Positions 1 through 64,000 of a stretch of DNA of 64,000 bases are shown here, one piece after another. The DNA is taken from positions 23,247 to 87,246 of the forward strand of contig VYCQ01000014.1 of NCBI GenBank assembly GCA_009843865.1. The letters are read 5' to 3'. This DNA comes from Acidimicrobiia bacterium. GTDB taxonomy: Bacteria > Actinomycetota > Acidimicrobiia > Acidimicrobiales > Bin134. The position numbers were made by a program, and so were the translations under genes. Positions within the stretch are counted from its first letter, which is position 1. The number at the start of each line of letters is the position of its first letter. The notes beneath the pieces are model-generated. The model was not told the origin of the DNA and made no database searches. It worked only from the letters and a program-made list of their open reading frames with translations.

Positions 1-361
1 AAGCACTGACGAGTTCGGTTATCTTCGGGGCGCACGAGTACTCTTTGACCGCGAGAAGAACTTTGTTGTGTCGATTCAGTAGAAGAAGCAGCATTCCCAT
101 TGTGATGCTGGGATCCACTGGAATAGGTTCATCTTTCGACCGGTTTTCGCTGCATCTTGTAGGAGCCATGTGGACAGCAGCGGCTTTGAATCCACCGTCA
201 CCAATTTCTGACACGACAATGACATTTGCACCATCCGGGTGCAACACGGCCAAGTCAGCAGCAACATCTCCAATCAGATCATCCTCTAGTGCTACATGGC
301 ACGGCAGATCTTGTAGCGCACGCAGATCGCGTACCTGCTGGTTGTGCATCCAATGATCCAT
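1..361 (-). CDS. hypothetical protein, C-terminal part cut off by window edge
   Basis: Minus-strand frame is open from ATG 361 (alt TTG 403) to position 1 (MDHWMHNQQVRDLRALQDLPCHVALEDDLIGDV...). It is absent from the ORF track because it has no stop in the window. No family recognised. Confidence 0.3.
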   Translation of the reverse strand, partial: MDHWMHNQQVRDLRALQDLPCHVALEDDLIGDVAADLAVLHPDGANVIVVSEIGDGGFKAAAVHMAPTRCSENRSKDEPIPVDPSITMGMLLLLLNRHNKVLLAVKEYSCAPKITELVSA

Positions 362-460
362 AAACGCCTTGGCGGCGCTATGTCTTTGCGATACTCGGTC
401 CAATTGGCTTCTCCTCTCCCGTGTGTTGTCTCCATTCTTAACAGGTCTCGTACTTAAAGC

Positions 461-664
461 CTATAGGCACACATACATACTATGCTCATCTACCAACCGG
501 TCCCATTCCCGGTACAAGGCAACTTCTAAGTCTTCGCGTGTTGCAATTTTGCTAATCGTCCTGCGCTGAGGCGGGTAAACATGACGATGTTCATGCACTT
601 CATTGTGCTCCGGATCGATAGTAACCAGCTGAGTGGTTGTCCCATCATCCGCATCTCGTTCCAA
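461..664 (-). CDS. hypothetical small protein (67 aa)
   Basis: ORF-track entry lying directly upstream of, and co-oriented with, the partial ORF at 1-361, which could make a two-gene module. No motif recognised. Confidence 0.25.
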   Translation of the reverse strand: MERDADDGTTTQLVTIDPEHNEVHEHRHVYPPQRRTISKIATREDLEVALYREWDRLVDEHSMYVCL

Positions 665-784
665 ACTAATAAGAAAATAAGAAAGCGCTCCACCTTGTCA
701 ATCAAGGAAAACAGGGAAGAAACGGACTTGTCATCGTCCTAGTTTTTATGGGAAACGACGCTGAAGTATCACACCCTAATTCCG

Positions 785-1162
785 CTATGCGGCCAGAACT
801 TCGTTGACGATTTTGTAGCCGCTAATAACCGTCGTGCCTTCGTTTCGGGGCAAGCGTAACAGTGTGCGTTTACGAGCTGGGTCGGCCACGATATCAGCAG
901 AGCGAAACACTTTGCTTATGATTGCGGCCATCCTTTTCAGGGCATTGTCAAACGAATCGGCATCAGCAACGAGAAACCAGATTCGCAACTCTCCAGTATC
1001 GGCTTGACCAGAAACACCACAATCTGAAATCAGACTATGCAGACTGTCGGACACCTTCTCGAACACCGCATCGTATTCATCTCTACTAAGCACCTGCTCT
1101 CGCTCGTCAGCCCTGTGAACCAGCACGCCCGTAACAGTGACTTCCATAATCGAGTCGCTCAT
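785..1162 (-). CDS. hypothetical protein (125 aa)
   Basis: ATG at 1162 is preceded by a strong SD (AAGGAGGTGA). The gene lies 20 nt downstream of the HicA-like ORF. Its last ~30 codons recur as a remnant at 2844-2939. Confidence 0.5.
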   Translation of the reverse strand: MSDSIMEVTVTGVLVHRADEREQVLSRDEYDAVFEKVSDSLHSLISDCGVSGQADTGELRIWFLVADADSFDNALKRMAAIISKVFRSADIVADPARKRTLLRLPRNEGTTVISGYKIVNEVLAA

Positions 1163-1182
1163 GTCACCTCCTTTTATATAGG

Positions 1183-1386
1183 TCAGTGCGGACATCTGTC
1201 AATGTCGGCTTGCCGGTTAGCGAGGGTACGCTGTGACGACGGAGTAAGGGGGATGGTGACGAGACAGCCTCCCGAAGAACATCGACCTTGAAACTTCTTG
1301 GCCCGCCGTTCAAACACCCAACCTGCCTTTTCGGCGCACTTCATCATGTACTCATAATCACTCTTTTGATGGCGAGGGCGCACCAC
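1183..1386 (-). CDS. possible HicA-family toxin-like protein
   Basis: 67 aa. AEKAGWVFERR ... VTIPLTPSSQRTLANRQADI resembles the HicA pattern (L.k.GW...R ... vtvP.H....gTl..I), but the GSHH motif is not conserved. Confidence 0.35.
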   Translation of the reverse strand: MVRPRHQKSDYEYMMKCAEKAGWVFERRAKKFQGRCSSGGCLVTIPLTPSSQRTLANRQADIDRCPH

Positions 1387-1690
1387 TGACGCTCAGCTCC
1401 AAAGTGCCCGACAGAAAGCCAATGATCGGGATTCATTCCCTCGAAACAAGCCTATAGTACAAGGTCTTACCAAAAGAACTGATATACCCTTACAGCAGAC
1501 GACAAGGGCCAAACAGCCGACCTCCTTGATCTGCCTCTTGCCGAACCTCGCTAACCCCGGCATAACCATGTAACAAGTATGCCCATATTAATTCCAACTT
1601 ATTCAAGTATTTATATATTATTTTCATAATTGTTGGTCATCACAGGTCAGCGGCAAGGTGCCATCCGGCCTAAGCAAATATGATGTATGA

Positions 1691-1924
1691 GTGCCAGTAA
1701 CTCTTGAGCTCCCTGACAACGTGGTGGCTCGTCTGCGCCGCGAGGCCGACAGTCGAGACATGGGCTTGGACGAACTTGTGACCGAATTGGTATCGCTGCT
1801 TCCCCTTTCGCCAACACCAGTTGGCCACCGTGCTTTAGGATTTGTCGGCATCGGAGCTTCAAACTCAAGCTTTAATGCCGCTAACGCAGACGAGATCCTC
1901 GCTGAGAGTTTCGGACACAATTGA
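1691..1924 (+). CDS. ribbon-helix-helix antitoxin (VapB/CopG-like)
   Basis: GTG start. The N-terminus VTLELPDNVVARLRREADSRDMGLDELV is typical of RHH antitoxins. A PIN N-terminal motif follows immediately downstream. Confidence 0.6.
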   Translation: MPVTLELPDNVVARLRREADSRDMGLDELVTELVSLLPLSPTPVGHRALGFVGIGASNSSFNAANADEILAESFGHN

Positions 1925-1928
1925 ACTC

Positions 1929-2000
1929 TTGCTAGTTATAGACACCGGAGTCCTGCTAGCGGCTGCTTACTCCAGCGACCCCGATGACCACACCAGCCTA
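1929..2000 (+). pseudogene. PIN-domain (VapC-like) toxin remnant, N-terminal ~25 codons only
   Basis: (L)LVIDTGVLLAAAYSSDPDDH matches the first acidic motif of PIN toxins. Downstream sequence shows no PIN similarity in any frame. Confidence 0.5.
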
Positions 2001-2077
2001 AGCATCAAAAGTCCTGCAATTCCATCAAGTCCAACACCCCACACTCTCATGCACGCGAACAAATACCACCGTCAAAC

Positions 2078-2189
2078 CAACGATCATCCACCTGTCCATA
2101 TGTGGGTCCATCGCCCCGAGGACGGTGAGCCATCGCCACAATCCCCTGATCAACGATCATCCACCTGTCCATATGTGGGTCCATCGCCC
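2078..2189. repeat. perfect 39-bp direct repeat, two copies (2078-2116 and 2151-2189), 73-bp period
   Basis: caacgatcatccacctgtccatatgtgggtccatcgccc occurs twice, read directly from the sequence. Confidence 0.95.
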
Positions 2190-2203
2190 GCCACCGCCAC
2201 GAC

Positions 2204-2410
2204 TCAGAACTTCTTCAAGCTCACCTTTTCACCCCGCCCCGCTCGGCGAGCCAACTCCCGCAACTCGTCAACTGTGACGGCATCTTCCCATGCGGATTCA
2301 TCGGCCAGACATTCCAAGGCACCTGCTTCAGATTAAGCGAATTTGTGGTCAACCTCTTCAAGCGCTTCCGTAGAAAGCACCTCTTCTAGGCGAGGAGCAA
2401 CTCCAGCCAT
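2204..2410 (-). pseudogene. small ORF (69 codons) interrupted by an in-frame TAA
   Basis: MAGVAPRLEEVLSTEALEEVDHKFA*SEAGALECLADESAWEDAVTVDELRELARRAGRGEKVSLKKF*, with the TAA at 2333-2335. Family unknown. Confidence 0.3.
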
Positions 2411-2423
2411 TGATCGGTTCGCC

Positions 2424-2780
2424 TCACCTTTGCTGTAGGACATCCTGCCATCCTACGCACCGTCCGCCCCAAAACCGCCCGAACTGCCTGTGCTGAAAAT
2501 AACGTAGAAATGTGGCTGCCCAGTAACCCTGCTTGTCGGCCCCCACAATGTTGCTAACAGTTTTGCGGTTGAGGCCAGAAACCTCGGCGATTTGGCGAAG
2601 CGAGGCACCAACACGATGGGCGACCCTTATCATGTCGTCTCGAATGGCCGACTCCTTATCAACCCGCTCAGAACTCAGGCCAACCACAGCCAATGCCGCG
2701 CCGATCTCGCCGTCTTGGCCAGCCCGATACTTCTCTATGCGCCTAACTGCTGCAAGCACCTCTGTTTCGTTATAGCTCAT
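2424..2780 (-). CDS. helix-turn-helix protein, hypothetical
   Basis: GASLRQIAEVSGLNRKTVSNIV looks like an HTH segment. The W/F/R-rich C-terminal tail may not be native. Confidence 0.45.
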   Translation of the reverse strand: MSYNETEVLAAVRRIEKYRAGQDGEIGAALAVVGLSSERVDKESAIRDDMIRVAHRVGASLRQIAEVSGLNRKTVSNIVGADKQGYWAATFLRYFQHRQFGRFWGGRCVGWQDVLQQR

Positions 2781-2843
2781 CACGTCCCCTTCAGTTCGTC
2801 GGCCAACTTGTCTCGAAAATGTCGTGCATCTACAGCTCTAGCG

Positions 2844-2939
2844 CTATGTAGCCAAAACTTCTTTAACGATCTTGTATTTACTGATAACCGTCGTGCCTTC
2901 ATTTCGGAACAAGCGTAACGATATGCGTTTGCGAGCTGA
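2844..2939 (-). pseudogene. 3' remnant of a paralogue of the 785-1162 gene
   Basis: ARKRISLRLFRNEGTTVISKYKIVKEVLAT* compares with ARKRTLLRLPRNEGTTVISGYKIVNEVLAA* at 785-880. DNA identity is roughly 80% over ~95 bp by eye. An in-frame TGA lies immediately upstream. Confidence 0.55.
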
Positions 2940-2974
2940 TCAATTACTTAGGATAAAATGACCACCGTACATGG

Positions 2975-3307
2975 CTAAATTTGTACAAGTCTGCGCCGCG
3001 ATCCAAGACGCGCTGGTCGCTGGGCAATGTTGACCAATGAGAAATGCCCTAGTCCAAAGCGTTCACAACCGACCGAATAAGCATCGCCTTCATCATTAAA
3101 GACCATCACAAGTTCACCTTCGTGCATCAGCGCGACTTTGCCGTTATGCTTTGGCTTCAGCTCACCCTTCAGTCGTGTGTCGTAAATCTGTTGATTTCTC
3201 TCTACCTCTGTGGATATCGGGCTACCCCTTTTGTTCGCAAGGACTGAAGCCTCAGCGTATCGCCAGGGGGTCGTGGTAACAATCTCTCTACATTCTGAAC
3301 CACCCAA
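2975..3307 (-). CDS. hypothetical small protein (antitoxin-like beta-rich fold suspected)
   Basis: HNGKVALMHEGELVMVFNDEGDAYSVGCERFGLGHF resembles small 'G-K-W-V-A-i-..G-e-v-v' proteins found in TA-rich regions. The start is uncertain. Confidence 0.4.
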   Translation of the reverse strand: MGGSECREIVTTTPWRYAEASVLANKRGSPISTEVERNQQIYDTRLKGELKPKHNGKVALMHEGELVMVFNDEGDAYSVGCERFGLGHFSLVNIAQRPARLGSRRRLVQI

Positions 3308-3430
3308 TCTCGGAGCAAAAAATACCCTTAAGTGTCACAGTGGCTACGCGAAGGATAAAAAATTGGTAGCAAGGCTTAAAGGGATCGAGAACCTCAAATC
3401 GCAGCCATCCACCCTACTAGAGTCAGCAAT

Positions 3431-4417
3431 ATGTTGAGAGAAAAGCTCAAAACCGGTTGTCGCGGATGGTTCGGCATTAGAGCGCTTGCCATGATGTTGC
3501 TGCTTACTTTGGGGGCAAGCACTGCCCCTGTTGGGGGCCAACCACGCAACAACCAGCTTGAGAGCCTAGAAGCGAAAATCGCCGAGCAAGAGATGCTTAT
3601 CGCCGACAGAGACGTATTGATCCAAGCCCAAGAAGCTCTACTCAACACTTACCGATGCATGTTCAGCATCGACACCGAGCTAGTGCCAAACGGATGCCCC
3701 AATCCCGCACAGACAGATCCCATACAACCAAACCCCGCACAGCCAAATACAACGCAGCCAGATCCTGCGCCAAGCCCAACTGCCACTCCCACCCCGTCAA
3801 CCACTCCCCTAGACCAACCAACTATCCCCGAAAGCACAACCGCCGAACAGTGGGAGCAACTCCGCCAATGCAATGCTAAGGGCAACTATCAACATGTACA
3901 CCCCAACCAAGCGAACTTCGGTGTCTATGAGTTCAGACAAAGCAGCTGGGATGGCATCGCCCGTCAACACCACCCACACCTAGAGGGGGTTAACCCCAGC
4001 GACGCTGCCCCAGCCGACCAAGATCGCATGGCCTACCTTTTGTTCGGTGAGCGGGGATGGGCACCGTGGCCAGCCTGCAACCCAACTTCGCAAGTGATTT
4101 CATCGGGCGGCGAATCGTCTGAAGGTGCAGCCGACCTCTCGCCGATTCCTGCTGGCAGCACCCAAGCTCAGTGGGATCACCTCATCAACTGCGAATCTAG
4201 CGGCAACTACTCGGCCTACAACCCTGCTGGGCCATATCTGGGCGCTTTCCAGTTTCTCCAAAGCACCTGGAATGAGGTTGCCCGACGCAACCATCCACAC
4301 CTAGAGGGGATAGATCCCCGAGATGCTGCTCCCGCCGACCAGCATCGTATGGCCCATGCCCTTTACCAAGAATCGGGATGGCAACCGTGGCCCGCCTGCA
4401 CCGCGGCATTTAGCTAA
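3431..4417 (+). CDS. secreted protein with two Rpf/transglycosylase-like domains
   Basis: Has a signal-peptide-like N-terminus and a P/T/Q-rich linker. Two repeats follow: C(N/E)(A/S)(K/S)GNY...G(V/A)(Y/F)(E/Q)F.QS(S/T)W...PHLEG..P.DA.PADQ..MA..L....GW.PWPAC. Confidence 0.75.
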   Translation: MLREKLKTGCRGWFGIRALAMMLLLTLGASTAPVGGQPRNNQLESLEAKIAEQEMLIADRDVLIQAQEALLNTYRCMFSIDTELVPNGCPNPAQTDPIQPNPAQPNTTQPDPAPSPTATPTPSTTPLDQPTIPESTTAEQWEQLRQCNAKGNYQHVHPNQANFGVYEFRQSSWDGIARQHHPHLEGVNPSDAAPADQDRMAYLLFGERGWAPWPACNPTSQVISSGGESSEGAADLSPIPAGSTQAQWDHLINCESSGNYSAYNPAGPYLGAFQFLQSTWNEVARRNHPHLEGIDPRDAAPADQHRMAHALYQESGWQPWPACTAAFS

Positions 4418-4464
4418 TAGCGCTCGCTAAGCCCCAAAGCTTGCTTCACGATTACGCTTAACAT

Positions 4465-5310
4465 ATGAGTTTGAAACCAGATCACGATGTGCTGGGCATC
4501 TCAGGCGCAGACACCCCGCTACAAGGGTCATGCAACAAGATCACCAAAAAAGACTATGAACGAGAACTAAGGCGACTCCAAAAAGAGTTGGTGCGGTTGC
4601 AGCGTTGGATCCGACACAAGGGCCTCAAAGTAGTAGTGATCTTTGAAGGACGAGATGCCGCTGGCAAGGGCGGGGTCATCAAGCGCATCGCTGAACGCAC
4701 TAACCCACGGGTAGTGCGGGTGGTGGCTCTGGGCACACCCAGCGACCGAGAAAAAACCCAGTGGTGGTTCCAGCGCTATGTGGCCGAACTGCCTGCTGTC
4801 GGAGAGATGATCCTGTTCGACCGCAGCTGGTATAACCGAGGACTGGTAGAACCGGTGATGGGGTTCTGCACTCCCGAGGAGTACCAGGAGTTTCTACGAT
4901 CATGCCCAGAGTTCGAGCGTATGCTGGTGCGTTCGGGAATCATCTTGATTAAGTACTGGTTTTCGGTGAGCGACGACGAGCAAGAGCGCCGATTTCAAAA
5001 TCGCATCAATGATCCGATGCGGCGCTGGAAGCTGTCACCGATGGATATTGAGGGTCGAAGCCGCTGGGTGGAGTTCTCGAAGGCTAAAGACACGCTGTTC
5101 GCCCACACCGACATCAAACAAGCCCCTTGGTATGTGGTGAACGCCGATTCAAAAAAAGCAGCCCGACTAAACTGCATCTCACATCTGCTGTCGATGATTC
5201 CTTATGAGGAAGTGCCCTGGGAGGAAGTTGAGATACCCGAGCGCCAAGACCGCATTGGCTACGTGCGCCCGCCCCTCGAAGATCAAACCTTCGTGCCTGA
5301 GGTCTACTGA
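4465..5310 (+). CDS. ppk2: polyphosphate kinase 2 (PPK2 family)
   Basis: PPK2 signatures IFEGRDAAGKGG, FQRY, LFDRSWYNR and APWYVV. Confidence 0.9.
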   Translation: MSLKPDHDVLGISGADTPLQGSCNKITKKDYERELRRLQKELVRLQRWIRHKGLKVVVIFEGRDAAGKGGVIKRIAERTNPRVVRVVALGTPSDREKTQWWFQRYVAELPAVGEMILFDRSWYNRGLVEPVMGFCTPEEYQEFLRSCPEFERMLVRSGIILIKYWFSVSDDEQERRFQNRINDPMRRWKLSPMDIEGRSRWVEFSKAKDTLFAHTDIKQAPWYVVNADSKKAARLNCISHLLSMIPYEEVPWEEVEIPERQDRIGYVRPPLEDQTFVPEVY

Positions 5311-5378
5311 GCGTTTGAACAGCTAAAAAACCACCGCCATCATGTGTGGCACAATCCAGTCAGACGAAGCGCTGCGCG

Positions 5379-6512
5379 TTAAAACTCAATGACTTGACGC
5401 ACAACCTCGCCGTTGCGCACTGCTTCTAACGCGGGGTTGATCTCGTGGATGCTGATGCGCCGTGTGATCATACCCTCTAAGTTGAGCTTGCCGCTTTTCC
5501 ACAACCGCAACAGCCGGTGAAAGTCGGTGCGCACATCAGTGCCACCGTAATAAGAGCCCACCAATGTCTTCTCGTTGTAGAACAACTCGAAGGCGTTGAA
5601 CGACACCATCTCTTCCATGCGACCCACGCCCACGATGCAACAGGTGCCACCCCGTCGGGTCATGTCGTAGGCGGTGCGCATCAGGGCAGGAACACCGATG
5701 CACTCCAACGCATAGTCGAACCCATCACCTCCGGTGATCTGGTTCTTGGTATCTGCCAAATCTTCGGGCAGCACCGCATGAGTGGCACCGAAGGCAATGG
5801 CCTCATCTAGCTTGGCCGGGTTCTTGTCCACCGCCACAATCTCAGCGGCACCAGCGATCCTCGCCCCTTGAATGGCAGCCACGCCCACACCACCTGCCCC
5901 GAACACCACCACTGACGAGCCAGGGCTGACCTTGGCTGTATTCAGGCAAGCTCCGACACCGGTCATCACCCCGCAACCGATGAGAGAAGCCACGTCTAGG
6001 GGTATGTCAGAGTCAATCTTCACCACACCCTGACGTGGCATGAGCGTCCTTTCGGCGAAGGTGCCCGCTCCAGCCATCCCCATCATTTCTTGACCACCCT
6101 GAGCAAACTTGGTGCGGGCCATAGCTCCAAAGGTGATGTTGATGCATAGGTTGGGCTGGTTGCGCCCCGTGCAATAAACGCACTTGCCGCACGGCGGCGA
6201 CCACACCACGATCACATGATCGCCCACAGCTAGATCATCCACATTGGAACCGACCTCTTCAATAATTCCGGCACCTTCGTGGCCAAGCACCAAAGGCGGT
6301 TCCTGGGGGATGGTTCCGTTCATCACCGACACATCAGAGTGACACACTCCGGTGTGGGTGATTTTTATAGCTACATCATCAGGACCTAGGTCTAGCATCT
6401 CGATGTCATCACATAAATCAAGGGTGGTCTCCCCCACCTCTCGCATGATCGCCGCAAGCACAATAAAAGCGTAGGCCGATCTCTCGACTACTTGCGAACC
6501 CGCTTCTGCCAA
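5379..6512 (-). CDS. zinc-dependent alcohol dehydrogenase family (class III-like)
   Basis: Motifs GVCHSD, GHEGAGIIEEVG, CGKCVYC and GAGGVGVAAIQGA. The track ORF extends to 6710, but that N-terminus overlaps the divergent gene. TTG 6512 is the proposed start; ATG 6443 is an alternative. Confidence 0.85.
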   Translation of the reverse strand: MAEAGSQVVERSAYAFIVLAAIMREVGETTLDLCDDIEMLDLGPDDVAIKITHTGVCHSDVSVMNGTIPQEPPLVLGHEGAGIIEEVGSNVDDLAVGDHVIVVWSPPCGKCVYCTGRNQPNLCINITFGAMARTKFAQGGQEMMGMAGAGTFAERTLMPRQGVVKIDSDIPLDVASLIGCGVMTGVGACLNTAKVSPGSSVVVFGAGGVGVAAIQGARIAGAAEIVAVDKNPAKLDEAIAFGATHAVLPEDLADTKNQITGGDGFDYALECIGVPALMRTAYDMTRRGGTCCIVGVGRMEEMVSFNAFELFYNEKTLVGSYYGGTDVRTDFHRLLRLWKSGKLNLEGMITRRISIHEINPALEAVRNGEVVRQVIEF

Positions 6513-6638
6513 GGTTCTTCTGTGGTGACCGAGGTCGTAAATACCATGGTCAGTGCATCTGTATTTCAGCACTTCATATGTCAGTTTTTTAGCACTTACA
6601 ATGACAGTAAAACCACACTTACAATATACTTTAACCCT

Positions 6639-7916
6639 GTGACTAAAACCCTTACTCCATCCGGATACCGACCTCGGATCGTCGACAGGGAAGTAGCTGA
6701 AGCCCTGCAATCCAGCCCTGCTGTCTTCCTAGATGGTCCCCGAGCCAGCGGAAAGACTTGGACCGCTAAGAACTTCGCGCAGAGCGAGGCGCTCTTCGAC
6801 ACAATACCCGGTGTCCGGCTAGCGGCATCAATTGATGCCGCATCCCTGCTTGACGGTCCCGTCCCTCGCTTGTTAGACGAATGGCAGCAAGTGCCCGAGA
6901 TCTGGAACCCCATGCGGCGTGCCTGCGATGAACGAGCTGAAATGGGGCAATTTCTACTTACCGGATCAGCGAATCCACCCGACGACATAACCAGGCATTC
7001 CGGTGCCGGACGGATCACAAGGGTGAGGCTGCGGCCAATGTCGTTGTTTGAATCAGGCGAATCGGATGGGAGCGTGTCGCTCAACAAGCTGATGAACGGT
7101 GAATCCAATCAACCACAAAACCCCGGTATTCAGATTCCTGAAATGATCGAACTTGTATGCCGGGGAGGCTGGCCAAGGATCATCTCAGGCACTCCAGCCT
7201 TCGCGCAGAGACGTTTGCGCGCATACTTAGACGATATCAGCCGTACCGATATCGCCCGGGTAGATGACATAAAGCGCGACCCCGTAGGAATCCGCCGACT
7301 ACTGACTTCGCTGGGGCGCAACACCGGCACCAAGGCATCTTACAAGACACTTGCCGAAGACGCGTCTGGAAATCGAGAAGTACCTTGGCATCCCCGAACT
7401 ATCAAGGAGTACTTGCAGGCACTTGAGCGGCTGTTCGTGGTTGAAGACTTACCAGCGTGGCAACCACATCTGAGATCGCGAATAGCCTTGCGCACGACTC
7501 CAACTCGCCATTTTGTATGCCCATCTCTCGCTGTAGCCGCCCTGCGGACGAACAGCACCCGACTGCGAGCTGATTTAAACTTCTTCGGCTTCCTCTTTGA
7601 ATCGCTCGTTGTGCGCGATCTTCGGGTCTATTCGCAACTCGAGGCTTGCCAGCTCTCTCATTATAGAGATGAATACGGTTTGGAAGTAGACGTGATCTTG
7701 GAAAGAGCCGACGGAGAGTGGGTTGCATTCGAAGTCAAACTTGGCGGCGATGAAGGGGTCATGGAAGGCATCGAATCACTTCGCCAGCTGAGAGATCGGG
7801 TCGACACCAAGCGAATGGGAGACCCCATCAAGTTGGCTGTCATCACCGCAACCGGCATCGGAGTTGAGTTACCCGACGGAATAGCAGTCATCCCTATCAC
7901 GACCCTAAGTCCCTGA
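6639..7916 (+). CDS. AAA ATPase with DUF4143-like C-terminal domain
   Basis: YRPRIVDREV...GPRASGKT (Walker A), LLDEWQ, LTGSA, HSGAGR and PMSLFE. GTG 6639 is proposed as the start, downstream of an AT-rich divergent promoter region; the start is uncertain. Confidence 0.8.
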   Translation: MTKTLTPSGYRPRIVDREVAEALQSSPAVFLDGPRASGKTWTAKNFAQSEALFDTIPGVRLAASIDAASLLDGPVPRLLDEWQQVPEIWNPMRRACDERAEMGQFLLTGSANPPDDITRHSGAGRITRVRLRPMSLFESGESDGSVSLNKLMNGESNQPQNPGIQIPEMIELVCRGGWPRIISGTPAFAQRRLRAYLDDISRTDIARVDDIKRDPVGIRRLLTSLGRNTGTKASYKTLAEDASGNREVPWHPRTIKEYLQALERLFVVEDLPAWQPHLRSRIALRTTPTRHFVCPSLAVAALRTNSTRLRADLNFFGFLFESLVVRDLRVYSQLEACQLSHYRDEYGLEVDVILERADGEWVAFEVKLGGDEGVMEGIESLRQLRDRVDTKRMGDPIKLAVITATGIGVELPDGIAVIPITTLSP

Positions 7917-8107
7917 GCGCTGGCTTAGCCTAAAGCGATATCGGTGCCACGGATTAGAAAGACAAGATGCCGGTTACTGCTGTCAGTCGACCATGCACTA
8001 TGCGGCCAAACGTTCGAGGATCCGCTGATACGCTCGGCTGCATTGCCCTAAGTCCTCTCCGGCTGGCCTGCTCAGCAGGGCGTGGCCGAGCTATGTTTTA
8101 GAATCAT

Positions 8108-8703
8108 TCAGCAGTTCACGTACTTAAAAGGTGAACACTCACCCTTTTTGAAGAGGTGCTGTACGCTGGTATTGCGATAGTGCGCCAACTCATCGGCAAC
8201 CTCGCCATTGAAGCCCCATCGTTTGTGAGGTTTACCGATGTCGTGTTCCCAGTCTCGGTCGCCTGACTGTCGCTGTCGCCAGCTATTAATCCGATACACC
8301 TCGTGGATGATTCCCTTATCAACGGCAAAGGCGTAGTCAGCGTTATTGCGGCGAGGGCCAAGCCTCCACCAGCCACGAGTTGCGTCGTACAGTTCCTCAG
8401 CAGAAATCTCGGGCGACCAGAACTGAGGAATCTTAAACAAGATCACCCGCTCTTTGATCTCAGGCACTCGGGGCGCATCAAAAAGCGATATTGCAACATC
8501 AGTGGTCATTCGGCCCCACCGCCAAACATCATGTCCTTCGACCTTGTTAGTGAGCTCGTCCATGCCCAGCAGCTACATAGCCGCTGCTTCAATCTCGAAG
8601 GCGGTTTCGTCTGTAAGCCCACGTAGAAAACCTTGTCGTCGCGCGGATCAATCAACAAATAGACATACGCCTTGAGCTTCTCGCTCACAGAAGGTGAGAA
8701 CAC
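8108..8703 (-). pseudogene. GIY-YIG nuclease family gene, disrupted
   Basis: The N-terminal motif YVYLLIDPRDDKVFYVG is joined out of frame to TDETAFEIEAAAM*LLGMDELTNKVEGH..., and about 50 expected codons between them are missing. An in-frame TAG lies at 8573-8575. The C-terminal domain (ATRGWWRLG..ADYAFAV..GIIHEVYRI) is intact. Confidence 0.65.
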
Positions 8704-8708
8704 GTTGT

Positions 8709-9326
8709 TTATCGTAATCGCCTCACTGAAAAGCGGCCATGAGCAACAAACCGAACAATGGCTAATGGGGTTGAAACCAGCGCTGGCAAACAACCGGCTC
8801 CTACGGTTTCTCTTTCTTTTGACCGCGCTTTTTTCATGATCCGGTCGGTAGCATCCCAGCCTTGCTTCTCCAGCCATAGAACCTGCTTAAAGGCCGCTTC
8901 TCGATCCTCTTGAACAGCCTCAACCATTGTCTCTACGTTGGCGCTCAGTCCGGTCATTGTGAGATTAGCAGACCCCGCCAAGACTGCGATTGGCTGCCCT
9001 TTAGGTACTTCTACAGCGAACATCTTGGAATGGGCGATAGCAGGCCCTTTCTGGTTCTTGGCAGTTCGGTACCAATTAAGAATCCGAACGTCGGGACGCG
9101 AGATAAACTTCACCACCTCGGCGGCATCGCGTGCCTCAAAGTTATCCAACCCGGTACGCAGATCACCGATCACAACCGTCACGGGCCTTTTCGCAGCCTT
9201 GCGAGCCAGCCACGCCAACCCTGCCATCGACGTGTACCCGGTTACAACATGAAGATGACCAATCGGATAATCAACCAAGAACCGCTCTATCCGCTTCATC
9301 ACCTGAGTGTCAAAGCCAAATCCCAT
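8709..9326 (-). CDS. HKD/PLD-superfamily nuclease-like protein (paralogue A)
   Basis: AHSKMFAVE...GSANLT is an HxK(x)4E...GSxN motif. The protein aligns along its length with the 18342-19220 product. Start is ATG 9326 (alt TTG 9341). Confidence 0.7.
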   Translation of the reverse strand: MGFGFDTQVMKRIERFLVDYPIGHLHVVTGYTSMAGLAWLARKAAKRPVTVVIGDLRTGLDNFEARDAAEVVKFISRPDVRILNWYRTAKNQKGPAIAHSKMFAVEVPKGQPIAVLAGSANLTMTGLSANVETMVEAVQEDREAAFKQVLWLEKQGWDATDRIMKKARSKERETVGAGCLPALVSTPLAIVRFVAHGRFSVRRLR

Positions 9327-9344
9327 AAGCCCAAGTAGCAAGCA

Positions 9345-9544
9345 TCATAGAAGCAGGAAGCATCAACCCCACTCTGTACCCTCTTTACCCTCAACCCCGT
9401 TCTGACGCTGTGACAGCAACCTGTTTCCATGTCTCGCAGATCGCTTACGAACTTCCTAAGGCATTCGACAAACTGCGCGTACTACTCTGAGGTCAGACGT
9501 TTGTAATCGCGCTCAAACGAGAGCATCGTATGGAAGGTTGGCAT
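9345..9544 (-). pseudogene. RelE/ParE-superfamily-like toxin remnant
   Basis: MPTFHTMLSFERDYKRLTSE*YAQFVECLRKFVSDLRD...GLRVKRVQSGV. There is an in-frame TAG at 9482-9484, and the 3' part is overrun by the start of the PLD gene. Confidence 0.45.
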
Positions 9545-9555
9545 TAACGACCGGC

Positions 9556-9792
9556 TTAGGAATCTGAATGCTCAGCCAGCTTGCTCAATCCTGTAATGAG
9601 TTCTTCTGTGCTAGTATAAAAGGTACCATTAGAACGATCAGCAACCACCCCTTTTCCGATATCGGCATCGAAATCGGAAAAGGTCAATACCTCATCTACA
9701 GCATTCTCGTCCAGCCGAACGAACGAACTCTGCTTCTTCAAGTTTGATAGTACCAGGGGAAGGCTCGTGTAGATGTTCTTCGTCCATGACAC
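9556..9792 (-). CDS. hypothetical protein (78 aa), possible antitoxin of the adjacent toxin remnant
   Basis: GTG-start ORF that ends 11 nt before the toxin-like remnant. No motif recognised. Confidence 0.35.
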   Translation of the reverse strand: MSWTKNIYTSLPLVLSNLKKQSSFVRLDENAVDEVLTFSDFDADIGKGVVADRSNGTFYTSTEELITGLSKLAEHSDS

Positions 9793-9816
9793 AAGAATAC
9801 GGCATCTGAGTCCAGA

Positions 9817-10026
9817 TTAGACCCTCAAATCAGAATTGAGATGCATTCCAAACCGCCGCTCAATCTCTTCGACAGATACGCTCTCGAAGCACAACGCGAG
9901 AGCTTCGGCAAGGTTCCCTCATGCCTCAAAAACCGTTTCTCCCTAACTCGCAACATCAACCTCCGGGCAGAATGCGACGTAGCCATCACCCTCGGATTCG
10001 ACAATCGCGATTAAACGCCTATTCAT
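9817..10026 (-). pseudogene. HicB-family antitoxin with two in-frame stop codons
   Basis: A perfect SD (AGGAGGT) precedes MNRRLIAIVESEGDGYVAFCPEVDVAS*GETVFEA*GNLAEALALCFE.... TAG lies at 9943-9945 and TGA at 9919-9921. The sequence matches the HicB N-terminal pattern (DGGY.A.CP.L.GC.SQGET.EEA..N..EA). Confidence 0.6.
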
Positions 10027-10142
10027 CTCCTACCTCCTATTGCAACGTTACTGGCTATGATGAGATCAAGTGGGATGAATAGGATGCTTGTGTGAGCTGC
10101 CGGTAAACCTTACAGTCGTGAAAAACAATTGGAGGAGCTGAA

Positions 10143-10322
10143 GTGGAAGCAGAAACGTTAACAGACGATACAACGATAGAAAGGTTGGAAGAACACGAGG
10201 CAGGAGTAGCTGACCTCATGGCTGCTTATGATTTAGTCGGGCAAAGCTACTTCCCCGCTGCCCGCGCCGCCGCGCCCCTCTACATGCGGATTGTGGCATC
10301 GAACACCACTCAAGTGATCTAG
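10143..10322 (+). CDS. hypothetical small protein (59 aa)
   Basis: GTG start 5 nt after GGAGGAG. Translation is VEAETLTDDTTIERLEEHEAGVADLMAAYDLVGQSYFPAARAAAPLYMRIVASNTTQVI. It falls below the length cut-off of the ORF track. Confidence 0.35.
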   Translation: MEAETLTDDTTIERLEEHEAGVADLMAAYDLVGQSYFPAARAAAPLYMRIVASNTTQVI

Positions 10323-10644
10323 GTGTGAACACTTTAAACAACTAAGTGAGCACACAGGCGACATCGTGATCGTCACAAATGAACCAGGGGGAACCGCCCC
10401 TAACGGAACGATTCCCCCTTTGTAGACCTAAGAGCAGTATACACACGACATGTTGGCTGGAACAGATTTTGAACGTTCTATCTCAGCACGTTTGCTGGAT
10501 TTTTGAGAAGACCTCCAAAAATGCAGAAAGTAGGACAAGCCATCACAAGAAAGGACTAGCGTAAACGATTACTCAAGACACACAGAACTAATCTGCGTAT
10601 CTTGAGTCAATCCAAAGAGACGCTACCTGCACAAAAATTAGCAT

Positions 10645-12201
10645 CTAATAACGAGAAGGATTTGACACACCTATCTCTGGCTCGTTGCCAACACGTCCTG
10701 CTCCAAACCTTTCTGCGGCTTTTCGTATCACAGATGCAATTCGCCTAACGCTGGGCACACTAATATCGATCAAACAACCTGAAGACTGACTTATCGGATT
10801 TTCAAGATTTAGTAGCTGAGATGGCGACCGGCCATGAGGAATCGGTGCTGAGGAAAGAGGAAGTAGCCCATTAGCACGTAGGAGTGCTGTTCTCTTTACG
10901 ATTGCTCGATGGATGTTATGCAATAACCAACCATCCACTCGTGCTAAAGCATCTGAATCGTTCAGAAGAGGATAGCAAGACATAACACCTGTGAAGTGTT
11001 GATATGGAATTTCACCTCGTTGGAAGCTCTTAACTTTCTTCTCAGACAAATCTCCATACAGATATCTTCGTAGTTGTACCAGTAAAGCGACATAGTCGCT
11101 GTCGAGAGTTTCAGTGATTCTATCTGGGTGTTGGTTGTTTTGAAGTGGTTCTCTCAGAAGGTTGTCATAGATCAGTTTTAGACACTTCTGCTTAATTTTA
11201 GCTTCGGCATCACTTGCAAGTTCGCAATGCTCAAGACCCAAGTCGTAACCGAGAAAACGAACACTCCTTTTAGTCCTGATCTCCCCTTCAGATGTCCAAG
11301 ATCGTGGCACTAACAGGCTTATCCCCGCTGATTTCTGCCTATTGAAATCAACTCCCATTCGAGCAGCTTCCTCAGTGAGTATCTCCACTGCTTCACAAAT
11401 ACTGCCGTAAGCATCGCCCCAGATAAGGGTATCGTCTGCATAGCGAACGAACCCTACGCCCACTCTCTCAAGCCTCTGGTCAAGATGCCTAGCAGCCAGG
11501 TTAGCTAGGATAAGACTTATGCTAGTGCCTTGAGGAATACCCTTAGTTGCATCTCTTCCACCATTCGAAACATAAGACTCCTCGGGTATAGAAATCGAAC
11601 GCATAAAAGTAACCATAATGTGCTTTTCTAAATCCGTGAGAAACAGACTTCGTTGTTCAATCATCTCGTAGAGATGTGCATGTGATATATTTGAAAAGAA
11701 CGATTTGAAATCGTACTCGGCAATAAAGACCCTTGTCTTGCCAGTCCACTCTGTGCGCACGAAGTGTATTGCATCGTGAGCTGATAAGTCTTTTCTGTAG
11801 GCGTAGGCTCTCCCACTGAATCGTGAAATGTTTTTAGCAAGAATTTGATCGAACGCAAATCGTGACAAAGCACTATCAGCAATCTGGAACACTGACAGAC
11901 TTCTAACACCTCCGTTAGGTTTGACTATCTCGACCTTTACTGGTGAGCAAGGTCGATAACGGTTCTCCTTTAAAGCCCGCCACATCGCGTGCCCAATCAC
12001 ATCTGCTCGTCGACGTACATGATAAGGATTGAAGCCGGGATCAAGCTTCCACCATGAAGGCTGTGCGGTTTCAAGACGCTGTAAGGGGATCTTAGACCGT
12101 TTCCGACGCCGCTCCCATTCCAGATAGCCTCTATGCATATTGCGCTCGTGACGCTTAATCAGCCTGCTGGCCTCTCTATTGATGTATTGTGACAGCTGCA
12201 A
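10645..12201 (-). CDS. reverse transcriptase (non-retron, group-II-like/defence-associated type), 518 aa
   Basis: RT motifs [67 protein letters not shown] and FLGYDL. TTG start has SD GTGAGG 7 nt upstream; the first ATG is at 12138. The gene is markedly AT-richer than its flanks. Confidence 0.85.
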
Positions 12202-12220
12202 CTCTGAACCTCACTCAACG

Positions 12221-12255
12221 AAAATGTGGTGGGGGCATGCATACCCCCACCACAT
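12221..12255 (-). terminator. terminator/attenuator-like hairpin ~20 nt upstream of the RT start
   Basis: A perfect 12-bp stem, ATGTGGTGGGGG / CCCCCACCACAT, with an 8-nt loop, followed on the minus strand by TTT. Confidence 0.45.
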
Positions 12256-12279
12256 AGCGGCAACGCAATCCGGACAGGG

Positions 12280-12300
12280 AAAAACTGAGCCGAAGCTCAA
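12280..12300 (-). terminator. terminator-like hairpin with UUCG tetraloop and U5 tail
   Basis: Minus strand reads CCUUGAGC-UUCG-GCUCAG-UUUUU, giving a 5-bp stem plus a U.G pair. Confidence 0.4.
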
Positions 12301-12427
12301 GGTGGGTTATCCCACCCCATCAACTGCAAAGCAGCCGTTTCGGTAGCATTGCCTAGCTAACTCTTGCCAGCTAGCTTGATTTTACTTGACGTGGTCTGCG
12401 TTGGGGGGATTGTGAGAAGGGATAGGC

Positions 12428-13975
12428 GTGGCGACAGATCTAGGTGAACTTCAGGGGAAGCTTTGGGAGACGGCGGATCAGCTGCGGGCGAACTCTGGAT
12501 TGAAGGCTTCTGAGTATGCGTCGCCGGTGTTGGGGTTGATCTTTTTGCGGTACGCGGATGAGCGGTTTGCTCAGGTTGAGGAGGTTATCGGGAGGAGGGG
12601 TTCTGAACGGCGGACTATTGGGCCAGAGGACTACCAAGCGGCTGGTGCTCTGTATTTGCTGGAGGAGTCGCGGTTTGGGGCGTTGCTGAACCTTCCTGAA
12701 GGTGCTGATGTCGGCAAAGCGGTCAACCAAGCCATGGTGGGCATCGAGAGCAGCAACCCTGATCTTCAAGGGGTGTTGCCGAAGGACTATTCCCGCATTC
12801 CCGACGACATCTTGGGCGAGCTCTTGCGGCTGTTACGAGCTTTACCGGAAGTGATCGAGGGTGATGGGTTTGGACTAATCTACGAGTACTTCTTGGGGCA
12901 GTTCGCCTTTTCGGAGGGTTCGAAGGGCGGGGAGTTCTTCACCCCCACCTCAATCGTGCGGCTCATCGTGGAGATCCTGGAGCCATTCCACGGCAAGATC
13001 TACGACCCTGCCTGCGGGTCGGGCGGAATGTTCGTCCAGTCGGCCCATTTTGTGGAGCGACACCGCCGCGACCCCAGTGCGGAATTGTCGATCTACGGTC
13101 AGGAGAAGACCGGCGACACCGTCAAGCTCGCCAAGATGAACCTCGCTGTCCACGGGCTCGCCGGCGACATCAAGGAAGGCAACACCTACTACGAGGACCT
13201 CCACGACGCGGTCGGCGAGTTCGACTTCGTGATGGCAAATCCCCCGTTCAACGTCAACAAGATCGACAAGGCCAAACTCGAAGACGACCCTCGGTTCCCG
13301 TTTGGATTACCCAAGCCAGACAACGGCAACTACCTGTGGATCCAGACCTTCTACTCCGCGCTCAACAGGAGCGGGCGAGCTGGGTTTGTTATGGCCAACT
13401 CCGCGTCAGACGCCCGAGGCAGCGAACTGGAGATACGCCGCAAGCTGATCGAGGACCGCAGTGTCGACGTGATTATCGCCGTGGGCACCAACATGTTCTA
13501 CACCGTCACCCTGCCCGTGACGCTGTGGTTCCTCGACCGCGGCAAGAAGTACACCGACCAAGCCGAGCAGGTGCTCTTCATTGACGCCCGCGAGATCTAC
13601 AACCCGATTGACCGGGCCCACCGCGACTGGACACCCCAGCAAATTGAGTTTCTCGCCAACATCGTCCGGCTCTGGAGAGGCCAAGAGCCAAAGTTCGATG
13701 CGGGGAGCGAGGACATGCTTGACGAGAGGTTTCCCGAAGGCCAATATGCCGACGTTGCTGGCCTCTGCGCTGCTGTGACACTCGAGCAGATCGAGGAGCA
13801 GGACTGGAGCCTGAATCCTGGGCGATACGTCGGTATGGCGACGGGTAAGATGCAAGACATCGATTTCGAGACCAGCATTGGTGAGCTTGCCGAGGAATGG
13901 GAACTGCTATCGGCAGAGGCGCTGCGATTGGGTGAGTCAGTTTCCCAGGTTCTCGATTCTGTGTGGCATCAATGA
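12428..13975 (+). CDS. hsdM: Type I restriction-modification system, DNA methyltransferase subunit M
   Basis: GEFFTP, DPACGSGGMF (SAM motif I) and the NPPF catalytic motif. Followed by hsdS with an ATGA overlap. Confidence 0.92.
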   Translation: MATDLGELQGKLWETADQLRANSGLKASEYASPVLGLIFLRYADERFAQVEEVIGRRGSERRTIGPEDYQAAGALYLLEESRFGALLNLPEGADVGKAVNQAMVGIESSNPDLQGVLPKDYSRIPDDILGELLRLLRALPEVIEGDGFGLIYEYFLGQFAFSEGSKGGEFFTPTSIVRLIVEILEPFHGKIYDPACGSGGMFVQSAHFVERHRRDPSAELSIYGQEKTGDTVKLAKMNLAVHGLAGDIKEGNTYYEDLHDAVGEFDFVMANPPFNVNKIDKAKLEDDPRFPFGLPKPDNGNYLWIQTFYSALNRSGRAGFVMANSASDARGSELEIRRKLIEDRSVDVIIAVGTNMFYTVTLPVTLWFLDRGKKYTDQAEQVLFIDAREIYNPIDRAHRDWTPQQIEFLANIVRLWRGQEPKFDAGSEDMLDERFPEGQYADVAGLCAAVTLEQIEEQDWSLNPGRYVGMATGKMQDIDFETSIGELAEEWELLSAEALRLGESVSQVLDSVWHQ

Positions 13976-15189
13976 CAGCACTGAGCGAACTCTGCACCTC
14001 GGTCGACTACGGCTATACGGCCAGCGCTTCTGATGACCCTTCCGCTGGTCCAAAATTTCTTCGGATCACGGACATTGTCCCTGACTCGATCAATTGGGGG
14101 GCTGTTCCTCACTGTGAAATAGAGGATCGCAAGCTCGAGAAGTTTCTTCTCAACGAGGGGGACATCGTTGTTGCCCGTACTGGAGCGACGGTTGGATATG
14201 CGAAACAGATCTGGGCTCGACCCGAGAGTGCTACTTTCGCCAGCTATTTGGTTCGTTTTCGACCTGACGCTGCCAAGGTTAATCCGTACTATCTCGGACA
14301 GATAATTCAGTCTGCTGCATTCAAGAAATGGGTCAAATCCGTAGCGGGTGGGGCTGCGCAACCAAACGCAAATGCGAGACTTCTGGGATCCTATGAAGTC
14401 GTTCTCCCCGACCTAGACATCCAGCGATCCGTTGTCCGTGCCGTGATGATTTTGGAAAGTCTCATGGAGAACAATCGGCGGCGGATTGAGATTTTGGAGG
14501 AGATGACTCGGTTGTTGTACCGGGAGTGGTTTGTGTACTTTCGGTTTCCGGGGCATGAGGATGTCGAGTTGGTCGACTCTGACCTCGGCCCGGTCCCTGA
14601 CGGGTGGAATGTGTCTCCCTTGGTCGAGGCCTGTTCGCTCGTCATGGGCCAGTCGCCAAAGTCGGAGTACTACAACGATTTCGGAGAAGGGCTTCCATTT
14701 CATCAGGGCGTGACCGACTTTGGGCCGCGGTTCCCTACTCACACGAAGTGGACGACGGTGGACAAGCGAGTGGCCGAGCAGGGGGACATCCTGTTCAGCG
14801 TTCGGGCCCCTGTTGGCCGCATCAATGTGGCATCCGATCGTCTTGTAGTGGGAAGAGGCCTCAGTGCGATCCGAGCCTTGGATGGAAATCAGAACTTCTT
14901 GCTGACCCAACTAAAGGACAAGTTTGCAGTTGAGGACTCAATCGGTGGTGGGACAATCTTCAACGCTGTAACCAAGAAGGATATGGAGTCGATCCAGTTG
15001 CTGAAGCCGATCAGACCGATCGTTGAAGCCTTTGAAGATGTGGCTTCTCCGATGGCCGACCTGGTCGCAACTCTTTCTCGACAGAATCTCATACTCCGGG
15101 AGGCTCGTGATCTGCTGTTGCCGCGTCTGGTGTCTGACGAGCTCGATGTAACTGAGCTTGACCTCAACCTGGAGGCTGTGGGGGCGTGA
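13972..15189 (+). CDS. hsdS: Type I R-M specificity subunit S
   Basis: Two target-recognition halves (GDIVVARTGATVGY... and GDILFSVRAPVGR...) are separated by a conserved helical spacer (LESLMENNRRRIEILEEMTRLLYREWFV). It overlaps both hsdM and hsdR. Confidence 0.9.
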   Translation: MTALSELCTSVDYGYTASASDDPSAGPKFLRITDIVPDSINWGAVPHCEIEDRKLEKFLLNEGDIVVARTGATVGYAKQIWARPESATFASYLVRFRPDAAKVNPYYLGQIIQSAAFKKWVKSVAGGAAQPNANARLLGSYEVVLPDLDIQRSVVRAVMILESLMENNRRRIEILEEMTRLLYREWFVYFRFPGHEDVELVDSDLGPVPDGWNVSPLVEACSLVMGQSPKSEYYNDFGEGLPFHQGVTDFGPRFPTHTKWTTVDKRVAEQGDILFSVRAPVGRINVASDRLVVGRGLSAIRALDGNQNFLLTQLKDKFAVEDSIGGGTIFNAVTKKDMESIQLLKPIRPIVEAFEDVASPMADLVATLSRQNLILREARDLLLPRLVSDELDVTELDLNLEAVGA

Positions 15190-18100
15190 ATCCAGGTCGG
15201 TTGAGTGAGGATGCCCTGGTTGAGCAGCCAGCATTGGCGTTGTTGTCGGAATTGGGTTGGGAGGTGCTAGACGGATTAACCGAAGACTTAGGGCCAGCGG
15301 GGACATTGGGACGTGATTCTCAGTCGGAGCCGGTGCTGCGGCATCGGCTCGACGATGCGCTGCGATCTTTAAATCCTGGGGTGCCCAAGTCGGCGTTGGA
15401 TGAGGCTGCTGAGCGGCTGACACAGGATCGCTCAGCGATGGATCGAGTTCGAGCGAACCGTGAGGTCTACGGCCTGCTGCGGGAGGGGGTGAAAGTAGAG
15501 GTCGCTGTCGACAACAGCGAGCGCCAGATGGTGACGGTGCGGTTCGTGGACTGGGATCGCACTTCGGCTAATAGCTGGTTAGCAGTTTCACAATTTTGGA
15601 TCTCCGGCGACATGTACAAGCGCCGGGCCGATGTGGTGTTGTTCGTCAACGGCATTCCATTGGTACTAGTGGAGTTGAAGGTGTCGCACAAGAATGTTCG
15701 TGACGCGTACGACGGTAATTTGCGGGATTACCGGGACACTGTTCCGCATCTGTTCTGGTTCAACGCGTTCGTGATGCTCTCAAACGGGGCAGACACACTA
15801 GTGGGCTCTACGTTTGCGGATTGGAGGCATTTCGCTGAGTGGAAGAAAATCGACACCGAAAGCGAGCAGGGCATCGTGTCGCTGGAGACCGCTCTGCGAG
15901 GGACGTGCGAGCCGTATCGCCTTTTGGATCTGGTGGAGAACTTCACCGCGTTCATGGAGCGGCCGGGCGGGTTGGTGAAAGCGCTAGCCAAAAACCACCA
16001 ATTTCTCGGAGTACACAACTCGCTGGAGGCATTGCGAGAGGTAGGCCAACGAGAAGGCCGATTGGGAGTATTTTGGCACACGCAGGGGTCAGGCAAGTCA
16101 TTGTCGATGCTTTGGTTTACCCAAAAGGTACTACGCAAAGAGCCGGGCAACTGGACGTTTGTGATGGTCACCGACCGCGCCGAACTCGACGATCAGCTTT
16201 ACGAGGATTTCGCTGATTGCGGGGTAATCACCGCGGGCCAAAAAGTTCACGCCGAGTCATCAGCGCATCTGCGCGAGCTGCTGAGCCAAGATCACCGGTA
16301 TGTGTTCACGCTGATTCACAAGTTCATCCCACCCGAGCGAGGCCAACAAATGCCGGTGCTATCAGAGCGGGACAACATCGTGGTGATCACCGATGAGGCG
16401 CATCGCTCTCAATACGACACCCTGGCAGCCAACATGCGCCAAGCGCTGCCCACTGCATCGTTCATCGGGTTCACCGGCACGCCGCTCATCGCTGGCGAGG
16501 AAGAGGAGACCCGGCGGGTGTTTGGCGACTACGTGTCGATCTACAACTTCAGCGACTCCATCGCCGACGGTGCCACCGTTGCGCTCTACTATGAGAACCG
16601 CATCCCCGAACTCCAGTTGATGAACGACGACTTCGACGAAGAGCTCGAAGACCTCCTCGAAGCCGCCGCGCTCGACGATGCTCAAGACAAGGCGGTGGCC
16701 CGCCAGTTCTCTCGCCAGTACCAACTAATCACCCGTCCGCAACGCCTACAGGAGATCGCCGTCGATCTGGTCTGCCACTTCGTCAACCGGGGATTTAGGG
16801 GCAAAGCGATATACGTGGCCATCGACAAGGCCACAGCCGTGAGGATGTACGACCTAGTACAAACCGAATGGGCCCGCTACCAAACAGAGCTAGAGGCCGA
16901 GCTGGCCGATGCGCCCGAGATGGCGCACCCTCACCTGAAGTCGCTCATCGACTTCATGGCCACCACCGACATGGCCGTGGTGGTGTCGCAGGCCCAGAAC
17001 GAGGTGGCTGACATGGCCGAAGCTGGGCTAGACATCGCCAAACACCGCAAGCGCATGGTGGAAAACAACCTCGATGCCAAGTTCAAAGACCCCGATGATC
17101 CGTTCCGATTAGTGTTCGTGTGCGCTATGTGGCTCACCGGTTTTGACTCGCCATCTACCTCAACGGTGTATCTCGACAAGCCGATGCGCAACCACACCCT
17201 GATGCAGACCATCGCCCGAGCCAACCGTGTGTTTCCCGACAAAGACAACGGCCTCATTGTCGACTACGTGGGCGTGTTTCGAAACCTGGAGAGAGCCCTC
17301 GCCATCTATGGCGCGGGCGATATCGGGCTGAAAGGCGGCTCGCCCATCCGTCCCAAAACCGACCTGATCGCAAAACTGCAAGCTGCGCTTGAAGAAATCG
17401 CCAATTTCTGTGACAACCACGATGTCGATCTTACCAAACTGGAGGCCGCTGCGGGCTTTGAGTTCATCGCTCTGCAACAGGCTGCTGTCGAAGCGCTGCT
17501 CGTAGACAATCAAACCAGCCGCACCTACGTAGCGCTGGCCCGGCGAGCCCGAAAAACCTTTAAAGCCCTGCTGCCCGACCCCGAGGCCATGGCCGCGGCC
17601 CACCAGATAGCAATAATCCGAACGATCGCAGCCAAGATCGAATCATCCACCGAGGCCCCCGACATCTCCGGGGTAATGGACTCGGTGTCAGAACTGCTTA
17701 ACCGTTCAGTTGCTACCAACGAATACATCATCGGTACCGCCGGTGCCGACCCGCTCATCGACTTGAACCAGCTCAACTTCGACCAACTCATCGAGCGCTT
17801 CCAAGGGCGTAAGCGCACCGCCGCCAAAGCAATCCAAAGAGATATCGAAGCGCGCCTCAATGATGCTGTGCGCAAGAACCCCACCCGAGGCGACCTCGCC
17901 GAGCGGTTCCGACAACTCATCGACGAATACAATGCCGGAACCCACAACCTCGAAGAACTCCTCCGGCGGCTCAAGGCTATCAACGACGAAATCACCGAAG
18001 AAGAACAACGCGCCGTGCGAGAAGGCATGTCCGAAGAAGAACTCGCCGTCTACGACCTGCTTACCAAACCCGAGCCCGACCTCACCCGCGCCGAAACCAT

Positions 18101-18353
18101 CCAAGTTAAAAACGCCGCCAAGAAGCTGCTAGAGCGCGTTACCGATGAACTTGTACTCGACTGGAAACGCAAACAGCAAACCCGTTCCGCCGTCAAGGTC
18201 GCCGTGCGCGATGTGCTCGACAGCGAACTGCCCGACGTGTACGAGCGCGAGCTTTTCAACCGCAAAGTTAACGCCATCTACGAACACATCTACACCAGCT
18301 ACCACAACGATCGCACCAACATCTACGACACATCCCAACCACTAATCCGCTGA
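15186..18353 (+). CDS. hsdR: Type I R-M restriction/helicase subunit R
   Basis: 1055 aa with an N-terminal nuclease region (VLFVNGIPLVLVELK), Walker A HTQGSGKS, and the DEAH box VITDEAHRSQ. GTGA overlap with hsdS. Confidence 0.92.
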   Translation: MNPGRLSEDALVEQPALALLSELGWEVLDGLTEDLGPAGTLGRDSQSEPVLRHRLDDALRSLNPGVPKSALDEAAERLTQDRSAMDRVRANREVYGLLREGVKVEVAVDNSERQMVTVRFVDWDRTSANSWLAVSQFWISGDMYKRRADVVLFVNGIPLVLVELKVSHKNVRDAYDGNLRDYRDTVPHLFWFNAFVMLSNGADTLVGSTFADWRHFAEWKKIDTESEQGIVSLETALRGTCEPYRLLDLVENFTAFMERPGGLVKALAKNHQFLGVHNSLEALREVGQREGRLGVFWHTQGSGKSLSMLWFTQKVLRKEPGNWTFVMVTDRAELDDQLYEDFADCGVITAGQKVHAESSAHLRELLSQDHRYVFTLIHKFIPPERGQQMPVLSERDNIVVITDEAHRSQYDTLAANMRQALPTASFIGFTGTPLIAGEEEETRRVFGDYVSIYNFSDSIADGATVALYYENRIPELQLMNDDFDEELEDLLEAAALDDAQDKAVARQFSRQYQLITRPQRLQEIAVDLVCHFVNRGFRGKAIYVAIDKATAVRMYDLVQTEWARYQTELEAELADAPEMAHPHLKSLIDFMATTDMAVVVSQAQNEVADMAEAGLDIAKHRKRMVENNLDAKFKDPDDPFRLVFVCAMWLTGFDSPSTSTVYLDKPMRNHTLMQTIARANRVFPDKDNGLIVDYVGVFRNLERALAIYGAGDIGLKGGSPIRPKTDLIAKLQAALEEIANFCDNHDVDLTKLEAAAGFEFIALQQAAVEALLVDNQTSRTYVALARRARKTFKALLPDPEAMAAAHQIAIIRTIAAKIESSTEAPDISGVMDSVSELLNRSVATNEYIIGTAGADPLIDLNQLNFDQLIERFQGRKRTAAKAIQRDIEARLNDAVRKNPTRGDLAERFRQLIDEYNAGTHNLEELLRRLKAINDEITEEEQRAVREGMSEEELAVYDLLTKPEPDLTRAETIQVKNAAKKLLERVTDELVLDWKRKQQTRSAVKVAVRDVLDSELPDVYERELFNRKVNAIYEHIYTSYHNDRTNIYDTSQPLIR

Positions 18354-19220
18354 GTGGGTTAACACCAACGCGGAAAAGGCTCCAGCAGCATTTGACCTGC
18401 TCTCAACATGACCAATGCCTTCACATTGTTCAAGGATGTGCGGAAGCATTGCCAGCAGCACAAGCCCTGCTACCACCATTGCTACTGCCTTAGCCAGCTC
18501 AACTAGCCTTGAACAAGCAGATCTACTCAGACGGCGACGATGACGATTGCTGCTCTTGTAGAGCGCAGGTGCCCGCCTTGGCTGCTGATACCGCCGCCGC
18601 TTTGATGCTGCCTTGAGGGAATGACGTGTCTGGCTCTGATAAGCGGGCTTTGGAATCTGATAGGTGTGCGTAGGTGTTGAAGGAGACATAGTTATCTCGC
18701 TGCTTGGCTGTTTAAGGTCGCGGTGGCCTAGGCGTTCGAGCAGTTCATCTTCAATGGGCCAGCTCTTGTCCATAACATGGCGCATCTCAGCTCGAAGCCG
18801 CTCGTGTTCGTCAGGGTCGGCGAGGGTCATCATTTCAACGTTATGCAAAAGACCTTGCTTGGTCAGGTTGGCTGAGCCCACCAAAACCGCTCCTGAGTTT
18901 CCGTTGAGCAGGTCGGAATCGACAATCCATGCCTTAGCGTGCGCCACTCGATAACCGCCACGCTTGCGATACCAATTACGCACCGACACATCTTGCCGCT
19001 GAATAAACCTAATTGCCGCCAAACGGTCAGCCTCCGTGTATTTGGAGAACCCGGTGCGGTAGTCGCCAATCAGCAACTTGACCGGACGTTCAGCGGTTCG
19101 TTCTTCCAACCATGCCAACCCAAACGCTGAAGAAAACCCGACAGTAACCCAAAGCTGCCCCGAGGGATTTTCACGAAGAAATTGTGCAATCCGATCACCC
19201 GGCGTACTCACTACCGACAT
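18342..19220 (-). CDS. HKD/PLD-superfamily nuclease-like protein (paralogue B) with basic linker and C-terminal hydrophobic helix
   Basis: Canonical HAKAWIVD...GSANLT motif. The C-terminus is R/K-rich (KRRRYQQPRR...HRRRLSR), followed by AVAMVVAGLVLLAMLPHIL. Its 3' end overlaps the 3' end of hsdR by 12 bp, convergently. Confidence 0.7.
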   Translation of the reverse strand: MSVVSTPGDRIAQFLRENPSGQLWVTVGFSSAFGLAWLEERTAERPVKLLIGDYRTGFSKYTEADRLAAIRFIQRQDVSVRNWYRKRGGYRVAHAKAWIVDSDLLNGNSGAVLVGSANLTKQGLLHNVEMMTLADPDEHERLRAEMRHVMDKSWPIEDELLERLGHRDLKQPSSEITMSPSTPTHTYQIPKPAYQSQTRHSLKAASKRRRYQQPRRAPALYKSSNRHRRRLSRSACSRLVELAKAVAMVVAGLVLLAMLPHILEQCEGIGHVESRSNAAGAFSALVLTHSAD

Positions 19221-19292
19221 GCTATGTCGAACCTCAAGGAAAAGTTCGCAACTCTTACAAATATGAAAACATAGCCGCTTAGGACACTGTTT

Positions 19293-20303
19293 CTAGCGAT
19301 GAAAAGGAAGGTCTGGCATTTGAACCATGTCGTTTTCCCAAGTAAAGCGGCATCGTTCAGCAACCCACTTAATGTGCTCGTAAGCGTCCGACAGATTGAA
19401 CATCCAGAGAACTTCACCTTCGTCGTTGTCGGCTAACATCATCAACCATCCACCACGGCTCAGATTATTCGCCCACCGCACGAACGCAGTAACGGTGCGT
19501 CCGTCGAATGGGTAAAAGTCTACTGATCTGTCGCTTCGCCAGAAGGCTCCCCACGGAAACGGCAAGAGATCATCAAATTTGCTGACCAACTCATCCCAGT
19601 CCCATTCCCACCACGCTGTTATTCCTTCAGGCAGCCACAGTATCCGCTTCTCAAGCATGGAGCTGTTATCCCACCGCTCCCAACCGTTGGAATCTGTAAC
19701 GCCCACCTCTGGCCCGCCAGGCCCAGTGGTCTCACAGGACACCCACAGATAGTCGGTGGTCTTGCCGCTGTTGCCTCCACCCCATATTGTGGCAGTCTCG
19801 GCAAATACTCTGCCCGACGGAGATGTGCCGCTACGCCACTCCCTAACCTCGGGCCAAGTCCATGTTCCCTCGGGCTCAGGCTCACTCGTAGGCGCAAGAA
19901 TGGGTGCCACCCCAGCGCAGCCACCAACGACGACTGCAAGGTCTACTTGAAACAGGCAGCGATAGGCGTTCAGCAACTCCTCTTGGAAGAGGATCAGATT
20001 GTCCCGCTCTGTGAGCATCTCCCACATCGGGGTGCCGCTGAAAGACCTCGTCGTGAGCGGGCCGAGAGCGGGCTCGCCATCAAGACACCCACCTAAAACA
20101 ATATGAACGTCAATGTCAAAATTGCATCGGTAAGCGTTCAGTAAATTTTCTTGGGCAACAATTAGGGCATTCCTGATGTCGATGTCGTCCCTGCTCGGCA
20201 GCTCTGTCGCTGAGGCGGAAAAAGAACTCCCCAACAACGCCAGAGATACAAACAAAGCCAGGAAACAGCGCTTAATGTTCAATATCCCATACTCTAATGC
20301 CAA
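19293..20303 (-). CDS. secreted hypothetical protein with duplicated Cys-containing module and Trp-rich C-terminal domain
   Basis: Has a signal-peptide-like N-terminus and two copies of ..LI..QE.LLNAYRC.F..D...V.GGC. The C-terminal half is W-rich. Confidence 0.6.
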   Translation of the reverse strand: MALEYGILNIKRCFLALFVSLALLGSSFSASATELPSRDDIDIRNALIVAQENLLNAYRCNFDIDVHIVLGGCLDGEPALGPLTTRSFSGTPMWEMLTERDNLILFQEELLNAYRCLFQVDLAVVVGGCAGVAPILAPTSEPEPEGTWTWPEVREWRSGTSPSGRVFAETATIWGGGNSGKTTDYLWVSCETTGPGGPEVGVTDSNGWERWDNSSMLEKRILWLPEGITAWWEWDWDELVSKFDDLLPFPWGAFWRSDRSVDFYPFDGRTVTAFVRWANNLSRGGWLMMLADNDEGEVLWMFNLSDAYEHIKWVAERCRFTWENDMVQMPDLPFHR

Positions 20304-20424
20304 ATCTCAGCTAGCAATCCTACTTCACATTATAACCCCCCAACAATCTAGCTCTCCATGTGTGCTCCCCAAGAGGGAAGACGGCCCAGATATAGCGACA
20401 ACCGGGGTCTCCTCATCTCCTGTT

Positions 20425-20688
20425 CTAACGGCGGCGATAAACCTCTCGTCGATGAGCGACTCGAATTACAAGAACCACCAATTCACTTTTAAGCACCTCA
20501 TACACCACCCTGTAGTCACCGACCCGTAAACGACGAAGGCCCCGCAGATCTCCTTTCAACGGATGACCAGAGTACGCTTGCACGGCCAGGCGATCGATGG
20601 CATACTCAATACGCTCCAAATCCTGACGAGGTATCCCCGCCAAGTCTCGGATAGCGCTTCGCTTAATTCGAACTGAGTATGCGGCCAT
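20425..20688 (-). CDS. RelE/ParE-family toxin
   Basis: MAAYSVRIKRSAIRDLAGIP...PLKGDLRGLRRLRVGDYRVVYEV...LVVLVIRVAHRREVYR. The alternative TTG start at 20739 would give a TTGA overlap with the antitoxin stop. Confidence 0.75.
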   Translation of the reverse strand: MAAYSVRIKRSAIRDLAGIPRQDLERIEYAIDRLAVQAYSGHPLKGDLRGLRRLRVGDYRVVYEVLKSELVVLVIRVAHRREVYRRR

Positions 20689-20735
20689 AGACTCTGGCTT
20701 GTTACGCCATCTGCCATTCTTAAATCGCGCTGCGA

Positions 20736-20957
20736 TCAATCCGAGCCGAACAGCTCATGTCTGACCTCATCCCAATCAAGCACCGGGTCGGCGGGGTCTT
20801 GCAGACGCTCAAGGGCCACCTTGAGATCATCATAATCCTCCAAATAGCTTTCTAACGCCTGGCGAATTATGTCGGCCCGGCTACGCTTCAATCTCCCAGC
20901 AGCCACATCCAGTGCCTCAACAAGCTCATCGGAAACCCGGGCGGTAATTTGGCTCAT
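20736..20957 (-). CDS. ribbon-helix-helix antitoxin (CopG/ParD-like)
   Basis: MSQITARVSDELVEALDVAAGRLKRSRADIIRQALESYLE. SD GAGGAG lies upstream of ATG 20957. Confidence 0.75.
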   Translation of the reverse strand: MSQITARVSDELVEALDVAAGRLKRSRADIIRQALESYLEDYDDLKVALERLQDPADPVLDWDEVRHELFGSD

Positions 20958-21081
20958 TACAAACTCCTCACTGAAATGGCAGCTAGTTAAATTATTTAAC
21001 ATCAATATAATGTCAAGTGATCCCAATGGCAACAAACAGCAAACCTGTGGTGAGGCAATTCGGTTTCAGTACAATGGTTGC

Positions 21082-21375
21082 ATGAGTCGTCTCAATGCCA
21101 TTCTGGAAACGCACCGCGATGCCATCGTTAACGCTGCTCATCGTCATAACGCGACTGCCATCGCCCTTGTCGGTTCCACTGCACGCGGCGGCGACACTGA
21201 AACAAGCGACTGCGACTTTCTTGCCGACTTCGCCCCAGAGACTACCTATTTCGATCTTTCCAATCTCGCCACAGAAATAGAGTCACTTCTCGGATGCAAG
21301 GTTGACATCATCCCCACTGAAGGACTGAAGCCCCACAAACACATCCGCATCCTCGAAGATGCCATTCCCCTTTGA
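21082..21375 (+). CDS. nucleotidyltransferase (MNT-type antitoxin of HEPN/MNT module)
   Basis: VGSTARGGDTETSDCDFLADF is the GS..RG...SD.D nucleotidyltransferase motif. Confidence 0.75.
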   Translation: MSRLNAILETHRDAIVNAAHRHNATAIALVGSTARGGDTETSDCDFLADFAPETTYFDLSNLATEIESLLGCKVDIIPTEGLKPHKHIRILEDAIPL

Positions 21376-21717
21376 GTACATCCGATGCCGACCACGTACA
21401 GGCCATCCTTAGTGCCGCCGATGAACTAAACGAAATCGTTGCACATGGCAGGCACGACTTCGAACACAACCGCATATCTCAGCGAGCCAGCCGAACGCCT
21501 GCTAGAGATAATCGGTGAAGCATCTGGCAAGCTATCGGTGGGCTTCAGTGCCCGTTTCCCTGATTTGCCGCTGCGCCAAGCTAGAGACACCCGCAACTTC
21601 ATCGCTCGTCAATACGACGACATCGTCTATCAGATTGTCTGGGACACGATCACCATAGACATCCCCGATCTAGCAGCGCAGATGCGCGCTGCGGTAAACG
21701 AAATGGGCTTCTCATAA
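21372..21717 (+). pseudogene. HEPN (DUF86) toxin gene with a +1 frameshift
   Basis: The TTG start overlaps the MNT stop (TTGA). The N-terminal part, ...DADHVQAILSAADELNEIVAHGRHDFEHNRISQRA, is in one frame. AERLLEIIGEA...RNFIARQYDDI is in the next frame. The junction is at ~21489, where there is an extra A. Confidence 0.65.
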
Positions 21718-21872
21718 GGCCAAGACTCTGGTCAGATCACCAGAGAAAGCATAATCAGGGCTCTAGTGGCGCTCTAACAATTAAACACAATGTTGCTAAC
21801 GTGTATGCAGTACTGCCCCGATACGATAATTACAACGTGACTTCTGTGAAATAAAGCGACGGTTTGTAGGCT

Positions 21873-22115
21873 ATGCATATTCTTGATCGTGCCTTCATTT
21901 CAGTTCCTTGTCCGAAATGCCAATACGAAATCGACGTTCAGTTCAGGTCTATCCATCTAGAGGATTTTGTCTTCTGTGCGTGTTGCAAAGTTCAGATTCA
22001 CCTAATAGATAGTAAGGCATCAAGTCATACATCCCGCCATAAAATACATAGTCAGATGTATATGCTTCAAGAAGATCTTCAGCGAATGCATAGCACTATC
22101 GCCTTAGACTTCTGA
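21873..22115 (+). CDS. small zinc-ribbon-like protein (80 aa)
   Basis: CPKC...(17 aa)...CACC is a four-Cys arrangement. The sequence is very AT-rich. The ORF ends 10 nt before the next gene. Confidence 0.45.
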   Translation: MHILDRAFISVPCPKCQYEIDVQFRSIHLEDFVFCACCKVQIHLIDSKASSHTSRHKIHSQMYMLQEDLQRMHSTIALDF

Positions 22116-22125
22116 AAGGACTGTT

Positions 22126-23079
22126 GTGTTGTATATGTACAATTTAAGGGTTAAATTGCAAGAACGTCGAAACAGATTACACAAGATAAAATATCAACAC
22201 TACATAACTGAACTGCAGCTATTTTTAGAATTCTTGAAAGAGAATCCACATTTGAAAGCTCTTGTGACCAAACTTGAACAAAACGAAGCTATTGACTTCA
22301 ACGATTGGAAAAAAGCGCAAATACGCAACGTGAATTTTCCTACCTCTGAAACAGTAAGGGCGACACTCTGTTATTACATACTTAAGGAATGTGCCGCGGA
22401 TTCCAGCCCCGATCAAGTTCTAAATTGGGCACAAAGATTCAGTAATGAGACACAATTAGATGATATGCTTAACGACTTTAATGAGACTGTGCTTGATGTT
22501 CTCTGGCGTTTCTTCGACGATCAGATTGACGAAGCGGGAGATGTTCTATATCTGCTTGAACGTTTCAAACTGAAAACGGAGTGGTTTCACAAAGAAGAAT
22601 TATGGGGGACATACAAGGGTGATACGACAACAGGAGAAAGAAACCTAGACCGCAAACTCCGAGAAGCTCTTTTCGATGGTGGAATCGACTTCCCATTCTC
22701 AGAACCGACTTCTCCTTCCGGCAAAGCAGACATCGTTGCCCTTAGCAACATGCAAGATCCTCTGGTACTTGAAGTCAAGGTATATGACCCTCAAAAAAGC
22801 AAAGACAAGTCACACCTGCGAAAAGGCTTCCACCAAGTACGTCGATATGCTAACGACTATCAGCAAGCAGTTGGTTATTTGGTGATCTTCAACTGCTCCA
22901 ACAATCAATTGGTATTGCCTTCAGACAATAGTGACGAAGGCGAATTCCCACCTCGAATTGTCCATGACAGTAAGACCTTGTTCCTGATCTCTGTTGACAT
23001 ATCAAGCGACCGTGACTCGGCAAGCCGCGAAAATCCAAAAAATCGTATAGAGGTGACTCGAAGCGAACTCATCGCCTAG
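22126..23079 (+). CDS. hypothetical protein with C-terminal PD-(D/E)xK nuclease-like motif
   Basis: GKADIVAL(x8)LVLEVKVY...FHQVRRY...GYLVIF fits a D...ExK...Q..Y restriction-endonuclease-like core. The ~190-aa helical N-terminal region is unrecognised. A sampled line is ~30% GC. Confidence 0.5.
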   Translation: MLYMYNLRVKLQERRNRLHKIKYQHYITELQLFLEFLKENPHLKALVTKLEQNEAIDFNDWKKAQIRNVNFPTSETVRATLCYYILKECAADSSPDQVLNWAQRFSNETQLDDMLNDFNETVLDVLWRFFDDQIDEAGDVLYLLERFKLKTEWFHKEELWGTYKGDTTTGERNLDRKLREALFDGGIDFPFSEPTSPSGKADIVALSNMQDPLVLEVKVYDPQKSKDKSHLRKGFHQVRRYANDYQQAVGYLVIFNCSNNQLVLPSDNSDEGEFPPRIVHDSKTLFLISVDISSDRDSASRENPKNRIEVTRSELIA

Positions 23080-23615
23080 AGATCATCTCTATCCACCATT
23101 GGCCTATACAATTGCTCTATCAGATAAATAGGTGCACTCACAGTGCTTATAGAACCCACCCCAATTAGCTTGACCTTTTAAAATAAGGAATGCCCCATAA
23201 GATATTAATCAATCACAGTGAGGCTGCGATTGCCCTCGTTCTTGAGATAATCGATAACATACGATTTTCTAGCTACTTCACACCACCTAATCATCCTAGC
23301 TTACAGTAGTTGAAGAAATAATCATTCAACATTTTGGAAACATTATTATCTAAGATCAACAGCCATATAATGCCTTTCAAAAAGTGTCCATGGTGGTGTG
23401 ATCGTTTAGGACATAGGAAACTTGTGAAAGAGAAAATGGCGAGTTCTGAAGCCTTCGAGAGCGCGCAGCGTTCCTATCTAAGTCGCAATGCCCAACGGCT
23501 GAGATCAGACAATGACCCTTTGCTAGAACGCGGCGAACTCCACCGACACTAAAACCCAACCCCACGCCAATCCCCGCGCAGGTTCACAAGCACCCTATAT
23601 TCTAACACTTCACAA

Positions 23616-23702
23616 TGGTGCCCGGGGAGGGATTCGAACCCTCACTCCCTTGCGGGAACCGGATTTTGAGTCCGGCGCGTCTACCAATTCCACCACCCGG
23701 GC
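23616..23702 (-). tRNA. tRNA-Leu (anticodon CAA), CCA encoded
   Basis: 87 nt. Acceptor stem is GCCCGGG/CCCGGGC, the anticodon stem-loop is CCGGA-CUCAAAA-UCCGG, there is a long variable arm, the T-arm is GAGGGTTCGAATCCCTC, and the 3' end is ACCA. Confidence 0.92.
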
Positions 23703-23797
23703 AGATGGCCAACTCTACCTAAATCTGAGCCCCTAAGCGCTTCAATATTCCGACAAGTTCTAGAATCTCCTAGTCTCTTGTACTCTCTTAGCATCGC

Positions 23798-23827
23798 GTT
23801 ATGCCCTAAATTGTTATGCCTTAAGTT
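23798..23827. promoter_or_regulatory. tandem 15-bp direct repeat upstream of the fab operon (candidate operator)
   Basis: gttatgccctaaatt / gttatgccttaagtt, lying 75 bp upstream of the fabD ATG in an AT-rich region. Confidence 0.3.
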
Positions 23828-23901
23828 ATAAAAGCCGCAATACCACCTAAAGCCCCCATTGTTATTGAAACCCTTAATTTATATATGAGGTCTGACATCT
23901 G

Positions 23902-25077
23902 ATGATTTGTTTCACCTATCCCGGCCAGGGATCACAAGAGGCCAAAATGGGCTTAGACTGGGTAGATCATCCTTCCTGGGAACTAGTGGCCGAAGCCTCA
24001 CAGGTCGCTGGACGAGACATCACCCACCTGCTCTTGCACGCCGACGACGACGAGTTGCGCCAAACCCGCAACTCACAACTAGCCACTTTTATGGTGTCAA
24101 TGATTGCCCTTGATGCCGTCGCCCGAGTAGGTATCGAAACCACTTGCCACGCAGGACATAGCCTCGGCGAGTACTCCGCTCTGGTGGCCGCAGGGGTAAT
24201 AGATTTTGCAGACGGTGTACGACTGGTAACCGAACGGGGCGAAGCCATGCAAGTAGCCGCAGAAGAACAAGACGGCACCATGGCTGCAATTGTGGGGCTT
24301 GACGACAACCTCGTAGAACAAGCCTGCACCCAAGCTGCTGGTGAGGTATGGGTGGCCAACTATAACGCCCCAGGCCAAGTGGTGATCGCTGGTTCACCTG
24401 CAATGGTAGGCACAGCTAGCACCATCGCTAAAGATCTGGGTGCCAAACGAGTGATACCCCTGCCAGTAGGAGGTGCCTTCCATACCCCCTACATGGCATC
24501 GGCTCGTGAACGCCTCCAAAAAGTTATAGGGCAAACCGAGTTTCGAGCCCCCGATCACCCTGTGTATGCCAACGTGGACGCAAGCGCTCACACTAACTAC
24601 GAAAACTGGGCCGATCTCTTAAGCATGCAGCTCACCAGCCCAGTGCGCTGGCGACAATCCCTGCACAACATGTGCGATGCTGGCTGCACCACCTTTGTAG
24701 AGCTAGGCCCGGGAGCGGTGCTAACTGGCACGGTCAAACGAACCGCCAAGGGTGCCAAGCCATTAAAAGTAAACTCTCCTGCCGATATAGATGCCGTTTT
24801 GGAAGCTTTAGCCAGTCCTACTGTGGTGGCAGCAGGCCCCCTAGAAGGCGAAGCTTTGTTCGCTACCGAACGACTGGTGGTAAGCCCCGCGGCGGGCATA
24901 TTCCAGCCCACAACAGAGCCTTTAACTGGTGCTGCTGTGTCTGCTGGTCACCTGCTAGGACAGGTAGGCGCATCTGAAGTACGCACTCCTTGGAATGGCA
25001 TCGTGATGGGTTTTTTAGCTGTGGAGGGTGAACGCGTCGCAGCTAGCCAACCAATTGCCTGGCTACGAACCCACTAA
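23902..25077 (+). CDS. fabD: malonyl-CoA:ACP transacylase fused to a C-terminal biotinyl/lipoyl-like barrel domain
   Basis: FTYPGQGSQ and GHSLGEYSA (active-site Ser). The protein is 391 aa, about 80 aa longer than I expect for a typical FabD. The extra ~80 aa resemble BCCP but lack the MK motif. Confidence 0.9.
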   Translation: MICFTYPGQGSQEAKMGLDWVDHPSWELVAEASQVAGRDITHLLLHADDDELRQTRNSQLATFMVSMIALDAVARVGIETTCHAGHSLGEYSALVAAGVIDFADGVRLVTERGEAMQVAAEEQDGTMAAIVGLDDNLVEQACTQAAGEVWVANYNAPGQVVIAGSPAMVGTASTIAKDLGAKRVIPLPVGGAFHTPYMASARERLQKVIGQTEFRAPDHPVYANVDASAHTNYENWADLLSMQLTSPVRWRQSLHNMCDAGCTTFVELGPGAVLTGTVKRTAKGAKPLKVNSPADIDAVLEALASPTVVAAGPLEGEALFATERLVVSPAAGIFQPTTEPLTGAAVSAGHLLGQVGASEVRTPWNGIVMGFLAVEGERVAASQPIAWLRTH

Positions 25078-25105
25078 CAACAAGCCGACAGAAAACCCCA
25101 GCATC

Positions 25106-26035
25106 ATGACCAGAGCCACCATCACCGGATTAGGCACTGCCCGTGGCCACAAGGTGATCACCAACCACGACCTAGCCCAAACCCTTGACACCAGCAACGA
25201 GTGGATCGTGGAACGCACCGGTATCCACGAACGACGGATTGGGGGTAGCTGTCTGGAACTCAGCACCCAAGCCGCTCGTACTGCCCTTGAACAGGCCCAA
25301 GTGCCACCCGCAGACCTAAATCTGATTATCTGTTCTACCTGCACCCCCGACCAAGTGTTTCCAGCGGTGTCCAACCGCATCCAACACGAACTAGGTGCTA
25401 ACTGTGGTGCCTTTGATCTCAACGCTGCTTGTTCAGGCTTCACTTACGCTGTAAGCATTGCTGAAGCTCAAATCGCCGCAGGAATGAACAAGGTGTTGGT
25501 GATAGGAGTGGACACCCTCAGCCGCTTTACCGACTGGAACGACCGCACCACAGCAGTGCTGTTTGGCGACGGAGCAGGAGCAGTGGTTGTAGAAAAAACC
25601 CAAAACCCCGACAAGGGCATCTTGAGCACCTATCTAGGCTCTGAGGGTCGATTTGCAGACCTTTTATCTTGCGATTTTGGAAACTACCTCCAAATGGATG
25701 GCAAAGAAGTTTTTCGTCAAGCTGTGCGGGTGATGGTTTCAGCCAGCCAAAAAGTGTTAGCCGAAGCAGGTCTGACCTCTGCCGATGTGGATGTGGTAGT
25801 GCCACATCAGGCCAATGTGCGCATCATCGAAAGTGCTATGAAACGACTGCAAATCCCACTAGAAAAAGCAGCCACGGTGCTAGCCACAACCGGCAACACA
25901 TCCTCAGCATCTATCCCCCTAGCTATGGGAGCAGCCATCACAGATGGTTTCATCAGCGACAACAAGCTGGTGTTGCTGGTGGGCTTCGGTGCTGGCATGA
26001 GCGTTGCCGCTGCGCTGATACGCTGGGGCCAATGA
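25106..26035 (+). CDS. fabH: 3-oxoacyl-ACP synthase III
   Basis: AACSGFTYA (Cys), VVPHQAN (His) and GNTSSASIP (Asn). ATG 25106 lies after the fabD stop. Confidence 0.92.
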   Translation: MTRATITGLGTARGHKVITNHDLAQTLDTSNEWIVERTGIHERRIGGSCLELSTQAARTALEQAQVPPADLNLIICSTCTPDQVFPAVSNRIQHELGANCGAFDLNAACSGFTYAVSIAEAQIAAGMNKVLVIGVDTLSRFTDWNDRTTAVLFGDGAGAVVVEKTQNPDKGILSTYLGSEGRFADLLSCDFGNYLQMDGKEVFRQAVRVMVSASQKVLAEAGLTSADVDVVVPHQANVRIIESAMKRLQIPLEKAATVLATTGNTSSASIPLAMGAAITDGFISDNKLVLLVGFGAGMSVAAALIRWGQ

Positions 26036-26796
26036 GCATCGCACGAGTTGTCTTGGTTACCGGCGGAAACCGGGGCATAGGGCTAGCAACCGCTTACGAA
26101 CTAGCGGCACAAGGACACAAGGTGGCGATAACTTATCGCAATCAGCCGCCTGTGGCAGGTGCTGATGCAAGAGCTAATACTGACTTGCAAACAGCAGGTC
26201 TAGCCAACGCCGAACTGTACAGCGTTTGCTGCGATGTCACCGAACAAGCTCAAGTTGAGGCGGCATTTGCTGATGTAGAACAAAACCTGGGTCCTGTAGA
26301 AGTTCTCGTGTCCAACGCTGGCATCACCCGCGACAAACTGCTGATGCGCATGAGCGAAGCAGATTTCACCACAGTGCTGGACTCCAACCTCACCTCTGGT
26401 TATCGAGTTGCCAAGCAAGTCACCAAATCCATGATGCGCAAACGTTGGGGACGCATCGTGTTTGTCTCATCGGTGGTGGGAATCATGGGCCAGGCTGGTC
26501 AGGCCAACTACGCCGCATCTAAGGCTGGATTAATCGGCCTCAGCCGCTCTTTAGCCAAAGAGTTGGCTAGCCGCAATATCACCGTCAACGTGGTTGCTCC
26601 GGGCCCCATCGACACCGCTATGTTGGCTGCACTGGAAGATGAACGCCGCGAAGCCATCTCGCAAGCAGTGCCACTAGGGCGCTTGGGAACACCATCAGAA
26701 GTAGCTGCGGTGATCTCGTTTTTGGCCTCCGAAGCTGCTGGATATGTTACTGGGACGGTAATTCCAGTGGATGGCGGGCTGAGCATGGGAGGATAA
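26032..26796 (+). CDS. fabG: 3-oxoacyl-ACP reductase
   Basis: VTGGNRGIG, NAG and YAASKAG, which are SDR motifs. ATGA overlap with fabH. Confidence 0.9.
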   Translation: MSIARVVLVTGGNRGIGLATAYELAAQGHKVAITYRNQPPVAGADARANTDLQTAGLANAELYSVCCDVTEQAQVEAAFADVEQNLGPVEVLVSNAGITRDKLLMRMSEADFTTVLDSNLTSGYRVAKQVTKSMMRKRWGRIVFVSSVVGIMGQAGQANYAASKAGLIGLSRSLAKELASRNITVNVVAPGPIDTAMLAALEDERREAISQAVPLGRLGTPSEVAAVISFLASEAAGYVTGTVIPVDGGLSMGG

Positions 26797-26855
26797 AGAA
26801 AAGCAAAAGAACATGCAGGACATAACTTGTCGATAACGAAAGGAACTACAGCATC

Positions 26856-27095
26856 GTGAGCGATGATAATTTCACCCGATTTCAAAACTGTGCCGTAGAG
26901 GTACTCTCAGTAGAAGTCTCTCAGCTAACCCTTGAGGCCAGCTTCGCCGATGATCTGGACTCAGACAGCCTTGATTTAGTAGAGCTGGTCATGGCTTTAG
27001 AAGAAGAGTTTGATGTCACCATTGACGAAGAAGAATTAGAAGGCATAGAGACGGTGGGCCAGGCATTTGACTTGGTGACCCAAAAGTTGGGATGA
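26856..27095 (+). CDS. acpP: acyl carrier protein
   Basis: 79 aa with LDSDSLDLVELVMALEEEF, containing the phosphopantetheine Ser. Confidence 0.92.
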   Translation: MSDDNFTRFQNCAVEVLSVEVSQLTLEASFADDLDSDSLDLVELVMALEEEFDVTIDEEELEGIETVGQAFDLVTQKLG

Positions 27096-28276
27096 CCTCA
27101 CCACGCCGGGTAGCTATAACCGGGGTTGGAGTGCTGGGATGGCCTGGGCTGGGACGTGATGCGTTTTGGCAAGGTCTGCTGCAAGCCCCCGCCGATGGCC
27201 CTAGGGTGATGGATCACTTTGATCCGTTGCCCTATTTCGACAATCCTAAAGAAGCCCGGCGCACCGACCGCTTTGGTCAGATGGCGCTGGCTGCGGCTGC
27301 GGAGGCCCTAGAACAATCTGGCGACCTAAACGCCAATCCCGACCGCATTGGAGTGTGGGTGGGCACCGGTGTGGGCGGCTTACGCACTTTAGAACAACAG
27401 GTAGAAGTACGCATAGAACGGGGTGAGCGTCGAGTGTCGCCTTTCTTGGTGCCCATGATGATGGCTAACGCCGCCTCGGCTGCCATCTCCATGCGCTACG
27501 GCTATGCGGGCCCCTGTGAGAACACCGTTACTGCTTGTGCCGCTGGTACTCAGTCGATCACTAATGCCGCCATGCTGATTCGCTCTAATCGCTGTGATGC
27601 TGTTCTTACTGGAGGCAGCGAAGCATCTAACTCTGCTACTGGAGTTGCCGCTTTTAAGAATATGACCGCGGTGTCATCCTGCAACATCAGCCGACCCTTT
27701 GATCTAGAGCGCGATGGCTTCATTCAAGCCGAGGGCGCAGCCGTGCTGGTACTAGAAGAACTTGAAATGGCTCAAAGTCGCAACGCCACTATCTTGGGAG
27801 AGGTCTTGGGAGGAGCTAGCACCGCTGATGCTCATCACATAACCGCACCTGCTCCGGGCGGAGCGGGTGCAATCCGCTGCATGAAACTAGCTCTAGCCGA
27901 TGCCGGGCTGATGCCCGACCAAATCGTTCACATCAACGCCCATGGCACCTCCACACCGCTAAACGATGCTGCTGAAGCAGAGGCAATCCACAAGGTGTTT
28001 GGAACTCCTGGGCCTCTGGTTACCTCCACCAAAGGAGTAACCGGCCACGCTTTAGGAGCCGCAGGTGCCTTGGAAGCGGCGGCGGTAGTTTTGGCCATGA
28101 TGCATGGCCAAATCCCCCCCACCTACGGCTATGAAACACCCGACCCTGACATGGCTCCCATTCGTATAGTGGCTGATAAAGCGACCTCATGGACACCAGG
28201 CCCGTCGCTGTCTAACTCATTTGGTTTTGGGGGCCACAACGGAACGGTGGCTATCGGCCCTCCGCCGCAGTCTTAG
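27092..28276 (+). CDS. fabF: 3-oxoacyl-ACP synthase II
   Basis: TACAAG (Cys), HGTSTPLND and GHALGAAG. Confidence 0.92.
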   Translation: MTSPRRVAITGVGVLGWPGLGRDAFWQGLLQAPADGPRVMDHFDPLPYFDNPKEARRTDRFGQMALAAAAEALEQSGDLNANPDRIGVWVGTGVGGLRTLEQQVEVRIERGERRVSPFLVPMMMANAASAAISMRYGYAGPCENTVTACAAGTQSITNAAMLIRSNRCDAVLTGGSEASNSATGVAAFKNMTAVSSCNISRPFDLERDGFIQAEGAAVLVLEELEMAQSRNATILGEVLGGASTADAHHITAPAPGGAGAIRCMKLALADAGLMPDQIVHINAHGTSTPLNDAAEAEAIHKVFGTPGPLVTSTKGVTGHALGAAGALEAAAVVLAMMHGQIPPTYGYETPDPDMAPIRIVADKATSWTPGPSLSNSFGFGGHNGTVAIGPPPQS

Positions 28277-28697
28277 AATCATCGTCAACCACTACAAAGA
28301 ACAACTCCACCTCACAAGCCAACTCGCCTGCTACCAGAGCTTGCCCTTGACCGCGGCCAGCTCTGGTAGACATGCGTGTCATCTCAATTGAAAGGTCTAG
28401 ACGTTCTTTTGGAGTCACCTGACGGCGAAAACGGGCACTGTCTAACCCGCCAAAAAGAGGCAGCTTGCCAACAAACCTTTCATCGCTCAACACCACATAG
28501 GCACCAAGCTGAGCGATGGCCTCAGCCATCAACACTCCGGGCAACGTGGGCCGCCCAGGAAAATGCCCTGCGAAAAACGCTTCAGATCCGTTGAGTTGCC
28601 AATAGCCCTCGGCTCGATTACCAGCAACCAACGCAGTGACCTCATCTAAAAACAGAAATGGAGGACGATGAGGCAACACCTCAGCTGGAGATCGCAT
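28251..28697 (-). CDS. fabZ: 3-hydroxyacyl-ACP dehydratase
   Basis: LPHRPPFLFLD and AGHFPGRPTLPGVL. Its 3' end overlaps the 3' end of fabF by 26 bp. Confidence 0.9.
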   Translation of the reverse strand: MRSPAEVLPHRPPFLFLDEVTALVAGNRAEGYWQLNGSEAFFAGHFPGRPTLPGVLMAEAIAQLGAYVVLSDERFVGKLPLFGGLDSARFRRQVTPKERLDLSIEMTRMSTRAGRGQGQALVAGELACEVELFFVVVDDDSKTAAEGR

Positions 28698-28724
28698 GAG
28701 AGCGTTATTGGCTATTGGAGCAGA

Positions 28725-29003
28725 TCAGGTGTCCTTGATAGCAGCCTTCAAACGAGCCCCAGCACTCACCTTGCAACTCTTGGCAGCAGGAATGTGAAGG
28801 GTTTCACCAGTACGAGGATTGCGACCGGTACGAGCCCCACGAGTGGACTGTTCAAAGGAGACGAAACCGGTAATAGCAACCTTCTCGCCCAAAATAACCT
28901 GCTCAGTAACTACCGATTCCAAGCTGTTCAGCACCGCCTCTACGCTGCTCTTGGTTTCTCCAGTACGGTCGCTGATGGCGTTAACCAATTCGGATTTGTT
29001 CAT
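28725..29003 (-). CDS. hup: HU family DNA-binding protein
   Basis: MNKSELV.AI...G.....V.....FE...R.AR.GRNPRTGE pattern. Confidence 0.9.
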   Translation of the reverse strand: MNKSELVNAISDRTGETKSSVEAVLNSLESVVTEQVILGEKVAITGFVSFEQSTRGARTGRNPRTGETLHIPAAKSCKVSAGARLKAAIKDT

Positions 29004-29124
29004 GCTTTTCTCCTAAGTATCCTAAGGGTCTCCTAAGGGATGAAACTACCAAGCTGTTATTTTAGGGTTCCAAGCCCTTTAGTTCAAGCAATGGCACCAA
29101 ATCGCAACCGATAGTTACCAACCC

Positions 29125-29934
29125 CTAATCAAGGGCTTTACGAAATTGACTGACCAACAGGCCCAGCGCTGAGGGATCGTTCTCCTCCAACATGCAGCGC
29201 ACCAAAGCAGACCCTACTACCACTCCATCGGCGATCTGACAAACCTGCTGGGCTTGTTCGGGAGTACCCACGCCTACTCCGACCAACACGGGTTTATGGG
29301 TAAGCGGTTTAAGTCGTTTAGCGATCACAGCCGCAGAAGCGGCCAGATCACTACGCACCCCGGTAACACCTAGCAACCCCACCCCATACACAAAACCGCG
29401 ACTACGCTCACAAATACGCTCAAGCCGTTCTTCAGATGCCGTAGGTGCCGCCAGCAAAATAGTTTCCACTCCCGCGGCATCGGCTGCCTGCACCCAAGGC
29501 CCCGCCTCTTCAAGGGGCATGTCAGCCAAAATGGCACCTGCCACACCGCATGAAGCCAACACCGAAGCAAAACGTTTCAGGCCGAAGCGAAGAACAATGT
29601 TGTAGTAGGTCATTACCGCCACGGGAACACCAATATCTAGGCGACCGATAGCCTCCAATACAGCCAACGGCGTGGCACCGTTGACTAAAGCATGATCGTT
29701 GGCTTCTTGGATTACAGGACCGTCCATCACCGGATCGGAAAATGGAATACCCACCTCCAACACATCAGCGCCTGCATCAGCCGCTGCAAGCAGTGCGGTC
29801 TGCCACTGGCCTAACCCGCCGGTTAAATATGTCACCAAAGCCTTGCCGCCGCTCGAACAACGTTGCCCTAATGCGACCTCTATAATGCCTGGCTCGATAG
29901 CACCGGACTCGATAGCGCAAAGCTCAGGCCCCAC
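29125..29934 (-). CDS. trpA: tryptophan synthase alpha chain
   Basis: Motifs LEVGIPFSDPVMDGPVIQ and GFVYGV..LGVTG. Lies downstream of trpB. Confidence 0.9.
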   Translation of the reverse strand: MGPELCAIESGAIEPGIIEVALGQRCSSGGKALVTYLTGGLGQWQTALLAAADAGADVLEVGIPFSDPVMDGPVIQEANDHALVNGATPLAVLEAIGRLDIGVPVAVMTYYNIVLRFGLKRFASVLASCGVAGAILADMPLEEAGPWVQAADAAGVETILLAAPTASEERLERICERSRGFVYGVGLLGVTGVRSDLAASAAVIAKRLKPLTHKPVLVGVGVGTPEQAQQVCQIADGVVVGSALVRCMLEENDPSALGLLVSQFRKALD

Positions 29935-29960
29935 CTAGGTATTCCTTCTTTGGTCGTGGC

Positions 29961-31109
29961 TCATCTGCCGAGGCGTTCCATCATCTGATCGACATCCTTG
30001 TCGCCCCGCCCACTCATGTTCAACAACACCGTTTTACCAGCTAGTTCTTGGCGTGCGCGCGATACCCAAGCCAATGCATGAGCAGGTTCTAACGCCGGAA
30101 TAATCCCCTCGTTGCGCGACAGCAACTCAAACGCAGCTACCACCTCAATATCTTCAACAGACTCATAACGAGCCCGCCCAATAGCCGACAAATGAGAATG
30201 CTCGGGGCCGATACCAGGATAATCCAAGCCTGCGGAGATGGATTGAGCCTCTAGCACCTGACCTTGTTCGTCTTGCATAAGAAACGACTTAGAACCGTGT
30301 ACTACACCAGGCACACCCCTGTTGATCGCGGCACCTCCCGCAGGCTCCACCCCCACCAATGCAGCAGCGCCTGCCGCAAAACCGCTGAAAATACCAATAG
30401 CGTTACTGCCCCCACCCACACAAGCAGTTACCACATCAGGATCGCAACCTAAAAGCGCATGGCACTGCTCGCGGGCCTCGTCACCTATAACCCGATGAAA
30501 CTCCCGCACCATCCAAGGATAAGGATGCGGGCCCATCACAGACCCTAAGCAGTAGTGAGTGGTTTCTACCGTTGCCACCCAATCGCGCATAGCCTCGTTG
30601 ATAGCATCTTTGAGGGTACGGCTGCCAGATACCGCCGCGCGCACCTCAGCACCTAGCAATTGCATACGAAACACGTTGAGCGCTTGGCGCTGCATATCCA
30701 CCTCGCCCATGTACACCACGCACTCCAGGCCCAACAATGCCGCAGCGGTAGCAGTAGCTACCCCGTGCTGGCCAGCGCCAGTTTCGGCAACTAGACGAGT
30801 CTTACCCATACGCACTGCCAACAAAGCCTGACCTAACACGTTGTTGATCTTGTGAGAGCCGGTGTGATTCAAATCCTCACGCTTTAACAACAACCGCAAC
30901 CCCAGCTCTGTGGATAAACGCTTGCACTCAGTCAACGGAGAAGGTCTGCCAGCGTAATCAGTCAAAAGCCGGTTCAGCTCAGCACGGAACTTCTGATCGG
31001 CCCAAGCCGAGCGAAATGCTACCTCTAATTCTTCGCAAGCTGGCACCAAGGTTTCGGGCACGAACCTTCCTCCGAAATCCCCAAACCACCCTGCTAGTGG
31101 CTCTGCCAT
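29961..31109 (-). CDS. trpB: tryptophan synthase beta chain
   Basis: [22 protein letters not shown] (PLP Lys) and [11 protein letters not shown] 31109 is preferred over TTG 31136. Confidence 0.92.
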
Positions 31110-31111
31110 GC

Positions 31112-31822
31112 TCAAGGGCGCACCTCTTCTTGCCAATCATAAGGAGAATCGTCGTTGCCGCTGCCAACTGCTAACTGTTCTGTTTGCTGGCTGTCGAAAG
31201 CAAGCGAACCCAAAAGCGGCGAATAAGCTTGGCGCACGGTTTTAATAAACGCCCGGAGCCTTAACGGGTCTTTGCGTCCAGGAGAAACCTCAACCCCGGT
31301 GGACACATCTACTCCCCAGGGCCGCGCTTTGGCAATGGCCATCAGCACATTATCGGGGGTCAACCCCCCCGCTACAATTAGCTTCACACCCCCGGGCGCA
31401 TTTTCTGCTAAAGACCAGTCGAACACCTGCCCTGAACCAGGGGTTTTTGAATCCACCAACACCATGTCAGCCCCGTATGCAGTAGCCCGAGTCAGGGCGT
31501 GGCTGCCCCCCGTAAAGGCCTTTATCACCACCGGCACCTGTTCACGCACCTTACGGGTCTCAGTAGGACTCTCAGCCCCATGTAGCTGAACAGCCTTGAG
31601 GCCGCAACGGCTAGTTATGTCCACCACCCTCTCTGGGATTTCGTTGCGAAAAACACCCACGGTCAGCACCTCAGGTGACAGCCGACTAACTATGGCTTGC
31701 ACATGGGCTGGTGATATTTGACGCGGCGAGGGAGCAAACACAAAACCCAATGCATCAGCCCCCAGAGCTGTTGCCAAAAGAGCGTCTTCAGGATTAGTGA
31801 TGCCGCAGATCTTGATGAACAC
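31112..31822 (-). CDS. trpF: phosphoribosylanthranilate isomerase
   Basis: [12 protein letters not shown]...GADALGFVF...SPR, ending in QLHG. GTG 31822 is the proposed start. Confidence 0.85.
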
Positions 31823-32720
31823 TGCCCACAAAACTACCGTCTCGTGGCACCGCAGACACCTGCGCAACACAACCAGCAACATACAACACGGCTGGCATTG
31901 CCACATTTCGCTTCACATAACCCAACGCCACCGTCTCACCGTTGATGGCATCCCAAGCCACGCTAGTGATGGTGCCCACCTCGTCTTGTTCGTCAACACC
32001 AAGCTCGCTGCTAGCGATTATGGGCTCACCGCAAGCTATGTCAGCTTGTTCAGCAAAGGTCAGCACCCGCAAGTAGCGCGGCGCTGTATTGCCCCGGGAA
32101 TCCATACGAGCCACCAGCTCTTGGCCAACAAAGCACCCTTTGGTGAAGCTCACGGTGAAAGAAACTACCTCGGCTTCAGCAGGAATAGTGCGTTGATTGA
32201 TTTCTGAGCCAGTGCGCGGCCAACCGCTGCGAATACGGTGGACTTCAAAGGTTGCAGCATCCATGCAAGGCAAATCGCTTGGCCACACAAGATCAACTCC
32301 TAAAATGTCCACACCACCAATAGGAACCTCGCTAGATACCGCGGCTTGCACAGCATCCTGCCCCAAATAGCGGCTAGCCTCTGGCCCCCTCACAGCAATG
32401 CCAAGCCACTGCAACGGCTCAATAACAACCTGAGTGCGCAGCTTAAAGCGCTCTAGACGATCAACTAACGGCTCAACAAGGCCGTCAGTGTCTAGCACAA
32501 ACTGCTCTGAGCCCAACCGACTCACTCGCACAAAGGCATCGATGCGCCCTTGAGGTTGCAAAACAAGCGACCATGCCGACTGACCTTGACGCAGTGAGGC
32601 AACATCTTGACTAAGTTGTCCCTGCAAGAACGATTCAGCATCACCACCATTAACGGCCAGCACGCTGCGTTGTATCTCACAAGCTGCGGTAGTAGTAGCC
32701 AGATCAATGAGGGTGGTCAT
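31794..32720 (-). CDS. ygfZ: YgfZ/CAF17-type folate-binding protein (GcvT-like fold)
   Basis: FLQGQLSQDV and the TKGCFVGQELVARMDSRG signature. ATGA overlap with the trpE stop. Confidence 0.75.
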   Translation of the reverse strand: MTTLIDLATTTAACEIQRSVLAVNGGDAESFLQGQLSQDVASLRQGQSAWSLVLQPQGRIDAFVRVSRLGSEQFVLDTDGLVEPLVDRLERFKLRTQVVIEPLQWLGIAVRGPEASRYLGQDAVQAAVSSEVPIGGVDILGVDLVWPSDLPCMDAATFEVHRIRSGWPRTGSEINQRTIPAEAEVVSFTVSFTKGCFVGQELVARMDSRGNTAPRYLRVLTFAEQADIACGEPIIASSELGVDEQDEVGTITSVAWDAINGETVALGYVKRNVAMPAVLYVAGCVAQVSAVPRDGSFVGSVHQDLRHH

Positions 32721-34240
32721 GGCTTGGCCGTCTTAGCCCGCTGCTGGCTCATTCTGCGGGCTGCTGGTACCGCCGCTAACAAGGCTCGTGCTTTGTTGCG
32801 ACATTCTAGATCTTCTTGATCGGGAATGCTGTCGGCCACTATGCCCGCCCCTGCTTGCACTGATGCTTGCTGGCCTTGAATCACCATGGTGCGAATAGCG
32901 ATAGCCGTATCAATGTTGCCGGAAAAGTCGATGTAACCCACTACTCCCGCGTAAGGGCCTCGCTTTACCGGCTCAAGGTTGTCGATGATCTCCATGGCAC
33001 GCACCTTTGGGGCACCTGATACAGTGCCAGCTGGCAAGGTGGCCCGCAGTACATCCACCGGAGTTCGTCCTTGAGCCAAAACCCCCGACACCTGCGATGT
33101 GAGATGCATAACATGGCTGTAGCGCTCTAAGGTCATCTGCTCATCCACCTGCTCAGTCCCGAACTCAACCACCCTGCCCACATCGTTGCGGGCTAGATCT
33201 AGCAACATGATGTGCTCGGCTATCTCTTTAGGGTGCTCCAACAACTCAGAGGCTAGACGAAGGTCTTCGGCTTCGGTGTTACCGCGGCGACGTGTACCAG
33301 CAATGGGCCGCGAAATAACCCGGCCATCTAAAAGCTGCACCATGGGTTCGGGAGAACAGCCAACCAAAGACACCTCTGGCAAGCGCACAAAGTACATATA
33401 AGGGCTGGGGTTAACCTGCCGTAAAGAGCGATACACATCAAAGGGTTCAGCGCCCAGCTCAAAGTCAAAGCGTTGCGACAGCACTACTTGGAAGATGTCG
33501 CCAGCCAAGATGTGTTCTTTAGCTGCTTCAACCGCAGCGCAATACACATCACCGCCCATAGAAGACACCACATCAGGCAGATCTTCATCTGCCTGCGGAG
33601 GTTCCAACAGCGGTTCCACCATAGCCTGCGCTCCGTCTGTGGCTAGCTGTTCTAAAGCAGAAACTGCTTGGTCATAGGCCTGATCCACCTCTTCAGCAGT
33701 TGCACAAGGAGGGATGATTACGTTCTCAATAAGCACCACCCGCTGACACCAGTGGTCAAAAACCGCCAACTGACCGATAACAGACACCACCGCGTCGGGC
33801 AAGCCTTGTTCATCGCTAACAACGTTGGGTAGCCGCTCTACCTCGCGCACCACGTCATAGCCCAAATAACCCACCAACCCACCGTGCAACGGGGGCAGAT
33901 CATCTAACGAAGGCGACCTCCACTTGCCCAAGATGTGCTCCATGGCGGCCAAGATGCCTTGATCTAGCGGCGTGCCTTCGGGAACTTGGCCTTGCACCTG
34001 CACGCTAAAACCTCGAGCTACCAGCGTTGCTAAGGGCTGTCGACCGATGAAAGAGAAGCGACTCCAACGCTCAGCGCGCTCCACCGACTCCAGCAAAAAA
34101 CCGCTCTCGTCACCCACCACGCGAGCAAAAGCGGCCACAGGTGTGGTGAGGTCGGCAACCAACTCTCGCCACACCGGCACCACCGTCCACAGAGTGGCTA
34201 GCTGAGCGAACTCAACTCGACTGGGTCTAACTGAACTCAT
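32717..34240 (-). CDS. trpE: anthranilate synthase component I
   Basis: 507 aa with LESVE, SPYMYF, AGT.SGAPK and GAGIVADS. Confidence 0.92.
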   Translation of the reverse strand: MSSVRPSRVEFAQLATLWTVVPVWRELVADLTTPVAAFARVVGDESGFLLESVERAERWSRFSFIGRQPLATLVARGFSVQVQGQVPEGTPLDQGILAAMEHILGKWRSPSLDDLPPLHGGLVGYLGYDVVREVERLPNVVSDEQGLPDAVVSVIGQLAVFDHWCQRVVLIENVIIPPCATAEEVDQAYDQAVSALEQLATDGAQAMVEPLLEPPQADEDLPDVVSSMGGDVYCAAVEAAKEHILAGDIFQVVLSQRFDFELGAEPFDVYRSLRQVNPSPYMYFVRLPEVSLVGCSPEPMVQLLDGRVISRPIAGTRRRGNTEAEDLRLASELLEHPKEIAEHIMLLDLARNDVGRVVEFGTEQVDEQMTLERYSHVMHLTSQVSGVLAQGRTPVDVLRATLPAGTVSGAPKVRAMEIIDNLEPVKRGPYAGVVGYIDFSGNIDTAIAIRTMVIQGQQASVQAGAGIVADSIPDQEDLECRNKARALLAAVPAARRMSQQRAKTAKP

Positions 34241-34258
34241 AGCACAGCTTGTTCACTG

Positions 34259-34630
34259 CTAAGAATTGACAATTGGCCCGTCAAAAAAACGAAAAAAGCA
34301 GGAACGCTCTCCGGTGTGGCAAGCACCCCTACCTTCTTGCTCCACGACAAACAACAAAGTGTCACCATCACAGTCATAAAGAGCCTTGCGCACATACTGA
34401 CGGTCACCAGAGGTTTCGCCCTTGCACCAATATTCCTGGCGAGAACGACTCCAAAACCATGTGCGACCGGTTTCCAACGTGCGCTGCAACGACTCCCTGT
34501 TCATCCAAGCCATCATCAACACTTGGCCGTCTGCATCGTCTTGAACAATGGCGGGCACCAATCCGTCACTGTTGAAGACCACTTGATCTAAAGCAGCAAC
34601 ATCAAAACTTATAGGAATAGCTTCGGGCAT
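34259..34630 (-). CDS. hisI: phosphoribosyl-AMP cyclohydrolase
   Basis: GLVPAIVQD...MMAWMN.ESL..T...G...FWSRSR...W.KGETSG and CD.D. Confidence 0.9.
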
Positions 34631-34647
34631 CTTCTCATTGTATTTGT

Positions 34648-35505
34648 TCAGGCCACTACAGGCCGTACAGGTATTCCCGCTGCGCTCATATGAGCTTTGG
34701 CCTCGGCCACAGTATGAGTGCCAAAGTGAAAGATTGAAGCTGCTAGCACCGCGTCGGCACCTCCTTGGCGCACCCCTTCCACTAAATGCTCTAGGGTGCC
34801 CACTCCCCCGCTGGCGATCACCGGCACGTTTACCGCCTCTACCACAGCGCGGGTCAGCTCTAAATCGAAGCCATCGCAGGTGCCATCGCGATCCATAGAG
34901 GTAACCAATATCTCTCCTGCACCTAGCTGCGTCACCCTCACTGCAAACTCAACAGCATTAATTCCAGTAGGAACACGCCCCCCATGTGTGAAGATCTCAA
35001 AGCCAAACGACGCTTGGGTAGAGCGACGTGCGTCAATGGACACAACCGCGCATTGGCTACCAAACTCAGAGGCTATATCGGCCACCAACTCAGGGCGATG
35101 CACAGCCGCGGTATTAACCGACACCTTGTCGGCCCCAGCTCGCAACAATCGTCGGGCATCCTCAGCACTGCGAATACCCCCGCCGATGGTGAAAGGGATA
35201 AACACCTCTTCAGCAGTGCGACGCACAAGTTCTAAGGTAGTCTCACGCTGATCTGAGGATGCGGTAATATCTAAGAACACAACCTCGTCGGCCCCCTGCT
35301 GATCGTAGCGGGCAGCTAGCTCTATTGGATCGCCCGCATCAGCCAAGTCCACAAAGTTGACTCCTTTAACCACACGCCCTGCATCCACATCTAAACAGGG
35401 AATCACCCGGACATTGCTGAGAACGACTTTCGTGTTAAAAACCAAGCCATGTGTGCTCGGGGTATTGCAGTTGCCTGCACCTGAACTAGCAAGGTTAAAG
35501 CTCAT
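34648..35505 (-). CDS. hisF: imidazole glycerol phosphate synthase cyclase subunit
   Basis: [17 protein letters not shown] and GADKVS.NTAA. ATGA overlap with the hisA stop. About 30 aa of N-terminal extension. Confidence 0.9.
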
Positions 35506-36269
35506 GTGAGCACCGGACCTTCAGATGCGGTTGCCGCCAACGTGTCCAGGGCTTGGGTGACGCTAAAGCGCCCTTCATACAATGCACGACCAACGATTAC
35601 CCCCGCCAAAATGCGACTTACACCGTCTGCGCTGAGAGCCTTCAAACCAACCAGCACTTGTAAGTCTTCTAAGCTTGCCACCCCACCCGAAGCAATCACA
35701 GGCAAGCTGCTAGAGGCTAACACCGTAGCTAGCCCCTGAATGTCAGGGCCACACATGGTGCCGTCTCGAGAAATCTCAGTTACCACCAAAGCTTCAACCC
35801 CAGACGACTCAAACAGCTTGGCTAGATGAATCAAATCGCCACCCCCACCCTGTTCCCAACCGTGCGTGGCCACATCCCGACCTCTAGCATCCAAGCCCAC
35901 CGCCACTGGCTGCTGGGCTGCCACCTCGTCAACCAGCTCAGGAGCCTGTACTGCTGCTGTGCCAATCACCACCCGTGCTACACCAGCTTCGGCCAGATCT
36001 GTTGCGGTTTGAATGCTACGCACCCCGCCACCTGCTTGCACCGGCACATCCACCTCAGCAGCAATAGCAGCTATAGCTGCCAGATTCATTGGCTTACCGC
36101 TTCGAGCCGCATCTAGGTCCACCACATGCAGCCAACTAGCACCCTCATCAACAAAACGACAGGCTTGGCCCACGGGATCGTCGCTGTATACGGTCTCTTC
36201 AGAGTAAACACCTTGGTAAAGCCGCACGCAACGCCCTTCCCGTAGGTCGATAGCCGGAAATAACTGCAA
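35502..36269 (-). CDS. hisA: ProFAR isomerase (HisA)
   Basis: [24 protein letters not shown] and GGGVRS. TTG 36269 is the proposed start, just after the hisH stop. Confidence 0.88.
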
Positions 36270-36276
36270 CTGCGCC

Positions 36277-36939
36277 TCAGGTGACTGCGGCTTGGGCTTG
36301 ACGCACAAAGTTGGCCAGCAACCGCAGGCCAGACCGAGCCGACTTCTCAGGGTGAAACTGCGTAGCGCAAACGTTGTTCTCAGCAACCACCGCAGCTACA
36401 GGTCCGCCGTAATCACACACCGCAACCACATTGGCGGCCATCGGGGCTGCATAAGAATGTACAAAGTAAACCCAAGCCCCATCAAGACCCTGCAACAAGG
36501 GATGTATGCCCGCATCAGATGGTGTGTCACCCGAGGTGGCTATGACACCACAATCTAGGCGGTTCCACTGCATCTGCGGACGCTTGACATTGCCCCTGAG
36601 CAACTCAATAGTGCCCGATAAAATACCTAAGCCTGCTGTGTCGGGGGCCTCTTCTGAGCCCTCATAAAGCAGCTGAAGCCCTATACAGATACCCAAGAAC
36701 GGCCGATCATCGCCAATAACACTGTGAGCTAGTTCGTCTAAGCCGCTGCGCTTAAGCGCTTGCATGCAAGGCCGGAAAGCCCCTACTCCAGGCAACACCA
36801 CTCCTGCGGCATCAGCAATCAGCTTAGGATCGGCGGTTAAGCGGGCATCACCACCCATTCGCTGCAAGCTTTTTTGAGCTGAATAGAGGTTGCCGATACC
36901 GTAGTCCAGCACCGCAATCAGCGGCCTGTTCACAGGCAC
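36277..36939 (-). CDS. hisH: imidazole glycerol phosphate synthase glutaminase subunit
   Basis: IAVLDYGIGNLYSA, GICIGLQ (Cys) and QFHPEKS. GTG 36939 is the proposed start. Confidence 0.9.
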   Translation of the reverse strand: MPVNRPLIAVLDYGIGNLYSAQKSLQRMGGDARLTADPKLIADAAGVVLPGVGAFRPCMQALKRSGLDELAHSVIGDDRPFLGICIGLQLLYEGSEEAPDTAGLGILSGTIELLRGNVKRPQMQWNRLDCGVIATSGDTPSDAGIHPLLQGLDGAWVYFVHSYAAPMAANVVAVCDYGGPVAAVVAENNVCATQFHPEKSARSGLRLLANFVRQAQAAVT

Positions 36940-36946
36940 AATCCAC

Positions 36947-37567
36947 TCACAGCACGCCTTTTGTGGATGGGATACCGCCGCCTTCGATCTTGACCGCATC
37001 GTGTAAGGCTCTGGCCACCGCCTTGAAGCTAGCCTCAATAATGTGATGGGTGTTGCGACCCCGCACCAATACGATGTGCAAGGTCAAAGCTGCTGAGGTA
37101 GCAAAGGCCCGCCAAAACTCCTCACAAAGCTGCGGATCAAAAGGAGGGTCACCCAAAATCTTCTGTCCCGGTGGATCCACCTCATAATGCAAAAATGGTC
37201 GCCCTGAAAGGTCGACCACAGCTTCCACCACTGCCTCATCAAGGGGCACTGCAATCGAAGCAAAGCGGCGCACACCTGCTTTATCACCTAAAGCTTTTGC
37301 AAAACAAGAGCCTAACAAAATGCCCACATCCTCTACCGTGTGGTGAGCATCAATCTCAAGATCGCCGGTTGCCTCTACTCGTAGGTCAAAACCACCATGG
37401 CGACCTAGCTGGCTCAACATGTGATCGAAAAACGGCAACCCTGTTGAAGCACTGCTTTGACCCTTATCAGCAACGCTGCCGTCAAGGTCAATTGCAATGC
37501 TGATTTTGGTTTCCGCAGTGGTACGAGTTTCCTCGCTAGTACGTGTGGAGATTTGCAGCTTGGTCAT
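36947..37567 (-). CDS. hisB: imidazoleglycerol-phosphate dehydratase
   Basis: TGLPFFDHML, HHTVED and GRNTHHIIEA.FKA. Confidence 0.92.
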   Translation of the reverse strand: MTKLQISTRTSEETRTTAETKISIAIDLDGSVADKGQSSASTGLPFFDHMLSQLGRHGGFDLRVEATGDLEIDAHHTVEDVGILLGSCFAKALGDKAGVRRFASIAVPLDEAVVEAVVDLSGRPFLHYEVDPPGQKILGDPPFDPQLCEEFWRAFATSAALTLHIVLVRGRNTHHIIEASFKAVARALHDAVKIEGGGIPSTKGVL

Positions 37568-38667
37568 TGCAACACCTCGCTTAGGGCAGACAAAAATACA
37601 TCGTTCTCAACAGGGGTGCCAACAGTAACCCGCAGGCAACCAGCCAGATAAGGCCAACTAGCACAATTTCTCACCAACACCGAACGCTCTAAGAGCCCAT
37701 TCCATACTCCTTGACCGTCGCCATTGTTGGGCCTAAACAAGATGAAATTAGCTCCGGATGGCCACTGTTGCACCGCCAACTTTGCCAGCTCTGCGGCTAT
37801 TCGTTCTCGTTCAGCCACAAGCTCTCCAACTCGCTCTGCCATCTCTACTTGGTATTGCAAGGCTAAACGTCCTGCAATCTGCTTCACCGAATCCAAGTGA
37901 TAGGGCAGTGCCACCTTCTCTAGCTCGCAGATCACCCAAGCTGGAGCGATGAGATACCCCAACCGAGCAGCAGCCATAGACCATGTTTTTGAGTAGGTGC
38001 GAGCCACCGCCAGAGGGCGAGCCTCCTCTATGAGGCTAATCGCGCTGTAAGGGGCAAACTGGCCATAGGCCTCATCCATCAACAACAGCCCTGGCAAGTC
38101 TGCCACAATATCAAGCAATGCTTGGATCAGCTCTGGGGCATCCACCGTGCCGGTGGGATTATTGGGCGAACACAAAAACGTCACCGCTGGCCGATGCTCA
38201 ACCAGCATTGTGGAGGCATAACCAAGATCTATGCCGAAATCCTGAACACGTTGCACAGCGATGACCTCAGTGGCGGTGAGCCGCGCAATGTGGGAATGCA
38301 ACGCGTAAGTAGGTTCAAAAACAAGTGCTGAGCGCCCGGGGCCTCCAAAGGCCAACATGAGACACTGCAACACCTCGTTAGATCCGTTGGCCGCGAACAC
38401 CTGCGTAGGTTCCACCCCCTCATGCTTAGCTATGGCAGCACGAAGCTCTTTGGCCTCACGGTCGGGGTAACGATGCCAACTGATCTGATCTTGAGCGGCC
38501 AAAAAGCCCTCAAACCAACCCTGAGGTGGAGGCAAAGGCGATTCATTGGTGTTGAGCCTGACACGCACATTTAACTGAGGCGAGTGATAGCCCTTTGACA
38601 ACGCCACGCTGTCTCGCGCCGCGAGCCGCTGATGGATTGGGCTGTTGATGTTGCGCTGATCAATCAT
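37564..38667 (-). CDS. hisC: histidinol-phosphate aminotransferase
   Basis: LNTNESP, NGSNE, PNNPTG and YSKT..MA..RLGY (PLP Lys). Confidence 0.9.
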   Translation of the reverse strand: MIDQRNINSPIHQRLAARDSVALSKGYHSPQLNVRVRLNTNESPLPPPQGWFEGFLAAQDQISWHRYPDREAKELRAAIAKHEGVEPTQVFAANGSNEVLQCLMLAFGGPGRSALVFEPTYALHSHIARLTATEVIAVQRVQDFGIDLGYASTMLVEHRPAVTFLCSPNNPTGTVDAPELIQALLDIVADLPGLLLMDEAYGQFAPYSAISLIEEARPLAVARTYSKTWSMAAARLGYLIAPAWVICELEKVALPYHLDSVKQIAGRLALQYQVEMAERVGELVAERERIAAELAKLAVQQWPSGANFILFRPNNGDGQGVWNGLLERSVLVRNCASWPYLAGCLRVTVGTPVENDVFLSALSEVLQ

Positions 38668-39964
38668 CTACTGACCGATCAGCATCAACGAGACGCATGC
38701 GAATGGATTGGGCATGAGCCGCTAATCCTTCAGCATCAGCCAAAGCTGCCGCATGAGGGCCAAAGGTAGCCATACCTTGCTGTGAGATCGACACCTCATG
38801 CATGGGTTTGACGAAATCCCGCACACTCAGCACTCCACCAAAGCGAGCACTGCCGCTGGTGGGCAGCACATGAGAAGGCCCTGCCACGTAATCGCCTACA
38901 GCCGTTGGTGCCAACGGCCCGTTAAAGATAGCCCCGGCATTCTTAATTCGACCAATAACGGCCCGAGGATCAGCGATCATCACCTGAAGATGCTCTGGAG
39001 CAATATGGTTCACCACCTTGGCGGCGGCTTGGGCATCATCCACGAGCACAGCGTGACCACTGTGCTCGAAAGTGGCGACGATATCTTCTTTACGAGCAGC
39101 GTCAGCAATCAGCTCTACCAGGGCAGCTTCTATGGCATCAACGACCTGGCTGTCCCAAGTAATCAACCAGCACGACCCGTCAGGGCCATGCTCGGCCTGT
39201 GCCATGAGATCCGCAGCACCATATGTGGCTTGTGTGGATGCGTCAGCCACCACCACCACCTCAGATGGCCCAGCAAAAGAATCCGGCACCCCCACTGTTC
39301 CAGCCACGCACTGTTTGGCAGAGGCCACATAAACATTACCCGGCCCAACTATCACATCAGTGGGCGCAATTGACTCAGTGCCATAAGCCATAGCTGCAAT
39401 GGCCTGAGCACCTCCCACGGCATACACCTCATCAACACCGGCGATGGCTCCTGCGGCCAAGGTTGCGTCTGCCACACAGCCATCAGCGCTGGGCGGAACA
39501 CACAACGCAACCTGATCCACTCCCGCCACGCGCGCTGGTAGTACCGTCATCAACACGGTGGATGGATAGGCAGCCTTTCCACCAGGCGCATAGCAACCAG
39601 CCCGACCTACCGGCTGGTACCAACTGCGAATGCTGATGCCCCCGCGGTGGCTGGTGTGTTCTGCCACAATCTGGTGGCGATGAAACTCTTCAATAGCATC
39701 AGCCGCAACCTCTAAGGCAACCCGCAGCTCTGGAGCAATCCTGCCTAACGCTGCATCCACATCGCCATCTTGAACCCGCAGGCTATCTAAGCTGACGCCA
39801 TCTAACTGCTGGGTGTAGCGCAGAAGCGCAGCATCGCCCTCATCAGCCACGTCGTTAAGTATCTGGCGCACCGCGACCGCCACGTCTTGCGATACCGGTT
39901 CAGGACGAGGCAACAAATCAGCAAAATCAACTACACCTCGTAGATCTACTCTTTTTAGCACCAT
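38660..39964 (-). CDS. hisD: histidinol dehydrogenase
   Basis: 434 aa with GPGN.YV..AK, QAEH and P.SGSARF. Confidence 0.92.
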   Translation of the reverse strand: MVLKRVDLRGVVDFADLLPRPEPVSQDVAVAVRQILNDVADEGDAALLRYTQQLDGVSLDSLRVQDGDVDAALGRIAPELRVALEVAADAIEEFHRHQIVAEHTSHRGGISIRSWYQPVGRAGCYAPGGKAAYPSTVLMTVLPARVAGVDQVALCVPPSADGCVADATLAAGAIAGVDEVYAVGGAQAIAAMAYGTESIAPTDVIVGPGNVYVASAKQCVAGTVGVPDSFAGPSEVVVVADASTQATYGAADLMAQAEHGPDGSCWLITWDSQVVDAIEAALVELIADAARKEDIVATFEHSGHAVLVDDAQAAAKVVNHIAPEHLQVMIADPRAVIGRIKNAGAIFNGPLAPTAVGDYVAGPSHVLPTSGSARFGGVLSVRDFVKPMHEVSISQQGMATFGPHAAALADAEGLAAHAQSIRMRLVDADRSVDD

Positions 39965-40021
39965 CCCTAAACTACTGCCTGCACAAGCCCCGATAACGTA
40001 AGGGTTTCGTCAAAGCAAGAT

Positions 40022-41050
40022 TTAGACAGCCAACGCGCCTCCAACCAGCAGATCGTCTTGATAGAACACCACAGCCTGACCTGGTGCCACACGACGCTGC
40101 GGGGTTTGCCAACGCACAATACCTGCCTCCTCTAGGGTCCCCAAAGCAACCTTGCCATGGGCGCTTACCTGCACATCTAAAACACCTGGCACTGGAGCAT
40201 CAGCCCACACGACGCTCTCTACTGGTTGGGTGGCGGTGTAAAGATCTTCACGGCAGCCCACGGTGATCGTGGCATTGCTGAGGTTCACATCGGTCACATA
40301 ACGAGGCTCAGCAGTGCCTCCTAGGTTTAAACCACGTCGCTGGCCAATGGTTACCGACTGCACCGACGCTACCTTGCTTAACATCTTCCCCTGGCTATCT
40401 ACCACGACACCCGGAGATTCCCCTAGGTGTCGCTCTAAGAAACCTTGCCTCCCACCAGCACGGTTGGCAACAAAACACACGTCTTGGCTATCGGGTTTGG
40501 CAGCATTACGCAGCCCTAAAACCTCAGCTCGCTGGCGCACCTCGGCTTTGGTGAAGTGACCGATGGGAAACAACAGTCGAGATAACTGCTGTTGGCCAAG
40601 CATGTAGAGCACATAGGACTGATCTTTAGCCGCATCTAGGCCACGCCCTAACCTGTACCCTGACCCCACCGCAACAAGTCGCACATGATGTCCCGTAGCC
40701 ACAGCGTCAAAACCAAGCGCCTCAGCGCGCATCAGCAGCTTCTCAAACTTGATATGGCGGTTGCACTCAATACAGGGATTGGGTGTCAGCCCTGCCGAGT
40801 GTCCTTGTACGTAAGGCGCAACTACTTGCTTGTCGAAAGCATCCCCAAAGTTGAACACATGGTGCTGCACCCCTAACCGGTCGGCTACCCGACGAGCGTC
40901 CTCGGTGTCTGAAACCGAGCAGCAGCCGGTATCAGACTCGCCACCCCACAACTTGAGGGTAACTCCAACCACATCATGTCCCTCTTCAGACAATACGGCA
41001 GCAGCTACCGAAGAATCCACGCCTCCTGACATTGCCACCAGCACTCGCAT
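40022..41050 (-). CDS. mnmA: tRNA 2-thiouridine(34) synthase
   Basis: MRVLVAMSGGVDSSVAA (PP-loop) and DQSY.L. ATG 41050 lies after the cysteine desulfurase stop. Confidence 0.9.
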   Translation of the reverse strand: MRVLVAMSGGVDSSVAAAVLSEEGHDVVGVTLKLWGGESDTGCCSVSDTEDARRVADRLGVQHHVFNFGDAFDKQVVAPYVQGHSAGLTPNPCIECNRHIKFEKLLMRAEALGFDAVATGHHVRLVAVGSGYRLGRGLDAAKDQSYVLYMLGQQQLSRLLFPIGHFTKAEVRQRAEVLGLRNAAKPDSQDVCFVANRAGGRQGFLERHLGESPGVVVDSQGKMLSKVASVQSVTIGQRRGLNLGGTAEPRYVTDVNLSNATITVGCREDLYTATQPVESVVWADAPVPGVLDVQVSAHGKVALGTLEEAGIVRWQTPQRRVAPGQAVVFYQDDLLVGGALAV

Positions 41051-41066
41051 TCTCAAGTCCGAGTCC

Positions 41067-42266
41067 TCACATCGCAAGCGCATCTGAGGCATGGTCACGC
41101 AAGCGAGCCACCGCATCAGGGATGACCGACAGAGCTAGATCAACATCGGCTTGGGTGGTCTCATAACCTAACGACAACCGCAGCGAGCCGCCAGCTAGCT
41201 CACGACTGTAACCCATGGCAGCCAACACATGCGAAGGATCCTGTGCTCCGCTAGAACACGAAGAAGCTGCCGAAGCGTACACCCCCACATCTTCGATTAA
41301 AAACAACAGAGCCTCCGACTCCACCCCTTCAAAACACAAATGAGCAGACCCTGCAACCTTGCGAGAACGGTCCCCTGTTTCCACAGTGTGAGGCACCTTA
41401 GCCAAAAGACCATCCACCAACCTGTCACGCAAGATGCTGACACGTTCTACCTGCTGAGCGCGGCTTTGTAACACCACCTCAGCCGCAGCAGCCATCCCCA
41501 CGATGCCTGCCACGTTGTGCGTACCCGACCGCAAGCCTCGTTCCTGACCACCTCCTAATAGCAGCGGCGATAGCTCCAGAGAATTGCGCACCATCAGAGC
41601 ACCCGTGCCTTTGGGTCCGCCAAACTTGTGGGCACTCACAGACACCAAGTCAGCATCGCCAGCTTGTGCAGCCACATCCAACCAAGCCATGGCCTGTACA
41701 GCATCGCTGTGCAACACTGCGTTAGGCGCTGCCGAACGAACTACCTCGGCCACCTGTGCTAACGGCTGAACCATACCGGTCTCATTGTTAGCCAACATCA
41801 CCGACACGATGGCGGTGTTAGCACTCAACTCGCTAGCAAGCGCATCTAGATTGATTGTCCCTGAAGCATCCACCCCGACCATGATCCCGCCTAAACGCTC
41901 TACAGGTTCCAACACAGCATGATGTTCGATCGCCGAGCATACGGGCACAGATGCTTGCTCGCTGACCACACCCTGAGCACCCCGAAGATCAGCCATGTGC
42001 CAACAACGCCCAAAGATGGCCAGGTTGTCGCTCTCAGTGCCACCTGCTGTGAAAATGATCTCCCCTGGCTCACATCCCAAGACCTCAGCCATAACATCGC
42101 GAGCATCATCTATGCGTCGTCGTGAATCCCGTGCCATGCGATGAGATCCGGTGGGGTTGGCATACAAATCGCGCTGTAAAGGAGCCATAGCTTCTGCTGC
42201 CTGCTGACACAGCGGGGTGGAAGCAGCGTTATCCAAATAAGCAACCTCAGCGGGTAGTTCAGCCAC
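41067..42266 (-). CDS. cysteine desulfurase (NifS/IscS family)
   Basis: YLDNAAST, SVSAHKFGGPKG (PLP Lys) and SSCSSG (active Cys). Confidence 0.88.
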   Translation of the reverse strand: MAELPAEVAYLDNAASTPLCQQAAEAMAPLQRDLYANPTGSHRMARDSRRRIDDARDVMAEVLGCEPGEIIFTAGGTESDNLAIFGRCWHMADLRGAQGVVSEQASVPVCSAIEHHAVLEPVERLGGIMVGVDASGTINLDALASELSANTAIVSVMLANNETGMVQPLAQVAEVVRSAAPNAVLHSDAVQAMAWLDVAAQAGDADLVSVSAHKFGGPKGTGALMVRNSLELSPLLLGGGQERGLRSGTHNVAGIVGMAAAAEVVLQSRAQQVERVSILRDRLVDGLLAKVPHTVETGDRSRKVAGSAHLCFEGVESEALLFLIEDVGVYASAASSCSSGAQDPSHVLAAMGYSRELAGGSLRLSLGYETTQADVDLALSVIPDAVARLRDHASDALAM

Positions 42267-42336
42267 AACCTAATTCTACGAGACCGAATCCAACGTAACG
42301 GCCCTGTTTAGTGCGAACCCGATTTAGACTGCAATC

Positions 42337-42783
42337 ATGGCCACGATTCGGGTCTCTACCACCATTGAGGCACCTGTTGAGCAAGTGTGGGAGTATGTGC
42401 GAGACATATCTACCCATACCGAGTGGATGGCCGATGCCGAATCCATCGCCTTTCGCGATGAGCAAACTGAAGGATTGGGTACCGAGTTTAACTGCCTTAC
42501 CAAGATCGGCCCGATCAAGTTCACCGACGAAATGGTGATTACCGAATGGATAGAGCAATCCTCAATAGGAGTGCGTCACACTGGCCTAGTGGCCGGTGAA
42601 GGTCGCTTTACCCTAACTCCCGCGGGCACCAACCGAACCGAGTTTTGCTGGATAGAGGACCTACTCTTTCCGATGTGGATGGGCGGCCCGCTGCGCAACT
42701 TGATGGGGGCTCGCATCCTAGAATGGGTCTGGCGGCGTAATCTCAAAACCCTCAGAGCCAAGTTCGCTAGACCCAGCGAGTAG
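42337..42783 (+). CDS. SRPBCC (START/polyketide-cyclase-like) family protein
   Basis: MATIRVSTTIEAPVEQVWEYVRDISTHTEWM is a typical SRPBCC N-terminus. Confidence 0.75.
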   Translation: MATIRVSTTIEAPVEQVWEYVRDISTHTEWMADAESIAFRDEQTEGLGTEFNCLTKIGPIKFTDEMVITEWIEQSSIGVRHTGLVAGEGRFTLTPAGTNRTEFCWIEDLLFPMWMGGPLRNLMGARILEWVWRRNLKTLRAKFARPSE

Positions 42784-43447
42784 CAGCCCAAAGGGCCCCT
42801 ACGAAAGAACCCGCCCCCACAAACAGCCCTATCAGCAGGGGAGCCAACACCACATACTTTTGTCGACGCCATGTCTCTGTAGCAACAATCCCCACCAACG
42901 AACCAGCAATGAGCCCGCCTAAATGACCCCCAAGTGACACATCGTCTACGGTGAAGCTGATTAGGAGGTTAATGCCCAAGATAGGGCCGACCGGGGTTTG
43001 AAACAAACCCACCCCTTGCGCCAAGAACATCGTCACCAACGCTCCCATTAGCCCAAATATGGCCCCCGATGCTCCAGCTATCAAAGCATTCGGGGTGTCT
43101 AGCAAGGCCCCGAAAGATCCACCCAAAAGTGAAGCAAAATACACTGCAACAAACTGCCACCTGCCCAAGGATTGCTCTAGAGCACAACCTAATATGTACA
43201 GCGAAACCATGTTCACGGCTAGATGCAACATACCGTGATGTAAAAACCCGCCTGTAAACACCCGCCACCATTCATTGTTAAGGTCGATGGCTGATCCCCA
43301 AGTAGCAGCTTCAACCGTTAACCCATCTGTAGCGCTGCTACCTATCAGGGTGTCACCCATGGCAAGACCTACTATGAACACCAGCACGTTGGCACCTATC
43401 AAGGCGTAGGTGATGTACCAGTCGTTTGACCTTGTGACATTCATCAC
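42767..43447 (-). CDS. rhomboid family intramembrane serine protease
   Basis: Multi-TM protein with WR.FT..F.H....H...N, GASGAIFGLMGA (Ser) and HLGGLIAG (His). Confidence 0.85.
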   Translation of the reverse strand: MMNVTRSNDWYITYALIGANVLVFIVGLAMGDTLIGSSATDGLTVEAATWGSAIDLNNEWWRVFTGGFLHHGMLHLAVNMVSLYILGCALEQSLGRWQFVAVYFASLLGGSFGALLDTPNALIAGASGAIFGLMGALVTMFLAQGVGLFQTPVGPILGINLLISFTVDDVSLGGHLGGLIAGSLVGIVATETWRRQKYVVLAPLLIGLFVGAGSFVGALWAATRWV

Positions 43448-43458
43448 AGAACAGCTAA

Positions 43459-43776
43459 CTAGAGGCCAACCGGCGAGCCATCGCTCAACAAGTTTTGACC
43501 CACGTTGATCACTTCGGTAACTTCAGGCACGCGTTGCTTGAGAATCCTCTCTACCCCGGCCTTAAGCGTCACCGTGGATGCCGGACAGCTCACACAAGCC
43601 CCCACAAGCTCGACGGTCACCACCCCAGAGCCTTCATCCACGTCCCGCAAAAAAATGTCTCCATTATCTGCTTGGATGGCAGGACGTATGGCCTCAATCA
43701 CCTGAGCAACAGCATCTTCCACGCCCCCTATTTTCTCAAATCCACACCACATCGCCAAGCTTGCTGTTCCAAGCAA
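43459..43776 (-). CDS. NifU-like (Nfu C-terminal domain) Fe-S assembly protein
   Basis: IRPAIQADNGDI and GACVSCPAS..TLK.GVE. The start is uncertain (ATG 43752 is an alternative). Confidence 0.8.
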   Translation of the reverse strand: MLGTASLAMWCGFEKIGGVEDAVAQVIEAIRPAIQADNGDIFLRDVDEGSGVVTVELVGACVSCPASTVTLKAGVERILKQRVPEVTEVINVGQNLLSDGSPVGL

Positions 43777-43822
43777 GGATTTGGCTTAACTGTCTGGCAC
43801 AATCAGACCTATGGACAGACCG

Positions 43823-43954
43823 ATGGAATTGCTAGCCCACCAAGGCGGCTGGGATGAGATCTTACTGGTGGCTGGCCCCTTAGCGATGTTGGTGGTTCTG
43901 CTGCTTGTGGCCAATCGCCGAGCTTCTCGCAAAGTCCACCAAAACCGCAACTAA
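43823..43954 (+). CDS. possible 43-aa membrane peptide
   Basis: MELLAHQGGWDEILLVAGPLAMLVVLLLVANRRASRKVHQNRN has one hydrophobic helix and a basic tail. It is below the track cut-off, and no RBS was checked. Confidence 0.2.
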   Translation: MELLAHQGGWDEILLVAGPLAMLVVLLLVANRRASRKVHQNRN

Positions 43955-43958
43955 AGAT

Positions 43959-45245
43959 CTAAACCGAACGATCATCCCTTATACGCCTCACATCGGCACC
44001 AAGAGAACTGAGCTTGCCCACCAAATCCTCATAACCTCTGTCGATGTGATGCACATCTAACACCGTGGTCACCCCTTCGGCTGCCATGCCAGCCACCACC
44101 ATGGCAGCACCTGCGCGAATATCAGGCGCTCTCACCGTGGTACCGCTCAGCTTGTCCACCCCACGAATAACAGCATGATGACCTTCGGTACGAATGTCTG
44201 CACCCATGCGCACCAAGTCATCCACATAACGAAAGCGCTCCGAAAACAGGTTTTCGGTAACAATGCTCACCCCATCGGCCACTGACAACATGGCTACTAG
44301 CAAAGGTTTGCAATCAGTAGGCAACCCTGGATATGGCAGGGTGGACACATCAACCGCACGCAGAGGCTCCTGGCACATGGCCCACACACCGCTGGGGTCT
44401 GAAGATGTTCGGACCCCCATTTCCTCTAGCTTGCGACACAAGATAGCCATGTGATCATGGTTGGCACCCTCTAAGATGATCTCGCCACCGGCAACACCCA
44501 AAGTAGCCAAAAAAGTTGCAGCCTCAATCCGATCTGCCACCACGGTGTGTTCCGCCGAATATAACTCCTGGGTGCCCTCTACGGTGATGGTGGATGTACC
44601 CGCGCCGCTCACCTGGGCACCCATCTGGTTCAAAAAACCTGCTAAATCGGCGATCTCCGGTTCGCGCGCCGCGTTGTCTATGACCGTGCTGCCTTTGGCC
44701 AGGGTTGCTGCCATCATAATGTTTTCTGTAGCTCCCACACTGGGAAACTCCAGCAATACATGATCTCCCACCAAGTTGTCGACGCTGGCCTGCACCTGTC
44801 CCGCTGAAAACTCAAAACGACACCCGATAGCCTCTAACCCCGCCACATGCATGTCTATCGGCCGAACTCCAAAGTTGTCACCACCGGGTAAAGCAACAGT
44901 GGCATGACCCATGCTGGCCAACAGCGGACCTAACACCGCTGTAGAGGCCCTGAGCTTTTCTGTGAACTCATAGGGGGCCACCGGCTCAATCACAGCAGGT
45001 CTTTGCAAGATAAGCGTGTTTGCATCACGAGTAATCGACACCCCCATGACTCGCAGCACATCTGCCATCGCGGCTACATCTTGGATTTGTGGCACGTTGC
45101 GAATCACGAAAGTACCTTCGACCAGCAAACAAGCGGCCATCAGCTTCAATGCCGAGTTTTTGGCTCCTCCGATGATCACCGAGCCCTCTAAGGGGCCGCT
45201 GGGCCGAACCTCTATACGATCTTGGCTTGCGTCTAAAACAGCCAC
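43959..45245 (-). CDS. murA: UDP-N-acetylglucosamine 1-carboxyvinyltransferase
   Basis: 428 aa with GAKNSALKLMAA, LPGGDNFGVRPID and the overall MurA pattern. Confidence 0.92.
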   Translation of the reverse strand: MAVLDASQDRIEVRPSGPLEGSVIIGGAKNSALKLMAACLLVEGTFVIRNVPQIQDVAAMADVLRVMGVSITRDANTLILQRPAVIEPVAPYEFTEKLRASTAVLGPLLASMGHATVALPGGDNFGVRPIDMHVAGLEAIGCRFEFSAGQVQASVDNLVGDHVLLEFPSVGATENIMMAATLAKGSTVIDNAAREPEIADLAGFLNQMGAQVSGAGTSTITVEGTQELYSAEHTVVADRIEAATFLATLGVAGGEIILEGANHDHMAILCRKLEEMGVRTSSDPSGVWAMCQEPLRAVDVSTLPYPGLPTDCKPLLVAMLSVADGVSIVTENLFSERFRYVDDLVRMGADIRTEGHHAVIRGVDKLSGTTVRAPDIRAGAAMVVAGMAAEGVTTVLDVHHIDRGYEDLVGKLSSLGADVRRIRDDRSV

Positions 45246-45259
45246 TGAATCATTCCCAC

Positions 45260-45547
45260 TTAATTGATAACATCAACCACCTCGTCTGCTTCAGCCTCGT
45301 CGTGTTCGCGAATGATCAACGTTGGGCCTATCCAAGCATGTTGAAGTTTCCGATTACGCAGCTCAGCTTCTAACGCATCACGTCTTTCATAAGGCCACTC
45401 ATGCAGCTCATAAGCAAGCTGATCTTCATCCTCGGTGCCCACATTTTCTGGTAGCTGTGGCGGAGCGCCAAAGGTAGCTACACCACACTCGAGGCACTCC
45501 AATACCCCATCCACAAAATCTGCACCGCACTGATAACACCAAACCAT
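45260..45547 (-). CDS. hypothetical zinc-ribbon protein
   Basis: MVWCYQCGADF...CLECG is a CxxC...CxxC arrangement. ATG 45547 is preferred over the longer track ORF. Confidence 0.5.
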   Translation of the reverse strand: MVWCYQCGADFVDGVLECLECGVATFGAPPQLPENVGTEDEDQLAYELHEWPYERRDALEAELRNRKLQHAWIGPTLIIREHDEAEADEVVDVIN

Positions 45548-45664
45548 CCTCAAATAATGGCAGAAAATAGAGACAGACCGCATTTCAGGGCTACGGTTTG
45601 ACAATGTGAACACCTCCTCTCAAACCACTTCTAACCATCAAGCCGCGCGAAACTAGGCAGAACC

Positions 45665-46702
45665 TTGGAGCACACCGAATCCAACCCATCCACCAAAAAT
45701 CACAGGAATGGCGAAGCCCCTGACCGCAACCTAGCAATGGAGTTGGTACGCGTTACTGAGATAGCAGCGCTAGCTGCCTCACGCTGGATGGGCCGAGGCG
45801 ACAAAACAGGTGCTGACAGAGCTGCGGTACAGGCCATGCGTATGCTGCTACGCAGCGTGTCTATGAACGGTGTGGTAATTATCGGTGAAGGCGCAAAAGA
45901 TGAAGCCCCCATGTTGTTCAATGGAGAGTTGATCGGCGACGGCTCACCCCCCGAATGCGACATCGCTGTAGATCCTATAGATGGCACCACCCTCACATCG
46001 CTGGGCAGAAACAATGCTCTAGCGGTCATCGCCGCCTCGGACAGAGGCACCATGTTCAACCCTGGCCCATGTGTATACATGAACAAGATCGCTTTTGGCC
46101 CAGAGTGCGTTGGCTACGGCATCACCCTGGACAACTCCCCCACCGAAAACCTAGCTCTGGTGGCTGAAGCTAAGAACAAACCAGTATCAGATATCACCGT
46201 CGTCATCTTGGATCGAGATCGCCATACGGAACTCATTGACGAAATACGCGAAGCAGGGGCACGCATCCGCTTGATTCCCGACGGGGATGTAGTCGGTGCT
46301 ATCTCTACAGCCTGGACAGACTCTGGGGCCGATATCTTGTTTGGAGTAGGTGGCACCCCCGAAGGGGTGATCGCCGCTACTGCACTGAAATGCATGGGTG
46401 GCGAGCTACTCGGGCAGTTATGGCCACGCAACGAAAAAGAACGCAAGGGTGCAGAAAAACTAGGTCGGGATGTGAATCAGGTGTTGACATCCAACGATTT
46501 GGTAAGCGGCCACAACTGCTTTTTTGCCGCTACTGGCATCACCGACGGAGACCTGCTGAAAGGTGTTCACTACAAACAAGGTCGTTCAAACACACAATCT
46601 CTGGTAACGCGCTCTAAATCGGGCACGGTGCGCCTCATAAACGCTGAGCATCAAATGCAAAAGCTCAACAGCTTCTTCACAACAACCCTAGAGCTAAATT
46701 AA
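45665..46702 (+). CDS. glpX: class II fructose-1,6-bisphosphatase
   Basis: [40 protein letters not shown] and VDPIDGT. Confidence 0.92.
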
Positions 46703-46719
46703 AGGCGTAGAAGTAGGTT

Positions 46720-46737
46720 AGAGGCTTAGTGGCCTCT
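46720..46737. terminator. weak hairpin between convergent glpX and the SDR gene
   Basis: AGAGGC-ttagtg-GCCTCT is a 6-bp stem with no clear U-tract. Confidence 0.25.
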
Positions 46738-47559
46738 TCATAGATTCTGAGCCATGGCGCGCCTTGCCGAACGGCCAAGAATAAAACGTCGCAAAGACCG
46801 GGGAGCCTTGGTGGTCAACACCCCATAAAAACGATTAAGACGACCAGTGATTACTACTGGCCGAGATCGTGCAGCAGCATGCAAAGCTTCTGAAGCCACG
46901 GCTTTGGGGCTTTGCCACCCTACTGAGGGCCAATTGTCCAGATTCCAGCGACCCCGCTCATGGAAGTTGGTGCGGGTTAACCCCGGCATAACGGTGGTGA
47001 TCGCCACACCTGTACCCTTGTGCTCCTCATAGAGAGCTTCACCCAAGCTGCTCACAAAAGCTTTGCTAGCTGCATACACAGCAATGTTAGGTATGGGCTG
47101 AAGGGATGCCACCGATGACACCAATACCACCTGCCCGCCACCTCGCTCAACTAATGCCCGCACTGCGCTATGGGTTAGTTGGGTTAGCGCTATTACGTTC
47201 AAACCGAGGGTCTCATCTACTTCGGCACGCTCTTGCTGCCAAAACGGACATTCATAACCCAAGCCAGCGTTGTTGATCACCAAATCCACCGGTGCTTGAG
47301 CAGAAATCAGCCGCTGCTCCACCTTGGCTAGATCAGCGGGATCGCACAAGTCAGCTTGCATTATCTCCGCTGTTGGAATGTCTATGACTTCTGTGTGTTT
47401 GTCTACAAGCACCAAATCCACGCCAACAGCGGCCAACCGCTGAGCTAACGCCTGACCAATCCCCGAAGCGGCCCCGGTAAGCAACGCCCTATGCCAAATA
47501 CCTTTGAGATCTGTTTGTGTGGGCACTCGACAAAGATAGCTGAGCCTCAATTGCACCAC
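46738..47559 (-). CDS. SDR family oxidoreductase
   Basis: LLTGAASGIG, NNAG and YAASKAF. The start is uncertain. Confidence 0.8.
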   Translation of the reverse strand: MVQLRLSYLCRVPTQTDLKGIWHRALLTGAASGIGQALAQRLAAVGVDLVLVDKHTEVIDIPTAEIMQADLCDPADLAKVEQRLISAQAPVDLVINNAGLGYECPFWQQERAEVDETLGLNVIALTQLTHSAVRALVERGGGQVVLVSSVASLQPIPNIAVYAASKAFVSSLGEALYEEHKGTGVAITTVMPGLTRTNFHERGRWNLDNWPSVGWQSPKAVASEALHAAARSRPVVITGRLNRFYGVLTTKAPRSLRRFILGRSARRAMAQNL

Positions 47560-47574
47560 AGCAATTTGAACACT

Positions 47575-47832
47575 TTAACTAACAATGGCGGTATCGCTCA
47601 GCAGGGAAACGTTGTCATGATGAATCTCCACAAAGCCCCGCTCTACAGCTATGGTTGTCTTAGCACCGTCAACTGTGTACACCCTAATATCGCCAGACAC
47701 CAGCACCCCCAAAAAAGGCATATGACCAGGCTGAAAGGCAATCTCTCCGTCGGTGGTACGGGCTACCACCATCTCGGCGATTCCTGTGTACACAACCTGC
47801 TCTGGAGACACCAGCTCTACAGCAAGGGACAT
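47575..47832 (-). CDS. atpC: F1 ATP synthase epsilon subunit (N-terminal beta-sandwich only)
   Basis: 85 aa with LAVELVSPEQVVY.G....V..T.DGEIAF.PGHMPFL. Lies downstream of atpD. Confidence 0.85.
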   Translation of the reverse strand: MSLAVELVSPEQVVYTGIAEMVVARTTDGEIAFQPGHMPFLGVLVSGDIRVYTVDGAKTTIAVERGFVEIHHDNVSLLSDTAIVS

Positions 47833-47834
47833 GG

Positions 47835-50245
<2,411 letters not shown>

Positions 50246-50248
50246 TGC

Positions 50249-51874
50249 CTAATCCTCTTCTGGACGCTGAATATCGATTTCAGGCAAGGTGTGATCGGCA
50301 TCCACTAAGCCTGCCTCAGCATCTGCTTGAGCTTCAGCCTCAGGCTCATCTCCCTGCGGGGATTCAGAAGATTCAAACTGCTCAGCAAAAGCCGACACGG
50401 CTGCTTCGAGCGCTTGTTCATCCACAGAGCCAGTTTGCGCAATCGATTGCAACAAGTCGCCGTTACGAGCCCTCACCCACTCCAACAGCTCCGACTCAAA
50501 ACGGGCTACGTCTTGAATCGGGATGACGTCTAAGTAGCCGTGAGTGCCTGCGTACAGCGATACAACCTGCTCTTGCACGCCCATGGGCGACTGAATACCC
50601 TGCTTTAATAACTCGGTAAGACGATAACCCCGATCTAGCTGCGCTTGCGACACTGCATCTAAATCAGAACCAAAAGCTGCAAATGCCTCTAACTCGCGAA
50701 ACTGCTGCAAATCAGCCTTGAGGGTGCCGACTGCGGTCTTCATGGCACTAACCTGCGCTGCTGAGCCCACCCTAGAAACCGAGATGCCAACGTCCACTGC
50801 GGGACGTACCCCTGACTTAAACAAATCATCTTGCAAAAAGATCTGTCCATCGGTAATAGAAATCACGTTGGTAGGAATGTAAGCCGACACATCGCCTGCT
50901 TTGGTCTCAATGATGGGCAAAGCGGTGAGCGAACCGGCCCCGCGCTCGTCACTCAACTTGGCAGCGCGCTCTAGCAAACGACTGTGCAGATAAAACACAT
51001 CACCGGGGTAAGCCTCACGCCCGGGCGGTCGACGCAAAAGCAAAGCCATCTGACGGTAAGCCTCGGCCTGCTTTGACAAGTCATCATACACCGCTAAAGC
51101 ATGTTCGCCGTTGTCCATCCAATGCTGACCCATGGCACAACCCGCATACGGTGCCAAGTACTTGAACGGAGCTGGATCAGATGCTGGAGCTACAACCACC
51201 ACCGTATACTCCATAGCACCCCGCTCAGCCAGCGTTGCTACGGCTTGGGCGACGGTAGAGGCCTTTTGTCCGATGGCCACATACACGCACTTCACACCTT
51301 GGCCTTTTTGATTTAAGATGGTGTCTAGAGCAACGGTTGTCTTGCCTGTTTTACGATCGCCGATAATCAACTCCCGCTGACCCCGTCCAATGGGTATCAG
51401 CGAATCAATAGCCTTAATGCCGGTTTGAATAGGTTCATGCACGGGTTTGCGGCCAGTGATGCCAGGGGCCTGCACCTCCATGCGGCGGGTCTCAGCACCT
51501 GTAATTGGGCCCTTGCCATCCACCGGCTCGCCTAAGGCGTTGACCACCCGACCCAACAAAGCCTCACCCACTGGCACCGCCAAAATGTCACCAGTTGATC
51601 GCACAGCTTGGCCCTCTTCAATCTCATCCACCTCACCTAGCACCACTGCCCCGATGGAATCCTCATCTAAGTTCAACGCCAAACCAATGGTGCCGTTTTC
51701 AAACTCCAACATCTCGTTTACTGCGGCACCACCTAAGCCATATATTCGGGCAATGCCGTCACCCACCTCAGTGATCCGACCCACCTGAGCCTGCTCCACC
51801 TCAGGATGAAAGCCCTCTAGATTACGACGGATAGCCTCGGCAATAGAACCGGTGTCTATGGTCAGCTCTGCCAT
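50249..51874 (-). CDS. atpA: F1 ATP synthase alpha subunit
   Basis: GDRKTGKT (Walker A). ATG 51874 has an AGGAG 6 nt upstream. There is an acidic C-terminal tail. Confidence 0.95.
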
Positions 51875-51907
51875 TTCACTCCTCACTAAAAAATTGTGCT
51901 CACTGAA

Positions 51908-52432
51908 CTACAGGGAGTCCCGTAGCTGACTCAGGCGATGGCGCACCGAACCGTCAATCACTTCATCGCCAATAGTGGCTACCACCCCGCCCATCACGCT
52001 GGGATCCACGATCACCTTGACATCCACCTGATGTCCTGTGGCTGCGCTGAGCGCGGTAGCTAGACGCTGAGTTTGCTCATCGCTGAGAGCCACCGCGGTG
52101 CGCACCTCAGCCACAGAATAACCCCGCTCTCTAGCGTTTAGCTCAACGGTTTCTCTAGCGATGCCCGCGATATCAGAAGATCGTCCTGCTGCCACGATCA
52201 TGGAAACCATAGCCGTGGTGATGTCAGCAGCTTGACCACCCAGCAGATCTTCCACGATCTGCTGACGCAGAGCGGCAGGGATTTGCCGATCAGATAGCGT
52301 CATACGCAGCTCATCGGAACCCTCAATAGCTCTAGCCACACGGAACAGCTCGTCAGCAACCAAATCAAGGTTTCCCTCAGCCTTGGCTACCGAAACCACC
52401 GCGTCTGCATAGCTGACCGACCGCTCAGACAT
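51908..52432 (-). CDS. atpH: F1 ATP synthase delta subunit
   Basis: 174 aa in the expected operon position, with the GG.V...GD.V.DGS.R..L C-terminal pattern. Confidence 0.85.
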   Translation of the reverse strand: MSERSVSYADAVVSVAKAEGNLDLVADELFRVARAIEGSDELRMTLSDRQIPAALRQQIVEDLLGGQAADITTAMVSMIVAAGRSSDIAGIARETVELNARERGYSVAEVRTAVALSDEQTQRLATALSAATGHQVDVKVIVDPSVMGGVVATIGDEVIDGSVRHRLSQLRDSL

Positions 52433-52448
52433 TTGCTTAACCCTGTAT

Positions 52449-53491
<1,043 letters not shown>

Positions 53492-54274
53492 CTAATGCTG
53501 TGGATGTAACGACCCGCCGATATACACGGCGGTAAGAATTGTGAATATGAATGCCTGAAGAGCCGAAACAAAGATCTCAAAAGCGGTAATCAAGATAAGA
53601 GCAAAAAACGGCAGTGCCGCAGGAATAAAACCCGCACCCCACAGTGCTGCCGATAAAACTGCAAACGACACCAACAGCAAGTGGCCTGCCACCATGTTAG
53701 CCCAAAGTCGGATAGCCAGCGACAACGGCCGGATCAGCAGTATCTGTAGAAGCTCAATGGGTGCCACCAAAATGTAAAGCGGCCAAGGAACCCCCGGAGG
53801 AAACAAAGAGCCCTTGAAATAGCCAAAGAACCCTTGAGTGCGGATGCCCACATAGTGATAGATAACCCACACCACCAATGCTAGAGCCAAAGGTATGGCC
53901 ATGCGAGAATTGGCAGGGAACTGAACAAGCGGAATGACACCAAAGATGTTGCTGAAAAAAATGAAGAAGAACATCGTGGTCAACAGCGGCAGGTAGCGCC
54001 GGCCGTCAGGACCGATGGTCTGCATGATGATGTTGCTCTCCACAAACTCAATGCCGGTTTCAGCCACCGTTTGGGCACCAACGGGCACCAGCGCCCGCCG
54101 ACGACCAGCCGCCCAAAACAATCCCGCGGTAAGCAACAAGGCTAAAACATAAATTGCCCCTGTCTTGTTAAGGGCCACAGGAGTATCGGTGAACAAAAAG
54201 TCAGGCCACTCAAACAGATGTGTGACCGGCGGAAACTCCAGGGCTAGCACGTTCATCATGGCTGAGCCATCCAA
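53492..54274 (-). CDS. atpB: Fo ATP synthase a subunit
   Basis: Multi-TM protein with LSLAIRLWANMVAGH (essential Arg). Confidence 0.92.
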   Translation of the reverse strand: MDGSAMMNVLALEFPPVTHLFEWPDFLFTDTPVALNKTGAIYVLALLLTAGLFWAAGRRRALVPVGAQTVAETGIEFVESNIIMQTIGPDGRRYLPLLTTMFFFIFFSNIFGVIPLVQFPANSRMAIPLALALVVWVIYHYVGIRTQGFFGYFKGSLFPPGVPWPLYILVAPIELLQILLIRPLSLAIRLWANMVAGHLLLVSFAVLSAALWGAGFIPAALPFFALILITAFEIFVSALQAFIFTILTAVYIGGSLHPQH

Positions 54275-54320
54275 GCGAGCAGCGCTAAGATAGAACTAGC
54301 CAACAGCGTGTCTGCAATGT

Positions 54321-54743
54321 TCACGAACGAACTCCTTGTGGCTGCAAACCAGGGTGTGCGAGGGACATGGATACGTAACGGATCTCCCAAACAAGCAAAA
54401 CAATATGGGCTACCACCAGGGTGATGGCAAACGGCAGCACCTCAAACCAGCCAATATTTTTTACCAAAAAATACGCACCTGTGAGCATGCCCAGACGAAT
54501 GAAGTAGCCGCCCATAACCCCAACCATCAACATTGTGGGGGAAATCTGAAACGACCAAGCGATAAACGAGGCAGCCAACCAAAAATTGAACAAGATCAAT
54601 CCCAAGGCATACCCGCTAGACCAGAGCCCATCTAAGCCCCACACGCCCATGCAGATTCCCACCAACACCCCGCCCCCCATCAAACCACGACGTACTATGT
54701 CTTTGGCTATGGCCAACTCGGGTGCCTCAACCTGCTCAGTCAC
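54321..54743 (-). CDS. atpI: ATP synthase protein I-like membrane protein
   Basis: Four hydrophobic segments in the operon position upstream of atpB. GTGA overlap with the upstream ORF gives GTG 54743 as the start. Confidence 0.6.
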   Translation of the reverse strand: MTEQVEAPELAIAKDIVRRGLMGGGVLVGICMGVWGLDGLWSSGYALGLILFNFWLAASFIAWSFQISPTMLMVGVMGGYFIRLGMLTGAYFLVKNIGWFEVLPFAITLVVAHIVLLVWEIRYVSMSLAHPGLQPQGVRS

Positions 54744-55117
54744 TTGATGTCTCCAGAATGCGGTACATCTGCGACTTGGATCACTGGGGCTTGGTTCTCT
54801 GGCACTAAACATGTCGGAGGTGCCTGAGGGGATTGCTGATTAGCCAATGCGGCCTCAAAGCGATGACTAGGAAGCTGCTGATTATATCGATTCATCTGCT
54901 CAGAATAAGTTCTCAACGCTCGCCAACCTGCGTAAACGGCGGTGAACAGACCCAAGACCAAGGTAAACAACGGTGCAGTACCCAGCGCTCCGTCAATTAA
55001 CCAACCGAAAAAGGCAAACAGCGCTGGAGTGGCTACCAACTCAAAGGCAACCGATAGAGCATCGCCTGCGCGGTAGCGGTCTTGGATTTGACTGTGCTGC
55101 GTCGTTGCAGTTGACAC
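54740..55117 (-). CDS. AtpZ/AtpI-family small membrane protein
   Basis: Two TM segments (FELVATPALFAFFGWLIDG..., LFTLVLGLFTAVYAGW) at the head of the atp operon. Confidence 0.55.
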   Translation of the reverse strand: MSTATTQHSQIQDRYRAGDALSVAFELVATPALFAFFGWLIDGALGTAPLFTLVLGLFTAVYAGWRALRTYSEQMNRYNQQLPSHRFEAALANQQSPQAPPTCLVPENQAPVIQVADVPHSGDIK

Positions 55118-55310
55118 GAAATGAGCCCCTATGGGGATGTTAAGCGGATTGACCTTGGATGAGTGTAAACCATCAATAACGGTTCACTGCTTAATGGTTC
55201 CTTATCACACAGCGCAGGGCCAAATTATCGGCTACCTATCTAACATCGGCTGTGCTGATTTTGGGTTATTTTGCTTATGCAAGAATCGTGCAGCTTGTAG
55301 GAAAGATATT

Positions 55311-56417
55311 TCAGCTTGTACGACGACGCAATACAGGATGAAACACAGTGTAAAGCATCAACACCAGCACGGCCGCAACAGGCAGCATGATAGCTTCTCC
55401 TCCACCGGTATAGGTAGAATAGAGCACAAGGGTAGACATCAGGGCTGTAAACAACCACAAGATCAGCACGCTGCGACGGTGTCCATGACCCAATCTCATC
55501 AACCGATGATGCATGTGTTCTTTATCAGGAGCGGTGATGCTGGTGCGGGCTCGGGTGCGACGCAACACCGTCCATACCACATCCACAACTGGCACGGCCA
55601 AGATGATGAGCGGGATAAGCATAGGCGCAAACAAAAAATAAGTCTGACCTGTAAAGGGCTCACTGCTGCGACCGCCTACCGAAACAGTGGAAACCACCAG
55701 CAACGTACCCAAAAACAAAGCTCCACCATCACCCATAAAAATAGTGGCCCGATGAAAGTTCTGCGGAAGAAACCCCAACGCAATCCCACTGGCGATAATC
55801 GCTACTAACGGCCCAATGTTGTTGGGCAAAAGCACCTCCTCATCACTGAGCTTAATGGAATGTACGAAAAAAGTGATACCAGCAATAGCCACAATGCCTG
55901 CCGCCAACCCGTCTAGACCATCAATCAGATTAACGGCGTTCACGATGGCCAACAGCCACAACACAGTCACCACAAAAGCCAGGTCTTGCGACAAGATGAA
56001 CACACCAAGCACGGGCAGCCGCAAGTTCAAGATGGTCACACCTGCGAAAGCCAGAACACTTCCAGCCAACACCATAGTGGCCACCTTGGCAGGTGCCGAC
56101 ATCTCCCTCACGTCGTCATAGGTTCCAAAAACCAACATCACTAAACCAGCGATCACGATACCCACAGGCTCTGATGCAGTGGCAAACACCACATCAAAAT
56201 CACTCATCAGCCAAGCCGCACCCATAGCCGCAGCAAAGCCAACAAACATAGCCACACCGCCTAACAACGCGGTCGATCTTTCATGTACTCGTCTAGCATC
56301 AGGCTCCACCATGAAACCCAAGTGTTCGCTGATGCAACGCATCAGCGGCGTGGTCACAAGCGAAACACCTGTGGCCACCCCAAAAACAATCAAGTAACTG
56401 CTGATACCGGGGGCCAC
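55311..56417 (-). CDS. glycosyltransferase family 4 (MraY/WecA-like undecaprenyl-phosphate GlcNAc-1-P transferase)
   Basis: Polytopic membrane protein with YDD, NAVNLIDGLDGLAAG and FMGDGGALFLG. Confidence 0.85.
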   Translation of the reverse strand: MAPGISSYLIVFGVATGVSLVTTPLMRCISEHLGFMVEPDARRVHERSTALLGGVAMFVGFAAAMGAAWLMSDFDVVFATASEPVGIVIAGLVMLVFGTYDDVREMSAPAKVATMVLAGSVLAFAGVTILNLRLPVLGVFILSQDLAFVVTVLWLLAIVNAVNLIDGLDGLAAGIVAIAGITFFVHSIKLSDEEVLLPNNIGPLVAIIASGIALGFLPQNFHRATIFMGDGGALFLGTLLVVSTVSVGGRSSEPFTGQTYFLFAPMLIPLIILAVPVVDVVWTVLRRTRARTSITAPDKEHMHHRLMRLGHGHRRSVLILWLFTALMSTLVLYSTYTGGGEAIMLPVAAVLVLMLYTVFHPVLRRRTS

Positions 56418-56460
56418 GAGAACGCTGCGCTTAGCTAAATGGCGACACTAGGCCACAGTT

Positions 56461-57708
56461 TCAACTAGCGAACGCATAAGGTCTAAAGCGATCACATAGT
56501 TCGCTCACCTCTGAACGAACCGCGCTCAGAGTCCTATGATCTTCGCTGTGACGCAGGGTTCGACCAATCAGCTTGCTTATTTGAGCCATTTCAGTTGCAC
56601 CCATACCTTGTGTGGTGGTGGCTGGCGTACCAATGCGCAATCCGCTGGTCACAAAAGGCGAACGTGGATCGTCAGGCACGGTGTTCTTATTGAGGGTGAT
56701 ACCAGCCAGGTCCAACACCTCTTGGGCTTGTTTGCCGGTGAGATCCTCATCAAAGGTGCGTAGGTCTACTAGCAGCAAATGGTTGTCGCTACCACCGGAT
56801 ACCAGGCGAAACCCTTCTGCGGCTAAACCCTTGCCCAATTCAGTACTGTTTTGCACAATTTGGCTGGCATAATCTGCGAACTCTGGGGTAGCAGCCTCGG
56901 CGAAGGCTACCGCCTTAGCAGCAATAGCATGCTCTAGAGGGCCACCTTGTAAGCCTGGAAAGATGGCCTTATCGATGACTGAAGCTAGCTCAGTAGTACA
57001 TAAAATAGCCCCACCGCGCGGACCGCGCAGCGTTTTGTGTGTGGTGAAGGTAACAATGTCAGCATAAGGCACCGGACTGGGGTGGATGCCTCCCGCGATC
57101 AAACCAGCTATGTGAGCTGCATCAAACATGTAAAGGGCACCCACCTCGTCGGCAATAGCCCGAAACGGAGCAGGATCAATGGTACGGGCATAAGAGGTTG
57201 CACCGGCCACGATCAACTTAGGGTGGTGCTTAAGGGCTAAATCTCTGACTTGGTCGTAGTCGATGCGCTCGTCGCTAGATGTTACCCCATAAGACATAAA
57301 GTTGTAGTTGCGCCCGCTGATGTTCACCGGTGAGCCGTGGGTGAGGTGCCCGCCATGATCTAGGCTCATCCCCAACACGGTGTCACCCACTTCTAGCACT
57401 GCCAAATAAACAGCAAGGTTGGCATTGGCACCAGAATGAGGTTGCACGTTGGCATGTTCGGCCCCGAACAACGTGCTCAGACGCTCGCGAGCGATGGACT
57501 CCACCTCATCTATAACCTGGTTGCCACCGTAGTAGCGCCGCCCTGGATAACCCTCGCTGTACTTGTTGGTGAGCACCGAACCTGAAGCCCGCAGCACAGC
57601 TGGAGATGCAAAGTTCTCAGAAGCGATGAGTTGAAGGGTGGTGTTTTGACGCTCTACCTCGCGCTCAATCATCTCAAACACGACATCGCTGCCGCTGTCT
57701 GGCCACAT
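56461..57708 (-). CDS. glyA: serine hydroxymethyltransferase
   Basis: [21 protein letters not shown] and [12 protein letters not shown] (PLP Lys). Confidence 0.95.
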
Positions 57709-57748
57709 AGTAGAACTACCTTCCTTGCCTGTTTAATATCATTTTGGC

Positions 57749-58231
57749 CTACTCGGGGTAAGTTGCTGTAGTTGGTGACGAGGCAGGCAAAAGAGCATCA
57801 ATCTTGGCCACTCTAGGAGTGTGTCGTCCACCTTCAAAAGAAGCCTCTAAAAAAGCATCCACTGCTTCTATAGCCACTGTTGAATCAATTAACCGTTCTC
57901 CCAAACAAATGACGTTGGCATCATTATGTTGACGGGTCAAGCGAGCTGAGATCACGTCATGGACAGTAGCAGCACGCACTCCAGGCACCTTATTGGCTGC
58001 CATCGCAATACCTATGCCAGTGCCACAAACGCACACCCCCAACTCAGCCTCACCAGCGGACACTTTGCGGGCTACAAGCTCTCCGTAGTCAGGGTAATCC
58101 ACACGATCAAGGCCGTAGGTACCACAATCAACCACCTCATGGCCTGCATCACGCAAATAAGCTACCAATACATCCTTCAACTGCACCCCAGCGTGGTCGG
58201 CCCCCGCAGCTATGCGCGCCATAGGGCTCAT
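57749..58231 (-). CDS. rpiB: ribose-5-phosphate isomerase B
   Basis: ARIAAGADHAG...CGTGIGIAMAANK...R.HNDANV. Confidence 0.9.
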   Translation of the reverse strand: MSPMARIAAGADHAGVQLKDVLVAYLRDAGHEVVDCGTYGLDRVDYPDYGELVARKVSAGEAELGVCVCGTGIGIAMAANKVPGVRAATVHDVISARLTRQHNDANVICLGERLIDSTVAIEAVDAFLEASFEGGRHTPRVAKIDALLPASSPTTATYPE

Positions 58232-58785
58232 GCTACTTCCACGACCCCTTGGCGAAGGATATAGAGCCCATCTTGAGCCACTTCGACAACGGTAGATGCT
58301 GGTGCCCTGAGTCGTCCGCCATCAATCACAAGTTGCACAGCGGGAAATGGAGCTGAAGCCTCAGCCGCAGTGTGGGGAGTGGGCTGTCCACTGAGATTAG
58401 CGCTGGTGGTAGCAACAGGGCCGACCACCGAAGCTAGAGCTTGCACGAGGGGGTGGTCGGGACAACGCACACCACAGCCATCTTGAACAATGGTGAGCGC
58501 TCCCGGCCAGTGCTGTTCCATAAGCCGACGAGTGGTGGGAAACGGATTGAACAGCATCTCGGCATCAACAGGGCGAGCCACCAAGATGGCCACTGCTTTA
58601 TGCGTCGGGCGTTGTTTAAGCTCAAACAACAAGTCGGTGTTATCAGGCAAGACAGCTAGCCCATACACCGTATCAGTGGGGATAATTACCGCTCTTGCGG
58701 CTCGCAACTCCGCAGCAGCGAGCTTTACTAATTCAGCTTGGTTGCTGCGGCTCAAGGTTTGCAACGACTGTACCAATGCCTGCAC
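58228..58785 (-). CDS. tsaC: L-threonylcarbamoyladenylate synthase (YrdC/Sua5 domain)
   Basis: VIIPTDTVYGLA, KQRP..K, HWPGALT and TSANLSG. Confidence 0.85.
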   Translation of the reverse strand: MQALVQSLQTLSRSNQAELVKLAAAELRAARAVIIPTDTVYGLAVLPDNTDLLFELKQRPTHKAVAILVARPVDAEMLFNPFPTTRRLMEQHWPGALTIVQDGCGVRCPDHPLVQALASVVGPVATTSANLSGQPTPHTAAEASAPFPAVQLVIDGGRLRAPASTVVEVAQDGLYILRQGVVEVA

Positions 58786-59721
58786 TTATTCCTTATCAAG
58801 CACGCAGCTAGTGCCACGCGAACACCGCAACACCCGCTCACGCCCTACCAAATCCTTATGTACTGCTTCTACCACCAAATCACTTGCTGTCGCTAGCTTG
58901 GCAGCAGCAAGCATCTGAGACGGCGCTAACTCTAGCAATACCTGCCCACGGGGACTTAGCCACCTAGTTGCTTCGGCCAATATCTGACGAGCAGCGTCCA
59001 GCCCATCCATACCCCCTCGCAGAGCCAGCGTTGGCTCCCAGTCGGCCACGTTGAGAGGCAGAACCTCATCATCGCGCACATACGGTGGATTACTCACCAC
59101 CACATCCACCTTTCCAGCTAGCGAATTGGGCAAAGCTTCATACCAGGAACCCTGATAAACCGATACCCTGCCCGCAGCCCTGCCCAATCCAGCTAGGTTG
59201 GCTTGAGCAACAGTTAGCGCTTCTACTGAAACATCCGTCAACACCACTTGAGCCATTGCACACTCAGCCGCCACCGCCAAGCCCACCGCACCGCTACCCG
59301 TACCCAAATCGACAACTAAAGTTCCGGGCGAATCCCGGCGGACCAGCTCAGCAATAACCAAACCTGCCAATATCTCAGTCTCTGGACGAGGGATTAACAC
59401 CGCGTTGTTTACCAACAAATCCAAGCCGCGAAAACTCCAGCGGCCCAGCACATACTGCAAAGGCTCTCCAGCTAAGCAACGAGCCAACATAGCTTCAAGA
59501 CGAGCCGCCTGCTGGCGTGTAGGGCTCTGAGCCAGAACCCCGAAATATTCGCTACCTTCAAATCCTGAGACTTCCTCCACCAAGCGGCGAGCCTGCGTAT
59601 CAGCATCGCTAGTTCCTATGGCCACCAACCGCGCTGCGACGTTAGACACAACCTGCCCCCACACCATCTTTTTTGAAACCATCTTCTTTGCAACAGCCAC
59701 CCCCGGCGTAACAGGGCTCAT
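58786..59721 (-). CDS. prmC: release factor glutamine methyltransferase
   Basis: DLGTGSGAVGLA and VVSNPPYV. Lies downstream of prfA. Confidence 0.88.
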   Translation of the reverse strand: MSPVTPGVAVAKKMVSKKMVWGQVVSNVAARLVAIGTSDADTQARRLVEEVSGFEGSEYFGVLAQSPTRQQAARLEAMLARCLAGEPLQYVLGRWSFRGLDLLVNNAVLIPRPETEILAGLVIAELVRRDSPGTLVVDLGTGSGAVGLAVAAECAMAQVVLTDVSVEALTVAQANLAGLGRAAGRVSVYQGSWYEALPNSLAGKVDVVVSNPPYVRDDEVLPLNVADWEPTLALRGGMDGLDAARQILAEATRWLSPRGQVLLELAPSQMLAAAKLATASDLVVEAVHKDLVGRERVLRCSRGTSCVLDKE

Positions 59722-59777
59722 TGCTACCTTATAATCCCCATGCTCATAGCCTGTCTGCTATGGCACTCATAGCCGAT

Positions 59778-60845
59778 TCATTGTGAAGTTGAGATCTCCG
59801 GGCGTTCAGCACCAGCCAAAGCCTCCACCACCTCATCCAAATCACCAGCCAAAATACGATCTAGCTTGTACAAGGTAAGGCCGATGCGATGATCAGATAC
59901 ACGATTTTCCTTGAAGTTGTAGGTGCGAATTTTCTCTGAGCGACCTCCTCCACCAACTTGATCGCGCCGCTGCTCTGAAAGCTCGTCTTGGAGGCGCTGC
60001 TTTTCAGCCTGCAACAACCGCGCCCGCAACACAGCCATTGCTTTGTTGCGATTTTGGAGTTGACTTTTTTCATCCTGCATGGACACCACCAACCCGGTGG
60101 GCTTATGAGTAACACGCACCGCTGAATCAGTGGTGTTGACCGACTGTCCACCCGGCCCTGAAGAGCGATAAACATCTACCTGTAAGTCCTTCTCGTCAAT
60201 ATGAAGCTCAACCTCTTCGGCCTCAGGCAACACAGACACTGTTGCCGAAGAAGTGTGAACGCGCCCTTGCGACTCGGTAACAGGCACCCGCTGCACACGA
60301 TGCGGACCGCCCTCAAACTTCATCTTGCGCCACACATCTTCGCCCCTCAACATGAACACCACGTCGGTGTAGCCACCCATATCAGAGTTTTGAACGCTCA
60401 TCATCTCTAACTTCCAACGATTCTGGGCGGCATAGGCCTGATACATCTGACACAAATCTCGGGCGAACAGGTTGGCCTCCTCCCCTCCTTCAGCACCTTT
60501 GATCTCCACAATCACGTTCTTGCCATCATTGGGATCTCGAGGCGCTAGTAGCTCTGCTAGTTCAACTTCTACAACCTCAACAGCAGCTTGCGCTTGTTGG
60601 ATCTCGGTTTGAAGGAGGTTTTTTTCGCCAGCATCGGCCTGAACCAACATCTCCGTAGCGACTTCTATGTCGTCTTGCAAGGCCCGGAGTCGCCGCACGC
60701 AACCTGCTTTGGCCTCAAGCGCCTTATAGCGTCGCGCCACAACCGCATAAGCATCTCGATCGGCCTGAAGACTAGGATCAGCTAGCTGTGCTTCAAGCGC
60801 GCTGAACTCGGTCTCTATGTCTTCATAAACAGGATTAAGCGGCAT
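59778..60845 (-). CDS. prfA: peptide chain release factor 1
   Basis: SSGPGGQSVN (GGQ) and the PAT-region equivalent. ATG 60845 lies after the rpmE stop. Confidence 0.92.
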   Translation of the reverse strand: MPLNPVYEDIETEFSALEAQLADPSLQADRDAYAVVARRYKALEAKAGCVRRLRALQDDIEVATEMLVQADAGEKNLLQTEIQQAQAAVEVVEVELAELLAPRDPNDGKNVIVEIKGAEGGEEANLFARDLCQMYQAYAAQNRWKLEMMSVQNSDMGGYTDVVFMLRGEDVWRKMKFEGGPHRVQRVPVTESQGRVHTSSATVSVLPEAEEVELHIDEKDLQVDVYRSSGPGGQSVNTTDSAVRVTHKPTGLVVSMQDEKSQLQNRNKAMAVLRARLLQAEKQRLQDELSEQRRDQVGGGGRSEKIRTYNFKENRVSDHRIGLTLYKLDRILAGDLDEVVEALAGAERPEISTSQ

Positions 60846-60879
60846 CGCCGTAAAGTTTAGATACTCAGCCAACCCTAAC

Positions 60880-61182
60880 TCAGTCGGTGCTGTCAGACCC
60901 TTCGGATTTCTCAGAAGTATCAGGTTTAGCCGCGCGTCTGCGCTGCCCATAGCGACGCTCAAATCGCTCTACACGCCCTGCTGTGTCCACGATCGTCATC
61001 TGACCGGTAAAGAAAGGGTGGCTAGCGCTGGAAATACCCACCTTGGCTAAGGGGTACTCGTTACCGTCTTCCCACACCACAGTTTCGTTGGTGTTAATAG
61101 TAGAACGAGTTAAAAACGATGTGCCTGCCGACGTGTCTTGAAACACCACAAGGCGATATTCAGGGTGAATGTCTTGCTTCAT
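60880..61182 (-). CDS. rpmE: 50S ribosomal protein L31, Cys-less (type B-like) with charged C-terminal tail
   Basis: MKQDIHPEY...SS.SHPF.TG.....DT.GRVE.F..R. No CxxC motif is present. Confidence 0.88.
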
Positions 61183-61223
61183 GTGTCTCCTAGCATACGG
61201 GTTGCAGCGTCAGTCACTCAACC

Positions 61224-62855
61224 TCACACCCCAGCAGGGCCTTTTGCTACTTCCTCAAGAAATGCGGCGTTGTTGGGAAAGGTTCGCAAGCGATCCATCA
61301 GCAGTTCTAAGCCAGCCGCCCCACCTCCGTCACCATCACTAGACAGCCCGTTTAAAACCCGACGCAACTTCCACACCTGTTGAAGCTGAGGGCGCTCAAA
61401 CAGCAACTCTTCATGGCGAGTAGAAGAGGCATCTACATTTATAGCAGGATAGATGCGTCGCTCGGCGATGTGACGATCCAAACGCAACTCCATGTTGCCG
61501 GTACCTTTGAACTCCTCAAAAATCACTTCGTCCATACGCGAGCCGGTTTCCACCAAAGCCGTAGCCAAGATGGTCAGCGAACCACCTTCTTCCACATTGC
61601 GGGCTGCGCCGAAAAACTTTTTAGGAGGGTACAAAGCCCCTGTGTCAATACCGCCAGACATGATGCGCCCTGTAGCTGGGGCGGCCAAGTTATATGCCCG
61701 CGAAAGCCTAGTGATACCGTCCAACACTATTACAACGTCTTCGCCTCGCTCGACCATGCGCTTAGCGCGCTCAATGATCATTTCCGCCACATGAGTATGC
61801 TCTTCTGCGGGACGATCAAAGGTTGATGCAGCCACCTCACCTTGCAACAACCAACGACGCATGTCGGTAACCTCTTCGGGACGCTCATCTACCAGCAACA
61901 CCAACAGACGAACCTCGGGGTTGTTCAACTCAATCGAACGCACAATCTCCTTCATGATGGTGGTCTTACCCGCCTTAGGAGGCGACACAATCAACCCACG
62001 CTGCCCTTTGCCAATAGGCGACAACAGATCAATAATGCGGCAAGTCATGTTGGTAGGATCGTCGTGGCGCTCCAACCTCAGCTTCTGATCGGGGAAAAGG
62101 GGGGTGAGGTCTTCAAACTTAGGCCGCTGCTTAACTGAATCTGAAGGCTGCTCGTTAACGGTATCAATATGCAGCAACGCAGGGTTCTTCTCATTCCGAG
62201 AAGCGGGTCGATAACCCCCGGTTAGATAATCGCCCTTGCGCAAACCAAATTGGCGCACCTGCTTTACCGATACATAGGCATCTTCCTTACTAGGTTGCAA
62301 ACCCTTAGTGCGTAAAAAGCCATACCCGTCATCCCGCAAATCCAAACAACCAGCAATAGGGATGGGATCACCCTCCCAGGGCTCATCGGAATGCTCGCGA
62401 TCACGGCCACGACCCCTACGGCGACGTCGGTTACCCACCTCTGGCAGATCTTCTTGGCGACTCCTATCGCTGCGCTCACGCCCTTGATGCCCTCGCTCAG
62501 AACGCTCCCTATCACGATCCTTATCAGCACGTTCCGTACGATCCCTGTTTCTGCCAACAGGCTCTTGGTCTGCTAAATCTGGTGCGTCTTGCGTTTGCGT
62601 CACCACCTTGGATTCTTCAAATGCCTCAACAGATTCCTCAACATCCTTGACATGCGCTGCGCCATTAGCCTTAGATGACGTTGCGGTGGCCTCGCCCTCA
62701 GCAATACCAGCTAGCTCTAAAATCATATCTACGATGTCGGCCTTGCGAGCCTTGGCATCAGACCTAGCCCCCATAGCCGTAGCGATAATTTGCAACTGAG
62801 CTCGATCCTTACGTTGTAATTTGGATCGAGACAACTCAGTGGTCTCTACGCTCAC
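61224..62855 (-). CDS. rho: transcription termination factor Rho with R/D/E-rich N-terminal insertion
   Basis: GLIVSPPKAGKT (Walker A) and an RNA-binding domain (GFLR). The insertion reads RNRDRTERADKDRDRERSERGHQGRERSDRSRQ...RRRRRGRGRDRE. GTG 62855 with an AGGGAG SD is preferred over TTG 62894. Confidence 0.92.
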   Translation of the reverse strand: MSVETTELSRSKLQRKDRAQLQIIATAMGARSDAKARKADIVDMILELAGIAEGEATATSSKANGAAHVKDVEESVEAFEESKVVTQTQDAPDLADQEPVGRNRDRTERADKDRDRERSERGHQGRERSDRSRQEDLPEVGNRRRRRGRGRDREHSDEPWEGDPIPIAGCLDLRDDGYGFLRTKGLQPSKEDAYVSVKQVRQFGLRKGDYLTGGYRPASRNEKNPALLHIDTVNEQPSDSVKQRPKFEDLTPLFPDQKLRLERHDDPTNMTCRIIDLLSPIGKGQRGLIVSPPKAGKTTIMKEIVRSIELNNPEVRLLVLLVDERPEEVTDMRRWLLQGEVAASTFDRPAEEHTHVAEMIIERAKRMVERGEDVVIVLDGITRLSRAYNLAAPATGRIMSGGIDTGALYPPKKFFGAARNVEEGGSLTILATALVETGSRMDEVIFEEFKGTGNMELRLDRHIAERRIYPAINVDASSTRHEELLFERPQLQQVWKLRRVLNGLSSDGDGGGAAGLELLMDRLRTFPNNAAFLEEVAKGPAGV

Positions 62856-62966
62856 AATTCTCCCTTGCAGTGCCACAAATGAAGCTGCACTCAATATCAG
62901 TTAACAGCGTCGCCCACCCATGTGAGCAACCAATTGGGACAGCCATTTACCACTGGGACGCTAATG

Positions 62967-63033
62967 CTGTATTACCTAACTAGGCATTACTACCTAACTA
63001 AGCATTATTACCTAGCTAGGCATTACCTAGCTA
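62967..63033. repeat. imperfect 15-18-bp tandem repeat (about 4 units) in the rho upstream region
   Basis: Units are tgtattacctaactag / gcattactacctaactaa / gcattattacctagctag / gcattacctagctag. The array contains the 12-bp palindrome GCCTAGCTAGGC. Confidence 0.85.
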
Positions 63034-63190
63034 GACCGCGTGGCCAACAAGCCCCCCGAAGGACTGCTAAACAATGCACAGCCCTAACAGCATTTAATCT
63101 ACTGTAACCGATACCCAATAGCAACATCACAGCAATCTTTAATAACAATCTTTATAAGGATCAACACCTCTCCTACTAATTCAAGTCTCA

Positions 63191-64000
63191 CTAGTTCAAG
63201 AACCTTGCCATCAGCTGATGGCCTAGCACTAACTCAGCGCCAGCTGCCCCCCGCTCTGTGTAGACCCCTCCAGGGCCATCGGTTTCGGAATCCACCATAA
63301 GGTAAGGCACCGGATCATCTGTGTGGCCTCGCAGGGTTAACGGCGTGGCATGATCGGGCAATAAAAGCAACTTCCAAGGCCCCATCTGATCTAATCCCGC
63401 AACTAAGCCGGTCAAGATGCGCTTGTCCCAGTTCTCCAAACAGCGCACCTTCTCTGCCACATTGCCCTCATGTCCAGCCTCGTCACTAGCCTCTACATGA
63501 ATCACGTACAGGTCGGCCCCGTCACGTAACCCTGCTAGAGCAGCGTCCCGCTTACCTTCGTAGTTGGTGTCGTACCAGCCTGTTGCCCCGACCACCTCAG
63601 TCACCGTCATAGCTGTCAACACGCCAATGCCTCGCACCAAATCCACTGCGGTGACCATGCCAGCACGCACCCCGTGCATGTCCCAAAACGAAGGCATCTC
63701 GGGCTGAAATCCTTGCCCCCACAACCAAATACGATTGGCCTTCAATCCAAAGCGACAAACAATGGGGCTTGCGGCCTCTGCTAAAGCAGTGAGCTTGGCT
63801 CCTGCTGGACCAACAGGGCCCACCAAAGGTTGATCTGAAATCTCATGAGGCGGCGTACACTCCGCATCGGCCCATGAAGCGGGGGCCACCATTGTGTGGC
63901 GATACTGAACCCCCGGATGAAAGCTCACCTCCCCACCCAACTCCTTATCTAAAGCGCGAATAACCTCAGCGGCACTTTGCGAATCTGGGTGGCCACCTGC
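63191..64000 (-). CDS. apgM: cofactor-independent phosphoglycerate mutase, archaeal-type (ApgM family), N-terminus outside window
   Basis: HVEASDEAGHEGN and LLLPDHATP....HT.DPVPY. The frame stays open to position 64000. Confidence 0.8.
   Translation of the reverse strand, partial: AGGHPDSQSAAEVIRALDKELGGEVSFHPGVQYRHTMVAPASWADAECTPPHEISDQPLVGPVGPAGAKLTALAEAASPIVCRFGLKANRIWLWGQGFQPEMPSFWDMHGVRAGMVTAVDLVRGIGVLTAMTVTEVVGATGWYDTNYEGKRDAALAGLRDGADLYVIHVEASDEAGHEGNVAEKVRCLENWDKRILTGLVAGLDQMGPWKLLLLPDHATPLTLRGHTDDPVPYLMVDSETDGPGGVYTERGAAGAELVLGHQLMARFLN

Follow-up and report, generated by a model that had tools for sequence, protein, structure and literature searches.

What kind of reverse transcriptase (RT) stands alone on the minus strand of an actinobacterial defence island, and does the hairpin-rich DNA upstream of it belong to the same system? 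The question is raised by a locus in a 64,000-nucleotide stretch of an Acidimicrobiia genome, which was analysed as a whole and is called the window here. An earlier note, made from the sequence of this DNA, described the RT as an orphan of unrecognised type with a terminator-punctuated leader. We first give the gene itself. The 518-codon minus-strand open reading frame (ORF) and its YADD motif (nt 11442-11431), which the note had described, are present.

Positions 10645-12201, minus strand: DRT9-clade (UG28) reverse transcriptase gene, 518 aa, TTG start and TAG stop (ORF list and translation).
Positions 11431-11442, minus strand: YADD catalytic motif, residues 254-257 (read from the sequence and translation).
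Positions 12209-12214, minus strand: Shine-Dalgarno-like GTGAGG, 7 nt 5' of the TTG start (read from the sequence).

Two findings support the start at TTG 12201, also proposed previously: residues 2-21 can be aligned to the N-terminal helix of the E. coli DRT9 enzyme, and ATG or TTG stands at this position in homologous loci. In the database (P0001), this RT begins 21 codons too late. Relatives carry a purine-rich sequence at the position of GTGAGG. In an alignment of 31 RT sequences, Y254, D256, and D257 were invariant and A255 almost invariant. The GC content was 0.43-0.46 in the RT gene and 0.52-0.60 in the hsd genes; the contrast that had been claimed is therefore real but smaller than stated.

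The RT was then classified with profile HMMs, as had been suggested. The PADLOC Drt9 model matched residues 2-507 of 518 over profile positions 4-482 of 488 (E=3.1e-161, 535 bits). The runner-up PADLOC models were generic RT (99 bits) and RT_UG17 (76 bits), and Drt2 scored 57 bits. No NCBIfam model exceeded its cut-off on the RT; the Drt2 model NF041746 gave 51 bits against a cut-off of 390, and retron HMMs gave 17-47 bits against cut-offs of 235-600. The best sequence matches in the PDB were the DRT9 chains 9ioa/9iob/9nlv/9nlx/9vku/9vma (E=1.7e-87, residues 2-443). An AF2 model of the RT (pLDDT 88.9) contained a long N-terminal helix at residues 2-35, and the tail at residues 508-518 was disordered (pLDDT <50). 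A Foldseek search with this model returned DRT9 cryo-EM chains as its top six matches (TMq 0.81-0.86, TMt 0.87-0.90, ~510 aligned columns), followed by group II intron RTs at TM 0.5-0.67; the TM to the DRT2 structure 9C0I was 0.43-0.51. RVT_1 (residues 93-320) was the sole Pfam domain, with ~92 aa N-terminal and ~198 aa C-terminal of it. The earlier note had recognised no maturase/En, nuclease, primase, or nitrilase domain in these extensions; they hold no other Pfam domain, but they are recognisable as the N-terminal helix, thumb, and C-terminal extension of DRT9. The architecture is that of DRT9, with N-terminal helix, fingers/palm/thumb, C-terminal extension, and no second enzymatic domain in Pfam. 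These results demonstrate that the RT is a member of the DRT9 (UG28) clade by sequence and predicted fold, and not an orphan of unknown type, a retron, or a group II intron RT.

We next examined the leader, which comprises the 226 bp between TTG 12201 and the divergent hsdM start, GTG 12428, the length that had been reported. Its elements are as follows.

Positions 12202-12375, minus strand: predicted DRT9 non-coding RNA (ncRNA), ~160-175 nt (covariance models and covariation).
Positions 12379-12384, minus strand: putative -10 promoter box of the ncRNA, TAAAAT (conserved TAnnnT).
Positions 12353-12374, minus strand: SL1, CAAGAG loop followed by conserved UAGGC; helix 1.
Positions 12346-12353, minus strand: 5' strand of the long-range stem SL2, GGCAAUGC, closing a multi-branch loop; helices 3-4.
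Positions 12321-12337, minus strand: SL3 hairpin, CGGCUGCUUUGCAGUUG; helix 5, 4/5 pairs with compensatory changes, also in the minimum free energy (MFE) fold.
Positions 12301-12316, minus strand: SL4 hairpin (GGGUGGGAUAACCCACC region); helix 6, 4/6 pairs compensatory.
Positions 12285-12300, minus strand: SL5 hairpin with UUCG loop; helix 7, 4/5 pairs compensatory.
Positions 12280-12284, minus strand: U5 tract, predicted poly-dA template (a U-run is found in all usable loci).
Positions 12269-12279, minus strand: conserved CCCUGUCCGGA element adjoining the template; C104-C106, C110, and G113 of the alignment invariant.
Positions 12259-12266, minus strand: 3' strand of SL2, GCGUUGCC (covariation and fold).
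Positions 12224-12255, minus strand: SL6, terminal GC-rich hairpin of 12-14 bp, then UUU; helix 9.

The 5' end of the ncRNA was inferred from the -10 box, and the RNA is taken to run as far as the RT start codon, as is the convention for E. coli. All four hairpins that had been described (12353-12374, 12301-12316, 12285-12300 with U5, and 12224-12255) were found. Two further helices had been missed, the hairpin at 12321-12337 and the long-range stem 12346-12353/12259-12266.

Is this leader conserved as an RNA? Its fold was more stable than 200/200 shuffles (z = -4.4; z = -5.1 for the 179-nt core). An alignment of 12 loci from the clade of this RT contained six shared helices, in which 29 of the 45 predicted pairs showed compensatory changes. 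In this alignment 89.9% of cells were paired, compared with 40-48% when partners were slid by 1-3 columns, and none of 500 shuffles attained the observed value on any of five covariation measures. All four stem pairs of SL1 showed compensatory changes, and its loop was CAAGAG in 11/12 clade loci and CAGGAG in one. For SL2 the changes affected 5/7 pairs, and for SL6 8/14 pairs with 95% of cells paired; the length of SL5 differed between relatives. A UCC/GGA pairing proposed within the CCCUGUCCGGA element (helix 8) is invariant, which neither supports nor refutes it. Each of the 12 clade loci had a TAnnnT hexamer 5-10 nt ahead of its first stem, and inspection by eye showed one in those canonical actinobacterial loci that were checked. 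A scan of the leader with the full sigma-70 consensus found no promoter; the box is a putative actinobacterial-style -10 element, visible only across loci.

Covariance models were also used to search the window. Model R1, of the clade of this RT, had a single RT-strand match in the 64 kb, at 12218-12382(-); its 167 bits were as high as for any relative. In eight distant canonical loci, R1 likewise matched the site preceding the RT gene. Conversely, model R2, built solely from distant DRT9 loci with a YxY tail, had its best match in the whole window at 12220-12375(-) (E=0.0028), and it matched L001, L048, and L051 at the expected place. With filters off, R1 gave no match at the ncRNA of the E. 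coli DRT9 locus. The link to the experimentally studied RNA is accordingly drawn from shared topology and position, from the U-tract, and from weak model matches chained via intermediate loci. The E. coli locus was placed via the accession in Supplementary Table 1 of PMC12483538; a tblastn search of E. coli DRT9 against plasmid and phage collections yielded no enterobacterial copy. An Rfam 15 scan of 9500-13500 in E-value mode gave chance-level snoRNA/sRNA matches only. For 22 mixed canonical loci, MAFFT and RNAalifold produced hardly any consensus structure, which we attribute to misalignment; a more homogeneous set of 13 canonical loci yielded a workable alignment and structure.

All 49 usable loci, E. 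coli among them, carried a U-run of 3-8 nt at a distance of 41-110 nt upstream of the RT start; the E. coli run is precisely the published U124-U127. These residues are the experimentally shown template of E. coli DRT9 (PMC12483538, PMC12489045). In the window, the U-run occupies the loop that shortly precedes the closing strand of SL2 and the terminal hairpin; the template U-tract of E. coli and Salmonella has the same relative position. By this homology, the U5 after the UUCG hairpin is read as a template and not as part of a terminator. These results show that the leader is a conserved, covarying, six-helix RNA, and indicate that it is the DRT9 ncRNA. The earlier expectation of a structured RNA encoded immediately 5' of the RT gene and co-oriented with it, in the manner of DRT2 and DRT9, is borne out, whereas the description of the leader as terminator-punctuated or an attenuator is not supported.

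The RT was compared with known systems. E. coli and Salmonella enterica DRT9 (SenDRT9; 9NLV, 9NLX, 9IOA, 9IOB, 9VKU, 9VMA) belong to the same RT clade and share the fold over the full length. As in E. coli, an ncRNA of similar size lies directly upstream on the same strand (~165-175 nt here, 188 nt in E. coli), there is no protein partner, and the C-terminal tail is flexible. Both RNAs have SL1, a long-range stem around three hairpins, a looped U-run that precedes the 3' strand of this stem by 10-12 nt, and a terminal GC hairpin with a U-run before the RT, the E. coli layout being a near-MFE constrained fold and not a solved structure (-65.8 kcal/mol with the SL2-like stem, against an MFE of -66.1 kcal/mol). 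The differences are considerable. RT identity to E. coli DRT9 is ~40-45% by BLASTP/phmmer over residues 2-443 and 32-34% by structural alignment, the ncRNAs have no detectable sequence similarity, and the host is a high-GC actinobacterial lineage instead of Enterobacteria. The template is U5 between G and CCC here and U4 between C and A in E. coli. A 12-residue insertion with an invariant Tyr210 is absent from E. coli DRT9. Tyr25 of E. coli DRT9 stacks on U121 (PMC12489045); it corresponds to Asn21 here, has no conserved counterpart across the actinobacterial homologues, and was not counted as a DRT9-defining feature.

The canonical actinobacterial DRT9 loci (L004-L040: Nocardioides, Microbacterium, Mycobacterium, Acidimicrobiia MAGs) have RTs 40-48% identical to this one. 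They share with the window the -10 box, SL1 (an SL1-like stem with CAAGAG- or CAGUG-type loops) with UAGGC, a stem equivalent to SL2, the U-run, and the terminal hairpin, which is strong in every canonical locus examined as well as in E. coli. Their internal hairpins are partly nested, whereas those of the window clade stand three in a row. The Acidimicrobiia among them also share UUUCCC..CCGGA with the window clade, and R1 and R2 cross-detect. DRT2 (UG2) resembles the window in combining an RT with an upstream structured ncRNA and a template near SL2. Unlike DRT9, it copies a ~120 nt template by rolling circle, assembles a gene (neo), and is monomeric and not protein-primed.

The mechanism of DRT9 has been published (PMC12483538, PMC12489045), and in the characterised system the RT and the ncRNA suffice (PMC12483538). 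DRT9 acts through an RT-ncRNA hexamer, whose protein-primed poly-dA synthesis is set off by phage and leads to abortive infection. On this basis, the locus is very probably a two-component DRT9-type (UG28) anti-phage system made of the RT and its own upstream ncRNA. The ncRNA of ~160-175 nt would be transcribed on the RT strand from the conserved -10 promoter and, by analogy with E. coli and Salmonella DRT9, would scaffold RT oligomers. Upon phage infection, the RT would copy U5 (12284-12280) repeatedly into long poly-dA, which would remain covalently linked to the flexible C-terminal tail through one of its hydroxyl residues. The build-up of poly-dA would then arrest the infected cell, resulting in abortive infection. 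This product and phenotype are extrapolated from proteobacterial DRT9 with RTs ~33-45% identical. To our knowledge, work on DRT9 has so far been confined to systems from Enterobacteria and other Proteobacteria.

The C-terminal tail differs from that of the characterised enzymes. E. coli DRT9, whose tail reads ...NPQSLNYDYE, primes DNA synthesis from Y496/Y498 in the terminal loop (PMC12489045). This pair is missing here: the tail has one terminal Tyr and no YxY, and an invariant Ser is located at an equivalent distance.

Positions 10648-10680, minus strand: C-terminal tail, residues 508-518, predicted protein-priming loop with Ser513 and terminal Tyr518.
Positions 10663-10665, minus strand: Ser513, clade-invariant, in the motif P-x-x-[G/D]-x-S.

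Ser513 is at +13 from the last helix, and the E. coli priming tyrosines are at +12 and +14. The RT belongs to a clade of 35 proteins that was monophyletic in a tree built without the tail and is apparently associated with Acidimicrobiia. P-x-x-[G/D]-x-S was found in 35/35 clade tails, in the form P-x-x-[G/D]-x-S(-N-P), and a tail Tyr in only 6/35; P0020 (...GVSNPSRATQ) and P0022 (...IGLS) are examples of members whose tails lack tyrosine altogether. Among homologues outside the clade, 80/83 have a tail Tyr, which lies within the last six residues in 79/83; canonical actinobacterial tails end in PYGY or YDY. Many clade members have up to 39 extra residues after the predicted priming loop, so that the loop is no longer C-terminal. 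The priming residue is uncertain, the candidates being the clade-invariant Ser513 and the terminal Tyr518. It is possible, though we consider it rather doubtful, that the clade, lacking the priming tyrosines, would prime poly-dA from its invariant serine (Ser513 here). A precedent for such an exchange at the priming position is provided by DRT10, since the residue used is a conserved C-terminal serine in Eco3DRT10 and a tyrosine in Eco1DRT10. The system thus appears to be a known one, DRT9, and what is new is a branch, apparently associated with Acidimicrobiia, in which P-x-x-[G/D]-x-S stands in place of YxY.

The genes around the RT were also investigated.

Positions 12428-18353, divergent from the RT: hsdMSR, Type I restriction-modification (R-M) (ORF annotation).
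Positions 18342-19220: PLD (HKD) gene, beyond hsdMSR.
Positions 8108-8877: apparent frameshifted PD-T4-3/GIY-YIG gene, split across two frames.
Positions 8709-9341: PLD fragment, N-terminal PLD domain only.

Between 9350 and 10645 there was no ORF >80 aa, and a HicB-like reading of 9817-10026 had no Pfam support. The statement that the neighbours 3' of the RT are pseudogenes was borne out in part, by the gene that looks frameshifted and by the truncated PLD gene. Since several neighbouring defence genes are decayed, selection on the island may be relaxed. The genes flanking the RT differed in 9/9 related loci with annotated flanks, with no family at a fixed position; the flanks of relatives include CoA-transferases, UvrD helicases, PIN, HEPN, GmrSD, and amidohydrolases. 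Since the flanks change from locus to locus among the relatives, we regard the Type I R-M and PLD genes as island neighbours and not as partners. The suggestion of a self-contained RT and ncRNA system is thus upheld, as DRT9 with no conserved protein partner, and the idea that it forms a new functional pair with the R-M or HKD nuclease genes is not supported.

Several other explanations were weighed against a DRT9 system. The same RT-ncRNA layout might have a template reaching into CCC..CCGGA, with a short tandem repeat product as in DRT10 or telomerase instead of pure poly-dA. The UUUUU-CCCUGUCCGGA block is conserved as sequence and not as a proven helix, and the clade member L051 has an interrupted run, UUGUU. 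DRT10 (UG17) also resembles this locus: it is a Class 2 UG RT that has an upstream, DRT9-like ncRNA and, by protein priming, copies a short template iteratively, its repeats arise from 2-nt A-B-A' homologies, and serine priming is possible. We nevertheless consider a repeat product unlikely. Across 49 loci only the U-run is common to the clade, the canonical actinobacterial loci, and E. coli, and the CCC..CCGGA block is also present in the Acidimicrobiia loci with YxY tails (L004-L012). The Drt9 score far exceeds that of UG17, and the template loop of DRT10, which encodes the A-B-A' repeats, is poorly conserved. DRT10 needs a SLATT effector gene, and no SLATT domain was found in the flanking ORFs. 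Quite unlikely, too, is that the system has lost its activity and survives as a relic while the defence island decays. Such a reading would fit the broken genes at 8108-8877 and 8709-9341, the absence of an intact ORF at 9350-10645, and an RT gene GC content well under that of its surroundings. However, the 518-codon ORF is intact with all invariant family residues, the ncRNA scores as high as that of any relative, and the promoter box, U5 tract, and Shine-Dalgarno are all intact.

The RT might instead form a composite system with the Type I R-M operon that diverges from it, with the PLD (HKD) nuclease, or with both. These genes adjoin it in the window, and R-M or methylase genes occur <5 kb from the RT in L001, L046, and L051. 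No gene family recurs at a fixed position, however, and the closest relatives, L001 and L045 (83-84% identity), are without Type I R-M; given that the RT and ncRNA suffice in characterised DRT9, a composite system is very unlikely. Highly improbable is a leader that serves as a cis-regulatory attenuator, with two hairpin-plus-U terminators controlling the RT and no trans-acting RNA. A consensus scan did flag 12300-12285 with U5 and 12255-12224 with UUU, where shuffled sequences had a mean of 0.3 sites. But the U tail of the last hairpin, SL6, is missing in 9/12 clade loci, which read ACCC and similar, and U5 is the family-wide U-tract that is the template in DRT9. Six compensatory helices including a long-range stem exceed what two terminators need, and a dedicated -10 box directly precedes SL1. 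That the RT is of the mobile group II intron or retron type has a negligible probability. The similarity is weak and confined to the RT domain (TIGR04416, group II intron RT, 124.9 bits; retron St85, 46.8 bits), far under the curated cut-offs of 300 and 235 bits. The Rfam scan revealed neither a group II intron nor a retron msr family in 9500-13500, Pfam no maturase or endonuclease domain, and the group II RT folds matched less closely than the DRT9 chains (TM 0.5-0.67 versus 0.81-0.90).

The DRT9 reading has consequences for annotation. A hairpin-plus-U element that precedes a UG28 RT should not be annotated as a terminator. Gene callers misplace the starts of these RTs both ways, 21 codons short here and 33 codons long in the E. 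coli RefSeq entry. The covarying alignments provide a secondary-structure model for two actinobacterial groups of an ncRNA for which there is no Rfam family. This locus and its relatives suggest that the pairing of RT and ncRNA, together with its dedicated promoter and U-tract template, has been conserved far into the high-GC Actinomycetota. The exchange of Ser for Tyr in the tail parallels the Ser/Tyr alternation lately reported in the related DRT10 family, and would be a natural experiment on the choice of priming residue in protein-primed RTs. If serine priming is true, this clade would contain a serine-primed, homopolymer-synthesising RT.

The reverse transcriptase (RT) is encoded by an ORF of 518 codons with a TTG start (10645-12201, minus strand). 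RVT_1 (residues 93-320) is its sole Pfam domain, and the YADD motif lies at residues 254-257 (minus strand). The PADLOC Drt9 model matched the protein over its full length (535 bits, E=3.1e-161), and the next models scored below 100 bits. No NCBIfam model reached its cut-off: the group II intron RT scored 125 bits against a cut-off of 300, Drt3a 60 against 200, Drt2 51 against 390, and retron St85 47 against 235. The top PDB relatives by sequence were the DRT9 chains 9IOA, 9IOB, 9NLV, 9NLX, 9VKU and 9VMA (E=1.7e-87). AlphaFold2 modelled the protein confidently from 31 homologues (pLDDT 88.9, pTM 0.84); in the model, residues 2-35 form one long N-terminal helix and the tail (508-518) is disordered. 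When the model was compared with the PDB by Foldseek, DRT9 cryo-EM chains took the first six places (TM 0.81-0.90, about 510 columns), ahead of group II intron RTs (TM 0.5-0.67). The two extensions that the earlier note did not recognise are therefore parts of the DRT9 fold: the N-terminal one is its N-terminal extension, and the C-terminal one comprises its thumb and C-terminal extension.

Two observations support TTG 12201 as the start: the N-terminal helix of E. coli DRT9 aligns with residues 2-21, and related loci carry ATG or TTG at this position. The protein as publicly annotated (P0001, 497 aa) begins at Met22 and is 21 codons short, missing window 12139-12201. DRT9 RT starts are misplaced by gene callers in both directions: the E. 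coli RT in RefSeq is 33 codons too long and extends into the ncRNA (6352-6450 of L053, the E. coli DRT9 locus; NZ_CP039298.1). The GC contrast between the RT (0.43-0.46) and the hsd genes (0.52-0.60) was real but smaller than previously claimed. A 12-residue insertion containing an invariant Tyr210 was observed ahead of GIPQGTS (residues 203-218, nt about 11548-11595) in 31/31 aligned homologues, all of the actinobacterial-type branch; it is absent from E. coli DRT9.

DRT9, characterised in 2025, has two components, an RT and the ncRNA whose gene directly precedes it (PMC12483538, PMC12489045). The E. coli RNA has 188 nt, six stem-loops and one irregular loop (PMC12489045). Kilobase-length poly-dA is templated by a universally conserved U-tract, U123-126 in Salmonella numbering and U124-127 in E. 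coli (PMC12483538, PMC12489045). In the window, hsdM starts with GTG at 12428 on the opposite strand, leaving a 226-bp leader. The four hairpins listed earlier were all present, and the leader folded better than its dinucleotide-shuffled versions in 200/200 cases, with z = -4.4 for the leader and -5.1 for its 179-nt core. We gathered 44 genomic and 8 metagenomic loci (window's own clade) and the E. coli locus. A Nocardia locus (L022) was left out of locus counts; its upstream region (3700-4000), with G-rich low-complexity sequence and a run of N, appears to be an artefact of assembly. A U-run of 3-8 nt was located 41-110 nt ahead of the RT start codon in 49/49 usable loci, and a strong GC-rich terminal hairpin lay 3' of it in every locus examined for the hairpin. 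RNAalifold predicted 45 pairs on 12 loci of the window's clade, 29 of them with compensatory changes. With the 3' partners of this alignment slid by 1-3 columns, compensatory pairs numbered 8-14, and paired cells were 40-48% compared to 89.9%. None of 500 shuffles reached the observed value on any of five measures. The predicted elements were as follows.

12374-12353, minus strand: SL1, loop CAAGAG near-invariant (11/12 loci)
12353-12346 with 12266-12259, minus strand: long-range stem enclosing SL3, SL4 and SL5
12337-12321, minus strand: SL3
12316-12301, minus strand: SL4
12300-12285, minus strand: SL5, UUCG loop
12284-12280, minus strand: U5 tract, in the junction that joins SL5 to the long-range stem's 3' strand
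12255-12224, minus strand: SL6, terminal hairpin

An invariant CCC..CCGGA block shares this junction with the U5 tract; the UCC/GGA pairing proposed in it showed no variation among clade loci and is unproven. In L051, a serine-tail clade locus on metagenome contig ERZ6864144, the U-tract is interrupted (about 3405-3425; CUUGUUCCCCUGUCCGGA). The cause could be decay of the system or a sequencing error, or the template may not be a pure homopolymer.

A covariance model from the window's clade (R1) scored 167 bits at 12218-12382 (minus strand), its sole RT-strand match in the window; a weak plus-strand match was the palindromic SL6. R1 also gave weak matches at the expected place upstream of the RT in eight distant loci with canonical tyrosine-tail RTs. 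A second model (R2) was built from 13 canonical loci only, with 25 of 41 pairs compensatory, and was scanned with filters off over all 64 kb on both strands. Its best match in the window was 12220-12375 (minus strand, E=0.0028), and it found loci L001, L048 and L051 at the right place. The canonical group shares the topology of the window's clade, with SL1 then UAGGC, a long-range stem, internal hairpins, a U-run and a terminal hairpin. In E. coli, UUUU falls exactly at 124-127, matching the published positions, when the RNA is taken as the 188 nt that precede the RT start, and a fold with an equivalent long-range stem (ACGGU/ACCGU) lies only 0.3 kcal/mol above the MFE. The E. coli RNA was undetected when R1 was searched against its locus, and Rfam has no family for the leader RNA; therefore, we infer the one-to-one equivalence of the six window helices to those of E. 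coli. On sequence grounds the leader appears to be a DRT9 ncRNA. The earlier reading of an RT plus template RNA was borne out, as DRT9, by RT clade, fold and a conserved covarying RNA.

A TAnnnT -10 box was found 5-10 nt before SL1 in 12/12 clade loci (TAAAAT in the window, 12384-12379, minus strand) and was also visible on inspection in those canonical actinobacterial loci that were checked. Its conservation argues for a dedicated ncRNA promoter. Only about 43 nt (12385-12427) lie between this box and the start codon of hsdM, a gene with an SD of its own (GAGAAGGGA). With so small a gap the hsdM promoter would have to lie inside or beyond the ncRNA gene, and this placement implies antisense transcription across the ncRNA.

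The earlier note had taken the UUCG hairpin and U5 as a terminator and suggested an attenuator; the hairpin and U5 are instead SL5 and the predicted template. SL6 is a conserved structural element; a U tail follows it in the window and the two closest relatives but not in the others, which have ACCC and similar. Since U5 is the predicted template, SL6 is conserved and its U tail is so restricted, the attenuator is unsupported. Functional pairing with the R-M genes is also unsupported, because flanking genes differ at every locus, as in these relatives.

L001: CoA-transferases, type II R-M
L045: amidohydrolase
L046: UvrD helicase/HEPN/methylase
L047: PIN/UvrD/DEAD
L048: SNF2/PIN
L049: amidohydrolase
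L050: HNH
L051: methylase-Mrr/TrwC
L052: SRA/GmrSD/HEPN

The relatives' flanks are often defence islands with no fixed partner gene, which fits a self-contained RT-ncRNA system. The window RT likewise lies within a defence island, from about 6.5 kb to tRNA-Leu(CAA) at 23616-23702, in this order.

6492-7916: PDC-S01-type AAA_14/DUF4143 ATPase
8108-8877, minus strand: PD-T4-3/GIY-YIG gene, split over two frames
8709-9341, minus strand: PLD fragment, only the NgoFVII-type N-terminal PLD domain
DRT9 unit
12428-18353: Type I R-M hsdMSR operon
18342-19220: PLD-family nuclease
20869-21375: PDC-S09 nucleotidyltransferase
22126-23079: PDC-M14B-like ORF

Beyond the tRNA are fatty-acid synthesis genes (FabD/FabH-like from 23902). 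GC falls to 0.37-0.45 at 22001-23500, and the nearest homologous loci are from Acidimicrobiia MAGs, the class to which the window's host probably belongs. Two decayed defence genes, PD-T4-3/GIY-YIG and the PLD fragment, occupy 8108-9341. ORF 8108-8563 (minus strand) matches only the C-terminal part of PD-T4-3 (positions 101-253 of 256), and the overlapping ORF 8506-8877 (minus strand, other frame) has a weak GIY-YIG match; together they look like one frameshifted gene. By inspection, two short ORFs at 9817-10026 (minus strand; MNRRLIAIVESEGDGYVAFCPEVDVAS... and ...CFESVSVEEIERRFGMHLNSDLRV) read like one stop-interrupted, small antitoxin-like (HicB-type) gene; the stitched sequence had no Pfam match. 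The E. coli DRT9 unit (L053 6711-8461) lies at the ssrA (tmRNA) integration site, adjoining an integrase gene and a MobQ relaxase, and in E. coli is therefore carried by an integrative mobilisable element; around the window's copy no integrase was noticed.

DRT9 priming uses two conserved C-terminal-loop tyrosines, Y496/Y498 in E. coli (PMC12489045). This pair is absent from the window RT, which has instead a serine that is invariant clade-wide. The tails of the 120 closest homologues fell into two classes. P-x-x-[G/D]-x-S, usually then N-P, was present in 35 proteins including the window RT and every protein that shares 49% identity or more with it. The serine never varies (35/35), and 0-39 residues follow it; a tail tyrosine occurs anywhere in only 6/35, and the hydroxyl residue conserved across the clade is the serine. 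Among the other 83 proteins, 80 have a tail tyrosine, within the last six residues in 79; the three without it look truncated. These canonical tails typically end PYGY or YDY, resembling E. coli NYDYE. The 31 serine-tail proteins of at least 450 aa, together with one protein whose tail is frameshifted, formed a single clade in a neighbour-joining tree of the protein core, with tails removed, rooted on E. coli. Offsets of the candidate priming residues were counted from the conserved glycine ending the last helix (PS[VF] plus 15 residues).

E. coli priming tyrosines: +12 and +14
Canonical actinobacterial tyrosines: +10 and +12
Window Ser513: +13
Window Tyr518, terminal residue: +18

SNPSRY forms the C-terminus of the window RT and of the two proteins nearest to it, so Tyr518 could still prime in the window RT. 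The primer is a conserved C-terminal serine in Eco3DRT10 and a tyrosine in Eco1DRT10, and DRT10 is related to DRT9. By this precedent serine priming in the clade is plausible, yet would be no first. That Ser513 in particular, and not Tyr518 or another residue, is the primer is rather doubtful.

The analysis establishes the RT clade and fold, a conserved covarying RNA preceded by a -10 box of its own, the U-tract, and the absence of any conserved partner; the locus is very probably a DRT9-type RT-ncRNA system. In DRT9 the RNA holds the complex together as a hexamer, and poly-dA build-up after infection leads to abortive infection (PMC12483538, PMC12489045). By analogy, the ncRNA would scaffold an RT oligomer, and after infection the RT would copy U5 iteratively into poly-dA, which is the probable product and would stay attached to the RT tail; poly-dA would then lead to abortive infection. 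The tail appears to set the window RT apart from known DRT9, the new feature being an invariant serine in place of the tyrosine pair.

What the first reader, a model, noticed from the sequence alone, without database searches (positions are those of the whole stretch)
24814..25077. FabD carries a C-terminal biotinyl/lipoyl-like barrel that lacks the modifiable lysine
Seen: after a normal FabD end (...ELGPGAVLTGTVKR...DIDAVLEAL), the ORF continues for ~80 aa: ERLVVSPAAGIFQPTTEPLTGAAVSAGHLLGQVGASEVRTPWNGIVMGFLAVEGERVAASQPIAWL. This matches the BCCP/lipoyl hybrid-barrel pattern V.SP..G.F.......V..G..L..(E-A-M-K)......G.V......G..V...QP.. The A-M-K position reads G-A-S-E, so the domain cannot be biotinylated. 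Inference: a non-biotinylated BCCP-like domain fused to the malonyl transferase might dock FabD to acyl-CoA carboxylase or another partner. I do not know this fusion as a described architecture.
Basis: partly seen in the sequence, partly recalled or inferred. Interest (0 to 1): 0.55.

Follow-up and report, generated by a model that had tools for sequence, protein, structure and literature searches.

The report
FabD with lysine-less biotin-carrier domain
The fatty-acid enzyme FabD of this sponge-associated actinobacterium carries a flexibly tethered copy of the biotin-carrier fold that cannot hold biotin; this module belongs to an undescribed family that sits in the fatty-acid synthesis operon of many Actinomycetota, and it is probably a docking piece whose partner has not been tested.

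Summary
The ORF at window 23902-25077 (391 aa) is a complete FabD (residues 1-304), then a disordered linker (306-320), then a 70-residue barrel (323-391). A profile of the barrel's relatives matches BCCP and lipoyl domains in the PDB. The AlphaFold model (pLDDT 92.8) superposes on Pyrococcus BCCP (TM 0.75/0.84, rmsd 1.5 A). The EAMK biotin turn is deleted, not substituted, and none of 393 relatives has an MKM lysine.

This is not an assembly artefact. About 578 database proteins share the tail, nearly all of them 391-aa FabDs. In other orders of the class the same module ("X") is a separate ~87-aa gene between fabD and fabH. Fused forms also occur in Micromonosporaceae and in one further family.

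New context evidence points to the acyl-CoA carboxylase carboxyltransferase (CT) as the partner. Stand-alone X operons usually end with a short CT gene, and X-less operons do not. In one genus X and that CT left the operon together and overlap. A second X copy sits before type III PKS genes, so a condensing-enzyme partner remains a rival.

No paper on the module was found. This scan has already reported the family in at least 28 other genomes. The function is inferred, not shown.

The parts
23902..25077 (+). fabD-X fusion gene (391 aa plus stop)
   Evidence: Single open frame. 578 homologues of the tail were found, nearly all 391 aa.
23902..24813 (+). FabD malonyl-CoA:ACP transacylase domain (residues 1-304)
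   Evidence: PF00698 residues 4-290, E 1.3e-35. TIGR00128 fabD 289 bits, above cut-off. Invariant GHSLGE Ser87, Arg112 and His194. AF2 pLDDT above 90.
24817..24861 (+). Flexible linker (residues 306-320) containing the invariant Gly316-Glu317 motif
   Evidence: pLDDT below 50 in the full-length model. G5/E6 are invariant in all 45 aligned relatives, both fused and stand-alone.
24868..25074 (+). Lysine-less BCCP-like barrel 'X' (residues 323-391)
   Evidence: Profile hits to BCCP and lipoyl domains. hhalign to the genome's own AccA BCCP domain. AF2 pLDDT 92.8 with strands E11-16, 21-25, 40-44, 47-50, 55-60 and 73-79. Foldseek top hits 5gua, 1bdo and 2evb.
24958..24981 (+). Shortened beta-hairpin GQVGASEV, where BCCP carries E-A-M-K-M
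   Evidence: A 4-residue gap lies opposite EAMK. The hairpin is 8 aa in fused Acidimicrobiales forms and 12 aa elsewhere. Only 7 of 393 relatives have any Lys there, and none in an MKM context.
25106..26035 (+). fabH (KASIII), probable true start at ATG 25106
   Evidence: Homologues align only from residue ~26-32 of the 25028 ORF. Translation from 25106 starts MTRATITG.
26032..26796 (+). fabG
   Evidence: tblastn matches across loci. ATGA overlap with the fabH stop.
26856..27095 (+). acpP
   Evidence: ORF list. Conserved in all related operons.
27092..28276 (+). fabF, last gene of the operon here (no carboxyltransferase follows)

Best explanation
Shown: the last ~70 residues of this FabD form a BCCP-type barrel-sandwich domain. 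The biotin-bearing turn is deleted, so the domain cannot be biotinylated or carry CO2. It hangs on a ~15-residue disordered linker. It belongs to a vertically inherited Actinomycetota family ('X') that is either fused to FabD or encoded as an ~87-aa gene between fabD and fabH.

Inferred: X is a non-catalytic docking module derived from a biotin carrier. It keeps a carrier's ability to bind the carboxyltransferase (beta) subunit of acyl-CoA carboxylase. By doing so it holds the first malonyl-CoA consumer of FASII (FabD, and with it FabH) next to the enzyme that makes malonyl-CoA. In this lineage the fusion guarantees a 1:1 tether of FabD to that partner. The invariant Gly-Glu motif in the linker and the family-specific E-R, G-E-R and A-W-L-R motifs are the likely contact surface.
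For: - Fold and homology.
- No lysine.
- Flexible tether with two confident domains: (pTM 0.76, linker pLDDT below 50).
- Purifying selection: nine invariant and eleven nearly invariant positions across classes.
- Family range: 120/301 genomes of the class and 120/401 of the phylum sample carry it.
- Rosetta-stone link to FabD: three fused clades, namely Acidimicrobiales, family f55, and Micromonosporaceae plus two other families.
- Link to the carboxyltransferase (CT):
  - 15 of 18 stand-alone-X operons with the full gene set end with the same short (~470 aa) CT after fabF.
  - Five X-less operons from four families have no CT.
  - In genus g91 (G281, G272) X lies apart from the fab genes, with its stop overlapping the start of that CT (PF01039, E 7e-117). 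The fabD-fabH-fabG-acpP-fabF operon there has neither X nor CT.
- Analogy: plant BADC proteins are lysine-less BCCP homologues that bind and regulate heteromeric ACCase (abstracts of 10.1101/634550 and PMC12706156).
Against:
- In the window's own order the fused operons mostly lack a CT gene (19 of 21). This genome's short CT lies on another contig.
- The X-CT co-relocation rests on one genus.
- Co-occurrence counts are not phylogenetically independent.
- X always lies directly upstream of fabH, and a paralogue lies upstream of type III PKS genes. Both fit a condensing-enzyme partner equally well.
- BCCP contacts CT largely through biotin and the very hairpin that is shortened here.
Confidence: 0.42

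Rival explanations
1. X is an adaptor for KASIII-fold condensing enzymes (FabH, type III PKS). It brings FabD or malonyl-ACP supply to the initiating ketosynthase and has no carboxylase contact.
For: - X is always the gene immediately before fabH, in 40+ loci.
- A second X copy sits directly upstream of a chalcone-synthase-like type III PKS in G388, G548 and G488.
- Streamlined f4 genomes lack both X and fabH in the operon.
Against: - X persists in fabD-X-fabG operons without fabH (L049, L050).
- Several families have fabD-fabH with no X.
- No X-FabH fusion was seen.
- In g91 X left fabH and stayed with the CT.
Confidence: 0.25
2. X is a BADC-like decoy. It competes with the true BCCP domain of the carboxylase alpha subunit and down-regulates malonyl-CoA synthesis. 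Fusion to FabD, or to a cNMP-binding domain, makes that inhibition responsive to FASII state or to a signal.
For: - It is a lysine-less BCCP homologue, like BADC (BADC abstracts).
- A cNMP-binding+X fusion exists (P0145). This suggests X can act as the output of a sensor.
- It is genomically linked to the CT.
Against: - The actinobacterial alpha subunit carries its BCCP in cis (605-aa frame). A trans decoy would therefore compete poorly.
- The hairpin that enters the active sites is shortened.
- No expression or activity data exist.
Confidence: 0.15
3. The barrel is a structural appendage that stabilises or oligomerises FabD, or is a decaying relic of an operon-encoded BCCP. It has no separate partner.
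For: - Pfam sees the window's tail only below threshold.
- X is absent from many Actinomycetota with normal fab operons.
Against: - It is strongly conserved, with invariant charged residues across classes.
- It exists as an independent gene with its own RBS and start.
- The linker is disordered, so the barrel is not packed on FabD.
- It is retained in 1.8-Mb streamlined genomes such as this one.
Confidence: 0.1
4. The extension is an assembly or annotation artefact: a missed stop or frameshift joining fabD to a downstream ORF.
For: In other orders the two parts are indeed separate genes.
Against: The same continuous 391-aa frame is found in hundreds of independent genomes and metagenomes, including complete chromosomes and cultured Micromonosporaceae. 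There is no stop in the frame.
Confidence: 0.01

Closest known systems
Biotinyl domain of biotin carboxyl carrier protein (Pfam PF00364), e.g. Pyrococcus horikoshii BCCP 2D5D/2EVB/5GUA and E. coli BCCP 1BDO
   Same: Same flattened beta-barrel fold (TM 0.75/0.84, rmsd 1.5 A, ~30% identity). Same two-half-barrel sequence pattern. Like a carrier domain, it is tethered by a flexible linker.
   Different: The E-A-M-K turn is deleted and there is no modifiable lysine. It has its own invariant motifs (GE, ER, GER, AWLR). It is attached to FabD or stands alone in the fab operon, not attached to a biotin carboxylase.
Plant BADC proteins (biotin attachment domain-containing, lysine-less BCCP paralogues that regulate plastid heteromeric ACCase)
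   Same: A BCCP homologue that has lost the biotinyl lysine and is associated with the committed step of fatty-acid synthesis (abstracts).
   Different: X is bacterial, much smaller, and fused to or adjacent to FabD and FabH. Binding to a carboxylase is not shown. No specific common ancestry with BADC was tested.
Mycobacterial fabD-acpM-kasA-kasB-accD6 operon
   Same: A FASII operon that starts with fabD and ends with a short (~470 aa) carboxyltransferase. The stand-alone-X operons of Acidimicrobiia have this same layout.
   Different: Mycobacteria are not known to me (own knowledge) to have an X gene or a FabD tail. The operon CT here is not specifically closest to AccD6 among solved structures; PccB-type chains score higher.
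Canonical FabD (e.g. TIGR00128 equivalog)
   Same: Residues 1-304 are a normal FabD with the catalytic Ser, Arg and His.
   Different: About 85 extra C-terminal residues.

Membership tests
Biotin_lipoyl superfamily (PF00364; barrel-sandwich hybrid fold) | Flattened eight-stranded beta-barrel with internal two-fold repeat | tested here: met
   AF2 pLDDT 92.8. Foldseek top hits are BCCP domains, probability 1.00.
Biotin_lipoyl superfamily (PF00364; barrel-sandwich hybrid fold) | Significant sequence match to the family model | tested here: inconclusive
   The window's tail gets no Pfam hit. Relatives score 12-29.5 bits against a 22.1 cut-off, and some pass. The family profile against PDB BCCPs gives 1e-6 to 5.5e-10. 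hhalign gives 90%.
Functional BCCP / lipoyl carrier | Modifiable lysine in the (A/V)-M-K-M (biotin) or D-K-A (lipoyl) turn between strands 4 and 5 | tested here: not met
   The turn is deleted in the window protein. None of 393 relatives has an MKM context, and only 7 have any Lys in the hairpin.
Functional BCCP / lipoyl carrier | Covalent biotin or lipoate on the protein | not testable with these tools
   Needs a streptavidin blot or mass spectrometry.
Plant BADC-type ACCase regulators | BCCP homologue lacking the biotinyl lysine | tested here: met
Plant BADC-type ACCase regulators | Binds biotin carboxylase/BCCP subcomplex and changes ACCase activity | not testable with these tools
   Only gene-context links to a carboxyltransferase are available.
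FabD (malonyl-CoA:ACP transacylase, TIGR00128) | Score above the equivalog cut-off, and the catalytic GHSxG Ser, Arg and His | tested here: met
   289.1 bits against 260.9. G85-H86-S87, R112 and H194 are invariant.
Acyl-CoA carboxylase epsilon subunit (PF13822) | Match to the ACC_epsilon model | tested here: not met
   The only weak hit in the genome is a different small ORF downstream of the 522-aa CT. X has no such match.

The most novel reading that the evidence does not exclude
X is the physical coupler of a bacterial 'malonyl-CoA metabolon'. It is a cofactor-free biotin-carrier mimic that plugs into the carboxyltransferase of acyl-CoA carboxylase. It thereby hands malonyl-CoA directly to FabD, FabH or type III PKS, or gates the carboxylase according to FASII demand. 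This would be the first bacterial counterpart of plant BADC regulation. It is present in cultivable antibiotic producers such as Micromonospora and Salinispora.
Probability: 0.3. Interest if true: 0.75.

Novelty: new variant of a known kind. Interest (0 to 1): 0.55.

Why it matters
Type II fatty-acid synthesis is considered one of the best-mapped bacterial pathways. Even so, a conserved extra component sits at its first step in a large part of the phylum Actinomycetota. That includes sponge symbionts, abundant aquatic Acidimicrobiia and the natural-product genera Micromonospora, Salinispora and Actinoplanes.

If X links malonyl-CoA production to its consumers, three things follow:
- It would explain how these bacteria partition malonyl-CoA between lipids and polyketides.
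- It would offer a handle for engineering precursor supply.
- It would show that cofactor-less carrier-domain mimics regulating carboxylases arose outside plants.

The fused forms occur in cultivable, genetically tractable strains, so the question can be tested directly.

Tried and rejected
- Pfam on the tail alone gave nothing, even at E<=10.
- Single-sequence phmmer against the PDB gave only chance-level hits: a viral matrix protein at 0.095 and BCCP at 0.18. A family profile was needed.
- NCBIfam gave sub-threshold hits to YqeB (TIGR03309) and to various carboxylases. I treat these as shared hybrid-barrel signal, not membership.
- I considered calling the operon CT an AccD6 orthologue and dropped it. 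It is short like AccD6, but PccB-type chains score higher in the PDB.
- I considered X as an ACC epsilon subunit and rejected it.
- The precomputed Pfam labels PF25997 and PF25919 on some stand-alone members could not be identified, because they are absent from the local library.
- 'open_frame_aa' from the genome search overstates fusions in high-GC genomes; L072 is not fused. I therefore re-scored fusion by requiring the FabD core in the same frame.
- The careful ML tree did not finish, so only the quick tree is reported.
- Literature searches found no paper on this module.

Full report
**What is in the window.** ORF 23902..25077 (+) encodes 391 residues without interruption. It opens a fab operon: fabD-X, fabH (probable start 25106), fabG (26032), acpP (26856) and fabF (27092-28276). 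Residues 4-290 match Pfam Acyl_transf_1 (E 1.3e-35). The protein passes the NCBIfam fabD equivalog (289.1 bits against 260.9). The catalytic GHS87LGE, Arg112 and His194 are invariant in an alignment of 53 full-length relatives.

**Is the tail a biotinyl/lipoyl-type barrel?** Taken alone it is invisible to Pfam (no hit at E<=10) and nearly invisible to a single-sequence PDB search (BCCP 2d5d at E 0.18). I therefore collected relatives.
- A region-restricted search found 578 proteins with the tail, nearly all 391-aa FabDs from Acidimicrobiia. Named examples are Candidatus Poriferisocius, Rhabdothermincola and Acidimicrobiales MAGs.
- A profile of 45 tails (alignment A1) matches solved BCCP and lipoyl domains over their full length. 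P. horikoshii BCCP scores 1e-6 (profile 9-78 against chain 2-70), the P. shermanii 1.3S subunit 1.4e-7, and E. coli E2p lipoyl domains 5.5e-10.
- hhalign of A1 against this genome's own AccA biotinyl domain, which has a canonical EAMKM, gives 90% probability and E 1.6e-6.
- AlphaFold2 on A1 gives pLDDT 92.8 and an all-beta model.
- Foldseek ranks BCCP domains first: 5gua at TM 0.75/0.84, rmsd 1.5 A and 30% identity, followed by 1bdo and 2evb.
- Some stand-alone relatives pass Pfam's Biotin_lipoyl gathering score, at 25.4 and 29.5 bits.

The fold assignment is therefore solid.

**The lysine.** In the hhalign alignment the four residues E-A-M-K of the true BCCP fall opposite a gap in the window protein (LLGQV----GASEV). 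The biotin-bearing turn is deleted rather than substituted. The hairpin has two discrete lengths, 8 residues (179 domains) and 12 residues (204 domains). Only 7 domains have any lysine there, and none is in an M-K-M context. The domain cannot be a biotin or lipoate carrier of the known type.

**Architecture.** The full-length AF2 model has pLDDT 92.4 and pTM 0.76. FabD (1-304) and the barrel (323-390) are both confident. Residues 306-320 have pLDDT below 50. The barrel is therefore tethered, not packed on FabD. Gly316-Glu317 lie inside this disordered stretch, yet they are invariant in fused and stand-alone relatives alike. This suggests a short motif that becomes ordered on a partner.

**It is a family, not a quirk of this gene.**
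- In a sample of 301 genomes of the class, 120 carry the module.
- In the window's order it lies in frame with fabD.
- In other orders it is a separate ~85-90-aa gene with its own Shine-Dalgarno and ATG. It always lies between fabD and fabH, giving fabD-X-fabH-fabG-acpP-fabF.
- In a 401-genome sample of the phylum, 120 genomes match at E<=1e-6, although the weakest rows are true AccA BCCP domains.
- The clear family members again lie between fabD and fabH in several other classes.
- Fused forms recur in family f55 (L066, L067, L178) and in Micromonosporaceae. There Micromonospora, Salinispora, Actinoplanes, Dactylosporangium and others have FabD of ~389 aa. Their Pfam Biotin_lipoyl score is just below threshold, 21.2 against 22.1 bits.
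- A quick ML tree of 84 X domains follows taxonomy and shows three separate fused clades. The label needs 4 changes, and starred branches force at least 2.
- An exhaustive profile search of 1.84 billion representatives found 444 clusters at E<=1e-10.
- Sources auto-name the stand-alone form 'biotin carboxyl carrier protein', 'biotin/lipoyl-containing protein' or 'hypothetical protein'.

**Who is the partner?** Repeated fusion and fission with fabD is a Rosetta-stone link to FabD.

Evidence pointing to the acyl-CoA carboxylase carboxyltransferase:
- In the orders with stand-alone X, 15 of 18 full operons end, after fabF, with one and the same type of short (~470 aa) carboxyltransferase.
- Five X-less operons from four families (G001, G013, G018, G029, G135) have no such gene.
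- In genus g91 (G281, G272) the fab operon is fabD-fabH-fabG-acpP-fabF, without X and without CT. X lies elsewhere, and its stop overlaps the start of that CT (PF01039, E 7e-117). The two genes that flanked the ancestral operon core therefore left it together and stayed translationally coupled.

Evidence pointing to a KASIII-fold partner:
- X is always immediately upstream of fabH.
- A second X copy precedes a type III polyketide synthase in three genomes of genus g210.
- The streamlined family f4 lacks both X and fabH in its operon.

Evidence against a strict FabH link:
- fabD-X-fabG operons exist without fabH (L049, L050).
- Plain fabD-fabH operons exist without X.

Evidence against a simple CT link:
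- Fused operons of the window's order mostly lack a CT (19 of 21).
- In this genome the short CT lies on contig C2. A 522-aa PccB-type CT with an epsilon-like ORF lies on C35, and the single BC-BCCP alpha subunit lies on C21.

Two further fusions show that X is a portable module: cNMP-binding+X (P0145) and X+AMP-binding enzyme (P0190).

**Reading.** I take X to be a cofactor-free docking module derived from a biotin carrier. It connects enzymes that make and use malonyl thioesters. The carboxyltransferase is its most likely anchor (about 0.4). A condensing-enzyme anchor (0.25) and a BADC-like decoy role (0.15) are the rivals. Nothing here shows binding.

**Comparison with the known.** The closest structural relatives are BCCP biotinyl domains. 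The closest functional analogue is the plant BADC family, lysine-less BCCP homologues that regulate ACCase (abstracts). The closest operon analogue is mycobacterial fabD-...-accD6, although the CT here is not specifically AccD6-like. I found no paper on the module.

**Earlier reports from this scan.** The scan has already reported the same family on other DNA. At least 28 findings exist, several with follow-ups that reached the same fold and no-lysine verdicts and also named BADC. Those are unchecked AI notes, not independent evidence.
- the X-CT co-relocation in g91
- the counts of CT presence against X presence
- the X / type III PKS pairs
- the alignment showing that the lysine turn is deleted

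**Caveats.**
- Gene-context counts are not phylogenetically independent.
- The tree is a quick search on 86 columns.
- The tallies and the tree include unpublished genomes: G212, G275, G611, G438, G412, G462, G522, G661, G510, G317, G301, G618, G377 and G383.
- Loci L075, L078, L084, L167, L168 and L171 come from unpublished genomes.
- No key claim rests on them alone. The g91, g210, f4, f55 and Micromonosporaceae evidence comes from other genomes.

Noticed in passing
window 25028-25106: The fabH ORF as listed starts at GTG 25028 and would overlap fabD-X by 50 nt. Homologues align only from residue ~27, so the real start is probably ATG 25106, 28 nt after the fabD-X stop.
   Followed up: partly
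L085:5956-7364; L169:3753-5280; L170:4898-6246: A second, diverged X copy lies directly upstream of a chalcone-synthase-like type III PKS in three genomes of one genus. Those genomes also have the FabD-X fusion.
   Followed up: partly
L040:4593-6330 and L047 (same layout): X lies alone, with its stop overlapping the TTG start of a 470-aa carboxyltransferase. The fab operon of the same genome (L199) has neither gene.
   Followed up: yes
P0145 (248 aa) and P0190 (347 aa): Metagenomic proteins in which X is fused behind a cyclic-nucleotide-binding domain, or in front of an AMP-binding (acyl-CoA-ligase-like) enzyme. Their genomic context could not be fetched.
   Followed up: partly
L204, L205 (family f4, same order): In streamlined relatives the operon is fabD-fabG-acpP-fabF, so both X and fabH are missing from it. 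Whether fabH lies elsewhere was not checked.
   Followed up: no
G000 C35:58729-58881 (L183): A small ORF just downstream of the 522-aa PccB-type carboxyltransferase weakly matches ACC_epsilon (23.1 bits, below the 25-bit cut-off). The short 470-aa CT on contig C2 has no such neighbour.
   Followed up: no
alignment A1, hairpin columns: Stand-alone X proteins have a 4-residue longer hairpin (consensus E-G-P-G-T) than the fused Acidimicrobiales forms (V-G-D-x-E-V). Fused forms of f55 and Micromonosporaceae keep the long hairpin.
   Followed up: partly
L049, L050: fabD-X-fabG-acpP-fabF-CT operons without fabH, lying divergent from a second carboxylase gene pair (AccA-like plus CT).
   Followed up: no
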